Source: Cyanophora paradoxa CCMP329 (Eukaryota; Plantae; Glaucophyta). From it: a stretch of DNA of 64,000 nucleotides. Position 1 is the first letter of the stretch, and each line of letters begins with the position of its first letter. The notes beneath the pieces are model-generated. The model saw only the letters and a program-made list of their open reading frames with translations, was not told where the DNA came from and did not search any database. This document shows, piece by piece, positions 1 through 64,000 of this stretch. The stretch spans positions 131,090 to 195,089 of the forward strand of contig QPMI01000220.1 in the NCBI GenBank assembly GCA_004431415.1, in the 5' to 3' direction. The translations under genes were made by a program, and so were the position numbers.

Positions 1-3000
1 CCACCTTCAAGCTCAGCGTCGCCGAGACCAGCCCTGGCATGGCGAATGCGATCGGGATCGAGCCGCCGACCATGTCGGAGGCGAAGGACGACGAACCCTG
101 GTTGTGGATCTGGATGATTCGAGTGGTCTCGGACCCGACCGCGACGCTGCCTAGTCTGCGTGCAGAGGCGGGTGAGCGACGGCGCGGCCCTGCCCATCGG
201 CCCAACCTCAGTGAGCGCACTCGAGGCTGCCTTCGATGGACCACTGGAACAGCGCGCCAGCTCCGCAGACCCCCAGGTTGACCACGTCACCTGCTCGCTC
301 GAGCTCGTTCATCAATATAATCCGCGGAGGCAGACTCGAGAGATGCGAAACGGACCTTCCTCCTCGTCCTCGATCGTCACCATTCCCTCGTAGAAAGAAT
401 CGCCGGGCGGGAGGAAGCCGAGCTGTTCGAGCGTGCACGCGCGCTCAGGCGAACGCCGACAGATCTAGAGACTTTTCGCGAATTGAGACACCTTCACGAC
501 GAACGCGCTCAGAGGCGGGATTTCCAGCTGGTTCTCGCCGTCGATCTCCAGGAAGCTGTGCCTCGTGAAGACGCGGGCGTGGCAGGTGCGGACACTCAGA
601 TTCGACACGAGGAGCGGCCGCCAAGACGTTTGGCCTGAGCGAATGAAGTTTGCATCCGAAGTTGCGCAAAAAGCAGAGAAGAGCTCGAGTTACCGATGAA
701 GCAGTACATGAAGTCGTATTGCTGTCCGGAGAGGGACGACGGCCGGTACTGCACAGAGGCCGGCAAGGGGATCGTGGAGTTGAACGGGAAACCCTGCGGG
801 TGCAGCTCCAGCAAGGTCTGGAGATGGGCTCTACGGTCAGCACGCTCTGCCGAGAGCGGCGCGAACGCTTCCCTAGGCCTACCTCGTCGGGGGCGTGGAC
901 GAGCAGCCGCTGGTCGGCACCCGAGCCTTTCAGGAGCACTGTCACGGGGATTCCCTTCCACGCAATCTGTGCCCCGAGATTAGGCGCTGGCGTTGGCCAG
1001 TTGTAGACGTTGGCCAGTTGCAGGCCGGCAGACCTCGAGATTGCGGAGAGAAATCCCGTCCTCCGGTCCGAAAACCTTCGACGGCTTGAAGATGACGGTC
1101 AGGTTGACGCTATCGCCGCTTTCGATCTCGCCAGTGGCGTTGTGGAGCGTAAATCCATCTGCAAGATCCGTAAATAGCGATCAATTAGGCACGCGAGGGA
1201 GAGAGAGATAGGAAACCTGCTGTCAGAGCTTGCAGAGGTTTTCCCGCCTCGTCCAGCAAGCGGGCCTCGTATTGCGTCTTGTACGTCCCTTCGTTGTACA
1301 GCTGCACACTGCGCGACGGATCGAGCTGCAAGCAGACGTGAAAATCCGGAAGAAAACCGGTGTTCACCTCGCCAACTGCTCTCGCGCGAAGCGGCACACG
1401 CCGAAATCCAGGACGAGGGGCTCCACCTTGAGGGCTGCCTCCCCCACCTTGCCGTAGACCACGATCGTGGGATTGGCGATGGCTCCTTGGACCTGCGCAA
1501 GCACCCATCAACTACTGTCGGCGACGTCTCCAGAGAAGCTTGAGATCCTACCAGGAACTCGGCGGAGTGCAGGCCCGGAGCTGCTGGATTGAGGGTTGTC
1601 TGCACGACGACGGAGCTCGCGGGCTCGAGCTCGAACGAAGCTGGCGTCATTGTGATATACTCCGAAGCTTTTCCAGACGACTGCAGATTGACAGTCGCGG
1701 GGAGGTTGCCCTGGTTGGTCAGCAGCAGGAAGTCGATCGGGCGCGGCTCGCTCTTCACTTCCACGAGTCCCTGCGCAAATGCTCGCGTAAGGACAACTCG
1801 GCATGATGCGAGGAGGCGAGCGGACCAGGGCGACTTCGATGATGTCCATTCGAGCTGGAGCGCGACCGCGTCAATGTGAGAAATGAAATTCGGTTGGACA
1901 AAACCCGCCACGCACGTTTGGAGATCGACACGCCTTGTGGAATGTCCTCGATAATCTAGCAAGATCGATACTTTGATGTCGGTTCCAAAGCGGCACGTTG
2001 GAAGCTCTAGGACTCACCGCCGCTGTGATGAGCGCCAGGCCTCCGCGCACTTTGATGGAACCGTGATACACCTCGTTGATCTGAGCGGACGTGATCGTGA
2101 GCGCTTCACTCGGTACGTCCTAGTGAATTACATGCAGGAAAAGCACCTGCGAGACCATGCGGAACTTTGCGGCGTACTCCACTTCGTACCCCGTGGGCAC
2201 GCATGAAATCCTGAACTCCGATAGGGCGCCCGGCGCCATCTGCGGGCAGCTTAACGAGACAAACAGCGGCGCAGGGCGGCGGAGAGAGCGCACGTTCGCC
2301 GACTCGGGGTCGATGAAGAAGGCAGGCTTGCGAGAAACTCCCCTTCCGATTGCCTGCCGCACCAAGTTCTGCACCGAATTCGGAACGGCGGCCCGCTTCA
2401 TCGCAACTGCCTCGAGGAGATCAAGCGCCAAACAAATCGGAGAAAGTTGCAGAAAGCACCGCTCTTCGCGTCGAATTCCATGCCGATCTCGACGGAAAGT
2501 TTGCCCACATTGGACACCTGAATCGCCCGGCTCGCTGCGAAAGATAAATCAGTCTACAGTCGAGCTCAATGCTGAACTGAACAAGTCCTCGCCTTCCGTT
2601 CCAAGAGCAACGATTCCGAAATCCAAGTCGAGGTCGTTCTGTATGATGAGCTGAGGCGGCAGGACCATGGCGTGCACGGACAAGGTCGACTCTCCGCCGT
2701 CCGTGTCGAACGTGATTTCTCCCCTGCGGAAAGCGTAAGAGTTGGCGGCTTCATTCGCGGGTTGGAAACTGACACAAAGCCGCCGTGAGTGGTCTGCTTG
2801 TTCGGCTTGAGGCTGACGCGGACACACTGCTCTCCGCTGCCCGGGATTTCGCCGCTTGCAGGGTCGACCCAAAGGATGCTCCTGAACGCATGCTGAGAGA
2901 ACGCCTGCCAGATGCACGACGCCCTGCCCGAACGTCAGTTTAGAGAGCGGCGTGAAAAGAGAGGCCGGCTCGAAATCAGGCCAGAACCTTCCACTGTTGA

Positions 3001-6000
3001 CGAGTTTCTGGGGAGAAAAAGCGCTTCAGTGCTAATGCGAAAAGCAGGAAGACAGGAAATCGCACCAGTTCCACCTGCGACATGTTGTTGACCACGACGA
3101 GACCTGTTCTCTTGTGAGCACTAGTATTGCACGCGGCTGGCTCAGAGAAGCGCTGGCGCTCACCCATGTCGACCGAACGGACGGGCATAACGAAGGCGGG
3201 GACGCCGATGTCTGCTTTGACCTGCACGACCCTCTTCTGCACGGGGCTGCCGGGGCTCGTCTCCCACTCCAAGGTCAAAGGCACGCGAATCGGGTTGGCC
3301 GTGATGGACAGAACGACCAAGGGGATCTCCAGCCTCTGCCCGGATGCGATCGGAATCGAGAGGGTCTGCACCCGCTCGTCCATCATCGTGACTTCGTTGC
3401 TGTCCGAGTGGAGCCTGATGACAGTCGGCAGCAGGCCGACGTTGCGGACGCTGATCCTCCCCCTGGCCGGGCGCTGCGCCTTGACCGTTCCGAAGTCCAT
3501 CACGTCGGGCGTCTGGAAAACGATGTCCGCGCTGGCGCCGACGCCCTTCAGGAACACTACAGAGTGGACGAAGTCCGATTGGATGCTGCAGCTGCCGCTG
3601 ATGGCCGCCTGCGCCCTCCGCGGAGTGCACTGGACGGGGAGGGAGAGGAGCTCGCCCGGCCCCAGCGAGGCCGTCGACGGGCAGGACGGATCAAGCTCGA
3701 AGCCCTGGGAGAAACGGGAGACGTGAATCGACTGCGTCTCCAGACTCTCGTTCACCGCTCGTATGTGCAAGCGTCTGCGGTCAGGGGAGGTGAGGTGAGC
3801 GACATTGGTACATGCCATCGAGCACGTTCTGAATACTGACCCCGGCGCATCTTCAGCGCGATGCTGCGTTGAATTCGCAACGGGGACGATTCCGAAATCG
3901 AGAACGCTTGGAGTCACGACCACAGGCCGCAACGACGACCCTCGAAGCTGCGTTTCCACTCTAAACAAGGGCGGCACGTCGTCCTCCGAGGAATTTGCGG
4001 TGTCCGAAGACAGAAACACGAAAGTGAGGGTGTGCTGATCCGACAAGCGCATCTGCCTTTCGGGTGCGAAGATGGCGCGGAGGTGAAGCGCGTGGTCCGG
4101 ATGAATGGTGCTGATTGCAGGGCCGGTGGAGGAATCCGAAGAATCCGACGCGTGCGACACAGTGATGGTCCTGCGCTGCGCGCCTTTGACGGCAATGCCG
4201 CCGACTCCACGGAAGTGCTTGGACTTCGAATGCATCGCATGCGCGGTGCCATCCCGCACGTGCGCGTCGGGCTCGTTATCCAGCGACGAGCCTTTGCTCA
4301 AGGCGACGGCCTGACGGAGGTTCAAGCGCAACATCGCCCAGAGGTTTACGTGCTGGTACACGTGCAGCAGCTGGTTTCCGCCCGACTCCTCGCCGACGAC
4401 TTCGAGCTCGCACGTGTGGGGCGCGGCGCTGACCACCTGGAGAAGCGACGCGGGCAAGGATCCCGTGTTGCGGACGGTGAAGTCGCAGATCGAGGCCGTG
4501 CCGAGGCGAGTGCGGCCGAAGTCGATCGTCGCAGGGGGAAGGACGCGCAGCGTCCCTGCGACTCCTTCCAGTCGCACCGAATGCGTTATGTCGCTGAGAG
4601 CGATCCAAAGATCCGCCCTGTGCTTGCCGCTCTCGTTTGGCTCGTACAAGATGGTGACCTGAAGAAGAAGAGCAATCAGATCGCGTCTTTTTACAACACC
4701 AGGAATCCGCAAACCTTAATCGTGTTGTTAGATTCCAAAGTCGCACTGGTTTGCTCCGTTTCAAAAGATGCGGAGAAGGGGCTGTGCACTGTCATCTCCA
4801 GCTCCTCGGGCAGCTCGCCGTGATTTGCGAGGGTGAACTCGATTTGCCGCTGCGAGCCCAGTGAGGCGCGCAGGAAATCCGGATAGGCGAGCAAAGTCAC
4901 CTTGTCGCCCAAGAGAACTACTCCGAAGTCGAGAGTGGAAATCGGAAGCCCGATCAAGACCCTGAGGAAGCATTCATCGGATTGTCGGCAACGGCCGGAA
5001 CAGTGTCAGAACTGACCTTGGCGATGCCTGGCCCACTAGCCGGCAGCTCTGCAGGTCGCGCCCTTGACAAACAAGCGTCAAGGGCTGCGAGAAGATGCCG
5101 GCCTGCGCTGGCGCGAAGTCCACGGCGGCGTACTGCGACCCGCCAGCTTCCAAGAAGCCCTCTTCAGGCTGGACGGTAAACGGAGCCTCCTGATTCTCGC
5201 TCGTCTTCACGGCGATGAGCTGCCATTTTTGCCGAGCCTTGGAAGCGTTCTGGATGAGAATCGCCTGGGTGTGGGTGCTGCCGACGCGGCACTTGAACGA
5301 GACTTCGCCGGTCGGCTGCATCGTCAGCGGGTTCTCCTCGCTCTCCGACGAGACGACTTCGACGGCGTCCAGCGCGCCCGTGTTCAGGCTCGCGAGGCAG
5401 ACGAACCCCTTCAGGCACGTCGACCCGTGCGCTTGCCGCCGGCTCTTGTGGAGGACGGAGAGCTGGAGGGCCGACTCCGCCAAGACGGCCACCTCCTCGC
5501 CGGAGACGTCCTGGTCCCCCGCTTGTGCGAGGAGGGCGTGCATCCCAGGCGAGGTCAGGAGGACGGCCGAGTGGTCCTCTCCGCTCGAGACCTCCAGCGC
5601 CGCTTTCCGCCCGAGGCCGCCCACCTGGACGACGTCCGCCGAGAACTGGAACGCGGGGCTCGGGAGTGCAGGAAGCTCCACGTTGCCCTTCTTCATGCCG
5701 GCGAACCGAGGCGCGAGGGCGGCCGGCACAACAGAGGACCCGCCCGAGAGCCTGGTTGGAAGGTGAGTTGGATGCGTGCGACCCTGAAATCAAAAGTGCC
5801 AGACCAGTCTCGAATCTGGATGATTTCCTTCGTGAACTGCCCAGCGGAGCTGACAGTGTCATCCTCGCCCGAGGGCTTCGGAGAAATCGCGATCGCCACG
5901 AAGTGCAAGTTGCCCTCTGAGAGCACGCCAGGTTTTAGATCGTTTTCCGATCGAAAAAAAGAGGAACGAGCTTACTGATGCGAGCAGGAAACTGGGCCTG

Positions 6001-9000
6001 GGACGGGCTGATCATGTTGAACTTGATCGGGGTGCGCACGACGCCCTTCACTTGCGGGGCGAACGAGACGGCGAGAGAGATCGTTTCGAGAGGGCCGATC
6101 GTGACCAACTCCTTCCCGCTGACCGTCGGCTTCTGCTTCGCGCTCTTGCCGCCGGCAGTCGACGCGTAGCTCAGGAACGTGCGCTCCGCCTCGAAAGTGA
6201 GGGTGAACTGCAGCTGGAGGGACGACGCGTTCTCGACGGGGACGAGGACGCGGCACTCGCCGCCGACGAGGACTGGCGGGAGATGGATGTCGGGCTCGAC
6301 GGGGATCTCCAGGGGCTGCCCCACGAAGCCCCGCAGGGCGACCCGGACCGGGCGGCTCCCCGGAGAGGAGACCTCCAGGTTCGCGAAGAAGGGGCCGGGC
6401 TGGAGCTTCGCCAGGTCGGGAAGCCGGGCGGTCAGGACGGCCTCTTGCAGGGGCTCCAGGTGGAGCGTCAGGCTGCGGGAGAACGAGTCCACCACGCACT
6501 CCCGGGGCGACGCGTCGATCTCTATCGCGGGTATCGAGCAGGACACGATCGCGGTCCGGAAGTCGCTGGACATGTTGTGAACGACGACGCTTGACTCGAA
6601 GGTGCCCGCTCCGAGGCAGATCCCGTAGTCGGCTAGAAGCAGGTTGCTTCCGAGCGACCGCCTGACCTGCTCGAACTGCTGGAGGAGGCCTCCGGATCGC
6701 GCGTAGCCGACGCTGTCGCCGGTGAGAAGAGAGAACTCGGACCCGAAGGGGGCGTCGTCCTCCAGCCTCAGCTCTCCCTTGCGCATGCCCCTGGACACGT
6801 AGACGGCGATCGGGTGGCCGCATAGCCCCTCAAGCTGCACGGCCTGGCGCTCGCCGCCGGGGCCGACAACGTCGAAGCGAGCCCGGTACCTGCCCGCCGC
6901 TTCAATAAAATCGTGTACCGAAAACGGGCAACGAAAACCGCCAGCACCTGCCAACAACTGACGCCTCGCAGAACAACTGTACGGCTCTCTCCTCCCCCGA
7001 TGAGAGCTCGAACGATCGCGCAGGAATGTTGATCTTCGACGCAGGTTTAGATGGCGCGGCGCAGGTCAGAATAGCGGCGGGCACCTGTGGAACGTGTTTG
7101 TGGTCCCCGCTGTGCGGGACGACCACTTCACAGGAGATGCCTTCTGGGCTGAGGTTCCTGCACGTGAACGACGTCTCCAGCGGGACCCCAGGCTCCAGCC
7201 AGCCGACGTGGACGATCGCGGGCCTCACTTGGAAACTTGGCCCTTTGAACGCTTCGATCTTGGTACTCGCGAGAGCTTTCCCGGAGGGAGCGATGGCGCG
7301 CATGGTCCCATGCACGCTGATGGACTGGCGACGGATGGAGACAGGATCGAACGTTACAACTGTGGGTGTTGCCGGGGTCAGCCATCGCTAGTGACAAGAA
7401 GCGTTTAGCGCGCACCGATCTCCTGCTGGCCATTGACCGGCGCTGGGAAGACTAGAGGGCTCGCCGTGAAAACGTCAGCTGGCTGAACCACAATAGATAT
7501 CATCGGCCGCTCATGCGCCATTGCGGCTTTTTGTGCCTCGCTACGTACTTCAGTTAGGAAAGCGAGAGAATTATCAAAGGAGCAAGAAGGAAAGGCTGAC
7601 CTGAGGGTCAGGTGGAACGTGCAGGAGGCCCGGTACGTGCCGCAGGCGATCGCGACGTGGCTGCTCGAGAAGTGCGCCTTTCTCGCCGTCCGGGGTCTCG
7701 AAGTTGCAGCTGACGCCGCGCGCGGAGTCGCTCGTCCTGCGTCGGACCCTTCTGCTGGGCTCCTGGCGGCAGCCCTCGAGAAGCGGCGCGTAGAGCGGCT
7801 TCCGGATCTGAAGGGACTCGCAGCGCCAGCTGGCGGCGACGGCTTTCGACCTGGATCAGAGCGGGCGTGAAAAACGACGCGAATTCGAATGGAATTTCTC
7901 GGTGAAATTCGCGCACGCTGTTCGTCGGGATGGGATTCGCGCGATGATGCGCGGGCATCCTGCGGGTCTGCTGAACGGGCCCGACCTCCCTCTCTCGAGG
8001 GCGGCTGGGACCGGTCCCGCTCAGAGGCCGCTCCGTCGCGCTCGTCTCCGTCGTCCGCGTCTTGGTCGGCGCCGATGTCGTCGGGTTGAATGAACGCTGC
8101 AACAGCGTCGAAATTCAGAAGCAGATTAAAATGCCAGCCCGCGCCCGCGCACCTTCCAGGATATCTTGTGGGTCGCCCGAGGGACTCGCACCTAGAGATC
8201 CGCGGCTCTGGATTCGCGACGCGACAGCCTTCTGATAGGCTGCGCATCCCGTTCGAAATTCGAGTCTCAAGCGATGGCGGTGCCCGGTTGCGTTGGGCGG
8301 CGAATGAAACGAGGCACTGACCGAGCATGTCTTGCGGGAAATAGTACGGGACACCCTGGAGAGTGAAGCCGGACGCCGGCGGCAGCACGTAGCCGTCAGC
8401 CAGGGCCAGGGGGAAGCCGTCGCGATCGAAGCCAACGATCTTCCTCTCGAGACTCCGCGGGTACGGAAGCAGCTCTGCCACCGTATTAGTTCGCGAAAGC
8501 AGGTCGATCTGTATTTAGAGGCTCTGGGCGTACCGCATGGGGCGCCGTAGAAAGGCGTGCCCTCCACCGTGTACCCCGCAGGCTCCGACTCGAAATTGCA
8601 CGGCATGGCGAAGAAGACCTTCTCGAGCACCCGCCCCGCAGGGTACGCGAGCGCGCTTGCGGACGGCTTGCTGGGAGCTATTTCGGCTACGTTTGCGTTT
8701 GTAACTTCCTGCAAATCGAGAATCAAATGCAAAGCGGAGCGCCTTAGTGAAAGAGAGAAAATTTGCGGACCAGCGTGACGAGCTCTGCCTTCCTCCCAGC
8801 TTCTTTCGGAAAGACCTGCATCTGAAGTTTGGTGCCGACCGCGAGCAGGCTGGGCGGGTCGGTATGTCAGGAGCGATCGAGAGGGATAAGACTTATAATT
8901 GTGCGAACGCGTGCGCACGTCGTGACGTCCGTCGACGGCAGGATCTGCACGGTGCCGGAGTCGTCTTCCCTCCCGACCACTTTGCACGCGACTCTCCTGC

Positions 9001-11592
9001 GGATCGCGCGGGGTTCCCCCTTCGGGCGCTCGTTCTTGTCCGGGAGCGCCAGCGGCTGGGTGACGTCGAGGTGGATGGTGGAGTGGAGGAGGAAGTCGGA
9101 GTCGACGGCGGGATCGTGGAGATCCAGATCGTACAGGGCGAGCACGGGCGCCGGCAGCGACAGGAGCGTGAAGCCCTCCGGGGCGCCCCCCGCGTCTTCG
9201 GGCAGGAAGGGCGTGTGCTCCCCGGCGACGGCCAGCTTGGTCGGGGCCGGCGCCTCCTGGAACCCCGCAGGGAGCCCTTGGACGCTGCTGCTGAGGTCGT
9301 CCCCGGAGGGGTCGACGCGGACGAAGCCGGCCGGAATGCCCGGCGCCGCTGCTGCTTCCAAACCGTTGCCGATGTAAATGGACGTGGGCACTGAGACTGC
9401 GCCCGCGGGCACTCCGAGAATGGAGGGGAAAGCCTGCGCGAGTGTGAGAAACGTGGAGGCGACTGCGAGGCCGGAAGCACCTTGGAGAGGGAGACAGAGG
9501 AACCGGCGGGAAGGGGCAGCTTGAGGGAGACGGCGCGGGTGCGCTCGAACCCCACGAGGCCGGCGTCAAGCGAGTCGCGGCCCGGCTGCCGCCGCTCGTT
9601 GAGCAGGACGAGGGGCCCCCTCTTGTACTGGCTCTCCGCCGCCCCGCCCGCCTCCTTCGGGACCTCGGAGGCGTCCCTCCCGACCAGGAAGTCCCCCTCG
9701 GACACCTCCTCCGCGGCGCTGGCGACCTCCTTGGCGAACAGCAGGCTGGCCAGCAGGTCCTGCTGGTCGTCCGCCTCGGCCTGCGCCGCGAGCTGCTCCT
9801 CGTAGATCTTTTCCGCCTCGGCGTGCAGTCCCGCCGGCAGGTCGACCTGCATCTGGCGGGTTTCGTCAGTTAAAATGCGGCACGAATCGGATGCGGAAAC
9901 GTTAACGAAACGAACCAGCGGCGGGTTAGAAACCACCTTGAAGCTCGCCGAGCTGAGACCCCTCGGCGGGAACTGACTGCCGCGGCGTGCATTCGCTTTC
10001 CGCGGGGAGGAGCTTTGATGTTCCGCGGAGCTGGATACAGGCTGCGCCAAATGCAAGTACCTGCGGCAAGCACATGTTCTCAACGCGAGGCTCTACAGGA
10101 AGCAGCATCGACGGCGTACCTCTTTGCACCTGCAGCGACGGCATTCTCGAAATCCTCGAAGGCCTTCTGTTGTTCGGCGATCCCTAGAACTCTCCACAGA
10201 TTCATGAAGCAAGTCAGTTGTTGGCGCAGGTCCTCGTGCGGCTGCTGCGTCTCAAGGTGCAGCTGCAACCGAACGTTCAAGTCGGTCAATCTATACAGAG
10301 AGCGAGAGAGATAAAGTGATAGAAATGGAGGGGGTAAGGATCTAGAGCCGCGAGGGGTGGGGGTGGCGGGAGCAGGGTGGGGAGGTGAGGGGGGGAGGGG
10401 GGAGGGAGGGGGGGAAGCATGGGGAAAGGTAGGGGGGTGGCCTAGGGGGGGAGAGGGGGAGGGTAACGGGAGGGGGTAAGGAAGGGGGCGGGGGGGGGAT
10501 GAAGGAAGAGGGGTAGGCCCTGAGATTCTGGGCGAAGGGGGTGGGTACGACAACACACCTCGACGTCGCGATGCAGAACGGGCCACACGACACGTTTGAG
10601 TTCCGGGGTCACATATGGCTGAGAAGAAGAGTGAGAAAGCTACAACGAAGTCGCGCGCGGTTTGCGTGAGAGAACGTTCGGACCACGGAATTCAGAGCCG
10701 CGAAGAACGCCGCGATAACGAAGTCGTCTGTGTTGGGGTTGTGCATCTCGCGCCGTCCGATCAGGGCGACGAGCGGTAAGACGGCGCCGAGCTGCGGCGC
10801 CCCGGCCATGCATCGCCCGATCGCGAAGAAGAGGTACGCCTGCGACACCCTTAGCTAGATAGAGGTTCCCAGAGAGAGCGTGCACGCTCACCTTCACGTC
10901 TTGATGACCAGACCCGCCGTCGCTCGGAGGTTTATCGATCGCCAGCGCCACCTGGGTCATGAGCACGCTGAGTATCTGCGCGAGGGATCAGAAATTGGGC
11001 ATCGCGACATCGCGAGGGCGGGGGGGGGGGGGGGGGGGGAGGGGTCGCGGAAGGGGAACGAGGGGGGGGGGGGGGCGGGAGCGGGGCGGGAGGAGGAGCG
11101 GGGGGGGTGGGGGGGGGGGGTTGTTGGAGGGTAGGTGTGGGGGGGGAGGGAGGGGGAGGGGAGGGGGAGGGAGAGGGGGCGAGCCTGCTCTCCGGCCTCG
11201 ACTGAAGACTTGAAGACTGCGGGACCGAGGTGGCCCAGGGCGCAGATTGCCGCCAGGCGGACCGACCGCAGCTCGTCGTGCTGCGGAAGGCCACATGCAT
11301 CAGGCGCGGGAGGGAGTGAGCCACTCTCTACGGCGCGCACGAGGCCGTCGACGAGCGCGTCGACGAGAGCGCTGCGGAGGGCGTCGACGATCTCGTCTGC
11401 GGCCTGAACCACGCGGTCCAGGAGGTGGAAGGCCAGCAGCCTCGTCGCGCCGTCGTCGCTCCTCGCGAGCTCAAGCAGAGCGGCGAGCAGCTCCTGCTGG
11501 TTGGACGGCGCTCCCGCCGTGCACGCGTCGTCCAGGGCGCTGATGACCTCCGCGCCGCCTTCCCAGCCCAGGGACAGTGCTGGGCGCGCCAT
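1..11592 (-). CDS. Giant multi-exon protein with tandem ASH (ASPM-SPD2-Hydin) Ig-like domains and a helical/HEAT-like N-terminus. Probably ciliary (HYDIN/CFAP47/CFAP65-like superfamily). It runs off the left edge.
   Basis: Minus-strand exons repeat ASH-type strands: LDFGIVALG, IDFGRTRLG..FTVRNTGSLPA, LDFGVVLLG..FTLANHGELP, MDFGTVKA..ISVRNVGLLP, LLLTNQGNLPA. Candidate ATG at 11592 (MARPALSLGW). Exact exon structure, and whether this is one gene, were not fully resolved. Confidence 0.65.
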
Positions 11593-12282
11593 CGCTGGGT
11601 GCGGGGCTCGTGCGGCCGCTGTCGTACAGCTGCGCCGGCTGGGCGGGAGCTTCGAGCCGCCCTGCCCCGCGCGTACGCGTGCGCGATGACCTTACCTACG
11701 CAGTTGAGTCGCTTGCTGCGCGCTGCAGGTGTCTACGCGTTTGCTGCTGAGGGCCTGCGAGCGAAGGAAAGCTTTCTGCGGCGCGCGGCGCTGCAGCGTC
11801 CCGCGCCATGAAGACAAGGGTCGGGACGGTGTCGCAGGTCACAAAGCAAGCTGGAGGCTTGTCTAACGCCGCAGCGACGGGGCGCGACCCGCGCCGAGCT
11901 CGACTACCGCCGCAGCGACATGGCGCGACGCTGCTGGTATGTCGCGGGACTCCCGCTGCTCTGCAACGCGTCTCTGCAGGTGGTGGCTGAGGCCCACAGG
12001 TGCGATGGAGCCCGAATCCCAGAGACAGCGAACGCGAACGATCCCAGTGCGCGGAAAGCAGCCGACGACGACTCCAGCGAGAGTGGCTACGGCATGCGCA
12101 AATGCTGCGGCTGCGGATCGATCGAAAACCGCTGGCGCCTACGCAGAATGCGCTGTACCCTGACCAAGCGGTCGGCGAACTTGATCCCAGCTGCAGCTGA
12201 GCGGCCGCACGCATCCGCTGCTGACGTATTTGATTTGAGAGCGAGCCCGACCCGCGCTGCGGAACGCCAACGCAAGCAAGCG

Positions 12283-13828
12283 ATGTTGTTCGTCGCACCG
12301 ACGCCTCTGGCCGTGCGGCATTCGACGGCGAACGCCATGCCCGTAACGCTCCCATCTCGCGTCGCTCGGCGGTCGGTGCGCGGCCCGACCCGCCAGCGCG
12401 CGCGCTATAGCTATCCCAGCGCATATTGGTCGCTGATCTGATCTCTACGTTGCCGCGACCGTACATCCTCCAGGCCAAACCGCAGGCAAGCGAGAACGAA
12501 CCCCGGCCCGCGCCACCTGCGGGATGCCACTGGGCCAGATCTAGAGCTCAACTCCAAGTGCGAGCGCAGGCGGCGGGTGCGCACGTGCGCTGCGAGGGGG
12601 ACGCGGGCGCCGACGCGGCGAGCAAGTCTGCGGAGAAGCTGGGCGTGGGCCGCGTGCAGCGCCACATCTTCATTTGCAACCCGACGAAGGCCAAGTGCGC
12701 CCCCGCCGAGGTGCGCCCGCGGGCCATCCACGCCCATGCCAGCTTCAACGCAAGTGTTCAAGAGAGAAGCCCGGCTGACGCATCGCGGCGCGCGCCGCGC
12801 TGCGCCCCTGCGGGCAAAGGTGTGCCAGGAGAGTTGGGCGGCGCTGAAGAAGCTGGTGGTGGAGGAGCAGATCGCTACGACGGTGGGCGGCTGCGTCTTC
12901 CGCACCCAGGCCAACTGCCTCCAGAGTGCGACCCCGCCGCCCACCCCGGCCCGCCCCGGCCCGCCCTGCTGCTCCGGATCCCGCACCCCCGCCGCCGGGC
13001 CGTTCTAGCACTGTACCCCCCGCCGACCTTAATCCCCCCGGCGGCCTGGCCCACCATGCGACCCGAAGCCTCACGGCCCTGGGTCGTGCGCGTGGCAACC
13101 GCCTCCCCCCCCCCCCCCCCCCCCAATCGCCCCGCCGTACCCCCCTCCCCCCCCCCGACAGCAAATTTCTCTACCCTCCGTTTCTGTCTCGGGCCCAAGG
13201 AACCCCGGGGACCTGCACCCCCCTCTCGCCGCTTTAGGAATCCGCTCCCACATGCATTCCGGGCTCACCGCCCGTGCGCGCTCAAAGCTCACCGCCCAGC
13301 CCGGGGCGCCCCAAGCCCCCCCCCCCCCCCCCCCCCCCCCCCCTTCCCCCCCATTCAACTCCCGCGAGCGCCGCCACTGACTCCGAACCCCCCCCCCTCC
13401 CCCCCTATCTCTCCTCCCCCCCCCCCCTTCTCCTCCTCCCCCCCCCCCCCGCCCTCTTCGCAGTCTGCCAGGACGGGCCGATCGCGGTGGTGTACGACTC
13501 GGAGGAAGACGGCCGCCTCCGCAGGACCTGGTACAGGTCCGCCGGGGCCCGGGCCCGGGCCCGCCGCCGCCGCCGCCGCCGCTGCCGCTCTGCGGATACA
13601 CTCCTCAAGATATGAGAGGCCACGTCCCCTCGCCTCTTCATTCTAGACCTCTAGCTATGGACCTCCCCGAGGCCTCGCAGTCGGCCCCGGACCGGGGCCA
13701 GCCGCCCCCGCGCCCGGCTGCGCTGACCCGGGGGCAGGCGGGCGCGGGGGGAGGAGCTGGAGGAGATCGTGCGGGAGCACCTCAAGGGCGGCCGCCCCGT
13801 CCCCCGCCTCGCCATCCGCTCCGAGTGA
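12283..13828 (+). CDS. Plastid-targeted thioredoxin-like [2Fe-2S] ferredoxin, cyanobacterial type (multi-exon)
   Basis: Spliced product: MLFVAPTPLAVRHST...VRC...QRHIFICNPTKAKCAPAE|VCQESWAALKKL...CVFRTQANCLQ|VCQDGPIAVVY...WYR|...LEEIVREHLKGGRPV. It has the four Cys ligands of the Trx-like 2Fe-2S family and an N-terminal Ser/Ala/Arg-rich extension with Phe3. Stop TGA at 13826-13828. Confidence 0.85.
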
Positions 13829-14209
13829 CCCCGCCCTGCGCTCTCGAGCTCACCAGAGTTCAAGAAAGTATTGATTGGGTGCGCAATGAGATCGAATGAG
13901 AGAGGCAGCTGCTGGCCGGCGCGCGGCGCGCGGGGACCGAGGGATCCGGATATCAACTCGATCGCGGCGACCCGCCGGTGCCTAGCTATAGGCCAGGATC
14001 TAGATCTAGATTTGGAGATCGCCTCCGGCTCTCGTCTAGATCTGGGCTGCAGCTGTAGCTCGCGCATTGCAAAGTAACTGACACACTCGTATATTCGACA
14101 TCGCTCAGGAAAAGTATTTTGAAACTCTCTGTACATCGCGCGGGCTCAGAGCAGACTCCGGAGAGAAATACATGTACAGTGCACGTGGACTCAGCGGGAG
14201 GCGCGGGCG

Positions 14210-16364
14210 CTAGGCCCCCTTCTCCGTCCGGTTCGTCTTCGAGCCCTTGCTGGGCCGGTCCTTGAAGTGAACGTTCCCCTGCGCATGCGGCCGGCCCCGG
14301 TCTCGAAGGGGGTGCGCCGGCTTCTTTCATGGGGGTACGGACCTCGAGGTCGACGATGATGTCCTTCTGGGGGCCCCCCTTCGACGAGGAGAAGCCTGCG
14401 CGCGGCCCGTGAGCTGGCGTACCCCGGGACGCGGGAGGAAGGGGGCGGGCTGACAGAGGTTCTGCGAGGGGGGTCAGCGGGGGGCGCGCGGGGCGCTCGG
14501 GGGGTACGGGGCACGCGCCTCGACCCAGGCGGTGTTGGCCGTGAGGGAGCGCTCGGCGAGCTTGGTCTTGGTCCTGCGCCCGGGCGTTCGTCGCGTTGGC
14601 CGCGGCCGGCGGGGCCCGGCCGGCGCGCGCACCGGTCCCGCACGATCCCGACGAAGTGCCTGAGGCCGTTGATCTCCACGGGCTGGCTCACGCTGCCGCC
14701 CCGCTCGCCGCCCCGCCGGGGGACCAGGAGGGGCGCGCTCACCTGAGCGCCGCGGGGAACATCGTGCCGTCCGACCGCACGGCCGGCACCTCCCGCCCCA
14801 CGCCGATCACCTGCCGCGCGCGTCGCCGGGGCAGCCCGGCCCGAAGGGAGGGAGGGGGTACGCGTGCACGCCTTCGCTTTGCCAGTCTCGAGGTAGTTGC
14901 GGAGGTACTGGTCGTGGTTCTTCTGGAACTGCGCCCCCCGGGATTCGAACCCAGGCCGGTGCCCGAGCCGGGGCAGGGCGGGGCAGGGGCCAGCAGCACC
15001 TGAGGGGGCATGAGCACTTGGACTTTGCTATTGACGACCTGCGCGGGGGAAGAGCAGCGTGAGGGACCCGGCCGGATCCGAACCCGCCCCGCCGGGCCCC
15101 GAGGCCTCACGTCCGTCGGCTTGTATCCGAACATCGAGCTGGCCTGCCCCCGCCGCTCAGGAGGATGAATATTTGTGGTGGGGGGGTGAAAGGGGGGTAC
15201 CGCCTTGTTGAAGGCGTGGATGATGCCGGTCTCGTCGATGACGATGATCGCCTCCGAGTTCGTATCCAGCAGCGCCGTCCGCCGCATCTCCGACTTCTGC
15301 AGCGCCTGCGGGGGGAGGAGGACTCAGCCGGGGGTACGGGGCCGGGCCAGCTGGAGGGCGAGGGGGCTACCGCCTGGAGCTTGGTGTACTCGTCCGTCTT
15401 GTCGACGATCTTGTCGAAGAAAATGAGGTACATCATGGGGCCCCCCTCGCCGGCCGTCTGCGCCGCCCCGGGTGGGAAGGAGGGGGTGGGGCGGGGGAGA
15501 ACACAGGGGGTACCATCACTTCGAAGAACCGAACGTCGAACGTCGGCCGCGCCGAGTCTGCGAGCCGCCTGAGACGGAGAGGGGAGGCCGGGGGTACAGG
15601 GTCGGGGGGGGGGTACCGGCGCGCTCCTTGAGGATGGCGATGCACTTGAACCTGCGGGGCGCGCTCGGGGGAAGCGGGGCGGGGACGGGTACGGACGCAG
15701 AGCATACGCCGCGAATTCGCGCATGAAGGTGCCCGTTGCGACATTGACCGTCCGCCCGTCGGAAAAGTACGACAGGCTCTCGATCCTGGGCGGGGCGGGG
15801 GCGGAGCGCCTCAGTGCTCAGCGGCGCGACGGCCCGCTTCTGCCGGGGTGGGGCGCACATGTCCCAGAGGGTTCGGGCGGCGTGCTCGTCCTTGTCGGAG
15901 GAGAGCTGGAGCTCGGCGAGGGCGAGCGGGTTCGCCGCCAGAATCTCCCCGCTCTCGTCGCAGAGCCCCACCGCATCGTTCACGAAGCTGTCCACCTGCA
16001 TCCCGCCAAGCTGACAGGTCAGGTCGCCCCGCGGCGCTGGCCCGGGCGTCTATCAAAAGCGGCGGGGTTCGATTGTCTAGAGGGGTCGCGCTGCCGATGA
16101 CCGGAGCGCTCGGCTGGGCGGCAAACGGCCGAAAAACGCAATGACGTCGCGTACGGCCGCCGTCCTTGCAGAACCCAGGCCCCCGACGCCGACGTACGCG
16201 CTAACGCCCGGCAGCGAACGACGTACCATCGCCTGGTGGTCCACAGGCGAGACCGTCTTCTTGATGTTAGCTACAGGCTGCGCCTTCGTCTCCGTGCGAT
16301 CCTCTTCTCCCTCCGGGCTGCCCAGGCTTTGCCTGCTGAGGATCCGGCTGGCCGACGACCCCAT
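14210..16364 (-). CDS. N-myristoylated tandem PAS-domain protein. The second PAS is FixL-like (putative heme/O2 sensor); no output domain is visible.
   Basis: Starts MGSSAS (MGxxxS). PAS1: DSFVNDAVGLCDESGEILAANP. PAS2: ALLDTNSEAIIVIDETGIIHAFNK.ASSMFGYKP...VQVLMPP.FQKNHDQYLRNYLETGKAK.VIGVGREVPAVRSDGTMFPAAL.SVSQP...RHFVGIVRD. A short basic tail leads to TAG at 14210-14212. Confidence 0.8.
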
Positions 16365-16520
16365 GGCTAGAGAACTACTGTCTGTAGAGAACTACTCTCC
16401 AGCCACGCTTGAAGCCACGCCGGACGCCTGCTAGCTGGAGCTCAAAGGCAAGACGCTCGCCGATAGCCGCCGCTTTTTCTTCTTCCGCGGGGTACGGTAC
16501 GCTACCGCTCAGCGATCGAG
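16365..16520. promoter_or_regulatory. Probable compact bidirectional promoter between the PAS gene and the mTERF-like gene
   Basis: Only 156 bp separate the inferred divergent ATGs at 16364 (-) and 16521 (+). Confidence 0.4.
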
Positions 16521-18836
16521 ATGCTCTTCTCCGCCTCGCTCCCAGCCGCGGCGAGCGGGTGCGAGAGCGTCACAGCAGAGCGCTGGGACGTGTCGGTAGC
16601 GGCTCGCAGCGAGCCGACCGATCGGTCGCGGCTGCAGTGCGGCAGGGCGCTTAGCGCTGTTCCAGCAGCGTTGCACATCCTGAGGTCACCCCGCGCGCCG
16701 CCCGGGCCTCTGGCGGATCCTGGCGCGGTGACCGCGGTGGCGCATGCGAGGGGACGGTGCACGAGAGCGCCGGCCTTCGAGCTCGAGCACCGTCGCACAG
16801 CGTTGCGCTGGTCGCCAGCTGCGGCGACAGCAGGCTTTACCATGTCGGAGTTCTTCCGCGGAGCCAGCGGGGCTCCCTGGGCGGGCCACTGGCGAGCTGC
16901 GCGGCAACCGCAACTGGCGACGCTCGCCAGAACGCGTACGTCGCCGCAAAACTGCGCTTTCCGCCCGATCAAGGTCGCGCGCTCAACCCGCGCGATAGAT
17001 CCAGCCGCAAGCGCGCGCGCCTCGAGGACGGCCTCGTCCGAGCCGCCTTCGCCGAAGCGGGCAGCTCCACTGCGATCTCCCAAAAAACCCGCTGCGCGTG
17101 TGACGGTGGCCCGCCGAAAGGTGGCCCTCAGCGCGCTCCTCGCCGGCGTCGCCCGCGCTCACGCGCCGGCGGCGGCAGGCGGAGTCGAAGGCTGAGTTCG
17201 ACGGGGAGGCGGCGCGGCGCTTCCTGGCGGAGCGGTGCGAGCTGGACGAGGCCCAGATCGCGCGGCTCCTGGCGAAGAAGCCGCGGCTCCTCGACTTCGA
17301 GCCGCGGGCCGCGGGGCACGTCGTCGGCGCGCTCGAGGCCATCGCGGCGGGGGAGGAGGCGGCGGGCGAGGGGCCCGAGGGGGCGGCGCTGAAGGGCGAC
17401 GAGGCGGGCCCGACGGGCGCGGCGCGGGCGGCGCTGGCGAGGGCCGAGGCGGCGAAGCGGGGCCGCCGGCTGCGCGTCTACGCCGAGGCGGGCCTCGTGC
17501 GCATGCCGCCGGCGGAGCTGGAGGCGCGGCTCGCAGCGTGGCGGGAGGCCGTCGGGGCGCCGGCCGTGCGCGCCATCGTCCGCAAGCACCCGGCGCTCCT
17601 GGGGCGCCTGGGCGAGGAGGGCATCCGGGGGGCCGTGGAGCGGGCGGCGGCGGCGGGGTTCACGCCGGAGCAGCTGGCGGAGATCACGCGGGCGAACCCG
17701 AACGCGCTGAACGTCGTCGCGAGCATGCGCCAGCGCGTCGAGCGCGTCGCCGCCGCCCTCGGGCTCGCCGAGGCAGAGGCACGCCCCGCCCCGCCCCGCC
17801 CCGCCGGCTCCGCCCCAGCTGCCCTGCCTGACCCCCCTCCCCTCGGGTCCCTAGGTGCGCGCCGCGGCCGCGAAGAAGCCGTACCCCCTCGGGAGCGCCG
17901 CCGGCACGCTGGACGAGAAGATGGCCCTCCTGGAGTCGTGGGGTGCGCCGTGCCCCCCCCCCCCCCCCCCCCCCCCCCCTCCCCCTCCACCGCCGCCGCC
18001 GACGGGGCGGCCGGGGCAGGGCTGGACGCGGGGGAGCGGGCGGCGCTGGCGGGGGCGGGCGGCCTGAGCGGGACGGCGCCCGAGATGCAGGCGACGTACG
18101 AGCTGCTGCGGGACCAGATCTTCGGGGGCGACGCGGCGCGGGCGCTGCGGACCCTCACGGGGGACCCCACTCTGCTCAACTTCAGAGCGGCGTCGGTCGA
18201 GGAGCGGGCGCGGGGCCTCGCGGAGGCGCTTGGGGGCCCCGGGGCGCCCCTATCGACCCTCGCCGACCTCGTGTGCGGCTCGACGCTCCTCCACCGCCGC
18301 CCCGAGGTCATGGCCGCCCGCGTCCAGGGTACGAGCGCCGGCGCCTCCCTCCGCGTTGGGCCGTACCCCCGCTCACCGCGCCGCCGCCGCCGCCGGCAGG
18401 GCTGCGTGCGATGGGGGTGAGCGCGCGGGAGATCGGGCGGGAGCGGGCGCTCTTCTCGAGCAGCTGGGAGGCGCGCGTGGTGCCCCGGCTGGTGGCCCGG
18501 CGGCTGCTGGGCCTCGAGGGCCGCTTCAAGAGCGCCTCGAGCCTCGTGAAGAAGCACTCCGACGAGGCCTTCGCGGAGCGCGTCCTCGGCCTCCCGCACG
18601 CCGCCTGGCGCCGCCTCGCCGCCTCCTGCGGCTTCCTCCTGCGCGCCGGCGTCCCCGCCCCCGCGCTGTACGGCCTGCCCCTCGCCGCCCTCGACGCCGG
18701 GCCCGAGGCGCTGGCCGGGGAGCTCGATGCTTTCCGCGCCGCCGGCGGCTCCGAGGGCGCCGCCTTCGCCGCCCGCCTCGCCGACCGCTACCGGGCGCCT
18801 GCAGCTGCGCAGCCCAGGCCCCCGGACGCCGAATAG
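16521..18836 (+). CDS. mTERF-like repeat protein, probably plastid-targeted (multi-exon)
   Basis: MLFSASLP start (Phe3). mTERF-style repeats: LDEAQIARLLAKKPRLLDF, VRAIVRKHPALLG, GFTPEQLAEITRANPNAL, LDEKMALLES, LFSSSWEARVVPRL, SLVKKHSDEAFAERV. Confidence 0.65.
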
Positions 18837-19228
18837 CGCTAGCTGTACCATTGTTATGTCGAGATTATTGTTGCATGGTCCTGCAGCCGCGCGATTGGCT
18901 CTGCTGGTAGCTTACGATGCATTTCGAATTTCTTGCCACTCGCAATGGCAGTCGAATATTAATATCCGTACCGGTTCTAATATCCTTGAAATCCATAATA
19001 TGCCATGGCCACTCTCTATATCTACTTGACTAAAATCTGCTGGCATATCTACATGTAACTAAGCCTAGAATGCGAGCGCCCCGGGGCGGGAGCAAGGTAC
19101 AAGCCCCGTATACGTGGAAAGACATACGCATGCGTAGAAACTGCAAATAAAGATCCCGCGAAGGCGTGCTGATCGAACGAGGGGAAAGGTCCGGGCTAGT
19201 AGGCTGGGGGGCCGCGGGGGCCGCCGGG

Positions 19229-21692
19229 CTAGACGGAATCGAGGGAGAGGCTGGCCCCCCGGGGCCGGCCCTCCCCCTCGCCTCTCGGCGGCTCCCCCGA
19301 GGTCCGCCCGACCGCCCCGGGCGGGCCGTTGGGCGCCGCCGGGGGCACGGGCGGCGTGGCCGAGATCGAGGGGCGCGAGCCGCTGCGCCGCGCGCGGCGG
19401 TGGGCGTGCGAGGGCGGCTGCGACCCCCGGCGGAAGCCTCGGACGCGATGGCGCCGGCGGCGCTGGAGGCGCCGGCGGAGGCGGAGGGGGCGGAGGGCCG
19501 GGGGCGCGCGCGAGGGCGGCGCCCTCGGAGCGGGAGCGGGCAGGGGGGCGCGCGGGGCGGGCGCGGCGGCGTCGTCCTCGTCGACGGCGTCGACGACGGC
19601 GGCGAGCATGGGGAGGGGCCGCATGGGGCGGGAGTGCGCGAGCGCGCCGGCCGCGATCTGGTGCGGCTCGGGGGTACCCGCGATGCCGAGCACGGCCCCC
19701 GAGATGGCGGCGCGCTCGTAGGGGCCCAGCACGAGCCCCGGCGGCTCCTCCTCGTCCCGCAGCACCGGGGGGAAGTACTCCAGCGGCGTCCGCTCCCCGC
19801 TTGGCGGCCCCTCCTCCGGCTCCGCGGGGGCCACCCGCGCCCCGTGCGGCGCGTCCACCTGCCGGGCCGGCCCGGCTGAGGAAGAGGGGCGGGGGCGGGG
19901 CGGGGGCGGGGCGGGGCGGGGCGGGGCGGGCCTTGGCCATGGCGACGTTGGGGACGAGCTTGCCGTGCTCGTCGAGGGTCGGCGGGTTCTGGACGACCAC
20001 CATCGGCGTCGCCGCCGGCGCCTCCGCCCCCGCCCGCAGCGGCACCGCCGGCAGCGGCTCGCCCGCCCACGACCGCAGGTCCGGACCCCCCAGCTGCGTC
20101 TCCTCCAGGTGGCTCGGCCACCCCTGTCGCGCCTGCGCCCGGCGTGGACGCGCGCCCGGGGGTACGCGGCGCCCCGGCACGGGGGGTACGGACCAGCTCG
20201 CGGGCTTGCGCCTCCGCGTCGGCGCTCACGGCCGCCACGGGTACCGACGTAAGGAACGGGTTCCGCCTGCGGAAGCGGAAGGTCCACCTGCGGCCACCGG
20301 TTCGAATGCCGCCGGGACCCCTTTCCGAAGGGAGAAGGGCCGCGTACCCGAGGAAGGTGTACATGAGGAGGTCGAGGATCTCACGGAGGAGCATGTTGAC
20401 CCACTGCATGTTCAGCAGCAGCGCCACCACCACTTGGAGCTGCGCGCCGGTGGGGGGAGGAGGGAGCTAAGCAAGGCGAGGCGGGGCGGAGGGAAAGGAC
20501 AGGGAAGGAGGGACCATCATGTTGCAGAAGACGTAGGTGGTCATGATGGTCTGGAGTGCACGGAACATGCGGAACTTGCCGTACGCAGGCGTCGTCAGCG
20601 GGTCGATCTGGTGCTGCCGGATGAGCAGCAGCTGCGCCTGCGCCCCCGAGCCCCCGTTCGACCCCGGCAAGGACGGAGGGGGGGGAAGGAGGGGAGGAAA
20701 AGAAGGTACCTTGAGGGCGCGCAGGTTGACAGAGAGGTTCGAGAAGATGGAGCCGAGGAGGACTGCGGGGACAGGGGAAAGGCGCCGTCAGCGCCGACAG
20801 AGGGCGCGGGAAAGGAGCCGAAAGGAAGCCCGCACTGAAATAAACCACAATAAGACCGAACTGAGGGGTGGGGGCACGTCAGGGCGGCGGGGAGGGTGCC
20901 GGCGGGGCGGGGGCGGCGCAGCGCACAGCGAAGAGCTGGTTAAGGACGTAGTAGGCAAGGAGCGACAATCCGAGGAGAAGGACGATGATCTTTATGTGCC
21001 TGTGCTCCTCCATCGCCAGGTTCGCGCGCGTCACGCACCACCTGCGTGGGGCGCTTGCGCGTGGGCGGCGAAGCGGCCGCGGGGACGGGCGGCAGACCCT
21101 TTGCTGATGAGGAGGAGGACCGTAAACTGGGAGCATTCGTAAAGGACCCACACGGTGACGTAGAGCCCGAAGAGGGGCAGCTCGCACTCGCCGGAGCCTG
21201 CGCGGCAGCCACCGGTCGCGCCTGCGCGGTGCGGGCCGGCTGAGATGCATTCGCAGCGCACCGGAGCCGATGCAGGAGCGGAAGAAGGTAACCGTGACCG
21301 CCCCCAGCACCGTTTTCATCGCAGGAACGACCGTCATTGCGCGTTGGAGCACAACGTTGTGCCGCCTCCTGAACCGGTACCAGGAGAAGATCCAGAGCAG
21401 CGCATAAAGGATCCAAACACCAACAACTGCACGCGGCGAGGGGCAGCGGTCACCCGCGAGGAAAAGGCATGGGGCTCGAGCTCCGACGGCCAAGGGATCA
21501 TATGCTGGGGTTGAGCAGCGGGCCGCACCTGCGCCGTAGAGCGCCGGAACCGGGGCGTAGTAAGGGAGCTCATCGGGGTTGAGAGCTGCGTGGCGGGCGG
21601 GCGTCAGGGGCAGCGCGTGCCGCAGACGGCTGCGCGGCGGGGCGGGGATGCTGACAGATCCTGTTGTTTCCTTTCGTCGTTGCGGCCGACAT
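19229..21692 (-). CDS. GOST / Lung-7TM (GPR107/TMEM87-like) seven-transmembrane protein (multi-exon)
   Basis: Spliced start MSAATTKGNNRISLNPDELPYYAPVP. About 7 hydrophobic segments, with family-like motifs LLLISKGWCVTRANL, YGKFRMFRALQ and LGWTFRFRRRNPF. Pro-rich cytosolic tail. Confidence 0.7.
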
Positions 21693-22239
21693 TCTCGATC
21701 CTCCAAGGCCCCCTTAAGGGAGCTAAGCCTCGAACCCAACAACGGAGCTATACCATAATCGCCGTGCTCAGAAGAACCAGAGCCAGCGGCGCAGATCGCT
21801 TTGGCTGCGCGTTGATCGCACTAGCTGAGAGATGCGGTGCTCTTCACATGCGCGTACCCCCCGAACAAGCTGAGCCTCAGCCCTGCTGAGGCTGCTGAGC
21901 CTGCCGAGGCTGAGCCTGCTAGGATCGTGATAGGCTTCCGAAGTTTGACTCGGCAAATTCGCGACGGCAATGTTGGAAGCGGCCGTGGCCTTCGAATTCG
22001 GGGGAGCGGCCGCGGCCGCGGCCGTGGCACTCGACCGAAGGTTGACTCAAGCGGCCGTGGCAGGTGCATTGCCGCCCTGCCCGGGCCAATTCGTCATGCT
22101 CCCATACTGACCTAGTTGGTCGCGCAGGCCTAGCTATAGGGGGCAATCGATATCGCGAGGCCTAGGGGCCCCGGGGGGCGCGCCGAGGCCGTCCCCCCGC
22201 GGAGGCGGCCGGCGTCCCCTGCGAACCTTTCAGAAGACG

Positions 22240-23552
22240 ATGCAGAGCCTCGAAATGCTAAAAAGCCGGCCGGAGCGTCAAGCGCACCAGCAGTCCCGCA
22301 GCCCGCGCGCAGCAGCAGTACTAGTACTAGTACTAGTCGACGTCCCGGCGCCCGCAGCAGCAGTCCCGGCGTACATAATCGATTTTTCAGAACCCGATGC
22401 AGAGCCTCCATTAATATTTGCTGAGCCAGCCCGCAGTCGGCCTTCGAAAAAGCCGGCCGGGGCGTCAAGCTCAATTAATATTGCAAGCGCACCCGCAGCA
22501 GCCGCGTCGTCAAGCGCAGCGCCACCAGCCTCGCGCGCACAGGACTTGAGTGACGGTATGTTTGTTTCAAGGGGATCGGTTCCGATGCAAGCGGCGCCGG
22601 CAGCCGCCTCGTCGGCGCCGGCCTCGTCGTCGAGCACGCCGCCTGCTGCAGCTGCAGCGCCATTGGCCATGGGTGCGCCAGCGGCAGCTCTTCACCTCGC
22701 AGCCGACCAGGCCTGTTCCACCGCCGGCCCCGGCGGGGGCCGCTGCGGCATCGTCGGCTGCTGAAGGACGCTTTTCGCGGATACGGGCCCGCCACGACCA
22801 CGGTCTCAGGGGGTCTTGCGGCGGGGGTCCCGCCCCGCACGCTCTGTCGCTGGACGCGTCCCTCTCGACGCTGGACCGGCTGAGGGCCGACCTGGCAGCC
22901 CTGAACGAGCAGCAGCGCGGCGCATCGCATGCGCAGGCCGCCCAGGCTGATCATGACGTGCGCGCCTTGTTGCACTCCGGATCCCGCTGCCGTGGACTGT
23001 TGCAATTGATCATGAGCTGACGATGCCGGCAGCGGGAGCGGGCGGCGGCGGCGGGGCAGCGCGCGTCGGAGCTGGAGGCGGCGCTGCAGGTGGAGCGGGC
23101 GGCGCTGCGGGAGGCCCGCGAGCAGCTGGGGAGGGCGCGCGAGGAGGGGCGGCGGGCCGAGGCGCAGGCGCAGCAGGAGCGCGCGGCGCGGGAGGCGGCC
23201 GAGGGGAGGCTGCCGGAGGTGGTCGCGAGGCTGCCCGAGGCGTGGCGAGGCTGCTCCAGCTCCAGCTCCAGCAGCGGCTCCTGGCCACGCTCGGCGTCGT
23301 CTCGGCGGCCCAGGCGGATCGGAGGCGCGGCGGCGGGAGCGGGAGGAGCGGGAGTGCACGGTGTGCCTGGAGCGGCCGCGGTCGGTGGTGTTCATGCCGT
23401 GCCGGCACAAGGCGGTGTGCGACGGGTGCTTCGGGGGCCTGCGGGAGTGCCCCGTCTGCGGCGCGATGTCGACTGCGGACGTCGACCCCGGGCTCAGAGC
23501 CCCCCCCCCCCCCCCCCCCCCAAAAAAAGCACCCGGCTCCACCCGGTTATAA
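22240..23552 (+). pseudogene. Coiled-coil plus C-terminal C3HC4 RING (IAP/LOG2-type) E3 ligase-like gene with several frameshifts (pseudogene or consensus indel errors)
   Basis: ECTVCLERPRSVVFMPCRHKAVCDGCFGGLRECPVC at about 23352-23460, preceded by an E/R/A-rich coiled coil. The reading frame jumps near 22720, 23240 and 23335 without intron signals. Confidence 0.6.
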
Positions 23553-23908
23553 CTAGTACTGGTTGCACCGCAGCACCGCCCCTAGCACCAGCGCTAGCTG
23601 CGTGCAGGCTCCTCCGCTCGACTCCGATTCGCTCAACTCGGCAACCGCGATTTTTAAACAGCCGCTTAGTACTAGTTGCAGCCCACCGTACCGCCGTAAA
23701 GAATTCGAAGGTGATATCGATCGGAGCGGCGTGCGCACGTGCGATTAAATATTGCCGCACTGCATGCCCGGCCCGGGCCCGCGCCAATGGTCGTGCCCGC
23801 GTGGAAGCGGCGTGCGCTTTCGTTTATCACTGCGGAGAACCACGGGCCATACATATATATATATATATATACGTATACAGCCAACGCGATCCTGATCTGG
23901 AGTGCTCT

Positions 23909-24688
23909 CTACGACGCGTACGCGTCGTAGGCCTCGGCGTCGGCGAAGGCGGCGGCGTCGGCAGCGAGCCCCAGGCCCGGCTCCAAGACTTCGAGGTACC
24001 GGTCCTCGTCGGCAGCTGCAGCAAGCCCCGCCTCCAAGACGTCGTCCTCGCCGTCAGACGCGATGGGTGCGTCATATGGCACAAACTCCGGATCCAGCGC
24101 CCCTGCGGCGATTTAGCAACGGCGCCGTCGTACGTTTATATTTATACGCGAAGCGGGCTGACATTTATTTAATTTGTAGTGCGGCGTCCTTTTAAAACCG
24201 TCCACGAACTGCCGCTTGCAGAATAAGACCGATCGCAAATGCGACGCAATAGCAACTAGCTATACATCCGCCGCAGCTGCTCGCGATCGGCGTCTGTCGG
24301 CGTCTGTCTGACGCACTTTAAACCTGGGCGAATTCCAGAGTAGTGGGCTGGTGACTCTAATCCTCCAATTCGGATGATCCTCCTTCCTGACGTCAAATTG
24401 ACCGAGCACTGCGCAGATTCCGAGTTCATGATCATGATGATCAGAGCGCGGTCCGCAGCAAGGGCGGCGCCGGCGACGCTTTTAAAGGCTTACGCGTATC
24501 CCAGTTCGTTTCGATGTAATCGTCGATCATATACTGCGAATGCGGTCATCCGCGTCCGCGTTTGTAATGTGCGGCCGAGCATTCGCAAGCACCTTCCTCA
24601 CGCCCTCGCCGTAGTCGAAATTCTTGATCGCATCCATGATCGCATGGATCCAATGATCTTTTCCGAAGGCAAAGATCGGCTGTGACAT
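23909..24688 (-). CDS. Small (about 155 aa) winged-helix-like protein with an acidic tail; 5 exons; not in the ORF track
   Basis: Exons 24688-24593, 24533-24494, 24408-24317, 24208-24163 and 24102-23909 are joined by four phase-compatible GT-AG introns. Product: MSQPIFAFGKDHWIHAIMDAIKNFDYGEGVRKYMIDDYIETNWDTLLGQFDVRKEDHPNWRIRVTSPLLWNSPRFKFVDGFKRTPHYKLNKWALDPEFVPYDAPIASDGEDDVLEAG...YDAYAS*. Confidence 0.7.
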
Positions 24689-24845
24689 CGCGAGGCCGGT
24701 GCCTATTAGAATTCTGCAGTTACTCGAGCTCTGCGAACTGTCGCAAACGTGTACGCGCTATACGTATTGCTTCAGCGGTTAGCGCTACGTATACGAGCTA
24801 GCTAGCAGCTTGCAGGCTAGCGCCTAGTAGCCTAGTAGTAGCTGC

Positions 24846-25427
24846 TTGCGTTTCGCCCCTCCTCTTATACTGCCGATTCCGAGTCTGCACCCGAGCTCTG
24901 CCCCTTTCCTCGTGTCGTCCCCAGTTCCTCAGATTAGTCTTCAGCCGTCCATTGTTTTACCAACTCTACAATCTCGATTCCGTTTAGACACTCCGCCAGC
25001 TTCGACTTTCCCCTCTAGTGGTGTCCTACGTTTCGCCTCTCCTACTGTTCTACCGCCTTTGCCTCCTGCGACTACGTCTTCTAGTTCTGCTGTTAGCTCT
25101 GTCTTGTCGTCTTCGTCTAGATCTTCGTCTTCGACTGTAGTTCCTCGTGCTCGTTCTCCTTATTTGCTGCGTCCCCGTGCTCCTCGTCGTTCTAGTGTGA
25201 CTAGTACTTCTGCATCGACGCCCTTGAGCTCTTCTACTCCTTCTCTTCGTGCTCGTTCTCCTTATCTTTTGCGTTCTTCTGATCGTGTCCCTTCTCGTGA
25301 TCCCTCTTGATTCTGTATATATTTTGTGCTAGTTTACTGTATCTTTGATTTGTGATTGCTTTGTTGTCTTTAATATCACTACCTACGGGGGGTTCGCCCC
25401 ACCGTAGTCTCTCAAAAAAAAAAAAAA
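24846..25427 (+). mobile_element. 5'-truncated non-LTR retrotransposon (LINE) 3' end, copy 1
   Basis: Ends CTACGGGGGGTTCGCCCCACCGTAGTCTCTC followed by A14. 13-bp TSD TAGTAGTAGCTGC at 24833-24845 and 25428-25440. Near-identical to the copy at 32645-33510. Confidence 0.85.
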
Positions 25428-26614
25428 TAGTAGTAGCTGCTAATTTAATTTTGAAGTCGACTCTCACTGTTGCTAGGGATCTAGGAGCGCATTCTGGTCC
25501 AAAATTAATACAGCAATTGGGTTGGGAATTATGTGTTGTGTGATGGCGCAGCGAGGGGGGCAGCGGGCTAGGCGACAGATAGCAGTAATGGAGGTTGCAT
25601 GCTACTGAACACGATACATTAGGCGGCGTCTAGCCCCGTCACCATCGGTTTTCGACCACTGCGGGCGCGGGATTCGCGGCGCGGGATCGGCAAGACAGCT
25701 ACACGAGTGCTAGGGAATCGGCGCGCATAGGTCCTTTTTGCTAGCGGATCCCCGCTGCGCGCCCGCGCGCCAAGGTCCCGCGCGCCCGCTTGCGGAGGGG
25801 GGGGACAGCGATTCCGTCATGCAGTCCGCGCTGCTAGCGCTCTGGTCGCGTTATGCATGCGCGGTACAGCGCAACGATTGCGTTGTGTACCGCTTCGGGT
25901 CCTCCGCGCTGCCGCCGCCGCGCCAGCGCCGGTTTTGGGCTGCCCAAAACCGGGGGGACAGCGTTACGAGGCACCAGCTCCAGCCACACATCGCCCGGTG
26001 TGCGAAACGCTCGAGCGCGTCGCACTCCCCAGGCGCCGCCGCTGTATCTGGCGCCTCCATCTGGCCCCGCTCGCCGCCGCAGTACACGCCGCACATCGCG
26101 GCACATGTACAGCTACTGCTATAGGTCCGTGGCTCACTTTGCATCGTGCTCGGTTCGCTCACCGCGGGCGATCCGGCGCGGCGCATCTGGCGGTTCGTCG
26201 CCCTCGCGCCGCCGCCGCATGTCAATGCGATCCCGTGCGCGCTCCATCACGAGCCGAAAAGCCGGCGCTGAGGTCTGCACACGCCCGCGCCGCCCCCTGC
26301 GCCGAGCGCCGACCGCGGCCTGCCCGCGCTCATTTGCGCAGGGCGATCTCCGTTACCGCGCGTGCTCTGGGGGCACCTCGCCGTCGACGCATGGGACTCA
26401 ATGGCTGCTGGCGTCTTGCGCAGTCAGAGCCAGGATCGCCGACGAGCTGCAGCATGCCGCCCCCATGCCCTGCGCGCGCGCGCTTCGCCACAACCACGTA
26501 TCCGCGGTGCGCGGGCCAGCCGCCTTTGCCCGCTCTTTGATATTCAATCGGAGGGTCTTTTTGAGCGTGGCGTCAGCCACGCTGGACGCCGCTCGCGCAG
26601 GGATCCCGCCCCCC

Positions 26615-27745
26615 GCCGCCCCGCCAACCACGTACCCCGGTACGAGGCCCGGCCCGCGCCCCCGGCCCTGGCTCTGCCGGGCGGGCCTTAGTGCCGCGCC
26701 CGGTGGGCCGCCGAATCGCTTGGGAGACGGCGCTGAACGCTGCTCCCGCAGGGCCCCCGCCCCACACCCCGGCTCTCCGTCGCCCCGCCAACCACGTACC
26801 CCGGTACGAGGCCCGGCCCGCGCCCCCGGCCCTGGCTCTGCCGGGCGGGGCTCTAGTGCCGCGCCCGGAGGGCCGCCGAATCGCTTGGGAGGCGGCGCTG
26901 AACGCTGCTCCCGCAGGGACCCCGCCCCCCGCCTCCCCGCCCCCCCGCCAACCACGTACCCCGGTACGAGGCCCGGCCCGCGCCCCCGGCCCTGGTTCTG
27001 CCTGGCGGGGTCCTAGAACCGCGCCCAGACGGCCGCCGAATCGCTTGGGAGACGGCGCTGAACGCTGCTTCCGCAGGGCCCCCGCCCCCCGCCTCCCCGC
27101 CCCCCCGCCAACCACGTACCCCGGTGCGAGGCCCGGCCCGCGCCCCCGGCCCTGGCTCTGCCAGGCGGGGCCCTAGTACCGCGCCCAGACGGCCGCCAAA
27201 TCGATTTGGAGGCGGCGCTGAACGCTGCTCCCGTAGGGCCCCCGCCCCACACCCCGGCTCTCCGTCGCCCCGCCAACCACGTACCCCGGTACGAGGCCCG
27301 GCCCGCGCCCCCGGCCCTGGCGATGCCTGGAGGGGCCCTAATATCGCGCCCGTAGGGCTGCCGAATCGCTTGGGAGGCGGCGCTGAACGCTGCTCCCGCA
27401 GGGCCCCCGCCCCCCGCCCCCGCCCCCCCGCCAACCACGTACCCCGGTACGAGGCCCGGCCCGCGCCCCCGGCCCTGGCTCTGCCGGGCGGGGCCTTAGT
27501 GCCGCGCCCGGTGGGCCGCCGAATCGCTTGGGAGGCGGCGCTGAACGCTGCTCCCGCAGGGCCCCCGCCCCACACCCCGGCTCTCCGTCGCCCCGCCAAC
27601 CACGTACCCCGGTACGAGGCCCGGCCCCCGCCCCCGGCCCTGGCGCTGCCTGGCGGGGCCCTAGTAACGCGCCCGGAGGGCTGCCGAATCGCTTGGGAGG
27701 CGGCGCTGAACGCGGTTTCCGCAGGGACCCCGCCCCCCGCCCTGG
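26615..27745 (+). repeat. Tandem array of ~160-bp GC-rich units (7 copies) in the left foldback arm
   Basis: The anchor CCAACCACGTACCCCGGT(A/G)CGAGGCCCGGCCC recurs near 26625, 26788, 26948, 27108, 27273, 27431 and 27596. Confidence 0.9.
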
Positions 27746-28489
27746 TTTGGGCGCCCCCAAAACCGGGACTGACGCTGCACGTGTGCGTGTGAGAACATAA
27801 ATTGTAGTGGTCCGACGGTCGCGCTAGCACTACGGTCGGTAAATTGAATCTCGCCGAGTCGAGCTCGCCGTCGAAGTAACCAATATCGATGATCCAGGGC
27901 CCGCACGTCTTAAATGTCAGTAGGGCCTGGCATGCGCGGGCCCCGGGGCTGTCGACTCGCCGAGTCGGCGAGTTAATAATTCCTAGGTACACGCCGTGAC
28001 GTGATCTTCACGCGAGTCATGATCATGATCATGATCAGTGAAAGAGCTGCCAGGCTGTACAGCCATGGCCAGCGCCTGTACAGCTGTACGTACACTGCTG
28101 CCCAGCTCATGATCAGCGGCTGATCATGATCATGACAGCTCATGATTAGCTGTACATGTTTTCAGATTTTCAAGCCTGATATCGATCATGAAGCTCACTT
28201 CAAGGCTTCAGCTGTTTCGAATTCAAGTTTTACATCATGATCAAGAACACGCGTACGTGCACTGCGGCACTAGCTATAGCTATAGTTCTCAGAGTCTGAC
28301 CATTCAATGATTCAAGTGATTAATATATTGATCCGATGATGGATATCCCGGAGAGTCCGATTCAATGATTATAATCCGATGATCATGATCATGATGAAAT
28401 TATTCAATGATATATAATTAATACAATATCATGCATGCGCTATTTGGGTATTTCCCGGCATTGCAATTGCTTAAAATCGCCGCGGTATT

Positions 28490-28720
28490 TTGCGGCATCT
28501 CGCGCCAATCGAATGATTCGCGGCTCTTCGCGGCATCTCGCGGCAACTCGCGGCATTCCGCGGCATCCCGCGGCATCCCGCGGCATCCCGCGGCATCCGC
28601 GGCATCCCGCGGCATCCCGCGGCAACTTGCGGTTTCCGCGAGAAATCGCGGCAATCCAATTATCCGCGATTTATCGCGGCAACTCGCGGCAACTCAGAAC
28701 TCGCGGCAAGTTGCGGCAAT
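28490..28720 (+). repeat. ~10-bp minisatellite (CGGCATCCCG / CGGCAACTCG) in the foldback spacer
   Basis: About 15-20 degenerate copies, bracketed by an 11-bp inverted repeat TATTCAATGAT (28401-28411) / ATCATTGAATA (28719-28729). Confidence 0.8.
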
Positions 28721-29314
28721 CATTGAATAGGCGGCATTGAGGGATCAACGGCAGGCGTTTCATGTTCACTGAGTGAGTGATCATGATCCTGATCATGATC
28801 ATGAGTAAATGATCATGATACAAAAAATCAGCCGCCGGGCCGCTGAGCGCAGCGTTGAAGCGTTGAAGTTTGAAGCTTTAAAGCTTATTTATCACGCACT
28901 GCGGCAGTTCAAGATCAATCAATCATTGAATATTACAAGATATCGATAATCAGATGATGATCAAGATCTAAAGCCCGCGCCGAACCCCATGGCCAGGCCT
29001 AGGCCCGGCCGCGGGCCCTTAAGCTTGCAAGTATGTCGACATCCGACAAGTAAGCTTGCACTCATCCTTGCAATACATAGCCATCCTTGCAAGTATCATA
29101 GTATGTCAACATACTAGGTCGAGAGCTTGGTACAAATTAAAACCTCAATAAACATGTCGCAGTGCCACGCTTCCTGTCGCAGTTCTCGACTAATGGCTAT
29201 GAAAGGCCGCTGCAGGCCGCTGCCACGCAGTGCCACGATGGCTATGAAAGGCCGCTGCATGCGCTCCGCGCGCCCGTCACAGCGTCAGCCCCCGGTTTTG
29301 GGGGCGCCCAAACC

Positions 29315-30370
29315 AGGGCGGGGGCGGGGTCCCTGCGGAAACCGCGTTCAGCGCCGCCTCCCAAGCGATTCGGCAGCCCTCCAGGGGCCGTGGTTGGCGG
29401 GGGGCGGGGAGGCGGGGGCGGGGCCCTGCGGAAGCAGCGTTAGCGCCGTCTCCCAAGCGATTTGGCGGCCGTCTGGGCGCGATACTAGGGCCTCGCCCGG
29501 CAGAGCCAGGGCCGGGGGCGCGGGCCGGGCCTCGTACCGGGGTACGTGGTTGGCGGGGGGGCGGGGGGCGGGGGGCGGGGGCCCTGCGGGAGCAGCGTTC
29601 AGCGCCGCCTCCCAAGCGATTCGGCAGCCCTACGGGCGCGATATTAGGGCCCCTCCAGGCATCGCCAGGGCCGGGGGCGCGGGCCGGGCCTCGTACCGGG
29701 GTACGTGGTTGGCGGGGCGACGGAGAGCCGGGGTGTGGGGCGGGGGCCCTACGGGAGCAGCGTTCAGCGCCGCCTCCAAATCGATTTGGCGGCCGTCTGG
29801 GCGCGGTACTAGGGCCCCGCCTGGCAGAGCCAGGGCCGGGGGCGCGGGCCGGGCCTCGCACCGGGGTACGTGGTTGGCGGGGGGCGGGAGGCGGGGGCGG
29901 GGGCCCTGCGGAAGCAGCGTTCAGCGCCGTCTCCCAAGCGATTCGGCGGCCGTCTGGGCGCGGTTCTAGGACCCCGCCAGGCAGAACCAGGGCCGGGGGC
30001 GCGGGCCGGGCCTCGTACCGGGGTACGTGGTTGGCGGGGGGGCGGGGAGGCGGGGGGCGGGTCCCTGCGGGAGCAGCGTTCAGCGCCGCCTCCCAAGCGA
30101 TTCGGCGGCCCTCCGGGCGCGGCACTAGAGCCCCGCCCGGCAGAGCCAGGGCCGGGGCGCGGGCCGGGCCTCGTACCGGGGTACGTGGTTGGCGGGGCGA
30201 CGGAGAGCCGGGGTGTGGGGCGGGGCCCTGCGGAGCAGCGTTCAGCGCCGCCTCCCAAGCGATTCGGCGCCCACCGGGCGCGGCACTAAGGCCCCGCCCG
30301 GCAGAGCCAGGGCCGGGGCGCGGGCCGGGCCTCGTACCGGGGTACGTGGTTGGCGGGGCGGCGGGGGCGG
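29315..30370 (-). repeat. Tandem array of ~160-bp units (6 full, 1 internally deleted) in the right foldback arm
   Basis: GGTACGTGGTTGGCGG near 29541, 29700, 29865, 30022, 30180 and 30341, plus a partial copy near 29388. Confidence 0.9.
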
Positions 30371-31652
30371 GATCCCTGCGCGAGCGGCGTCCAGCGTGGC
30401 TGACGCCACGCTCAAAAAGACCCTCCGATTGAATATCAAAGAGCGGGCAAAGGCGGCTGGCCCGCGCACCGCGGATACGTGGTTGTGGCGAAGCGCGCGC
30501 GCGCAGGGCATGGAGGCGGCATGCTGCAGCTCGTCGGCGATCCTGGCTCTGACTGCGCAAGACGCCAGCAGCCATTGAGTCCCATGCGTCGACGGCGAGG
30601 TGCCCCAGAGCACGCGCGGTAACGGAGATCGCCCTGCGCAAATGAGCGCGGGCAGGCCGCGGTCGGCGCTCGGCGCAGGGGCGGCGCGGGCGTGTGCAGA
30701 CCTCGGCGCCGGCTTTTCGGCTCGTGATGGAGCGCGCACGGGATCGCGTTGACATGCGGCGGCGGCGCGAGGGCGACGAACCGCCAGATGCGCCGCGCCG
30801 GATCGCCCGCGGTGAGCGAACCGAGCACGATGCAAAGTGAGCCACGGACCTATAGCAGTAGCTGTACATGTGCCGCGATGTGCGGCGTGTACTGCGGCGG
30901 CGAGCGGGGCCAGATGGAGGCGCCAGATATAGCGGCGGCGCCTGGGGAGTGCGACGCGCTCGAGCGTTTCGCACACCGGGCGATGTGTGGCTGGAGCTGG
31001 TGCCTCGTAACGCTGTCCCCCCGGTTTTGGGCAGCCCCAAAACCGGCGCTGGCGCGGCGGCGGCAGCGCGGAGGACCCGAAGCGGTACACAGCGCAATCG
31101 TTGCGCTGTACCGCGCATGCATAACGCGACCAGAGCGCTAGCAGCGCGGACTGCATGACGGAATCGCTGTCCCCCCCTCCGCAAGCGGGCGCGCGGGACC
31201 TTGGCGCGCGGGCGCGCAGCGGGGATCCGCTAGCAAAAAGGACCTATGCGCGCCGATTCCCTAGCACTCGTGTAGCTGTCTTGCCGATCCCGCGCCGCGA
31301 ATCCCGCGCCCGCAGTGGTCGAAAACCGATGGTGACGGGGCTAGACGCCGCCTAATGTATCGTGTTCAGTAGCATGCAACCTCCATTACTGCTATCTGTC
31401 GCCTAGCCCGCTGCCCCCCTCGCTGCGCCATCACACAACACATAATTCCCAACCCAATTGCTGTATTAATTTTGGACCAGAATGCGCTCTAGTGTCCCTG
31501 ATACACTGTCTCTCAGAGTCTAACGAGAATTCCGAAGTTCAACGCGTTGTTCCATGTTCAAGTCGACGAGATCGAGCATGCGGTGCCATCACTGCCATGC
31601 GCATGCCATGCATACTATCATAGTATGATATGGTGCATTATAGCCTAGTAGT

Positions 31653-31767
31653 AGAGTCCAGAGTCCAGACTCCAGAGTCCAGACTCGGCCCGGCGGAGTC
31701 CAGACTCCAGACTCCAGAGTCCAGACTCCAGACTCCAGACTCCGGATCCAGAGTCCAGACTCCAGAC
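31653..31767 (+). repeat. 7-bp minisatellite (TCCAGAS)n
   Basis: About 14 copies of TCCAGAC/TCCAGAG, directly abutting the MITE at 31776. Confidence 0.85.
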
Positions 31768-31775
31768 GTACTGTA

Positions 31776-32034
31776 CCGTAAAACACTTAAGTAATGCGCC
31801 GGTAAGTAATGCGTTTTTGGACCCGGACCCCCAGTACGGTTAATTATGCGCCCCCGAATTAATGCGTTTTGAAGCCTCCTGGCTGCGTGAGGGGGGTACA
31901 TACCGCAGTTTTCTAAGCGCCGGCTTAGCGCTTCGATATTAATGCGGTCCCGAAATAATGCGTTTTGCCAGCGGAAAACGCATTATTTCGGGACCGCATT
32001 ACTTAAGTGCCCGCATTACTTAAGTGTTTTACGG
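31776..32034. mobile_element. 259-bp Tc1/mariner (pogo/Tc2-like) MITE
   Basis: Perfect 23-bp TIR CCGTAAAACACTTAAGTAATGCG / CGCATTACTTAAGTGTTTTACGG. TA on both sides (31774-31775, 32035-32036). Internal TAATGCG repeats. Confidence 0.9.
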
Positions 32035-32452
32035 TACGTCGACTCCGATCCAGCCTGGCACTGGCTGGCAGATCTAGATACTATGATATACCGTATATAG
32101 CAGGATTAACTGAATCAGTACTAGCTATACCGGTACGGTGGACCAGTGGTGAGGCACGGCCGTGGGTAGCCTAGTAGCTCAGCTACTAGCGCTCTGAGCA
32201 GCAGACTGAGCTCTTTCTTCCACACCTACTACTAGGCTGCGAGTACCAATACGGAGGTATATCGGTACATTGACCATACAAGAGACGTTCCCCGGGTTCC
32301 CCTGCAGCCTGGAACTTCCCCCTGGCGGCCTGGGCCTGGCCGGGCGCCGCGCCGCCGCGGCCGCGGCCGGACCTATCCGAGCAAATGTTTTTTTCTCGGG
32401 AAGCGCTCTGAGCTCTTTCTTCCACACCTACTAGTAGCCTAGTAGGCTACTA

Positions 32453-33548
32453 CTGTAGGATGGCTTTTTTAGCCGTACTTTTAAATTGCCGTATATTGCC
32501 GAGACGCCAAATTCGGCAATTTAGAGCCGCGGCAATTCTCAGGGGGTAGGGCTAAACGGCCGCTTTTGTATGGCGCCACAGAAGAAATCCAGAGTTTCGG
32601 CAATTTATCGCCACGGCAATTCCGGTTTTGGCCGAATTCGGCAATTTTTTTTTTTTTTGAGAGACTACGGTGGGGCGAACCCCCCGTAGGTAGTGATATT
32701 AAAGACAACAAAGCAATCACAAATCAAAGATACAGTAAACTAGCACAAAATATATACAGAATCAAGAGGGATCACGAGAAGGGACACGATCAGAAGAACG
32801 CAAAAGATAAGGAGAACGAGCACGAGGAGAAGGAGTAGAAGAGCTCAAGGGCGTCGATGCAGAAGTACTAGTCACACTAGAACGACGAGGAGCACGGGGA
32901 CGCAGCAAATAAGGAGAACGAGCACGAGGAACTACAGTCGAAGACGAAGATCTAGACGAAGACGACAAGACAGAGCTAACAGCAGAACTAGAAGACGTAG
33001 TCGCAGGAGGCAAAGGCGGTAGAACAGTAGGAGAGGCGAAACGTAGGACACCACTAGAGGGGAAAGTCGAAGCTGGCGGAGTGTCTAAACGGAATCGAGA
33101 TTGTAGAGTTGGTAAAACAATGGACGGCTGAAGACTAATCTGAGGAACTGGGGACGACACGAGGAAAGGGGCAGAGCTCGGGTGCAGACTCGGAATCGGC
33201 AGTATAAGAGGAGGGGCGAAACGCAAGCCAGTAGTGACAGGGAAGGCAGACGATGGGGTTGAACCAGGCGGGAGAGGCAAATATAGCGAAGTAGAAGAGA
33301 GAGAAGGGTACACACGAGGAACGTCACCATACACAAAATACTCGCTGCCAAAAACTATACGGTCTGACGGTCGCTGAAGATAAAGAGGCGGAACTGCCTG
33401 AGGGCTAACAGTGAGAGATGGAGGAGGAAGAGGCAGAGCTAACGACAAAGGGAACGGAATCAAAGGTACAGGGAAGGCATGGAATACACGAGGAACTGGA
33501 AGGTGGAGGGGGCAATTTAACTACACGGCAATTTAAGCCATCCTACAG
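32453..33548. mobile_element. Tc1/mariner-like MITE (about 225 bp), interrupted by a LINE insertion
   Basis: 14-bp TIR CTGTAGGATGGCTT (32453) / AAGCCATCCTACAG (33535-33548). TA at left, CA at right. CGGCAATT motifs continue on both sides of the LINE. Confidence 0.75.
32645..33510 (-). mobile_element. 5'-truncated LINE 3' end, copy 2, inserted in the MITE
   Basis: Poly(T) plus GAGAGACTACGGTGGGGCGAACCCCCCGTAG at left. TSD GGCAATTT (32640-32647, 33511-33518). A Pro/Ser-rich reading frame is open from the truncation point to the stop at 32762. Confidence 0.85.
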
Positions 33549-35731
33549 CAGTACCTGATATATACTTATACGCAGTGCTGTCATCATCGCGATGCATTAG
33601 CTATAGTGTGAAATGCCCTGGTAAACGATTCTGATCGCGGGAAGACGTCATGATCGATCATGATGCATAATTGCAAGGGGGGAAAAGAAGACCGAAGGTC
33701 TTCCCCCCCTTGCTTCCCGTTCCCTCGCTTCAGCCAAAAGTTTTCTATGAGGCCGTTTTCGAGGTCCAGTATGCAACGAAATTGTATTCTATTCTTTTTC
33801 CGATTGGATCGGTGGACCGGTCAGCTCTCGACTTTCGAGCGTCGAATTCGAGGGGAAAAACCGGTTTTCGAGGGGAAAACTACCTTCTCTCTAACTCCGG
33901 TCTTCGAATTCCTTGCGCGGTTCTGCATGGAACCAGTTCTCCCTAGCTGTCTGAGTCGGTGCACGGGCCGGCCCGGCCGGGCCCGGCTGCGGGGATTTGC
34001 AATTGGCGGCGGGGAAAACCGGGGGAATCCCGGGGGCCGGGAGGCCCGGGACTCGGGAGGCCCGGGACCCGGATCCATGACGGGACGTCACGGGATCCCC
34101 GGACTCGTGACGGGAGTCACGGCCCCGGTCATGATCATGATCAGGCTTACGGCAATTTTGAAGTTACCGAAGTTACCGAAGTTACCGTACGGTAGGGTTG
34201 GCAGCTTGAAATTTCAAGCCATTGAAATTGCATTGAAATTGAAAATTCAATTCAATTTCAACGCCGCCCGTTGAAATTGCATTAGCCCTGCCAATTCGGG
34301 CGAAGCCTCTTCCGTTGGTCGATGGCCAACTCCCGAAATTATTGTCGGATTTGAACCGGCGTTGTTTTCACTGAACCTCCACGAACCTCCGTGCTGTCCT
34401 CCTGTCGAAGCTGGCGGAGTGTCTAAACGGAATCGAGATTGTAGAGTTGGTAAAACAATGGACGGCTGAAGACTAATCTGAGGAACTGGGGACGACACGA
34501 GGAAAGGGGCAGAGCTCGGGTGCAGACTCGGAATCGGCAGTATAAGAGGAGGGGCGAAACGCAAGCCAGTAGTGACAGGGAAGGCAGACGATGGGGTTGA
34601 ACCAGGCGGGAGAGGCAAATATAGCGAAGTAGAAGAGAGAGAAGGGTACACACGAGGAACGTCACCATACACAAAATACTCGCTGCCAAAAACTATACGG
34701 TCTGACGGTCGCTGAAGATAAAGAGGCGGAACTGCCTGAGGGCTAACAGTGAGAGATGGAGGAGGAAGAGGCAGAGCTAACGACAAAGGGAACGGAATCA
34801 AAGGTACAGGGAAGGCATGGAATACACGAGGAACTGGAAGGTGGAGGGGGCAATTTAACTACACGGCAATTTAAGCCATCCTACAGCAGTACCTGATATA
34901 TACTTATACGCAGTGCTGTCATCATCGCGATGCATTAGCTATAGTGTGAAATGCCCTGGTAAACGATTCTGATCGCGGGAAGACGTCATGATCGATCATG
35001 ATGCATAATTGCAAGGGGGAAAAGAAGACCGAAGGTCTTCCCCCCTTGCTTCCCGTTCCCTCGCTTCAGCCAAAAGTTTTCTATGAGGCCGTTTTCGAGG
35101 TCCAGTATGCAACGAAATTGTATTCTATTCTTTTTCCGATTGGATCGGTGGACCGGTCAGCTCTCGACTTTCGAGCGTCGAATTCGAGGGGAAAAACCGG
35201 TTTTCGAGGGAAAACTACCTTCTCTCTAACTCCGGTCTTCGAATTCCTTGCGCGGTTCTGCATGGAACCAGTTCTCCCTAGCTGTCTGAGTCGGTGCACG
35301 GGCCGGCCCGGCCGGGCCCGGCTGCGGGGATTTGCAATTGGCGGCGGGGAAAACCGGGGGAATCCCGGGGGCCGGGAGGCCCGGGACTCGGGAGGCCCGG
35401 GACCCGGATCCATGACGGGACGTCACGGGATCCCCGGACTCGTGACGGGAGTCACGGCCCCGGTCATGATCATGATCAGGCTTACGGCAATTTTGAAGTT
35501 ACCGAAGTTACCGAAGTTACCGTACGGTAGGGTTGGCAGCTTGAAATTTCAAGCCATTGAAATTGCATTGAAATTGAAAATTCAATTCAATTTCAACGCC
35601 GCCCGTTGAAATTGCATTAGCCCTGCCAATTCGGGCGAAGCCTCTTCCGTTGGTCGATGGCCAACTCCCGAAATTATTGTCGGATTTGAACCGGCGTTGT
35701 TTTCACTGAACCTCCACGAACCTCCGTGCTG
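33066..35731 (+). repeat. Near-perfect 1.33-kb tandem duplication (33066-34396 and 34404-35731) with a 7-nt filler TCCTCCT
   Basis: Both copies start GTCGAAGCTGGCGGAG and end GAACCTCCGTGCTG. The only differences I noticed are three 1-nt homopolymer indels. Confidence 0.9.
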
Positions 35732-38700
35732 ACGTTACATGAATGTAACGTCCGTGTTACGTTATGGTCACGAATTAGTCACGTCCACATCACCGATCAA
35801 ATTTTTCAAATTTTCGATCCCTCTCCCCTGGGCGTCGCGCGAAAATCGAATTTCCCTCCAGGATCAATTCCGGTATTTATACCCCGCCTCGATCGCGAAA
35901 CTCCAAAAAGTGGGACCCGGTCCCGCCCGGTCCCGCGACGAAAGCCCGCCACAGACGCCCCAGAGCAATGCAGAATGAGAGCGGAGGGCGCGCGCACTCC
36001 GGCAACCTCGATTTTGGCCGCCGCCGACGCTCCAGTCCGAAGAGTCGGCCGAAATGTTGATCCTGCCGGTTCCCGCCGGTCCCCCGACGCGCGCATTCGA
36101 TGCGTACTGGCGCGCATAGACATAGCAGGGCCTGCGCACTCCAGATATCCGCTTTTCGGAGCCGGAACAGTGCAGGAAGGTGCCCGATGTCAAAAATTCG
36201 ATCCTGCACAGCCCCGGGCATCTTTCCGCGCGCCCAGGCCGCGGCGCATGCGCGGATCAATAGTATATGCATTTCAGATGTAGAAGAAGCCTTCCGCACG
36301 GTCTCTAAATGCGCCGGGCCGCGAGGACCCAGCCGTCCCCGAAAATTCGATCCTGGACGGACCTGCACATCTTTCCGCGCGCCCTCGCGTCCTCACCCAC
36401 GCCCATCGCGCGCTACAGTATTCATTTGAGATCTAAACGAAGCCTTCCCCAAGCTCTGTGGCAGCGACAGAGCACGAGAACCCAGCCGACGCCAAAGTTT
36501 CGATGCTGGACAGGCCTGCACATATTTCTGTGCGCCCTCGCCTCCCCAGCCCTGGACATCGATCCAGTATGCATCCGAGACTCTGTTTGAGCGATTCATA
36601 AGCCCTGTGCATGCGCCCGGCCGCGAGAATCTCGCCTCTCCCCTCAGCAATCTCCTCTCAATTTCCTCAGAACCTCGAGCTCAACTACAGCTAGCTGATT
36701 GGCAGCACCAATCCTCCCCTCATTATTCTCTCTCAGCTGCAACAATTCCTCCGATTACAGAATTATATTTTCTCAGGAAATCTCCTCTCATTACAACTCC
36801 CCCCATAATTGTATTCCCTCTCGGCAACCCCTCCTCCCCTCTCCCTCCCCCGCCGACCCAGCAACAGCCACAACGGGCCGCGATGAACAAGGGGGGCAGG
36901 AGGTGGGCCGCTGAGGCTTCGCCCGATGTTTGGGACCCGCAGGGGCCCAGGGCTTGTTCGGAAATCCGGGTCGGCGATCGAAATTCCTGTAACTTCCAGG
37001 TTACGTCCGTCCCGCCTGTACGCCCCGAACTCGTCCTGAATCAATTCACGCACTTACCTCGACAGTGACGTCACGCAACTTTCCATCGACTCTGTCTCAT
37101 GGATCTAATCTCGAACTTGTACGCTGCAATCTCGAGAGCTGTCACGAATCAATTTCGATCCTGGCTCCCCTAAGACGACCGCTCTCCCGTGGGCGTCAGC
37201 CGAAAATCGAATTTCTCTCGCGGATCGATTCCGATATTTATACCCCGGTTCGATCGGGAAACTCCAAAAAGTGGGACCCGGTCCCGCCCGGTCCCGCGAC
37301 GAAAGCGTGCGAGGGACGTCCCAGACCGGCACAGAATGAGAGCCGAGGGCGCGCGCACCACCGCAAGCTCGATTCGGGTGCCCTCGACACTGCGTGCAAA
37401 GACTCGGCCGAAACTTTGCAATTGACCCAGCCGGTCCCAGCCAGTCCCGCGACGTGCGCAATCGATGCGTACTAGTGCGCATAGACATAGCAAGGCCTGC
37501 GCACTGCAGGGATCCGCTTTTCGGAGCCGAAACAGCGCAGGAAGCCACCCGGCGGCGAAAATTCGATCCTGCACAGGCCCGGACATCTTTCCGCGCGCCC
37601 ACGCCGCGGCGCATGCGCGGAACAATAGTATAAGCATTTGAGATGGAGGCAAACCCTTCCGCGCGCTTTGCAGATGCGCCGGGCCGCGAGAACCCAGCCG
37701 ACCCCGAAAATTCGATCCTGGACGGACCTGCACATCTTTCCGCGCGCCCTCGCATCCTCACGCATGCCCATCGTTACAGTATTCATTTGAAAGCTTTTCC
37801 AAGCGTTGCGCAAGCTCTCTGGGGGCGAAAGAGCAGAAGAACCCAGCCGACGCTAAATTTTCGATCCTGCACAGGCCTGCACATATTTCCGTGCGCCCTC
37901 GAGCTCGCCTCCGCAGCCCTCCACATTGATAGTATATGCATTCGAGGTACTGTGCAAGAGATTCGCAAGCTCTACGCATGCGCCTGGCCGCGGGAACCTC
38001 GCTCCTCCCCTCAATGATGAGGAGCTCGATCGAGCTTGAGGTGAGATCTAGGGGGGAAATGTATATATATGTATATATATTTCCCTGTAGATCCCCCCTC
38101 TAGCTCGAACTATTTGTTTTCCCCCTCTAGATCTCACCTCGAGCTCAAGCTCCACCGACCAATATATGGCAGCGATGAATAAGAGGCGGCGGCCCGGGGG
38201 GGCTTCGAAAAAGCCCAACCTTTCGCACACGCAAGCTTATAATTAAGAACCCACGGCTCGGCGGTGTACATGTACATGTAGAGGCGTGGCGAGGAGCTGC
38301 CGCAGTGCGACTGCCTGGAGCGGAAGCGCGGCACGCAGCCGCCGCCGGGCCGGGCGCCCTGGCTTGCTGGGCGGAGCTCAGCCTCGGAGCTCGGCGGCCT
38401 GGCGGCATGACTTGGTGGATGGTGCGGAGGCGCCAGGGGCGGCGGCGCGGCTCGCCGGACGGAGCGGAGGCGCTCGGGGCAGCCGCCGGGCGCCATGGCT
38501 CGCCGGGTGGGGCGCAGCCTCGGAGCGCGGCGGCCTGGCGACGTGGCTCAACGGCTTGGCGGACGGAGCGGAGGCCCCAAGGGCGGCGGCGAGGCTCTCA
38601 GGGCGGAGGGTGGCAGCTCGCGGCCGGATGCTTGCAATTGGCGGGCGGGCCATGGCGGAGCAGAGGATCGGAACGCTCGGGCGGGGCGGACCCGCAGGCT

Positions 38701-39156
38701 AGGCATGGAGGCGGCGGATCCGGTCGACGCCTACCGAGCGCTGCCCACTTAGCCTCATTGACGCTAAGACAGACTCTCTGAGACAGGGAGGCTGAGATAG
38801 CAGGCATGCATTGGCAGGGCTTACCACACGTGAGTGTGGGCTTGTTGAAATAGAATATAAAAATAATAAAATATATTGAATTTCTCCGTCTTCGCACCCT
38901 CGAGCTCAGCTTCCCCTTCCCAGCCCCTCCGGCCTTCCCGGGAGCCCTCCCAGCTCGTAAAGAGTCTCAGAGAGTGAGAGTGAAGTCGATTAGAGACAAT
39001 TCAGAGTGAAAGAGACTCTCTGCAGTGCGTGGGGTCTCTGCAAGTGCTGCACTAGTACTGCGGATTGAAATTTCAATTGAATTTTCAAAGCTTTCAAAGG
39101 GTCGACTTTCAGTTTCAACGCCAAATTTTTGAATTTCATGAAATTCACCAACCCTA
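35528..39156. mobile_element. 3.6-kb non-autonomous hAT-type element nested in the rolling-circle element; left end duplicated at 34193
   Basis: TIR TAGGGTTGG / CCAACCCTA. 8-bp TSD CCGTACGG at 35520-35527 and 39157-39164 (also 34185-34192). Clusters of TTGAAATT-like subterminal motifs at both ends. No transposase ORF recognised. Confidence 0.85.
35810..38012 (+). repeat. Two diverged ~0.83-kb direct repeats (period about 1.36 kb), each containing three ~150-bp subunits
   Basis: Shared core AAACTCCAAAAAGTGGGACCCGGTCCCGCCCGGTCCCGCGACGAAAGC at about 35898 and 37259. Subunit anchor AAATTCGATCCTG near 36194/36343/36495 and 37559/37708/37857. Confidence 0.85.
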
Positions 39157-39929
39157 CCGTACGGGAGTCAACGGCCCGGCGGGACCCGGGAAATCGCGAT
39201 CGGGGTCCGGATTCGGGCCCCCAATTTCGGGAATCGATTCCGACGATCCGCGGGCCGCGGCGGTCCCTGTCTCCTCTAGATTTCGGCTTCCTCGCAGTGC
39301 GTCGCGTACGCCTTGCTCTTCGTTGCGCGGTTCTGCATGGAACCACTTCTCTCCACCTGTCAACGTCTCCTCTAGATTTCCGCCTGCAAACTGCTTGCGT
39401 TGCTGCCTGCGCCGCTGCAGCTGATCGCAGCCGAGCACGCCCGGCCGGCCAGATCTAGACCGTACTCTCTTGCTGCGCTTATATCGAGCTTATATCGAGC
39501 TTATATTAATATTGCAGAACCGCGTGTGCCGGCCGAGCACGCCGGCCGGGCCGGGCGCTCGGCGCTCTTGTTGCGATCGATATCGGCACCCGGACAGCAG
39601 ACTAGCTAGTGTGCTGCGCACGACTCGGACGTGGCCGCAGTGGCGCTTGTCCGCTCATTCGGCAACCCGCGTGCGCCCTGCGTTAACGTTGCGCCGCGTG
39701 CACGTGCGTGCGCCCCCGCCGCCTGTCACGTGCACCCGGCCTGGGCATTGCCTCCGGATCCGGACGCGCCGCTGCACGCCGCTTTCCGGTCGTTACGGAT
39801 CCAGCTAACAGGCCAGCTGGCTGCACTGCAGCTTAAGCTTCAGCAGTGTTTGCAACAGCCGGCAGTTCCCTTATTCAGCAGTAGCTCAGCTGCAGGGGAA
39901 AGACCTTCCCTTGGCGAATTTCAGACGAG

Positions 39930-41255
39930 ATGGGACGGACAGCTGCATTGGACCTTGTCCTCGGGCGAGATTTCCTGCCGTCGCACTGCACGCTCTCATC
40001 GTCGTGCACGGGCGGCATTTGTTTACATTGTCCGGACGGAGCCCGTGAACACATCTGCTGGCGCCAGAGCTTGTTTCGTCATGTCCGGCAACACGGTCGC
40101 AGCGCTCGAGTTCGTGCAGTTTCCATCGAGCCGCGCGCACGCTCGCAAAAACGCAGCAGCTAACGCACGTATTCACCGCCACGCAGGGGAGTTCGAAAAC
40201 AGCAATGCGTGCCCAGCCTTCAGTTGGCGATCCGCGAAGCGCGCGTTTGTGTGTCCAAGTGAGCTGGTTTCGCGACTTTTTACAAACTTGAAATTTTTTC
40301 GCGTCATTCAGAGGTTTTTTCAGAATCCGGACCGGGTGTCATCTGCAGGCGAAGACCAGAAAAGTCTTCCCACAGGCTTTTCGTTGCCTGCTCCCCTGGC
40401 GGTATTTTGTCGTTGATTGGTATGCATCTCCCGGCCGCATAAAAAATATTGACGTGCACGCTCAGCTGGACCGTTTCAACTTTCAACTGCCGTACGCTGA
40501 GCCGGCCCGCGAAACCGGCAATCAGGTTCATGCTTTGCCGGCATCGCCGTCTGCAGTGCGTAATGAATCTCAAGAGACGTCGACGCAGGAAGCTTCTTCG
40601 AAGCGCGTCCGCTGCAATGGAAGATCAGCTAATTGTGTATTGTCTTTGAACGAAAATGATCTCAATCACGCTGAGCAAAGCTTTGACTTCCGCATTTCTG
40701 AATCGCGAACTCATGCTCCCGATTCCGGCGACACTGAATGCGTATCCCGCGAAATTGAGCTCCCCGACCGCCCTGGCTTCCCCCCCACGCGCGAGCAAGC
40801 CGTCGCCTTCGCTTTAGCGACCGTCGAAGCACTCGCGGCTGCGCGGCAGCATCGCTTCGTCGTTCGCTTTGTCGGGTGAGCGAAAATTCATTCAAGTGGA
40901 CCGCCCATAGCTGACCTCTGTTCATGATTGCCACGGCAGGCCGGCGATCGAGGACCTCCACATATGCATGGGAGTCCTCAAGCGCCTCCATGACGCCGGC
41001 CTCGCGGATATCGAAATTCAAGACCTTGTCTACCAGATGCGCGCCGGGAGCGGGCAGCGCGACAGCCGCGTGGCTCTGCGGGCGCTCGAGGCGGCGGGCC
41101 GCCTCACCATGCTCTCGCAAGACGGCCCTCTTCATGACCGGCGCCGCTGGCTGCCGCTCACCCCCATGGTCGACTTCCGCCCCGACCCCCTGCAGAAGGC
41201 CTGGATCGCCTATGTTTACGGCGAGCCCTCTGCAGACAGCACCATCATCGTTTAG
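39930..41255 (+). CDS. Protein of about 340 aa with an N-terminal C2H2/BED-like zinc finger; 5 exons; cargo of the rolling-circle element
   Basis: Exons 39930-40113, 40187-40258, 40349-40401, 40466-40875 and 40940-41255 are joined by four phase-compatible GT-AG introns. Motif ICLHCPDGAREHICWRQSLFRHVRQH (CxxC-x16-HxxxH). C-terminal region AVAFALATVEAL...PLQKAWIAYVYG is unassigned. Confidence 0.65.
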
Positions 41256-42159
41256 CCAGCTGTTCAGGGTTAGCGGTAGGCCGTGCGAACACAGTTGATG
41301 CGCAGAGTTTTTTCGCTCCAGAACAATCTTTCATATACAGTGCGCTCAATCTGGCCGTTCATTCAGGCTTTTCTTTATTCGGTTAGATCGCAGCGTCTGC
41401 TTATCAGCCCTTTTCTATTCTTTTCAATCTTTACCTTATCTGCTAATCTGCTAATCTGTCTCTATCTTTACTACTTCAACCTGCCGCGCGCGCTGAGCCG
41501 GGGTCGATCTACATCTGCCCCGTGCATGTTCGTGCCACTACTACTCTTTCATTAGATCCCGGTTCCCCCCTTGCACCCCCGGCGCGCCAAACGCGGCCGG
41601 GCCCCTAGTTAATAATTAACGCATCATGATGACTCAGTGACTCGACCGCCGTGTGCATCATAATGACAGCACTGCTTATACGGAGGAATTCGAACAACCG
41701 ACACACTGACACGTGACAACACTGACAAGTACCCTGATGGTAAGTATTAGTAACACATTCGCTTCTTTTGGTCACACTCTAGAATTCAATCTGAAGTATG
41801 GAGGAGCGTCGCGAGTCGCGACTCGCGACTCGCGATTCGCGAACTTCGGAAGCGGAGCGTCTAGATCTAGAGGCTCGAAAATACTATGATAGTCGAAATT
41901 CAGCCAGATTGAGCAGCAACGCCGACCCGCGTCGCGTCGTCCCCGGGCTGTCGGCCACAAAAAAAAGCCGAGCGAGGAGGCGCCGCTGGCGGAAAACGCC
42001 GAGCATTTCGCCGAGTCGGAGATCTCGAGAGTACTAGTATACGTAGCGGCCGCTCGGACCTCGCGACTCGAGTCGCGAGTCGCGAGCGAAGCGACGTCGA
42101 CAACGAGCGACCACAGCCCTCTTGTGCCCGCCCCGCGCTGTGGCGCCGGCTAGGACAGC

Positions 42160-45100
42160 CTAGGAGACGGCGCCCCACTTGGGCCCGGTGCGCTCGGCGG
42201 GGGCGAGGGGCTCGATGGGCCGCTTGTGCACGAGCTCCGGCTTCTTGTCGAGCACCACCTCCGACTTGCGCGTGTACTGCCTGCGCCCCCGCCGCTCGCC
42301 AACGGCCCCCGGGGAGGCGGGCATCGGGTAGGGAGGGGCCGAGCTCACCTGAAGTCGACGTCCGACACGTTGAGCGCCGGGTCGCTCTCCCGGAACTTGA
42401 CCGTCGTCCCCTGTACCCCCGAAGAGCCCGCGAGGGGCCCCTGCGCGCCCCGCCGGCGTCAGGGCGCGCGCAGCGCGGGTGCCCGATCGCGGCGCACGTC
42501 GTCGGGGGGCGGCTCCTGCAGGAACGTCGACGTCGGGGGCACGGGCGCCGGCCCGCCCCGGCCCTTGAACGTCAGCGCCTTCTGCGGCGGCTGTGAGCCG
42601 TGGGGCGGGCGGGATAAAGCGCGGGGGGCGCGCCTTCTGCGGCGGGTCCTTCCTCATGTCCTCGGCCCGCTCCAGGGGGTGAACTTTGTCCCGGTTCACT
42701 CCTGTCGCGGGCTCAGGAACGAGGATGAAAAGGGGCAGAAGCGGGGCGGGCGGACCGCGCCAGTGGAAGCTCATGCGGGCCTGGTCGACGACGACCTTGG
42801 CGCGCCAGTCGTCGATCTCCTTCTGCCGCTGCGCCTGCGCCCGCGGAGACGCGTCGGGGGCGGGCAAGCGTTGCCGCGGGTAGCTCGAGGGCGCACGGCC
42901 ATCTCCTGGACGAGGCCGGCGCCGGCGAGGTGGACGCTCTTGAAGAACTCGCCCTCCTTCTCGAAGAGCTGCGGCTTCACCGGCACCGTGTCGAACCCGG
43001 GCCTCTCGTCCTCGCTGCGGGGGGCGTTAGCGGGCGGGGCAAGGCGGGGGCGCAGGGGGGCGGGGCGGGGCGCACGGGGGCCGCGTGTCGCGCCCGCGGT
43101 CGCCGAGGGCGGAGCCGCCGGGCTCGCCGCCCCACGGCTCCCGCAGGTCCGCGACCCGCTGCTCGCTCGGCTTCTTCGGGTGCACGTTCTGCGCCCCGGG
43201 CTCGCCCTTTGGGGGGTACACGAATCCCTCCGGCGTCACGAAGCGCGCCCGCGTCGCCGCGAGCTCCTTCGCCGCGATGTCCGAGTCGTTGACCTGCCGG
43301 GCTCCGCACCCTCAGCGAAGGGCGCCCGCTCGGCGCCTGTACCCCGCGCACGAGGGGTACGGAGAGGGAGAGGTAACGGTCGGAGAAGGTGTAGAACGCG
43401 TCCCTGGCCTCGGGCTTGCCGAGCTCGCGCTGCATGGCCGCCAGCTGCAGCTGGCTGTACTCCAGCTTCTGCCCGCTGTACACGTACACCGGCACGCCCT
43501 CGGGCACCGGGTGCGTGTCCGCGTAGTGCCGCGGCGGGCCCTCCACCGCTTTCTGCGCGGGCCGTGTGAGCCTCCCGGCGAGGCAGGAAGGAAAATGGCC
43601 CGGCCGGGATTCGAACCCTGTTCTCCTCAATGTGGTCGACGTACTGCCTGTGCTTGAGGCCCTCGAGGAACCTGCGGGCGGCGGGGCGGGGCGGGGCGGG
43701 GCGGTCAGGCCAGAGGGTCTCCGAGCGGGCGGCCCCGGCCGCCGCGCGGGCGGACGGGAGGGTACAAGCGCACTCGGGGTTGACGTGCTCGGTGGCGCCC
43801 TTGCGGAAGGTGCGGCGGCGCCCGCCCTGCTCCGCGTCCAGCTCCGCCTGCGACGCCGTGTACTGCGCGGAGCGGGCGCACCGCGTCAGCGAGGAGGGGA
43901 GGAGAGGGGTACAGGTCCCGGGCGAAGGGGAAGGAGGGATACCAGCGTGGAGGCGTCGACCTCCTTGATCCCCTCGACGTCCTCGGGGACCTGAGGGGGG
44001 AGGAAATGAGGGGTACGTCTCTTAGAAGGGTACGGGGGTACGGAGCGCGCCATGACGTCGCCGAACTTCTTGTCGAGGGCGGCGAGGGCGTCGACGCTGG
44101 GGAAGATCTCCATGCGCGCCACGTCCCGCATCCGCATCATCTTCCGCAGCTGCGCGCCGCGAGGCGAGGGCCGGTCGGGAGGGGCGGGGCGGGGCGGGCG
44201 GGCGCGGGGGCGGGAGGGGCGGCGCGGGGCGCACGTCCATGAGCTTGTACATGGCGTCGATACACTCCGGGGCGATCTGGGGCGCGCAAGGGGCGCGCCT
44301 CGGCGCCCGCCCGGGGGGGAAGGGGCGCGGGCGGGGCAGACCTTGCCGCGGACGTAGGCGGCCGACTCGGCGAGGATGCCCGACAGCGCCCGCCGCAGCT
44401 GCCCCACCCGTCAGAGAGGGCGGAGGGCGAAGAAGGGCGGGGGCGGAGGGGGCGGGGAGGGAACGGCGCGCGTGCCTTGATGCGCTTGATCTGGAGGTCG
44501 AGGGCGGCGTAGGCGCGGGCCTCGAAGAGGCAGTTCTGGTTGCAGAGGACGCGGAAGTTCTCGTTGTTCGACTCCGTCCTGCCCGCCACGCCGCCTCAGC
44601 CTCGGCCGGGCCCGGGCGGGCGGGCGGGGGACCTCGTCATCTCGTCGATGAGGGCGGCCATGCCACGGGAGGCGAGGCCCTCCACCACGAACTCCCGCAC
44701 CTCGCTGTCGATCACCTGGGGGAGGGGAGGGGATCAAGCGGGGGAGGGGGGGGGGCTGGGGGAGGAGGGCGGGCCTGGAAGCCCGTGAGGATGTCGAGGT
44801 CGGGGTCGGCCCGCTGCTCCTCGCTCAGCCGGTACGTCGCCAGCCGCCGCGCGTTCGCCTGCCGGGGGGAGTGAGCCACGCATTCGCAGGCGCTGCTTCG
44901 TAGATCGGGGCGGGGCGGGCCTGCTCGGAGCCGTCGAGGGCGAGGGCGGCGGCGTTGACGCGGTTGATGCAGCCCATGCACTTGTGCAGCATCGGCGTGT
45001 TCTCGTACCTGCCCGGGGGGCCGCCTCAGGGTCTCATCTAGAGGCGAGGCCTCTAAAGCCCGGGCGCGCGCGCGCACCGGAAGATGATGACGCAGCGGGT

Positions 45101-47385
45101 GTAGATGCCCTTGGCCATGATCCCGCTCGTCATCAGCAGCTTCGGGTTGTGCGTCTTCTCCTTCTCCTTCCCGCCCCCGCCCTCGCCCCCGTGCTCCTTC
45201 TCCGCCTCGGCGCCCTCGCCCGCCGCCGCCGGTGCCGCCTCCTTCTTCTTGGGGGGCTTGAGGGGCCCGTGGAGGCTGGCCCGGAGGCTGACGACGCTGC
45301 CGGCCTGCACGTACTGCCCCCCGTCCTCCCGCGCGCGCTCGTCCGCCGGCGCCGGCTTCGCCAGGTCCCGCGGGGGCAGCCGCGCCGGCAGCACGTTCGC
45401 CGTCAGCTGCCCCCGCCCCTCGTCAGCTCGCTCGGGCGGGGAGCGCGGGTGGGCCGGGGGTACTGCAGCGCACCTTCACGGACGTCTCCCCCCGCACGAG
45501 GTCGGCGAGCGCTGCGGGGGTACGGTGAGCGCGGCGCTCGGGGGCGGGGGGGGAGGGGGGGAGGGGCGCCGGGCCGCACAGAAGGTGGCGAGGCCATAGG
45601 GGTCCGGGCCCGGCTCGCTCTGCTCGGCCGGCCCGCGCGGCTGAAGCGCCGCCGCCGAGGCGAGCGGGTCGGCGGGGGCGGCGGGGAGGCGGCGGGGGCG
45701 GCGTGGGCGCCCCGCCCGCCGCGCCCTTGAGGGTCCCCTTCTTCTCCTCGCGGCCGCCGAGGCCGGCCGCCGGCGAGGGGCCCGCGAGGCGCGCCGCCCC
45801 TGGGCCGCCTCGGGGGCGCCAGGCCGGCGCCGGGGGCGGGGAGGGCGCGGCCTCGGCGGGGGCGGCGCGCGGGGCCGGCCTCTTGCGGACTATGTCGCGG
45901 TCGCGCACGGCGACGGCGAGCGGGGCGCGGAGGGCGGCGGCCACGCGCTCGTGGCCCAGCAGGCCCGTGAGGAAGACCCGCCGGAAGCCGAAGCGCAGCG
46001 TCCCGTCGTGCGCGAGCGGCGCCGAGGCCGCCGGCGCCGCGTCCCCCACAAACTGGAACGACGCCGTCCTGGGGGAGGGGGGGGCAAGGCGTCGGCGCGG
46101 GGGTACGTGGTTTTTCGGGGGGAGGTGGGAGGGGGGCGTACACGGGCTTGTAGGAGGCGCGGAGGTCGTCCCAGGGGCGGGGGCCCGAGGGCATCTGAGC
46201 GGCCCGGATCACTTCGATCGTGAGCGGGTTGTACCTGCCGCCCGCCCGCCCGTCGCGTCAGACGGCGCGGCGCGCGGGAAGCGCGGAGGGGGGGTACGCG
46301 GTCACCGGGTGCGCATGAGGTCGGTGAGGAGGGGTACGTCGAGGGAGGCCTCGAGGAGGACCTCGGAGAGGGGGAGGGGGAGGGGGTGGACCGGCTGCTG
46401 CCGCGTGAGCTTCAGGGAGGCGCTGGTATCCCCCAGCAGGAACCCGGCGTAGTCGATCCGGCCCCCGGAGACCAGCTCGGGGGGGTACAGCGCCGGGTCG
46501 GGGAGGGCGTCGCCGCCCCCCGGCTTGGCCTTGGCGCCCTCGGCCTTGGGCGCCGCCTTGCCCGCGGGGGGCTTGCCCGCCGCGGCGGCCCCGGGGACGG
46601 CCACAGCCGCCTGCGGGGGCAGCTCCTGCCGCCAGAGCTCGAGCTTGCAGCCCCCGATCGCCTGCAGGGAGAGGAGGAAGGGCTGGCGGGGGGCGTCAGC
46701 GCAGCCGGGGCGCGGCTCGCGGGGTGCGCGCTCGCCTCGTCGGCCATCTTCTCAGCGGTGAAGTCCCGCGTGTAGGGCCCGACCGTGAAGGCCTCGGTCT
46801 GCGGGGCGGGCGGCCCGGCGCGCGTCAGAGGAGCCGCGGCCGCGGCGCCCGCGCGCGGTGCCGGCGGGCACCTTGACTGGCTCCTCGTCGAACATCTGAA
46901 AGGTGAAGTAGTAGACGTGCGTGGGGGGCGGCAGCGCCGCCGCAGCCGCCGCCGCCGCAGCCGCTGCGGCTGCCGCGGACGCCGCCGGCCCGCCCGCGGC
47001 TGGCGGCGCTGTCTGCGGGTGCACGCCGCCCGCCGCGTCCGCTGTGTGAGGCGCTGCGCGCACGGAAGGCATCAGCAGGACAGGACGGCCGGCCTTTGCG
47101 CTAAGGGCGGAGTTGCTAGCTATCCGCTTTCGCGGGGAGCAGGACCGGCGCACGAGGCTCGACAGTTGTGGCGGTTAGCTTGAAGGTCCATGTGAGCTTG
47201 TGTGGCACGATGATCTCCTCGCCGTCGGGCCCGAGGACGCTGCAAGCGAGGTCAGCCAGGCTGCAGCGGGCAGCGGTTCTGCAGCACGTTTAGCTACGGG
47301 CAATAGCGGCGCACGGTCCAGGAGGCGGCTCCGGCTCCTTTGCACCCGCTGCCGATTTAAGCTCTCCTGCCTTCTTGGGCGGCAT
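42160..47385 (-). CDS. CFAP92: CFAP92-like (KIAA1257/FLJ43738, DUF4550) ciliary protein (multi-exon)
   Basis: MPPKKAGE start. Family-like blocks: YNPLTIEVIRAAQMP, YKPVY, RRVFLTG, AVRDRD, PYGLATF.LADLVRG, GQYVQAGS, LDILTGFQVID..REFVVEGL, RAYAALDLQIKRIKLRRAL, FPSVDALAALDKKFG, VYVYSGQKL. Confidence 0.75.
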
Positions 47386-47577
47386 CGCGCCCGGGCAGTG
47401 CGGGAGAGCTCCTTGGTGCTAAACGAGTGTTTACAGCTGCTGCGAGGGCTAAACTACGGTCGCGGCAGAAAGGGGCTGCTAAGTGGGGGTACGTGTAGTT
47501 TGAGGCGACAGTCAACTTCGGCGCAGCGAGGAGCGCGTTGCATGCCTCCAAATCGAGCCAGAGAAGAACATTTAGAG
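47386..47577. promoter_or_regulatory. Probable compact bidirectional promoter between the CFAP92-like gene and GPAT9
   Basis: Only 192 bp separate two divergent ATGs. No specific cis-elements were identified. Confidence 0.45.
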
Positions 47578-50374
47578 ATGGCCAGCGCGCCCGATCCTCA
47601 CGATTCGGCGAAGCCGGACCCCCCTCCTCATCCTCCCGATCCGCCGTCGGCGAAGCCCGCCGCACTCTCCACGCCCGTCCACCATCCACACACAACTCAC
47701 CAGCACACTCCGCGACAGCGGTCCTTCGTCCTTAGCGGTACGTCCCGAATCGAAGCATACGAATCGCCCCGGCCCGGGTGGTCCCGCTCGCATTAGTCTT
47801 CAGCCGTCATTATGTGGAGACGCTGACGTACGCCCCGACCCGGCCCCGCAGACTCGAAGGTGCAGCTTGTCAAGGCCGCGAAGGACTCGGAGAGCTCGCC
47901 AGACATTGTCGGTCAGTCGCTCGTGCATTGTGCCGCACGTCGCACCGACGTCGGCATACGATGCAGGCCTGGACAAGGAGTCGGCGAAGCACCACTTCGA
48001 GAAGTTGGAGACGAAGCTGCTGGAGAAGCTCGATGAGGACCAGGCGCAGGTGGTCTACTCGAAGCCGAGGCCCGTGTTCCAGTTCTCAGACGCGATGCCC
48101 ACTGTCAAGGTCGGCGCGCCCCGCCCCGCGCAGCGTTCAGGCGGCCGCGCCTTCTGACGCCGCGCGCGTCATCTGATGCGCCCTTCCGCGCAGAGCGCCA
48201 TTGCGAACATGATCGAGGTTCGCGAGGCCCAGTTCGGGCGGCCGTTGCCGCGCGCCGACCTCCGGCGCGCGTCCGCGCTCATACCGGCGATTTGATCCGC
48301 CGGCGCCGCTTCGCAGGACGACTTCACCAAGTGCTTCCAGTCCAGGCAGCCCGAACGATGGAACTGGAACTTCTGTGCGTGCTTCCCGCGCGGCGCCGCT
48401 TCGCCGCGGCGCCGCTTCGCCCCGCCCCGCCCCGCCTCGCCCCGCCGGCCGCTCACGCGCCGGCCGCGCCGGCAGACCTCTTCCCCATCTGGGCCGTCGG
48501 CGTAGTCGTCCGCTACGGCATCCTCTTCCCCCTCCGGTGCGCGGGCGGCACGCGTACCCCCCCGCGCGGCTGAGGCCGTACCCCGCAGCCTCCTCGCGCT
48601 CGTCACGGGCTTCCTCTCCTTCGTCATCGCCTTCACCGCCGTCCGCAACACCGTCCGCGACGTCAAGCGCCGCCAGCAATACGAGGCCCGCCCGCCCGCC
48701 CGCCCGCTTGCTCGATCCGACCTCGCCGGAGCCTGACGCCGCTTCGCCCGCAGCGGTCCCTGATCTCCTTCTGCTGCGGCGTCTTCGTCATGTCGTGGAG
48801 CGGTGTCATTAAGTACCACGGCACGCGCCCGCCCCGCCGCGCCAACCAGGTGCCCCCTCCCCCTCCCCCGCCCCCGCCGGGCTCCCGCCCCCGCCCCCGC
48901 GCCGCGCCTGAGCGGGCCCCACGCCACGCCCCAGGTCTTCGTGGCGAACCACACGTCCATGATCGATTTCATCATCCTCCAGCAGATGGCCTCCTAGCGC
49001 GCCCCGCGGCCCCCGCCCCGCCCCGCGCCCCTGACGCCCGCCCCCCGCAGCGCCACGGTCGGGCAGCACCACCCCGGGTGCGCCCCGCGCCGTGCCCGCC
49101 CCTCTCCCCTGCACCGCGCTGACGCAGGCGCGGGCAGATGGGTGGGGTGGTGCCAGGACAACCTGCTCGCCTGCCTCGGCTGCATCTGGTTCGACCGCAA
49201 GGCCGTCCGCCCCACCCCGCCCCGCCCCGCCCGCCCGCTCCCGGCCTGCATCCCAGCCGACCCGCCCGCCCGCCCGCCGCAGGCCGAGGACCGGGCCACC
49301 GTCTCCCGCCTGTGCGCCCCGCCCCGCCCCGCCCCGCCCCGCCGGCGGCCCGGCCCCCTGAGAGCCCCCCGCAGGCTGAAGGAGCACATCGCCAAGGCCG
49401 ACAACAACCCCCTCCTCATCTTCCCCGAGGGCCCGCCCGCCCCCGCCCCGGCGTGTACATTTACCTTGGGCGCCTGACGTCGGCGGGGGCGGGGGCGCAG
49501 GCACGTGCGTGAACAACGAGTACTGCTGCATGTTCAAGCGCGGCTCCTTCGAGCTCGGCGCCACCGTGTACCCCGTCGGTGCGTCCCGCGTCGCGTACCC
49601 CCGCCGCCATCGCGTACCCCCGCTGACTCGGCGCCCTCCCCCTGCAGCCATCAAGTACAAGTGAGCCGGCGCCGCCCCCTCCCCCCCGCCCCCGTCTGAC
49701 CCTCGCGCAGTAAAATTTTCGTGGACGCGTTCTGGAACAGGTACCCCCCCCGTTCGCGCTCAGGGCCGGGCGGTTCGCCGATCGCGGGCGCCGCAGCCGG
49801 CAGCAGTCGTTCGCGCAGCACCTGTTCCACCTTATGACCTCCTGGTGTGTCGTCTGCGACGTGTGCGTGGCCGCGTACCCCCCGAAGCCGCGCGGGGCCC
49901 TCCCACGCCTCCCCGCCCCCCACCGGGCCGCGCGGCGGCAGGTGGTACCTCGAGCCGCAGACGATTCGGCCCAACGAGGACGCCATCGCCTTCGCCAACC
50001 GCGTCAAGGTACCCCGCCCACACTTCACCCCCCCCCCCCGGCTTCGTTCTCAGCGGGCGGCGCAGACGATCATCGCGTCCAAGGCGGGGCTCGTCGAGGT
50101 GCCCTGGGACGGGTACCTCAAGTACTTCCAGCCCTCCAAGAAGTTCACCGAGGCCAAGCAGGTACCCCCCGAGACCTCTTCCCCCCCATCCCCGACCTGT
50201 TCTAATAGCGTACCCCCGCAGCGGAAGTTCGCGGAGGCGCTGCTGGGGCGGTACGCGGCGGACCCATCGGTGCCCTTCGTGGCCCCCCCGGGCGAGGACG
50301 GCGAGGCGAGGGCGGCCGGGCAGGGGCCCGGGGCGGCCGGCCTCACCCGCCGCCACGTCTCCGAGTCCGAGTGA
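47578..50374 (+). CDS. GPAT9: ER glycerol-3-phosphate acyltransferase GPAT9 (GPAT3/4-like), about 20 exons
   Basis: DDFTKCFQS...WNWNFYLFPIWAVGVVVRYGILFPLR, FVMSWSGVIKYHG, VFVANHTSMIDFIILQQ (HX4D), LLIFPEGTCVNNEY..MFKRGSFELGATVYPVAIKY..IFVDAFWNS, LMTSWCVVCDVWYLEPQ, VPWDGYLKY. Confidence 0.92.
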
Positions 50375-51532
50375 GCGGGCGGCCTGTAGGCGGCCTGCGT
50401 GCGGGCCCGGCGGCGCCCCGCCTAGTTTCCATGCATGGGAGGCTTCTATATTCCCTCTTTCAACAGTGGTCTTCAGGGTTCCTTCGAAATCTTCTTCTAG
50501 AGGCTTGCAAATGTACATATTTAGTGCTCGCTGTGGGTCTGCCTGGGTTATTGAGGTTGTGCATCGCGGCTACAGTCAATTCCTAGTGTGCTCCGGTATG
50601 AGGCCCTGATGCCCCTCTCTTTAATTATTGGGGATCTGCAGCTGGGACCCGGGTCCGGCCGTCAACCCGGTAACCCAACTTGGCAACTCATGATCAGTGT
50701 GTGACTTGAAGGGCCAAGCCGCTGAGCCTTGAAGCTCATGATCATCATGGCATCATGCATGAAGGCATTCGAGGTATACATATGTACGTCCGCATGCATA
50801 TGCGTGAACGATGCCCCCTCGCAAATAACTTAGTAAGCCCCGCGCTCATCGTGGCATGCAAAGCCGTGTCTGCAAGACGATCATGGATTTAATAGAGGAA
50901 TAAATGCCGACCTAATTTGAAGGACAGTATTGTCATGTGCACGTCTTGAAAATGAGCACGGCGGGATCACCGTAAAATCGTTGAAGCCTGTTCGCATGCG
51001 GACGTAACGATGAAAACTATCAGCTGCAGCTATAGCTATAGCCAGCCGACACAACCGATCGCGACTCGCGAGTCCTCGCTAATTATAAACTGTACCGAAC
51101 TACGAATTCGAACGTTAACACGCGTAGATATAAAATATGTGGATCTATGATAATCCCCCATGGCCATGGTCAAGGCCGAAAATCTTAAGCTTGAAATTCG
51201 AAGGTTTTTGGCGGACATACAGATGAACGCTATCAGCTAGCTATAGCCATTTACAACTGATCGCGAATGCACGAAGACTGAATACCGTAGTACATAATTT
51301 TGTATATATATAAGGATCGTTAAGCTGTAGGTTAGCGTAGCTGTGTACACTCTAGATCTGAACACAATGCACATTGAATGAAACGAAATGCAGCCCAAGG
51401 AACGGTAAGACAGCCCCCGCCTGCGCCTACAGCTGTTGCTGCCCAGCGAAATATCTACACGCACGCCGCTCGCGGGGCGGGGCGGGCCCAGAAACGAGGC
51501 GCGAGATCGAGCGCCGCGGGCGACCCCGCCGC

Positions 51533-54500
51533 CTACTCGTCCTCGTCCTCCTTGCCGATGCCGACGAAGTAGTGGTGCAGGTGCACGCACTGCGCGCGCG
51601 CGCGCAGCGGCCGCGTCAGAGCGTCGCATGCGGGGCGGGCGGGCGGGCACAGGGCGCGGGCCTTTAGAACGACGTCCTTGGGGACCATCTTGAGGATCTG
51701 GCCGGCGCGCCCCGTCTCCTCCCCGAGGCGGGCGAGCATGGGGGCGAAGAGGTAGATGTAGAGGGCGGCGAGGAAGAGGATGACGAAGGTGAGGATGAGC
51801 GCCTCCATCATCTCGATGACGCCCATGGAGGTGAGGGACTCGGCGACGAAGGCGGCGGCCGCCTGGTTCAGCCCGTCGTCCAGGTCCCCGTCGTCGATCT
51901 CCATCAGCAGCTCCAGCTTCGTCGACGTCAGCTCGTAGTTCTTGTGCTGCGCGCCGGCGGCGTCAGCGCCGGCGGCGGCGGCGGCGGCGGCGGCCGGAGG
52001 GGCGGGGCGGTGCGGGGCGCGCCCTGACGACGCTGGGGTCCTCCTTGCCGGTGAGGAGGAGGTCGGGGGCTGTCTCCTGCAGGATCTCCGTGATGAGGTC
52101 CACCACGCCGATCACCAGCGCGTCCAGCCCGTTCACCACCAGCTGCATGTCCGTCACCCGCCCCTCCGTGCACTTCGCCTCCTGCGGCGCGGCGAGGGGC
52201 GCGGGGTCAGGCGGGGCGGGGCCGGAGGGGCGGCTGCGGCGGGGGGCCCGGGCCCGGGCGCGGGCGCGGGGCGGACGTTGATGCGGAGGCAGGTGGACAT
52301 GTACATGACCTCGTCGAGCTGCTTGTTGCGGCCGTTGGCGCCGAGGACGTGGAGGTCCGTGTCGCCGAACTTGAGCGCCTGGTGGATCTCCTTGAAGAGC
52401 GCCGCCTTCTTCACCAGCCGCCCGTAGATGTCGTCCCGCTCCAGGAAGATCCCGTCTGAGAGCAGGCGTCGGCCGGGGCCCCGGGGGCCGCAGCGACCGC
52501 ACGCCGGCGCGCACCGTTGATGTAGAGCTCGCGGGCGTAGAAGGCGACCTCGCGCGCAATCGAGCGCCGCTGCGCCCCGCCACGCCCGTCAGAGGGCGCT
52601 GGCGAGGGGGGCGGGCTGCCCGGCGGGCCGCGGCGCACGCGGCCGGCGAGGTTGATCTCGTACGAGTAGTTCTTGCCGGCGTCGAGGATGACGAAGCAGA
52701 CCACGAAGTTGATGATGAAGATGCCGGCCTGCGCGCGCGAGCGATCGCGATCGCGGCGAGGGTCGGCGATCGGCGCGGGGCGCGGGGGCGCGGGGGCGGG
52801 GCGCGGCGCGCAGGCCGCGCACGATCACGAAGAAGGAGGCCGTGTACTTGTACGTGAGCCTGCGGGGGGAACCCCGGCGTGAGTCCCGGCGGCCGCGGGC
52901 CCCGCGGGGTCGGCGCGGGCGGGCCGGGCCGGCCGGGGCGGGCGGGCGGGGCGCACTTGGTGAGGATGTCGGCGCCCTGCTTCTCGCCCTCGTCGCCCTT
53001 CTGCTTCTTCTTCTCCTCCTTCTTCTTCTTGCGCTCCTTCTCCTTCTCCTTCTGCTTCTCGTCGTCCGAGTCCTTGCCCTTCTTCTCCTTCTTCTTGCCC
53101 TCGTCCCCGCTGCTCTCCGCCCCCTCCTTGGTCTTCTTGTGCTCGTGCACCTTGTGCGCGTGCGCCTTCGAGTCCTCCTCCTGGGCCACCCCCTCGGCGA
53201 CCTTGCGGAGGATGCCGCCGCCGGCGCCGCCGGTGCTGTTGATGCGCCCCAGCTTGGGCTTCTGCGTGAGCTGGATGCTCGCCGTGCGGCTGCGGCGCTT
53301 GGCGGCGGCGGCGCGCTCGTCGTCTGAGCCGCTGGAGGCGCTGTTGCGGGCGACGCTCGAGTTGAAGGAGCCGGACTTGAGCTTGCCGCCGAGGGCGAGC
53401 TCCAGGCCCTCCTTGCCGCCCTTGCCGCCCTTCTCGGCGCTCGCGCCGCGCAGCACGTGCACGGCCGCCCCGCTCGCGTCCTCCTGCAGCTCCGGCACCG
53501 CCAGCACCTCCGCCTCCAGCGAGCCGGCGTCGCTGCGGCCGCCGGCGCGCCCGCTCGAGGCCCCCTCGCCGCCCTCCTCGGGCGCCGCCAGGCCCTCCAG
53601 GATGTCCCGCAGCGGCGCCGACGTCACCTCGAGGTCGCCGACCACTGCGGGGGCCCGCGCCGGCCCCGCCGCCACCGATCCCGCCATCAGCCGCTGCCGG
53701 TCGCTCCCGCGCGACGGCGGCGCCGACGCCCGCCGGCTCCCCGCGCTGCCGCCCCGGCTGCCGGCCGCCCGCGCCGACGCATCCTCCGCCGCCGCCGCCG
53801 CGGCCGGCGCGACGGGCGCCTCGAGGGCGGCGAGGTCCTGCGCCCGCAGCTTCGACTCGGTGCGGTGCGGCTTGCGCTCCTCGCCGCCGCTCGCCGCCGC
53901 CTCGTCGGCCTCGGCGAGCGTCTGCGTCGCGTTGCCGTCCGTCTCCGAGGCCTCGCCGGCGCCCTTCTTGGCTTCGGCCTCGTACTTCTTGCCCTTCTTC
54001 GAGGCCTTGTCCCTCTTCTCCTTCTTGCCCTTCTTGCGCCGCTCCTTCTTCTCCTCCTTGTCGCCCTCCGAGTCGGAGGCGTCGTCCTTGGAGGGGCGGC
54101 GGCGCTCCTTCTTGGCGCGGCGGGCCGACTTGGGGCGGCCCTCGTCGTCCGACGCGCCGCTGCGCCCGCTCTTCGAGCTGCGCGAGCTGTCCGACGAGTT
54201 GCCGCCCTTGCCGCCCTCCTCCCCCTCCTCCTCCGAGTCCCCCTCCCGGTCCCGCTTCTGCGCCTTGCTGTAGTACTTCGCCACCTGCTTCAGCACTGCG
54301 CGGCGCCGCCGTCAGGGCCGGGGCCGGGGGCGCGAGGCCTCGTGCCGGGGCGGGGCGGGGCGCACGGGGCCGGGGGATGCCCTCGAGGATGTCGGAGACG
54401 CCGCGCATCGTCACCCGCACCTTCTTGAACGAGGGCCTGCCCGCCGCCCGCCGCGAGCTCAGCGAGGCGCCACCGGCGGGGCGCGGCGGGGGGGCGGGGC

Positions 54501-57500
54501 CGGCGGGGGCCGCGCGCACCGGAAGACGAAGAGGGCCTCGCAGAGGAGGGTGAGGCAGGAGAAGAGGCAGATGGCGAGCAGGATGTACTTCGCCTTCTCG
54601 ATCGTATTCATCACCTGCGCCGGCACGACCCGTCAGCCCCGCGGGGCGCCTCCGAGGCCCCCCCGCCCCCTCCCCCTCCCGTGCGCACGTCGTCCTCGTA
54701 GACGCCGGCGCCGACGTTGAGGGCGTCGAGGATGCCGAAGAGGGCGTTCTGGAAGACGTACTTGACCTCCCGGATCTTCGCGATGTCTGCCCGCAGCCGG
54801 CCCCGCACGGGGCGCCCGTCAGCGCCGAGGCCGCCCGCCCGCCGCGCCGGGGCGCACCGCGGAAGTGCTCGGGGTTCATGAGGGAGATGCGGCGGCACAT
54901 GATCATGCTGGGGCGCCCCGGCGTCAGGGCGGGCGCTGGGCGGGGCGCCGGCGGGGCGGGCGGCGGGGGCGGACATGGTGTTGCCGGCGTCCCAGATGGT
55001 CTGCTTCTCCTTGATCTCGTAGACGGGGGGCCCCGGGTAGTGGAGCACGACCGCCGTCTCCTTGTCCTTCCAGTACTTCACGATCTCGGGGTTCGTGCTC
55101 GGCGGCATCCCCGCCGCCACCCCCGCTGCGCGCGCGCGCCCGCCGGCTCAGGGGGGCGGGGCGCGCGCGGGGCGGGGCGGGCGGGCGGGCGCACAGTCGT
55201 AGCCGAAGTAGAGGCCGCGGTGGTCGTAGGAAAAGTCCTTGGAGCGGATGCCCACCTCGCTCGCCCAGTGCTTGAAGAGCGCCGAGTCTGCCCGCCCCGC
55301 CGCCGTCGGCGGGGCGGGGCGGGGCGGGGCGAGGCGGGGCCGCACTGTTGGTGATGGCGCCGAGGTGCATCCAGCGGATCATGTTGTTCACGGCCACGAC
55401 GCGGCGGCGCTGGAAGGAGATGAAGCGCAGGCGGTTGTTGTTCTGCGAGTACTCCACGAAGAGCAGCTGCCGGCGGCGTCAGGCGGCCGGGGCGGGCGGG
55501 GCGGCGCGCGGCGGACGGGCGGGGCGGACCTTGACGGCGATGAACATGGCGCAGGCGAGACCGCCCAGCAGCAGAAGACCGACGATAACGCCCCTGCGCG
55601 CAGAGGCCGCCGCCGTCAGCGTCGGCCGCCCCGCGCGCCAGCGGGCGGGAGGCGGCCGGTGGCGGGGGGCACCAGAAGAGGCGCTTGACGGCCTTGGTCT
55701 CGTTGGAGCGGAGCTTGAGCTCCTTGTTGGCGGCGCGCTTCTTGGCGGCGGCCGAGGAGGAGGCCCCCGACGAGGCCGACTGCGACTCCGAGGCCGACTG
55801 CATGCCCCCGCCGGCCGACTGGCTCTGCGACTGGCTCTGCGACTGCGACGCCGAGAGCGAGGCCGTCTTCGACTCGGACTCCTCGACCTCGTCGGCCTTC
55901 ATGTAGTAGAGCTGTGCCCGCGCCTTGTCGTTCTGCGCGCCGCCGCCGTGAGCCCCGGCGCGGCCGCGGGGGTGCAGGGGCGGCCGGCACCAGGCAGTGC
56001 TCGAGAAAGGAGGCGTAGGAGCGGAGGAGGATCTTCGAGCTGCCGTAGCCTGCGCGCCCGGGCGGTCGGCGGGGCGGTCGGCGGGGGCCGGCGGGGGCCG
56101 GCGGGGCCGGGCCATGCCAGGGGCGGGGGCGCACGCTTGATGAGGACGACGTAGGCGTTCTCGGCGGTCAGCGCCACGTGGTGGATGTCCGCCAGCCTGC
56201 CCCGCCGAGTGAGCGGGGTCTGGGCGGAAAGGATAGGGCGGGGCGGGGCGGCGCACCGGCGGGGGACGTCGTCGAGGGCGCCCACGACGTGCAGGTTCTT
56301 CTTCGTGAGCTGCATCCAGAACTGCCGCGTCAGCTTCAGCGTCTTCGTGTCTGCGCGCCCGGGGGCGTCAGGGCGGCCACATGTACAGACGGTCCGAGCG
56401 ACGTCGACGGGAGGGGCGCGGGGCGGGGCGCACGGCTCTGGCGGGCGCTCTCGTACTGCTTCTTGGCGTCGGCGGAGCTGAAGAGGTCTGCGGAGGCGAC
56501 CTGCCCCGTCTGGCTGTTGTACAGCTGCGCCTGCCGCTCCCAGCTGCCGCCCGCCGGTCAGAGGCGGCTCCTTCGGGCGCGCCCCCGCCCCCGCCAGCGG
56601 GCGGGCGCACAAGAGCTTGGTGGCGTGCAGCTCGTAGCGGTAGTCGATGGTCGGCTCCTTTCGCCACCTGCGGCGGGGCCGGGCCTCAGCGTGAGGGAGC
56701 GGGGGCGGGGAGCGGGGAGCGGGGCGCACCCGATGCGGATCTCGGCGTAGGCGGCGTTCTGGTTGTTCACGAACGCCTTCAGCAGGTTCGCCAGCTGCGC
56801 ATGCGGCCCGCCGGGCCCGTCAGACACGCAGCTGCAGGGGCCGCGCCCGGAGCTCGAGGCGGCGCGCGCGCCTGGAGCTGGAGGTAGACGGTGGTGGGGA
56901 ACTCGGTGATCGCGTAGCGGTAGATCGCCTCCGCTTTCTGCGCCCCCTGCATAAGGAACGAAAAGGAAGGGGAAGGAGGAAAGAGCGCACGGCGACGGCC
57001 GGCGGCGAGTGGTCGCGGTGGAGGAGGACGCGGACGGCGAGCTCGGCGTCGAAGTGGGTCTTGAGGTCCATGTTCGCGACGTCCTCCACCCGCGAGAGCT
57101 TGTCCATCTGCAGGGGGAGGGGTTGGGCGTCAGGCGACAGGCTCGGGCCGGGCCGGACCGGGCCGGGCCGGGCGGGGCGGGGCCGGGCGGCGGCGGCGGG
57201 CGCGGGCGCGGGCGGGCCTGCCAGTAGCGGAACCAGACGAGGGCGAGACCGACGGCGAACATGAAGCCGGCGATGGCGAGGGCGACGGCCGAGCCGAGCG
57301 CCCGGTTCGCCTCGCCCGGCTGCCCCACCGACGTCAGCACGCACGACGCCAGCGCCAGGAACGTCGCCGACGCCAGGAAGCCGCCCCGCTGCGGGCGGGA
57401 GGTCGGCCCGGGGCCCGGGCCGGGACTGCGGCCGGGGCCGGGACGGGCGCGCACGATGTAGTTCATGAGGGGCTTGTAGGAGGGGAGGAACTTGTAGTTG

Positions 57501-59025
57501 AGGAGGAGGGGGTAGGCGGTGCAGCCGAGGGAGACGATGCAGGCGATGACGTTGGTGGTGGGCACGGCGATCGTCGCCGCCACCATCGCGACGCGCGCGA
57601 GCGCGTACACCGCGTGGAACCTGCCGCCGCGCCCCGGGCGTCGGCTCGGGCTCGGATCGCGGGGGCGAGCGGGGCGGGGGCGGGGCGGGGGCGGACCGGC
57701 CGTGGGGCCGGGACTCGAAGTCGGGGCAGTCGATGTGGTTGTGGCGGAAGAGGAAGAAGTAGAGGAGGGAGATGGTGAGGAAGAAGGCCAGGATCGCCCC
57801 CGAGACCGCCGCGTACACCGTCTGCGCCCGCCCCGCCCCGCTCGCCCCGCGCCCGATCGAGGGAGCGAAGGCGCCGCCCCCGGGCGCGCGCACCCACTGG
57901 AGGTCGAGGCAGACGAAGAGGTTCGGCGATTCTGGGTCCGTGGGGAGCGCCGGCCGCAGGTCGTCCTGCCCGCACGCGAACACGTTCGCGTACAGCTGCG
58001 CGCGCGCGCGTCAGGCGGGGAGCTCGAGGGCGCCGGGCCGGGATTCCCGGCGCTGCAGGTGGGCGCGCCTTGAGGTAGGGGATGTACAGCCCGAAGATGA
58101 AGCAGCGGGCCGCCATGGACATGTAGATCTGGATGTCCCGCCCCTTGCCCTTCTGCGCGGCGGTACGCGTCAGCCCGGGCGCGCGCGCCGCCGCGTCCCG
58201 GCCCGGGCCCCCGGCCGCGCAGCCGCACCGACTGCCTCAGGATGTAGTACCCGAACGCCAGGATGACGTAGAGGGTCACCGTGAAGTAGACCCAGAACGT
58301 TTTCTGCGGCGCGCCGTGAGGCGGAGCCTCTGGCGCGCGCGGCCGGCGCGGCGGACCGTGAAGCCCTCCCATGTGTGCTGCGTGAAGAGGTTGTGGAGGT
58401 CGAGCCAGGAGAGGAGCGGCCGCGTGACGCCCGCGTCGAAGCCTGCGACGAACGCGCGCGCGCGATCGGCCCCGGCCCCCGGTCCGAGTCCGGAGGCACT
58501 CCGCCACTCGAGGCGGGGCCTAGCCGCCAAACGCACCCGAGAACCTTCCAATGACTAGAGCTAGCAGCTGGAGCCCGTCCACGATGTTCCAGATGACGGC
58601 CAGTACTTGCTCTGCCGGCCGCGAGTTCAGCGCGGAAACTTGCGCGTGCTCAGAGCCCGGTGGGTTAGCGCTAGCAGCTGACGCATACCTCTCCTGTTGT
58701 TGTACTTCTTCGTTGTGATCTCGGTCTGGGCGCGGCAGGGCGAGCTGTTAGAAGTGGAAACTGCCCGTAAAACGAGCGCCGACAGGCCGGCAGACCAGGG
58801 CCACTTGTACCGCGAAGACAGACCGCCATAGCTGCGCAATAAGGACAGCGTTAGGCGGTCCGATGCGACGGGGAGGCTTGCGCGTCGGCCGCACCCGGTC
58901 CTCGTTCTGACAGACACCGGGCGCAGGTAAGTCAGGGCGGCGTCAGCAACGAGTCTGCGGCCTTTCGGCAAGCACGAAGGCACCTTGCCGACTGCTCCAT
59001 CTTCGGCGATCCGCTTGGTCTCCAT
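51533..59025 (-). CDS. TmcB/TmcC-like multi-pass membrane protein, apparently without the usual PAS domain (multi-exon; start uncertain)
   Basis: N-terminal TM bundle (GLQLLAL, NLFVCLDLQW, HGRFHAVY, LPSYKPLMNYIRGGF). TPR-like segment (AYAEIR..PTIDYRYELH..FWMQL..YASFLEHCL). Two further TM clusters with EINLAGR.RSIARE, a Lys/Glu/Ser-rich linker, and a C-terminal helix ending ILKMVPKDVV. Confidence 0.7.
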
Positions 59026-60155
59026 CGTAGACCGCTGCGGCTAGACGTACGCGAGATCCTCGGGCCACAAGGCCGGAGCTGGTCGTTCGCCGCTTCTACT
59101 GTGCCACCGCAGGGCTTCCACGCATAGAGCTCGTCTATCTTGGGCGCGACGGAGTCGCCGATCGCCGGACTCAAGACACAAAAGCGGGACGACGGGGAAC
59201 ACCGCGATCTTCGACGGCAGGGGACGAGGGGCTTCGGCAGCTACAAGGACGCTTGCTAGCGCTGGGCTGGGGTGATGGCAAGCGGCCCGGCGGGGACGCT
59301 CTGCGTGTGCTCCTCGCCCTCGCTCCTGGGGAAACTTGGCGTAGGTTGCAGCTGTGGAGCCTGTGGCTAGAGCCGAAAGGCGCTGTAAAATTTTGAGCCG
59401 TGACCCATACCGGATTAAAGAGACATTAACTTACACTTTTTCGAAAAACCCGCAACCTTTTAATAAGTTAATTCGAGTGCCTTAAAAGAAATTGTTGAGA
59501 ATTCCGATTTTACATTACCGGTTTCTATTTATAGCCTTTTGCTATTTGCTTTTAAAGCCGGAACGCACGTACCCCTTTCTGGAGTTAACAAAGCTTGTCG
59601 AAAGAATTACACTGTGTTTAATTTGCAAAGCACTTACAATCCTCCGAAGATCGTACGTGGCGGCGGTGGCGCCCGGCAATGATCGCCGGCTTATATTGCA
59701 ATCATGAATCACAAATTGTTTGTTTTATGAGAGATCTTAGACAACGGCAGTCTCGTGACTCTCGTCGACGTCGACCGCAGACGTCGCCGTCACGTCCGAG
59801 TCGGCACGCTAGCGCTTGCCGCGCCGCGCGCGTTAACCTGGGCCAAGTCCCGGCCAACATGGGCCAACCTCAGGGCCTGCCCGGCTGCGCTGCTGCACAT
59901 GCAGCTGGTAGCCTAGTAGATTTACGGCCGGACGTGGGCGACGGGCGTGGGCCACTGCATTTGGGTTCACAGGGCAAAGTGATTGATGCGAAGGAAAACT
60001 GTCTCCTCTTGAAATCAAGAGCCGTGCACTAGCGGTCGGACAGGACGGAGGCGCAATCGCTTTGAACGCACTCTTAAATCTGCAGAAATGGACATCCAAC
60101 GTCTGGCCGGGGCCGGAACCGCGCGGCCAGGGCGCGTGGGAGCGGCGCCGGGGCC

Positions 60156-61530
60156 TCAGAAGTTCTCAAAGGCGCGGTCGGGGCGGCCGTTGGCGCTGGC
60201 GACGCGGGAGCCCCACTCGAGGAGCTCCTTCGTGCAGTCGTCGCGGTCCTGCGCGCCACGCCGCCGCCTCAGCGCCGGGGCGGGGGCGGGCGGGGCGCCG
60301 GGGGCGGGGCGGACCAGGGTGCACTCGATGAGGACGGCGCCCTTGTGGCCGACGGCCTTCGCGATCGCCTCGACCTGCGCGCCGGCCCCGATCAGAGGCC
60401 GGGCCCGCGGGCGGGAGAGGGGCCGGCGCGCCAGCTGCTCCTCCGTGTCGACGCGGACGCCCCAGCCGTTGCCCTCCTCCGCGTTGAACGTCTCCATGAG
60501 CTTCGCGTAGTCCCAGTTCTTGATGTTGTTGTACGGGCCGTCGTGGATCTCCACCTCGATCGTGTACCCCCGGTTGTTCAGGAGGAAGATGATCGGGTCC
60601 AGCCCGAAGCGGATCATCGTCGAAACCTGCGAGCGAGCGAGCGGAAGGGGTTCAGGCGGCCGCCGCGTATCCCGTCTGGGTGGGGGGTACGCGTGCCTCC
60701 TGGAAGGTCATCTGGAAGGAGCCGTCGCCGATCATCGCGACGGTGCGCTTGCCCATCTGCGGCGCGGGGCGGGCGGGGCGACCAGTCACTCTCCCGAGGA
60801 GGTGCGGCGGGCGGAGCGCGCGCTCGCAGGCGGGGGCGGGGCGCGCCTGCTTGTCGCGGATGGCGGCGGCGATGCCCAGGACGGCGCCGACGGACCAGCC
60901 GATGGAGCCGTACTGCATCTGGAACTCGTAGAGGCAGCCGTCCGGCAGCCGCAGGCGCTGCCCGTGGAACCAGCTGTCTCCCGTCTCCACCACCACCTGC
61001 GCCCGGGGAGGGCTGAGCCGGCGGGGCCGGGCCGGGACGGACGGCGGGAAGTGCGGACGGCGTGGTTGGGGGTCAGGATGCCCTGGATGTTGCGCAGGAG
61101 CTGCTTGGTCGTCAGCGGCGAGCCTGCGGCGCGGTTCAGCGGCGCCCCATGCCAGACGGCGGAGGCGGGGCGGGGCGGGGCGTGCCGGGGGCGGCCAGGA
61201 CGGGGTCCGCCGGGGCCGAGTAGAGGCGCTTGTACGCCGCCAGCGAGGCGCCGTTCGGCTTGCCTGCGCCCCGGGGCCGGAGCTCGCCTCAGCGCCGGGC
61301 GGGGGCTACCGAGTGCGCTCCAGCTTCCCGGGGGGAGGGCGGTACGAACACTTGTCGGCAAAGGCGGCGAGGAACTCAGCCATGGCGACGTTGCTGCGGG
61401 GGAGATGAGAGGGGGCGCCGGGGGCCGGCGGGGCGGGCGCGCTTGAAGACTTCGCCGGTGGGGAGCTTGACCGAGTTGCGGCCGGCGCGGATCATCTTCT
61501 CCTTCTTGATCAGGATCGAGTAGCTGCGAA

Positions 61531-61568
<38 letters not shown>

Positions 61569-63529
61569 CGGCCGGAGCGTCAGCGGGAGCGCCGCGGCGG
61601 GCGGGGACGCGGGGACGGGCGAGCGGGCGGGAGGGCGTGGCGGGGCGGACCCGACGGTGGTGTAGTCGTTGAAGACGGGGCCGGCGAAGAGGTAGCAGTC
61701 CTGCCGGCGCCCCCCGGAGTCAGGGGGCGGTCGGGGCCACGCGCGGGGAGGGAGGGGCGGTCGGGCGGACGCAGGACTCGACGGTCTCGCAGACGAAGGG
61801 GGAGGAGGCCATGCCCCAGTACGTGCCCATGAAGGACGCGTGGCTCTCCGGGAACATGCCTGCGGCGCCTCAGAGGGGAGGGCGAGGCGCACCGCCCCGC
61901 CCCGCGCACCCTTGGCGTTGGGCATGATGGCGGTGCCGCAGCCGGCCTTGGTCGCGAACTTGACGCACGCGTCGAAGGCGCTCGCCGGGCGGACCTTGGA
62001 GCCGACGACGAACACCGGCTTGGCGGCGGCGTTCCAGATCTTGCAGGCCGCCTCGAGCGCGGCGCCGAGCGAGGTCGGCACCGACTTGGAAGGGCCCGGC
62101 TTCATCAGCGGGTTCGGCGCCGCGCAAGGCACGGCCGACAGGTTGCACGAGATCTCTGCGGCCGCGGCGCGGCGCGGGAGCGTAAGGGAGGACTCGGCGC
62201 GGGGGCGAAGCGAACGAAGCGGACCGATGTAGACGGGGCGCTTGCTCTTGAGGGCGCTCTCGATGGCCTTGTCGATGAAGATGGTGGCGTCGACGGCCGT
62301 GCTGATCTGCACCAGGTCCCGCGTCACCTCCCGGAAGATCCGGTACTGCTGGTTGCAGTCCGGCAGCCCGATCGTGTGGTGCCTGCCCCCCGCCGTCAGC
62401 CGCGCCGCTCAGGCGCGCCCCGCGCGCGGCGCACAGGATGCGGTTCTGCGGCGCGGGGCCGGTCAGGGGGGCGGAGGGGCGGCGCGCGTGCGCGCGGGCG
62501 GAGAGGCGGCGCACGGTCTGGAAGTCGTTCGAGTTGGGGCCTGCGGGCGGGACCGGCGCGTCGTCAGCGGGGGCGACAAGGCGAGGAGGGGAGTAGAGGG
62601 CGAGTGGGGGCGAGAAGGCGAGGAGGGGAGCGGTGGGCGGGCGGGGCGGACCGCCGGAGATGACGATGAGCGGGAGGTGGTCGCTGTAGGCGCCGGCGAC
62701 GGCGTTGACGACAGAGAGGCCGCCCACGCTGAACGTGACCTGCCGCCGCCTCCGCTCAGCGCTCTCCGGCGCGGGCCGGCGGCGGCGCCGGCGGCACGCA
62801 CGACGACGCAGGCGATGCCGTGGACGCGAGCATATCCGTCCGCGGCGTACCCGGCGTTGAGCTGCGGGCGCTGGCTTCAGGCCAGGCCGGACGGCGCGGA
62901 GGCTGCGCGCGTTACCTCATTGCAGCAGTTGACCATCTGGCGGCGTGAGCGGCGAGTCAGCGCCAGCGCGGCTCTAGATGGCCGGGCCGAGGCGGAGGGC
63001 ACCTCGAGGTTCTTGTTCTGTAGGCGAGCGGGCGGCGAGGTAAGTCCATCGGCGCTTTCCCTGGCCGGCGGCGGCCTGGGAGTTAGCGGGACCGGCCAAC
63101 CTTCAAGAACTGCAAGCAACAAGCGGGAGGAAGTCAGCTCGCGACTGTGCCGGCGCGGCCGATTGGGCGGCTCGCGAGCGGACCTGGTCCATGAGAACCT
63201 GCAAGGCCAAGGAAGAGCGACGCGTTAGACTAGGTCGAAACATGATATGACGAACAGAGCGAACCAAGTTGTAGTCGCTGTTCAAGTGACGCGCAAGTGT
63301 CACGGTTAGCCGCAAGCTGCGGCCAGCGGCGCGTCCGAACGTACCCGGGCACGCCGAACCACGTCTTGATGCCAATCTCTGCGCACAGAAATCAAGCGTC
63401 GGAGCAAGCGGACGCGCCCCTCGGCGGCTCGGCATGGGAAGCCGGGAATTCGCTAGGCTCACCCTCCAGCCGGTGGCCCAGGTAGGTGCCGATGTTCCAG
63501 CCCGAGTTGCTAGCGCCGCCGCCCGTCAT
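60156..63529 (-). CDS. PDC: Pyruvate decarboxylase (plant/Zymomonas type), about 24 exons
   Basis: [96 protein letters not shown], the TPP motif [12 protein letters not shown]...[24 protein letters not shown], and [11 protein letters not shown]. Confidence 0.95.
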
Positions 63530-64000
63530 CTTGCGTCTGTATCGCCCAAGCTGTACCCGAACTGTACCCGTAAAACCCAAGCTGTACCCCGCCCTTGCTC
63601 ATCAAAGCGCCGCACCATGTCTCTGAAAAGCTCGGATGCTGGCGGGATATCGGTGGTCGTCTGGCGGCATGCCAGCGTCGCCATATACCGCAGCGCCCAC
63701 GAGCTCAGTTCGCCTTTTTCGCACCTATCTCAATGCATCTTTCTCGCGCTCAGAGCGCAGCGCAGATCGCAAGCGCCCGCTTCGAGGCCCCGCGCAGACG
63801 GCCGCCCTCGCCTTCGGCGAATCCGCGCAGGCTCGCATTTGCCGTGCCCTGCAGCCCCGCGGCGGCGCGAAGACCGCAGAGAGGCTGTTGCGAGCGCGTA
63901 CGCGGATTTTCTCTTACCTCTTCGCGCGCGCAGGTCGTCGTGCTCGGGCTCCTCGCGGCGAACGCACTTTCCTTGGAATCGCTTCCAGCGCTGCTGTCGG

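Follow-up and report, generated by a model that had tools for sequence, protein, structure and literature searches.

The interval 33671-41608 of the window, a 64,000-nt stretch of DNA from the glaucophyte Cyanophora paradoxa CCMP329 (assembly GCA_004431415.1, contig QPMI01000220.1, positions 131,090 to 195,089), raises the question of what kind of mobile element it holds and whether that element carries a gene. The original prediction had described a non-autonomous rolling-circle element of the Helentron/DINE-1 kind with hybrid ends, whose only cargo was an apparently intact C2H2/BED gene. We found that the locus as a whole is ordinary mobile DNA, if neatly nested, and that its core is probably a non-autonomous Helitron2/Helentron-type (HLE2, HINE/DINE-1-like) rolling-circle transposon, 2,963 bp long before later events. 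The type of element is supported by its ends, its folds and the edge of the repeat family, while the claims of hybrid ends and of a zinc-finger gene were not supported. Features are on the forward strand, apart from the left target duplication of the outer element and the inner insertion, which are unstranded.

HLE2 elements are characterised by inverted repeats of 12-16 nt, with a stem-loop following the right-hand one, and by insertion at a T-T site (PMC11417382). The DINE-1 elements among them have subTIRs of 13 bp, within which a 5' inverted repeat is nested; they also form a 3' stem-loop, insert at TT and carry runs of T at their boundaries (PMC4067079). At our locus, a perfect inverted repeat (13 of 13 nt) joins 33672-33684 to 41563-41575. 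The 5' terminus (33671-33713), defined from sequence and folding, follows an A at 33670 and starts with TTGCAAGGGGGGAA, that is, with T(T) and the left repeat TGCAAGGGGGGAA (33672-33684); a second copy of this boundary, one G shorter, lies at 35009. As predicted, the 5' repeat folds with a neighbouring inverted copy, and the 41-nt hairpin that we computed (33673-33713, -17.9 kcal/mol; arms GCAAGGGGGG and CCCCCCCTTGC, inner stem GAAGACC/GGTCTTC) has the form of the DINE-1/HINE 5' inverted repeat, which is found at a distance of 3-22 nt from the subTIR and whose 5' side is nested within it. The 3' terminal region (41256-41608), delimited by sequence, fold and depth, contains the reverse-complement copy TTCCCCCCTTGCA (41563-41575), which stops 33 nt short of the 3' end, then a GC hairpin at 41578-41601 (-11.6 kcal/mol with DNA parameters) and a final CTAG at 41605-41608, followed by T at 41609. 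These asymmetric repeats, the 3' hairpin and CTAG were confirmed with their edges where they had been placed, as were the lack of a target-site duplication around 33671/41608 and the self-complementarity of the joined flanks. Allowing up to two mismatches, the 14-mer of the ends occurs four times in the window, against 0.44 expected, always at element ends. A search inside the element for a further 13-mer copy or terminal hairpin found none.

Whether these ends are hybrid depends on how one T is assigned. Read from the one copy, the site (slashes marking the junctions) is ATAA-T/TGCAAGG...CTAG/T-TAAT or, equally, A/TT...CTAG/T. The second version is the basis for a proto-Helentron-like hybrid that combines HLE2-type subterminal repeats with a true TT start, a CTAG end and insertion between A and T. 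Its letters fit the report of proto-Helentron-Pi, with 5' TT, 3' CTAG and an A-T site (PMC4067079), and in five of the six RNA contigs divergence begins only after the T at 41609. However, a single copy cannot assign the T, and T/TGCAAGG...CTAG/T, the published HLE2 layout, is just as valid; it places the inverted repeat at the first base of the element. Boundaries of HLE2 elements are also reported with 2-5 T (PMC4067079), and a 2024 re-analysis files the proto-Helentron, with its short inverted repeats, inside HLE2 and finds it only in Phytophthora (PMC11417382). Since assigning the first T to the flank yields a T/T site and HLE2 architecture, a hybrid or intermediate is not needed, and we regard it as unlikely. 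Insertion between A and T is the less likely alternative, in favour of which the 3' CTAG and the A preceding TT agree with the published proto-Helentron.

The original prediction had overlooked that the self-complementary flanks form a separate hAT-like element, which has a target duplication of its own. Its left arm (33573-33670, recognised by complementarity and fold) begins with the terminal repeat CAGTGCTGTCATCAT at 33573-33587, which is complementary at 14 of 15 nt to 41660-41674 at the end of the right arm (41609-41674). Identical 8-mers, CTTATACG, directly adjoin the two 15-nt repeats at 33565-33572 and 41675-41682, as expected for the 8-bp duplication that flanks short inverted repeats in hAT elements; the left 8-mer and the left arm recur at 34903-34910 and 34911-35008, and the sequence from 41609 to 41682 is single copy. 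When joined, the arms form one long hairpin (-33.3 kcal/mol), and the rolling-circle element is inserted in the AT-rich apical loop of this 165-bp palindrome, with the flank symmetry (ATCATGATGC/GCATCATGAT) ending no more than 10-15 nt short of the insertion on either side. The outer repeats and their target duplication therefore bracket both edges of the HLE2 element independently, and the surrounding element serves as a built-in "empty site".

The right edge was also visible in copy number. We compared 36501-42500 of the window with public contigs of the same organism, taking a depth of about 100 in run X1 (contigs 88-110) as single copy. Bins within 40901-41700 summed to depths of 11,000-41,000, and depth fell to 292 at 41701-41900. 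The 3' region (41256-41608) reached 110-410 times single copy up to the element end, and this several-hundred-copy repeat stopped at 41608-41611, in agreement with the stop at CTAG that had been proposed as a check. A single-copy contig spanned 41584-42000 at a depth of 97 with no differences, and six RNA contigs matched up to 41609-41611 and then continued for more than 250 letters into other flanks. The middle body (39165-40756), defined by depth and GC3, was a low- to mid-copy mosaic, with 5-180 times single copy by segment and a unique contig at 40266-40578. Loose contig ends before 39319 carry letters of 35215-35243, so the 5' region of the element is also multi-copy in the genome.

These data bear on two other readings of the locus. 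In one, there is no rolling-circle element, and 33573-41674 is a single hAT-type element, with the 13-mers as its subterminal transposase-binding repeats. An 8-bp target duplication and 15-nt inverted repeats do enclose everything, and the distance from the 13-mer to either outer end is exactly 99 nt, a spacing that would fit hAT subterminal repeats and that we take as coincidence. Yet the high-copy repeat ends at 41608-41611 rather than at 41674, with single-copy sequence from 41609 to 41682; the two subterminal 100-nt segments have no other colinear similarity; the 3' hairpin and asymmetric placement fit HLE2, not hAT; and a hAT transposase domain was not found in any of the ORFs tested. We consider this reading very improbable. 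In the other, the two ends derive from separate elements, belonging to one family or to related ones, and the intervening 6.6-7.9 kb is a composite that was never one 3-kb unit; one copy could have landed in or beside another, or the ends could have been joined by rearrangement. Consistent with this, copy number across the body is very uneven (5-400 times single copy), 39319-39361 repeats 43 nt of the 5' region, one contig joins 39445 to 41398, and related Helentron families can share near-identical subTIRs (PMC4067079). Against it, the outer hAT-like element is interrupted once, its arms abut exactly one 5' and one 3' end, and the interior lacks further 13-mers or terminal hairpins; uneven copy number is usual in families of non-autonomous Helitrons, since it is chiefly the ends that their members have in common. 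A composite origin is thus improbable, and the preferred reading is that of one HLE2 element interrupted by later events.

The first of those later events was an inner hAT-like insertion of 3.6 kb (35528-39156), which splits the HLE2 element and whose presence had been predicted. It was delimited by arm alignment, with ends TAGGGTTGG and CCAACCCTA and flanking 8-mers CCGTACGG at 35520-35527 and 39157-39164, the left of which closes the 5' body of the element (35009-35527, the copy that adjoins the rest of it, delimited from sequence). As this 8-mer is palindromic, it may represent either a duplicated target or a longer repeat. The insertion has imperfect subterminal inverted repeats of about 100 nt (arm alignment above 300 of 300 shuffles) and contains two repeat units of about 1.35 kb (35815-36646 versus 37176-38013, 82% identical) with sub-repeats of about 150 bp; at 37501-37700 its depth is about 2,400 times single copy. 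No Pfam family was found in the ORFs of 35528-39156, and so neither was a hAT transposase, with its DDE/RNase-H fold and hATC dimerisation domain. The outer and inner elements are at best non-autonomous, and their assignment to hAT is a provisional one made solely from duplication length and end motifs.

The second is a tandem duplication, likewise as predicted, present in the assembly at 33066-35731. By sequence alignment, 33066-34396 and 34404-35731 are 99.8% identical, differing in homopolymer lengths only, with a 7-nt filler, TCCTCCT, at 34397-34403. The 1.34-kb unit comprises outside flank, the left arm of the MITE, the 5' 519 bp of the element and the first 204 bp of the inner insertion; the duplication took place after the inner insertion and gave the locus a second left flank and a second 5' end of the element. 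Removal of the insertion and one copy leaves the 2,963 bp given above, close to the 3 kb that had been estimated. The nesting gives a clear order of four events: the outer hAT-like element came first, followed by the HLE2 element into its loop, the inner 3.6-kb hAT-like insertion and the tandem duplication. The HLE2 element appears to be protein-less and without RepHel, and an autonomous HLE2 element elsewhere in the genome would presumably supply the RepHel transposase in trans. After recognition of the terminal repeats and hairpins, this enzyme would nick the 5' end and displace a single strand as far as the 3' hairpin/CTAG signal; integration would occur at a T/T (or A/T) step.

Among known systems, the element most resembles HLE2 HINEs and Drosophila DINE-1, with which it shares asymmetric 13-nt subterminal repeats, the nested 5' inverted repeat and the stem-loop after the right repeat (PMC4067079; PMC11417382), as well as T-rich boundaries, the lack of a target duplication and of RepHel coding capacity, and high-copy termini. 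It differs from them in its host, a glaucophyte alga, in its 3' CTAG and in the orphan ORF tail in its 3' part, and the tandem arrays in the middle of the locus belong to the later hAT-like insertion rather than being "central repeats" of the element. With proto-Helentron-Pi of Phytophthora infestans it has in common 5' TT, 3' CTAG, a possible A/T site and short inverted repeats (according to the 2024 re-description), but that element is autonomous, about 14 kb long, encodes RepHel, SET and TIR-domain genes and has a 5' stem-loop upstream of the left repeat, whereas the Cyanophora element, at 3 kb, lacks RepHel, and its stem-loop is at the 3' end, the canonical place. Proto-Helentrons are defined by a RepHel that clusters with Helentrons yet is devoid of the endonuclease domain, and by A/T insertion as seen at empty sites. 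Canonical Helitrons (HLE1) likewise have a 3' hairpin, set about 8 nt before a CTRR-type end (here CTAG), no target duplication and a possible A/T site; they start with TC and lack terminal inverted repeats, whereas this element starts with TT(G) or TG and has the 13-nt repeat. Like hAT-superfamily MITEs, the outer and inner elements are flanked by target duplications of 8 bp and have short inverted repeats that start with CAG and TAG; neither has the transposase of that superfamily. We found no description of Helitrons in Cyanophora or glaucophytes in the literature searched. The locus provides a single, clearly bounded case of a glaucophyte element that is non-autonomous and of Helitron2 type; it reveals neither a new kind of terminus nor a transposon-borne zinc-finger gene.

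The zinc-finger gene had been drawn as five exons, and a GT-AG chain of 344 codons can indeed be traced (39930-40113, 40187-40258, 40349-40401, 40466-40875 and 40940-41255). A Cx2Cx16Hx3H spacing is present in exon 1, where GC3 is 0.61 against an overall GC of 0.60. At E <= 10, neither zf-C2H2, zf-BED nor any other Pfam family was found in any exon, bar one meaningless sub-threshold match, and a word search found no homologue of exon 1. Coding-like GC3 was confined to 40757-41255 (0.83 in exon 5 and 0.74 in the last part of exon 4, 0.49-0.65 in the remainder). The middle body holds exons 1-3 together with the initial 97 codons of exon 4, and these differ in copy number from the rest of the chain. 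The RNA check that had been suggested for the splice junctions yielded no contig over exons 1-4 and none within 39501-40900, though contigs cannot prove the absence of RNA; a neighbouring host gene spliced at 42280-42347 was covered in the same runs. These results suggest that the exons upstream of 40757 are chance open frames, and that the predicted cargo is not a zinc-finger gene, with only its last ~145 codons (40757-41255) belonging to the tail of an orphan ORF.

This remnant, identified from protein matches and GC3, consists of exon 4 from 40757 to 40875 (its final 40 codons), a 64-nt GT-AG intron (40876-40939) and exon 5 with its stop codon (40940-41255). We found that 21 Cyanophora paradoxa proteins in EukProt (EP00741) match it at 70-100% identity, spanning the junction VVRFVG/PAIEDLH, and that they match the window only at 40713-41270. 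Since the fullest copies are about 235 aa long, the copy in the window has probably lost the N-terminal ~95 codons. No relatives outside this small Cyanophora family were found among 1.84 billion representatives. The ORF appears to travel with the 3' part of the repeat family, and this is the biological interest that remains at the locus. Given the host-like GC3 of the tail, its conserved intron and the RNA contigs on it, we also considered that the ORF is a true accessory gene belonging to a Helitron2 lineage of glaucophytes; it could then encode, for example, a factor that binds DNA or RepHel and is spread by non-autonomous copies. A second idea is that palindromic MITEs attract the element through their single-stranded loop. 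We hold both to be long shots. The deposited model P0020 joins 40081-40109 to 40940-41255 as two exons encoding 114 aa, in another frame and structure, and its exon 1 (40081-40109) lies within the middle body of the element.

The element begins at 33671, where GCATAA gives way to TTGCAAGGGGGGAAAAGAAGACCGAAGGTCTTCCCCCCCTTGC, and a second copy of this 5' end begins at 35009. At the opposite extremity, TTCCCCCCTTGCA (41563-41575) is followed by a GC hairpin (41578-41601) and then by GCCCCTAG, which closes the element at 41608 and leaves TTAATAATTAAC outside. Pairing between the 13-mer TGCAAGGGGGGAA and its counterpart at the other end is perfect, and the 14-mer, with up to 2 mismatches allowed, occurs four times in the 64 kb, every time at these ends (0.44 occurrences expected). 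When folded with DNA parameters, the 5' end forms a 41-nt hairpin of -17.9 kcal/mol and the 3' hairpin reaches -11.6 kcal/mol. The original prediction had described these ends, with their 13-nt repeats, GC hairpin and terminal CTAG, and all are present; its statement that no target duplication surrounds the element also held. No further copies of either end were found within the 64-kb window. The duplicated 5' ends (33678-33710 and 35015-35045) differ only in the lengths of G, C and other homopolymer runs, a pattern typical of long-read consensus errors. As a result, the true length of the 5' G-run, and with it the pairing of the second copy (13/13 or 12/13), is uncertain.

Outside the 5' end by 98 bases, CAGTGCTGTCATCAT occupies 33573-33587, and its reverse complement is found at 41660-41674 with 14 of 15 nt matching. 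An identical 8-mer, CTTATACG, directly adjoins both of these outer inverted repeats (33565-33572 and 41675-41682). When exact 8-bp duplications beside inverted repeats were sought across 33-42.2 kb, no other outer pair was convincing. The two arms (33573-33670 and 41609-41674), once joined, amount to 165 bp that fold into one long hairpin (-33.3 kcal/mol), with the insertion point in its AT-rich apical loop; these features are characteristic of a small, non-autonomous element of hAT type. Since the symmetry of this outer element, ATCATGATGC with GCATCATGAT, reaches to 10-15 nt from 33671 and 41608, the DNA between those points is inserted, and the outer element serves as a built-in empty site for the insertion. 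The self-complementarity of the joined flanks had been noticed previously, but its cause, a hAT-like element with its own 8-bp duplication, had been missed. The 13-mers are equidistant, at 99 nt, from the two outer hAT ends, an equality that we put down to chance in the arm lengths (99 = 66 + 33). For the host gene next to the element (41648-42440, with intron 42280-42347 spliced out), RNA contigs stop at 41648 and 41684, inside and at the edge of the outer right arm, so that the arm apparently provides the transcript's end.

The stretch is contained in 20 public runs of Cyanophora paradoxa. Logan contigs from two DNA and two RNA runs were placed on 36501-42500 (6,000 letters) at a likeness of at least 80%. 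Single-copy contig depth in X1, one public DNA run, is 88-110. Summed depth is approximately 500 at 40301-40700, where a single unique contig (40266-40578) shows 0 differences, and rises to 3,000 at 40701-40900, 11,000-17,000 at 40901-41500 and 41,000 at 41501-41700, before dropping to 292 at 41701-41900. Another unique contig spans 41584-42000 with 0 differences, and the outer hAT-like right arm past 41608 is single copy. Six RNA contigs match as far as 41609-41611 and then continue into more than 250 letters of other sequence. Together, the drop in depth and the divergence of the RNA contigs indicate that a several-hundred-copy family ends at CTAG and the T that follows it. This confirms the 3' boundary at CTAG, where similarity had been expected to stop, and means that the high-copy unit does not have its edge at the hAT repeats. 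Initially we favoured one hAT element with subterminal repeats, a reading that was demoted by this contig boundary at 41608-41611. The 5' region is also multi-copy, as loose ends before 39319 carry letters of 35215-35243. A metagenome scan with the 3' terminus returned no match.

In DINE-1/HINE elements, as described by Thomas et al. (PMC4067079), the subTIRs measure 13 bp and the 5' inverted repeat is nested within one of them; the 3' end bears a stem-loop, the target is TT, and runs of 2-5 T stand at the boundaries. HLE2 elements, as defined in HELIANO 2024 (PMC11417382), insert between T and T and have terminal inverted repeats of 12-16 nt, the right one being followed by a stem-loop. The element at 33671-41608 fits the structural points of these definitions, with a target step that can be read as T-T or as A-T, and its repeats, hairpins and 3' boundary bear out the predicted rolling-circle character. 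The original prediction had further proposed a hybrid-ended intermediate resembling a proto-Helentron, whose known traits are a 5' TT, a 3' CTAG and an A-T site, and the same letters can be read here (A before TT, and CTAG). That reading depends on the terminal CTAG and on assigning the first T to the element; if this T is instead assigned to the flank, the site becomes T-T and the inverted repeat starts from base 1 of the element, which suffices to account for the ends. The proto-Helentron, found only in Phytophthora, has itself been re-filed within HLE2, with short inverted repeats (PMC11417382), and we regard insertion of a hybrid element between A and T as improbable. From its sequence features we file the element as a putative non-autonomous HLE2 member, an ordinary representative of a known group and not a hybrid. 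By analogy with established Helitron-like elements, its mobilisation would take place in trans, through the RepHel encoded by an autonomous HLE2 element, for which the terminal repeats and hairpins would mark where to start and stop; integration would occur at a T-rich step without duplication.

The hAT insertion predicted within the element was found at 35528-39156, with ends TAGGGTTGG and CCAACCCTA and an imperfect subterminal inverted similarity of approximately 100 nt that was reached by none of 300 shuffles. It is flanked on either side by CCGTACGG, a palindromic 8-mer, so that a target duplication is here indistinguishable from an extension of the repeats. The insertion contains two 1.35-kb units, 82% identical, with sub-repeats of ~150 bp. 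Public contig depth on these units is up to ~2,400x single copy, and some contigs "go back" by ~1,340-1,350 nt, which places the units in tandem arrays elsewhere. Over the sub-repeats at 37501-37900, summed contig depth is ~1,600-2,400x single copy. The GC-rich interval 38286-38720, with 48/144-nt periodic repeats, has a summed depth of ~280x versus 9x single copy in the two DNA runs and is the end point of many RNA contigs; it is probably low-complexity sequence common to many loci.

A tandem duplication (33066-34396 and 34404-35731) is 99.8% identical, homopolymer lengths being the sole difference. Its copies are joined by the 7-nt filler TCCTCCT (34397-34403), a sequence feature that would argue for real end-joining and against an assembly artefact. 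Outside flank, the outer hAT-like left arm, 519 bp from the 5' end of the HLE2 element and 204 bp belonging to the inner insertion make up the duplicated unit; because it includes parts of all three elements, the duplication is the youngest event. The order of events is thereby shown to be the outer hAT-like element, HLE2 insertion in its loop, the inner hAT-like insertion and finally the tandem duplication. Without the last two, 35009-35527 and 39165-41608 leave 2,963 bp, in agreement with the predicted size of about 3 kb. The right breakpoint of the duplication immediately precedes a perfect hairpin with a 9-bp stem, ACGTTACAT-GA-ATGTAACGT (35732-35751), a possible cause of the break or, alternatively, the possible beginning of one more nested element.

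The element had also been credited with an apparently intact five-exon C2H2/BED-like zinc-finger gene (39930-40113, 40187-40258, 40349-40401, 40466-40875 and 40940-41255). The sequence does permit a chain of five exons with GT-AG boundaries, 344 codons in all. The exons were searched singly, not as a joined protein; Pfam at E <= 10 gave neither a zinc-finger nor any other family for exons 1, 2, 4 and 5 (exon 3, at ~17 codons, falls under the 20-residue minimum), and a word search with exon 1 found 0 homologues. GC3 is near the local GC content in exon 1 (0.61), exon 2 (0.65), exon 3 (0.53) and the opening 97 codons of exon 4 (0.49); it is 0.74 in the 39 codons that close exon 4 and 0.83 in exon 5. 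Copy number is likewise uneven, at ~30x single copy for exons 1-2, 5x across exon 3 and the beginning of exon 4, and 30-170x at the end of the model. No contigs of the two RNA runs were placed at 39501-40900 at a likeness of at least 80%. These runs are real RNA, as one contig skips the 68-nt intron (42280-42347) of the neighbouring host gene; the RNA contigs that cross 40961 lack 6 nt, a deletion that is typical of other copies, and thus do not stem from the window's copy. The deposited annotation is also different, with 2 exons encoding 114 aa, in which 40081-40109, in another frame, is joined to 40940-41255. With no Pfam family, non-coding-like GC3 upstream, uneven copy number and a different deposited model, the element is without an intact zinc-finger gene. 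A link between the N-terminus of P0019, a Cyanophora protein, and 39960-40050 was set aside since it involves only 8 residues.

The 21 Cyanophora gene models related to this region share only the part from 40713-40757 onward, and 21/21 span the junction VVRFVG-PAIEDLH. The fullest models (P0008, 235 aa) have ~95 extra N-terminal residues with no match anywhere in the window. Among 1.84 billion protein representatives, a family profile recovered only 7 short clusters, all from Cyanophora, and no RepHel-fused or foreign relative. As the shared part is limited, the N-terminus is missing and all relatives are from Cyanophora, the coding content of the element is a truncated orphan ORF tail, which accompanies the 3' portion of this repeat family. 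No function was indicated by Pfam (only sub-threshold ACT-like matches), PDB sequences (E > 1 in the family profile search), the ESM Atlas (top score 0.79, short of the useful range) or an AlphaFold2 model (whose mean pLDDT of 37 was too low for a fold search), and a metagenome scan with the Cyanophora protein P0001 gave no match. A guess that the N-terminus of the family (CYVMSRP...GGLVV) corresponds to the final part of a Pif1 helicase was dropped, as no long relative appeared among the 1.84 billion representatives. At other loci, the gene models P0014 and P0013 have the ORF tail fused to unrelated N-termini, that of P0014 with a weak F-box-like match; these fusions are probably annotation chimeras derived from scattered 3' repeat fragments.

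The window is GC-rich eukaryotic DNA (51-77% GC in 2-kb bins), with 0 Rfam matches over its whole length. All proteins that match it are from EukProt EP00741, Cyanophora paradoxa, and one of them, P0020 (tig00000949_g5753.t1), is encoded in it exactly, which assigns the window to this glaucophyte alga. A short way to the left of the outer hAT-like element is a 1.1-kb purine-rich stretch enclosed by a 43-nt inverted repeat (32448-32490 and 33511-33553, 79% complementary); 32448-33553 may be another small terminal-inverted-repeat element. A 585-bp inverted pair (24844-25428 and 32644-33228, 99.8% identical) lies outside the foldback at 25475-31499, giving a palindromic structure of ~24844-33228, whose right arm has 1.1 kb extra (31500-32643). 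The similarity of the inverted pair stops at 33228, within the unit of the tandem duplication.
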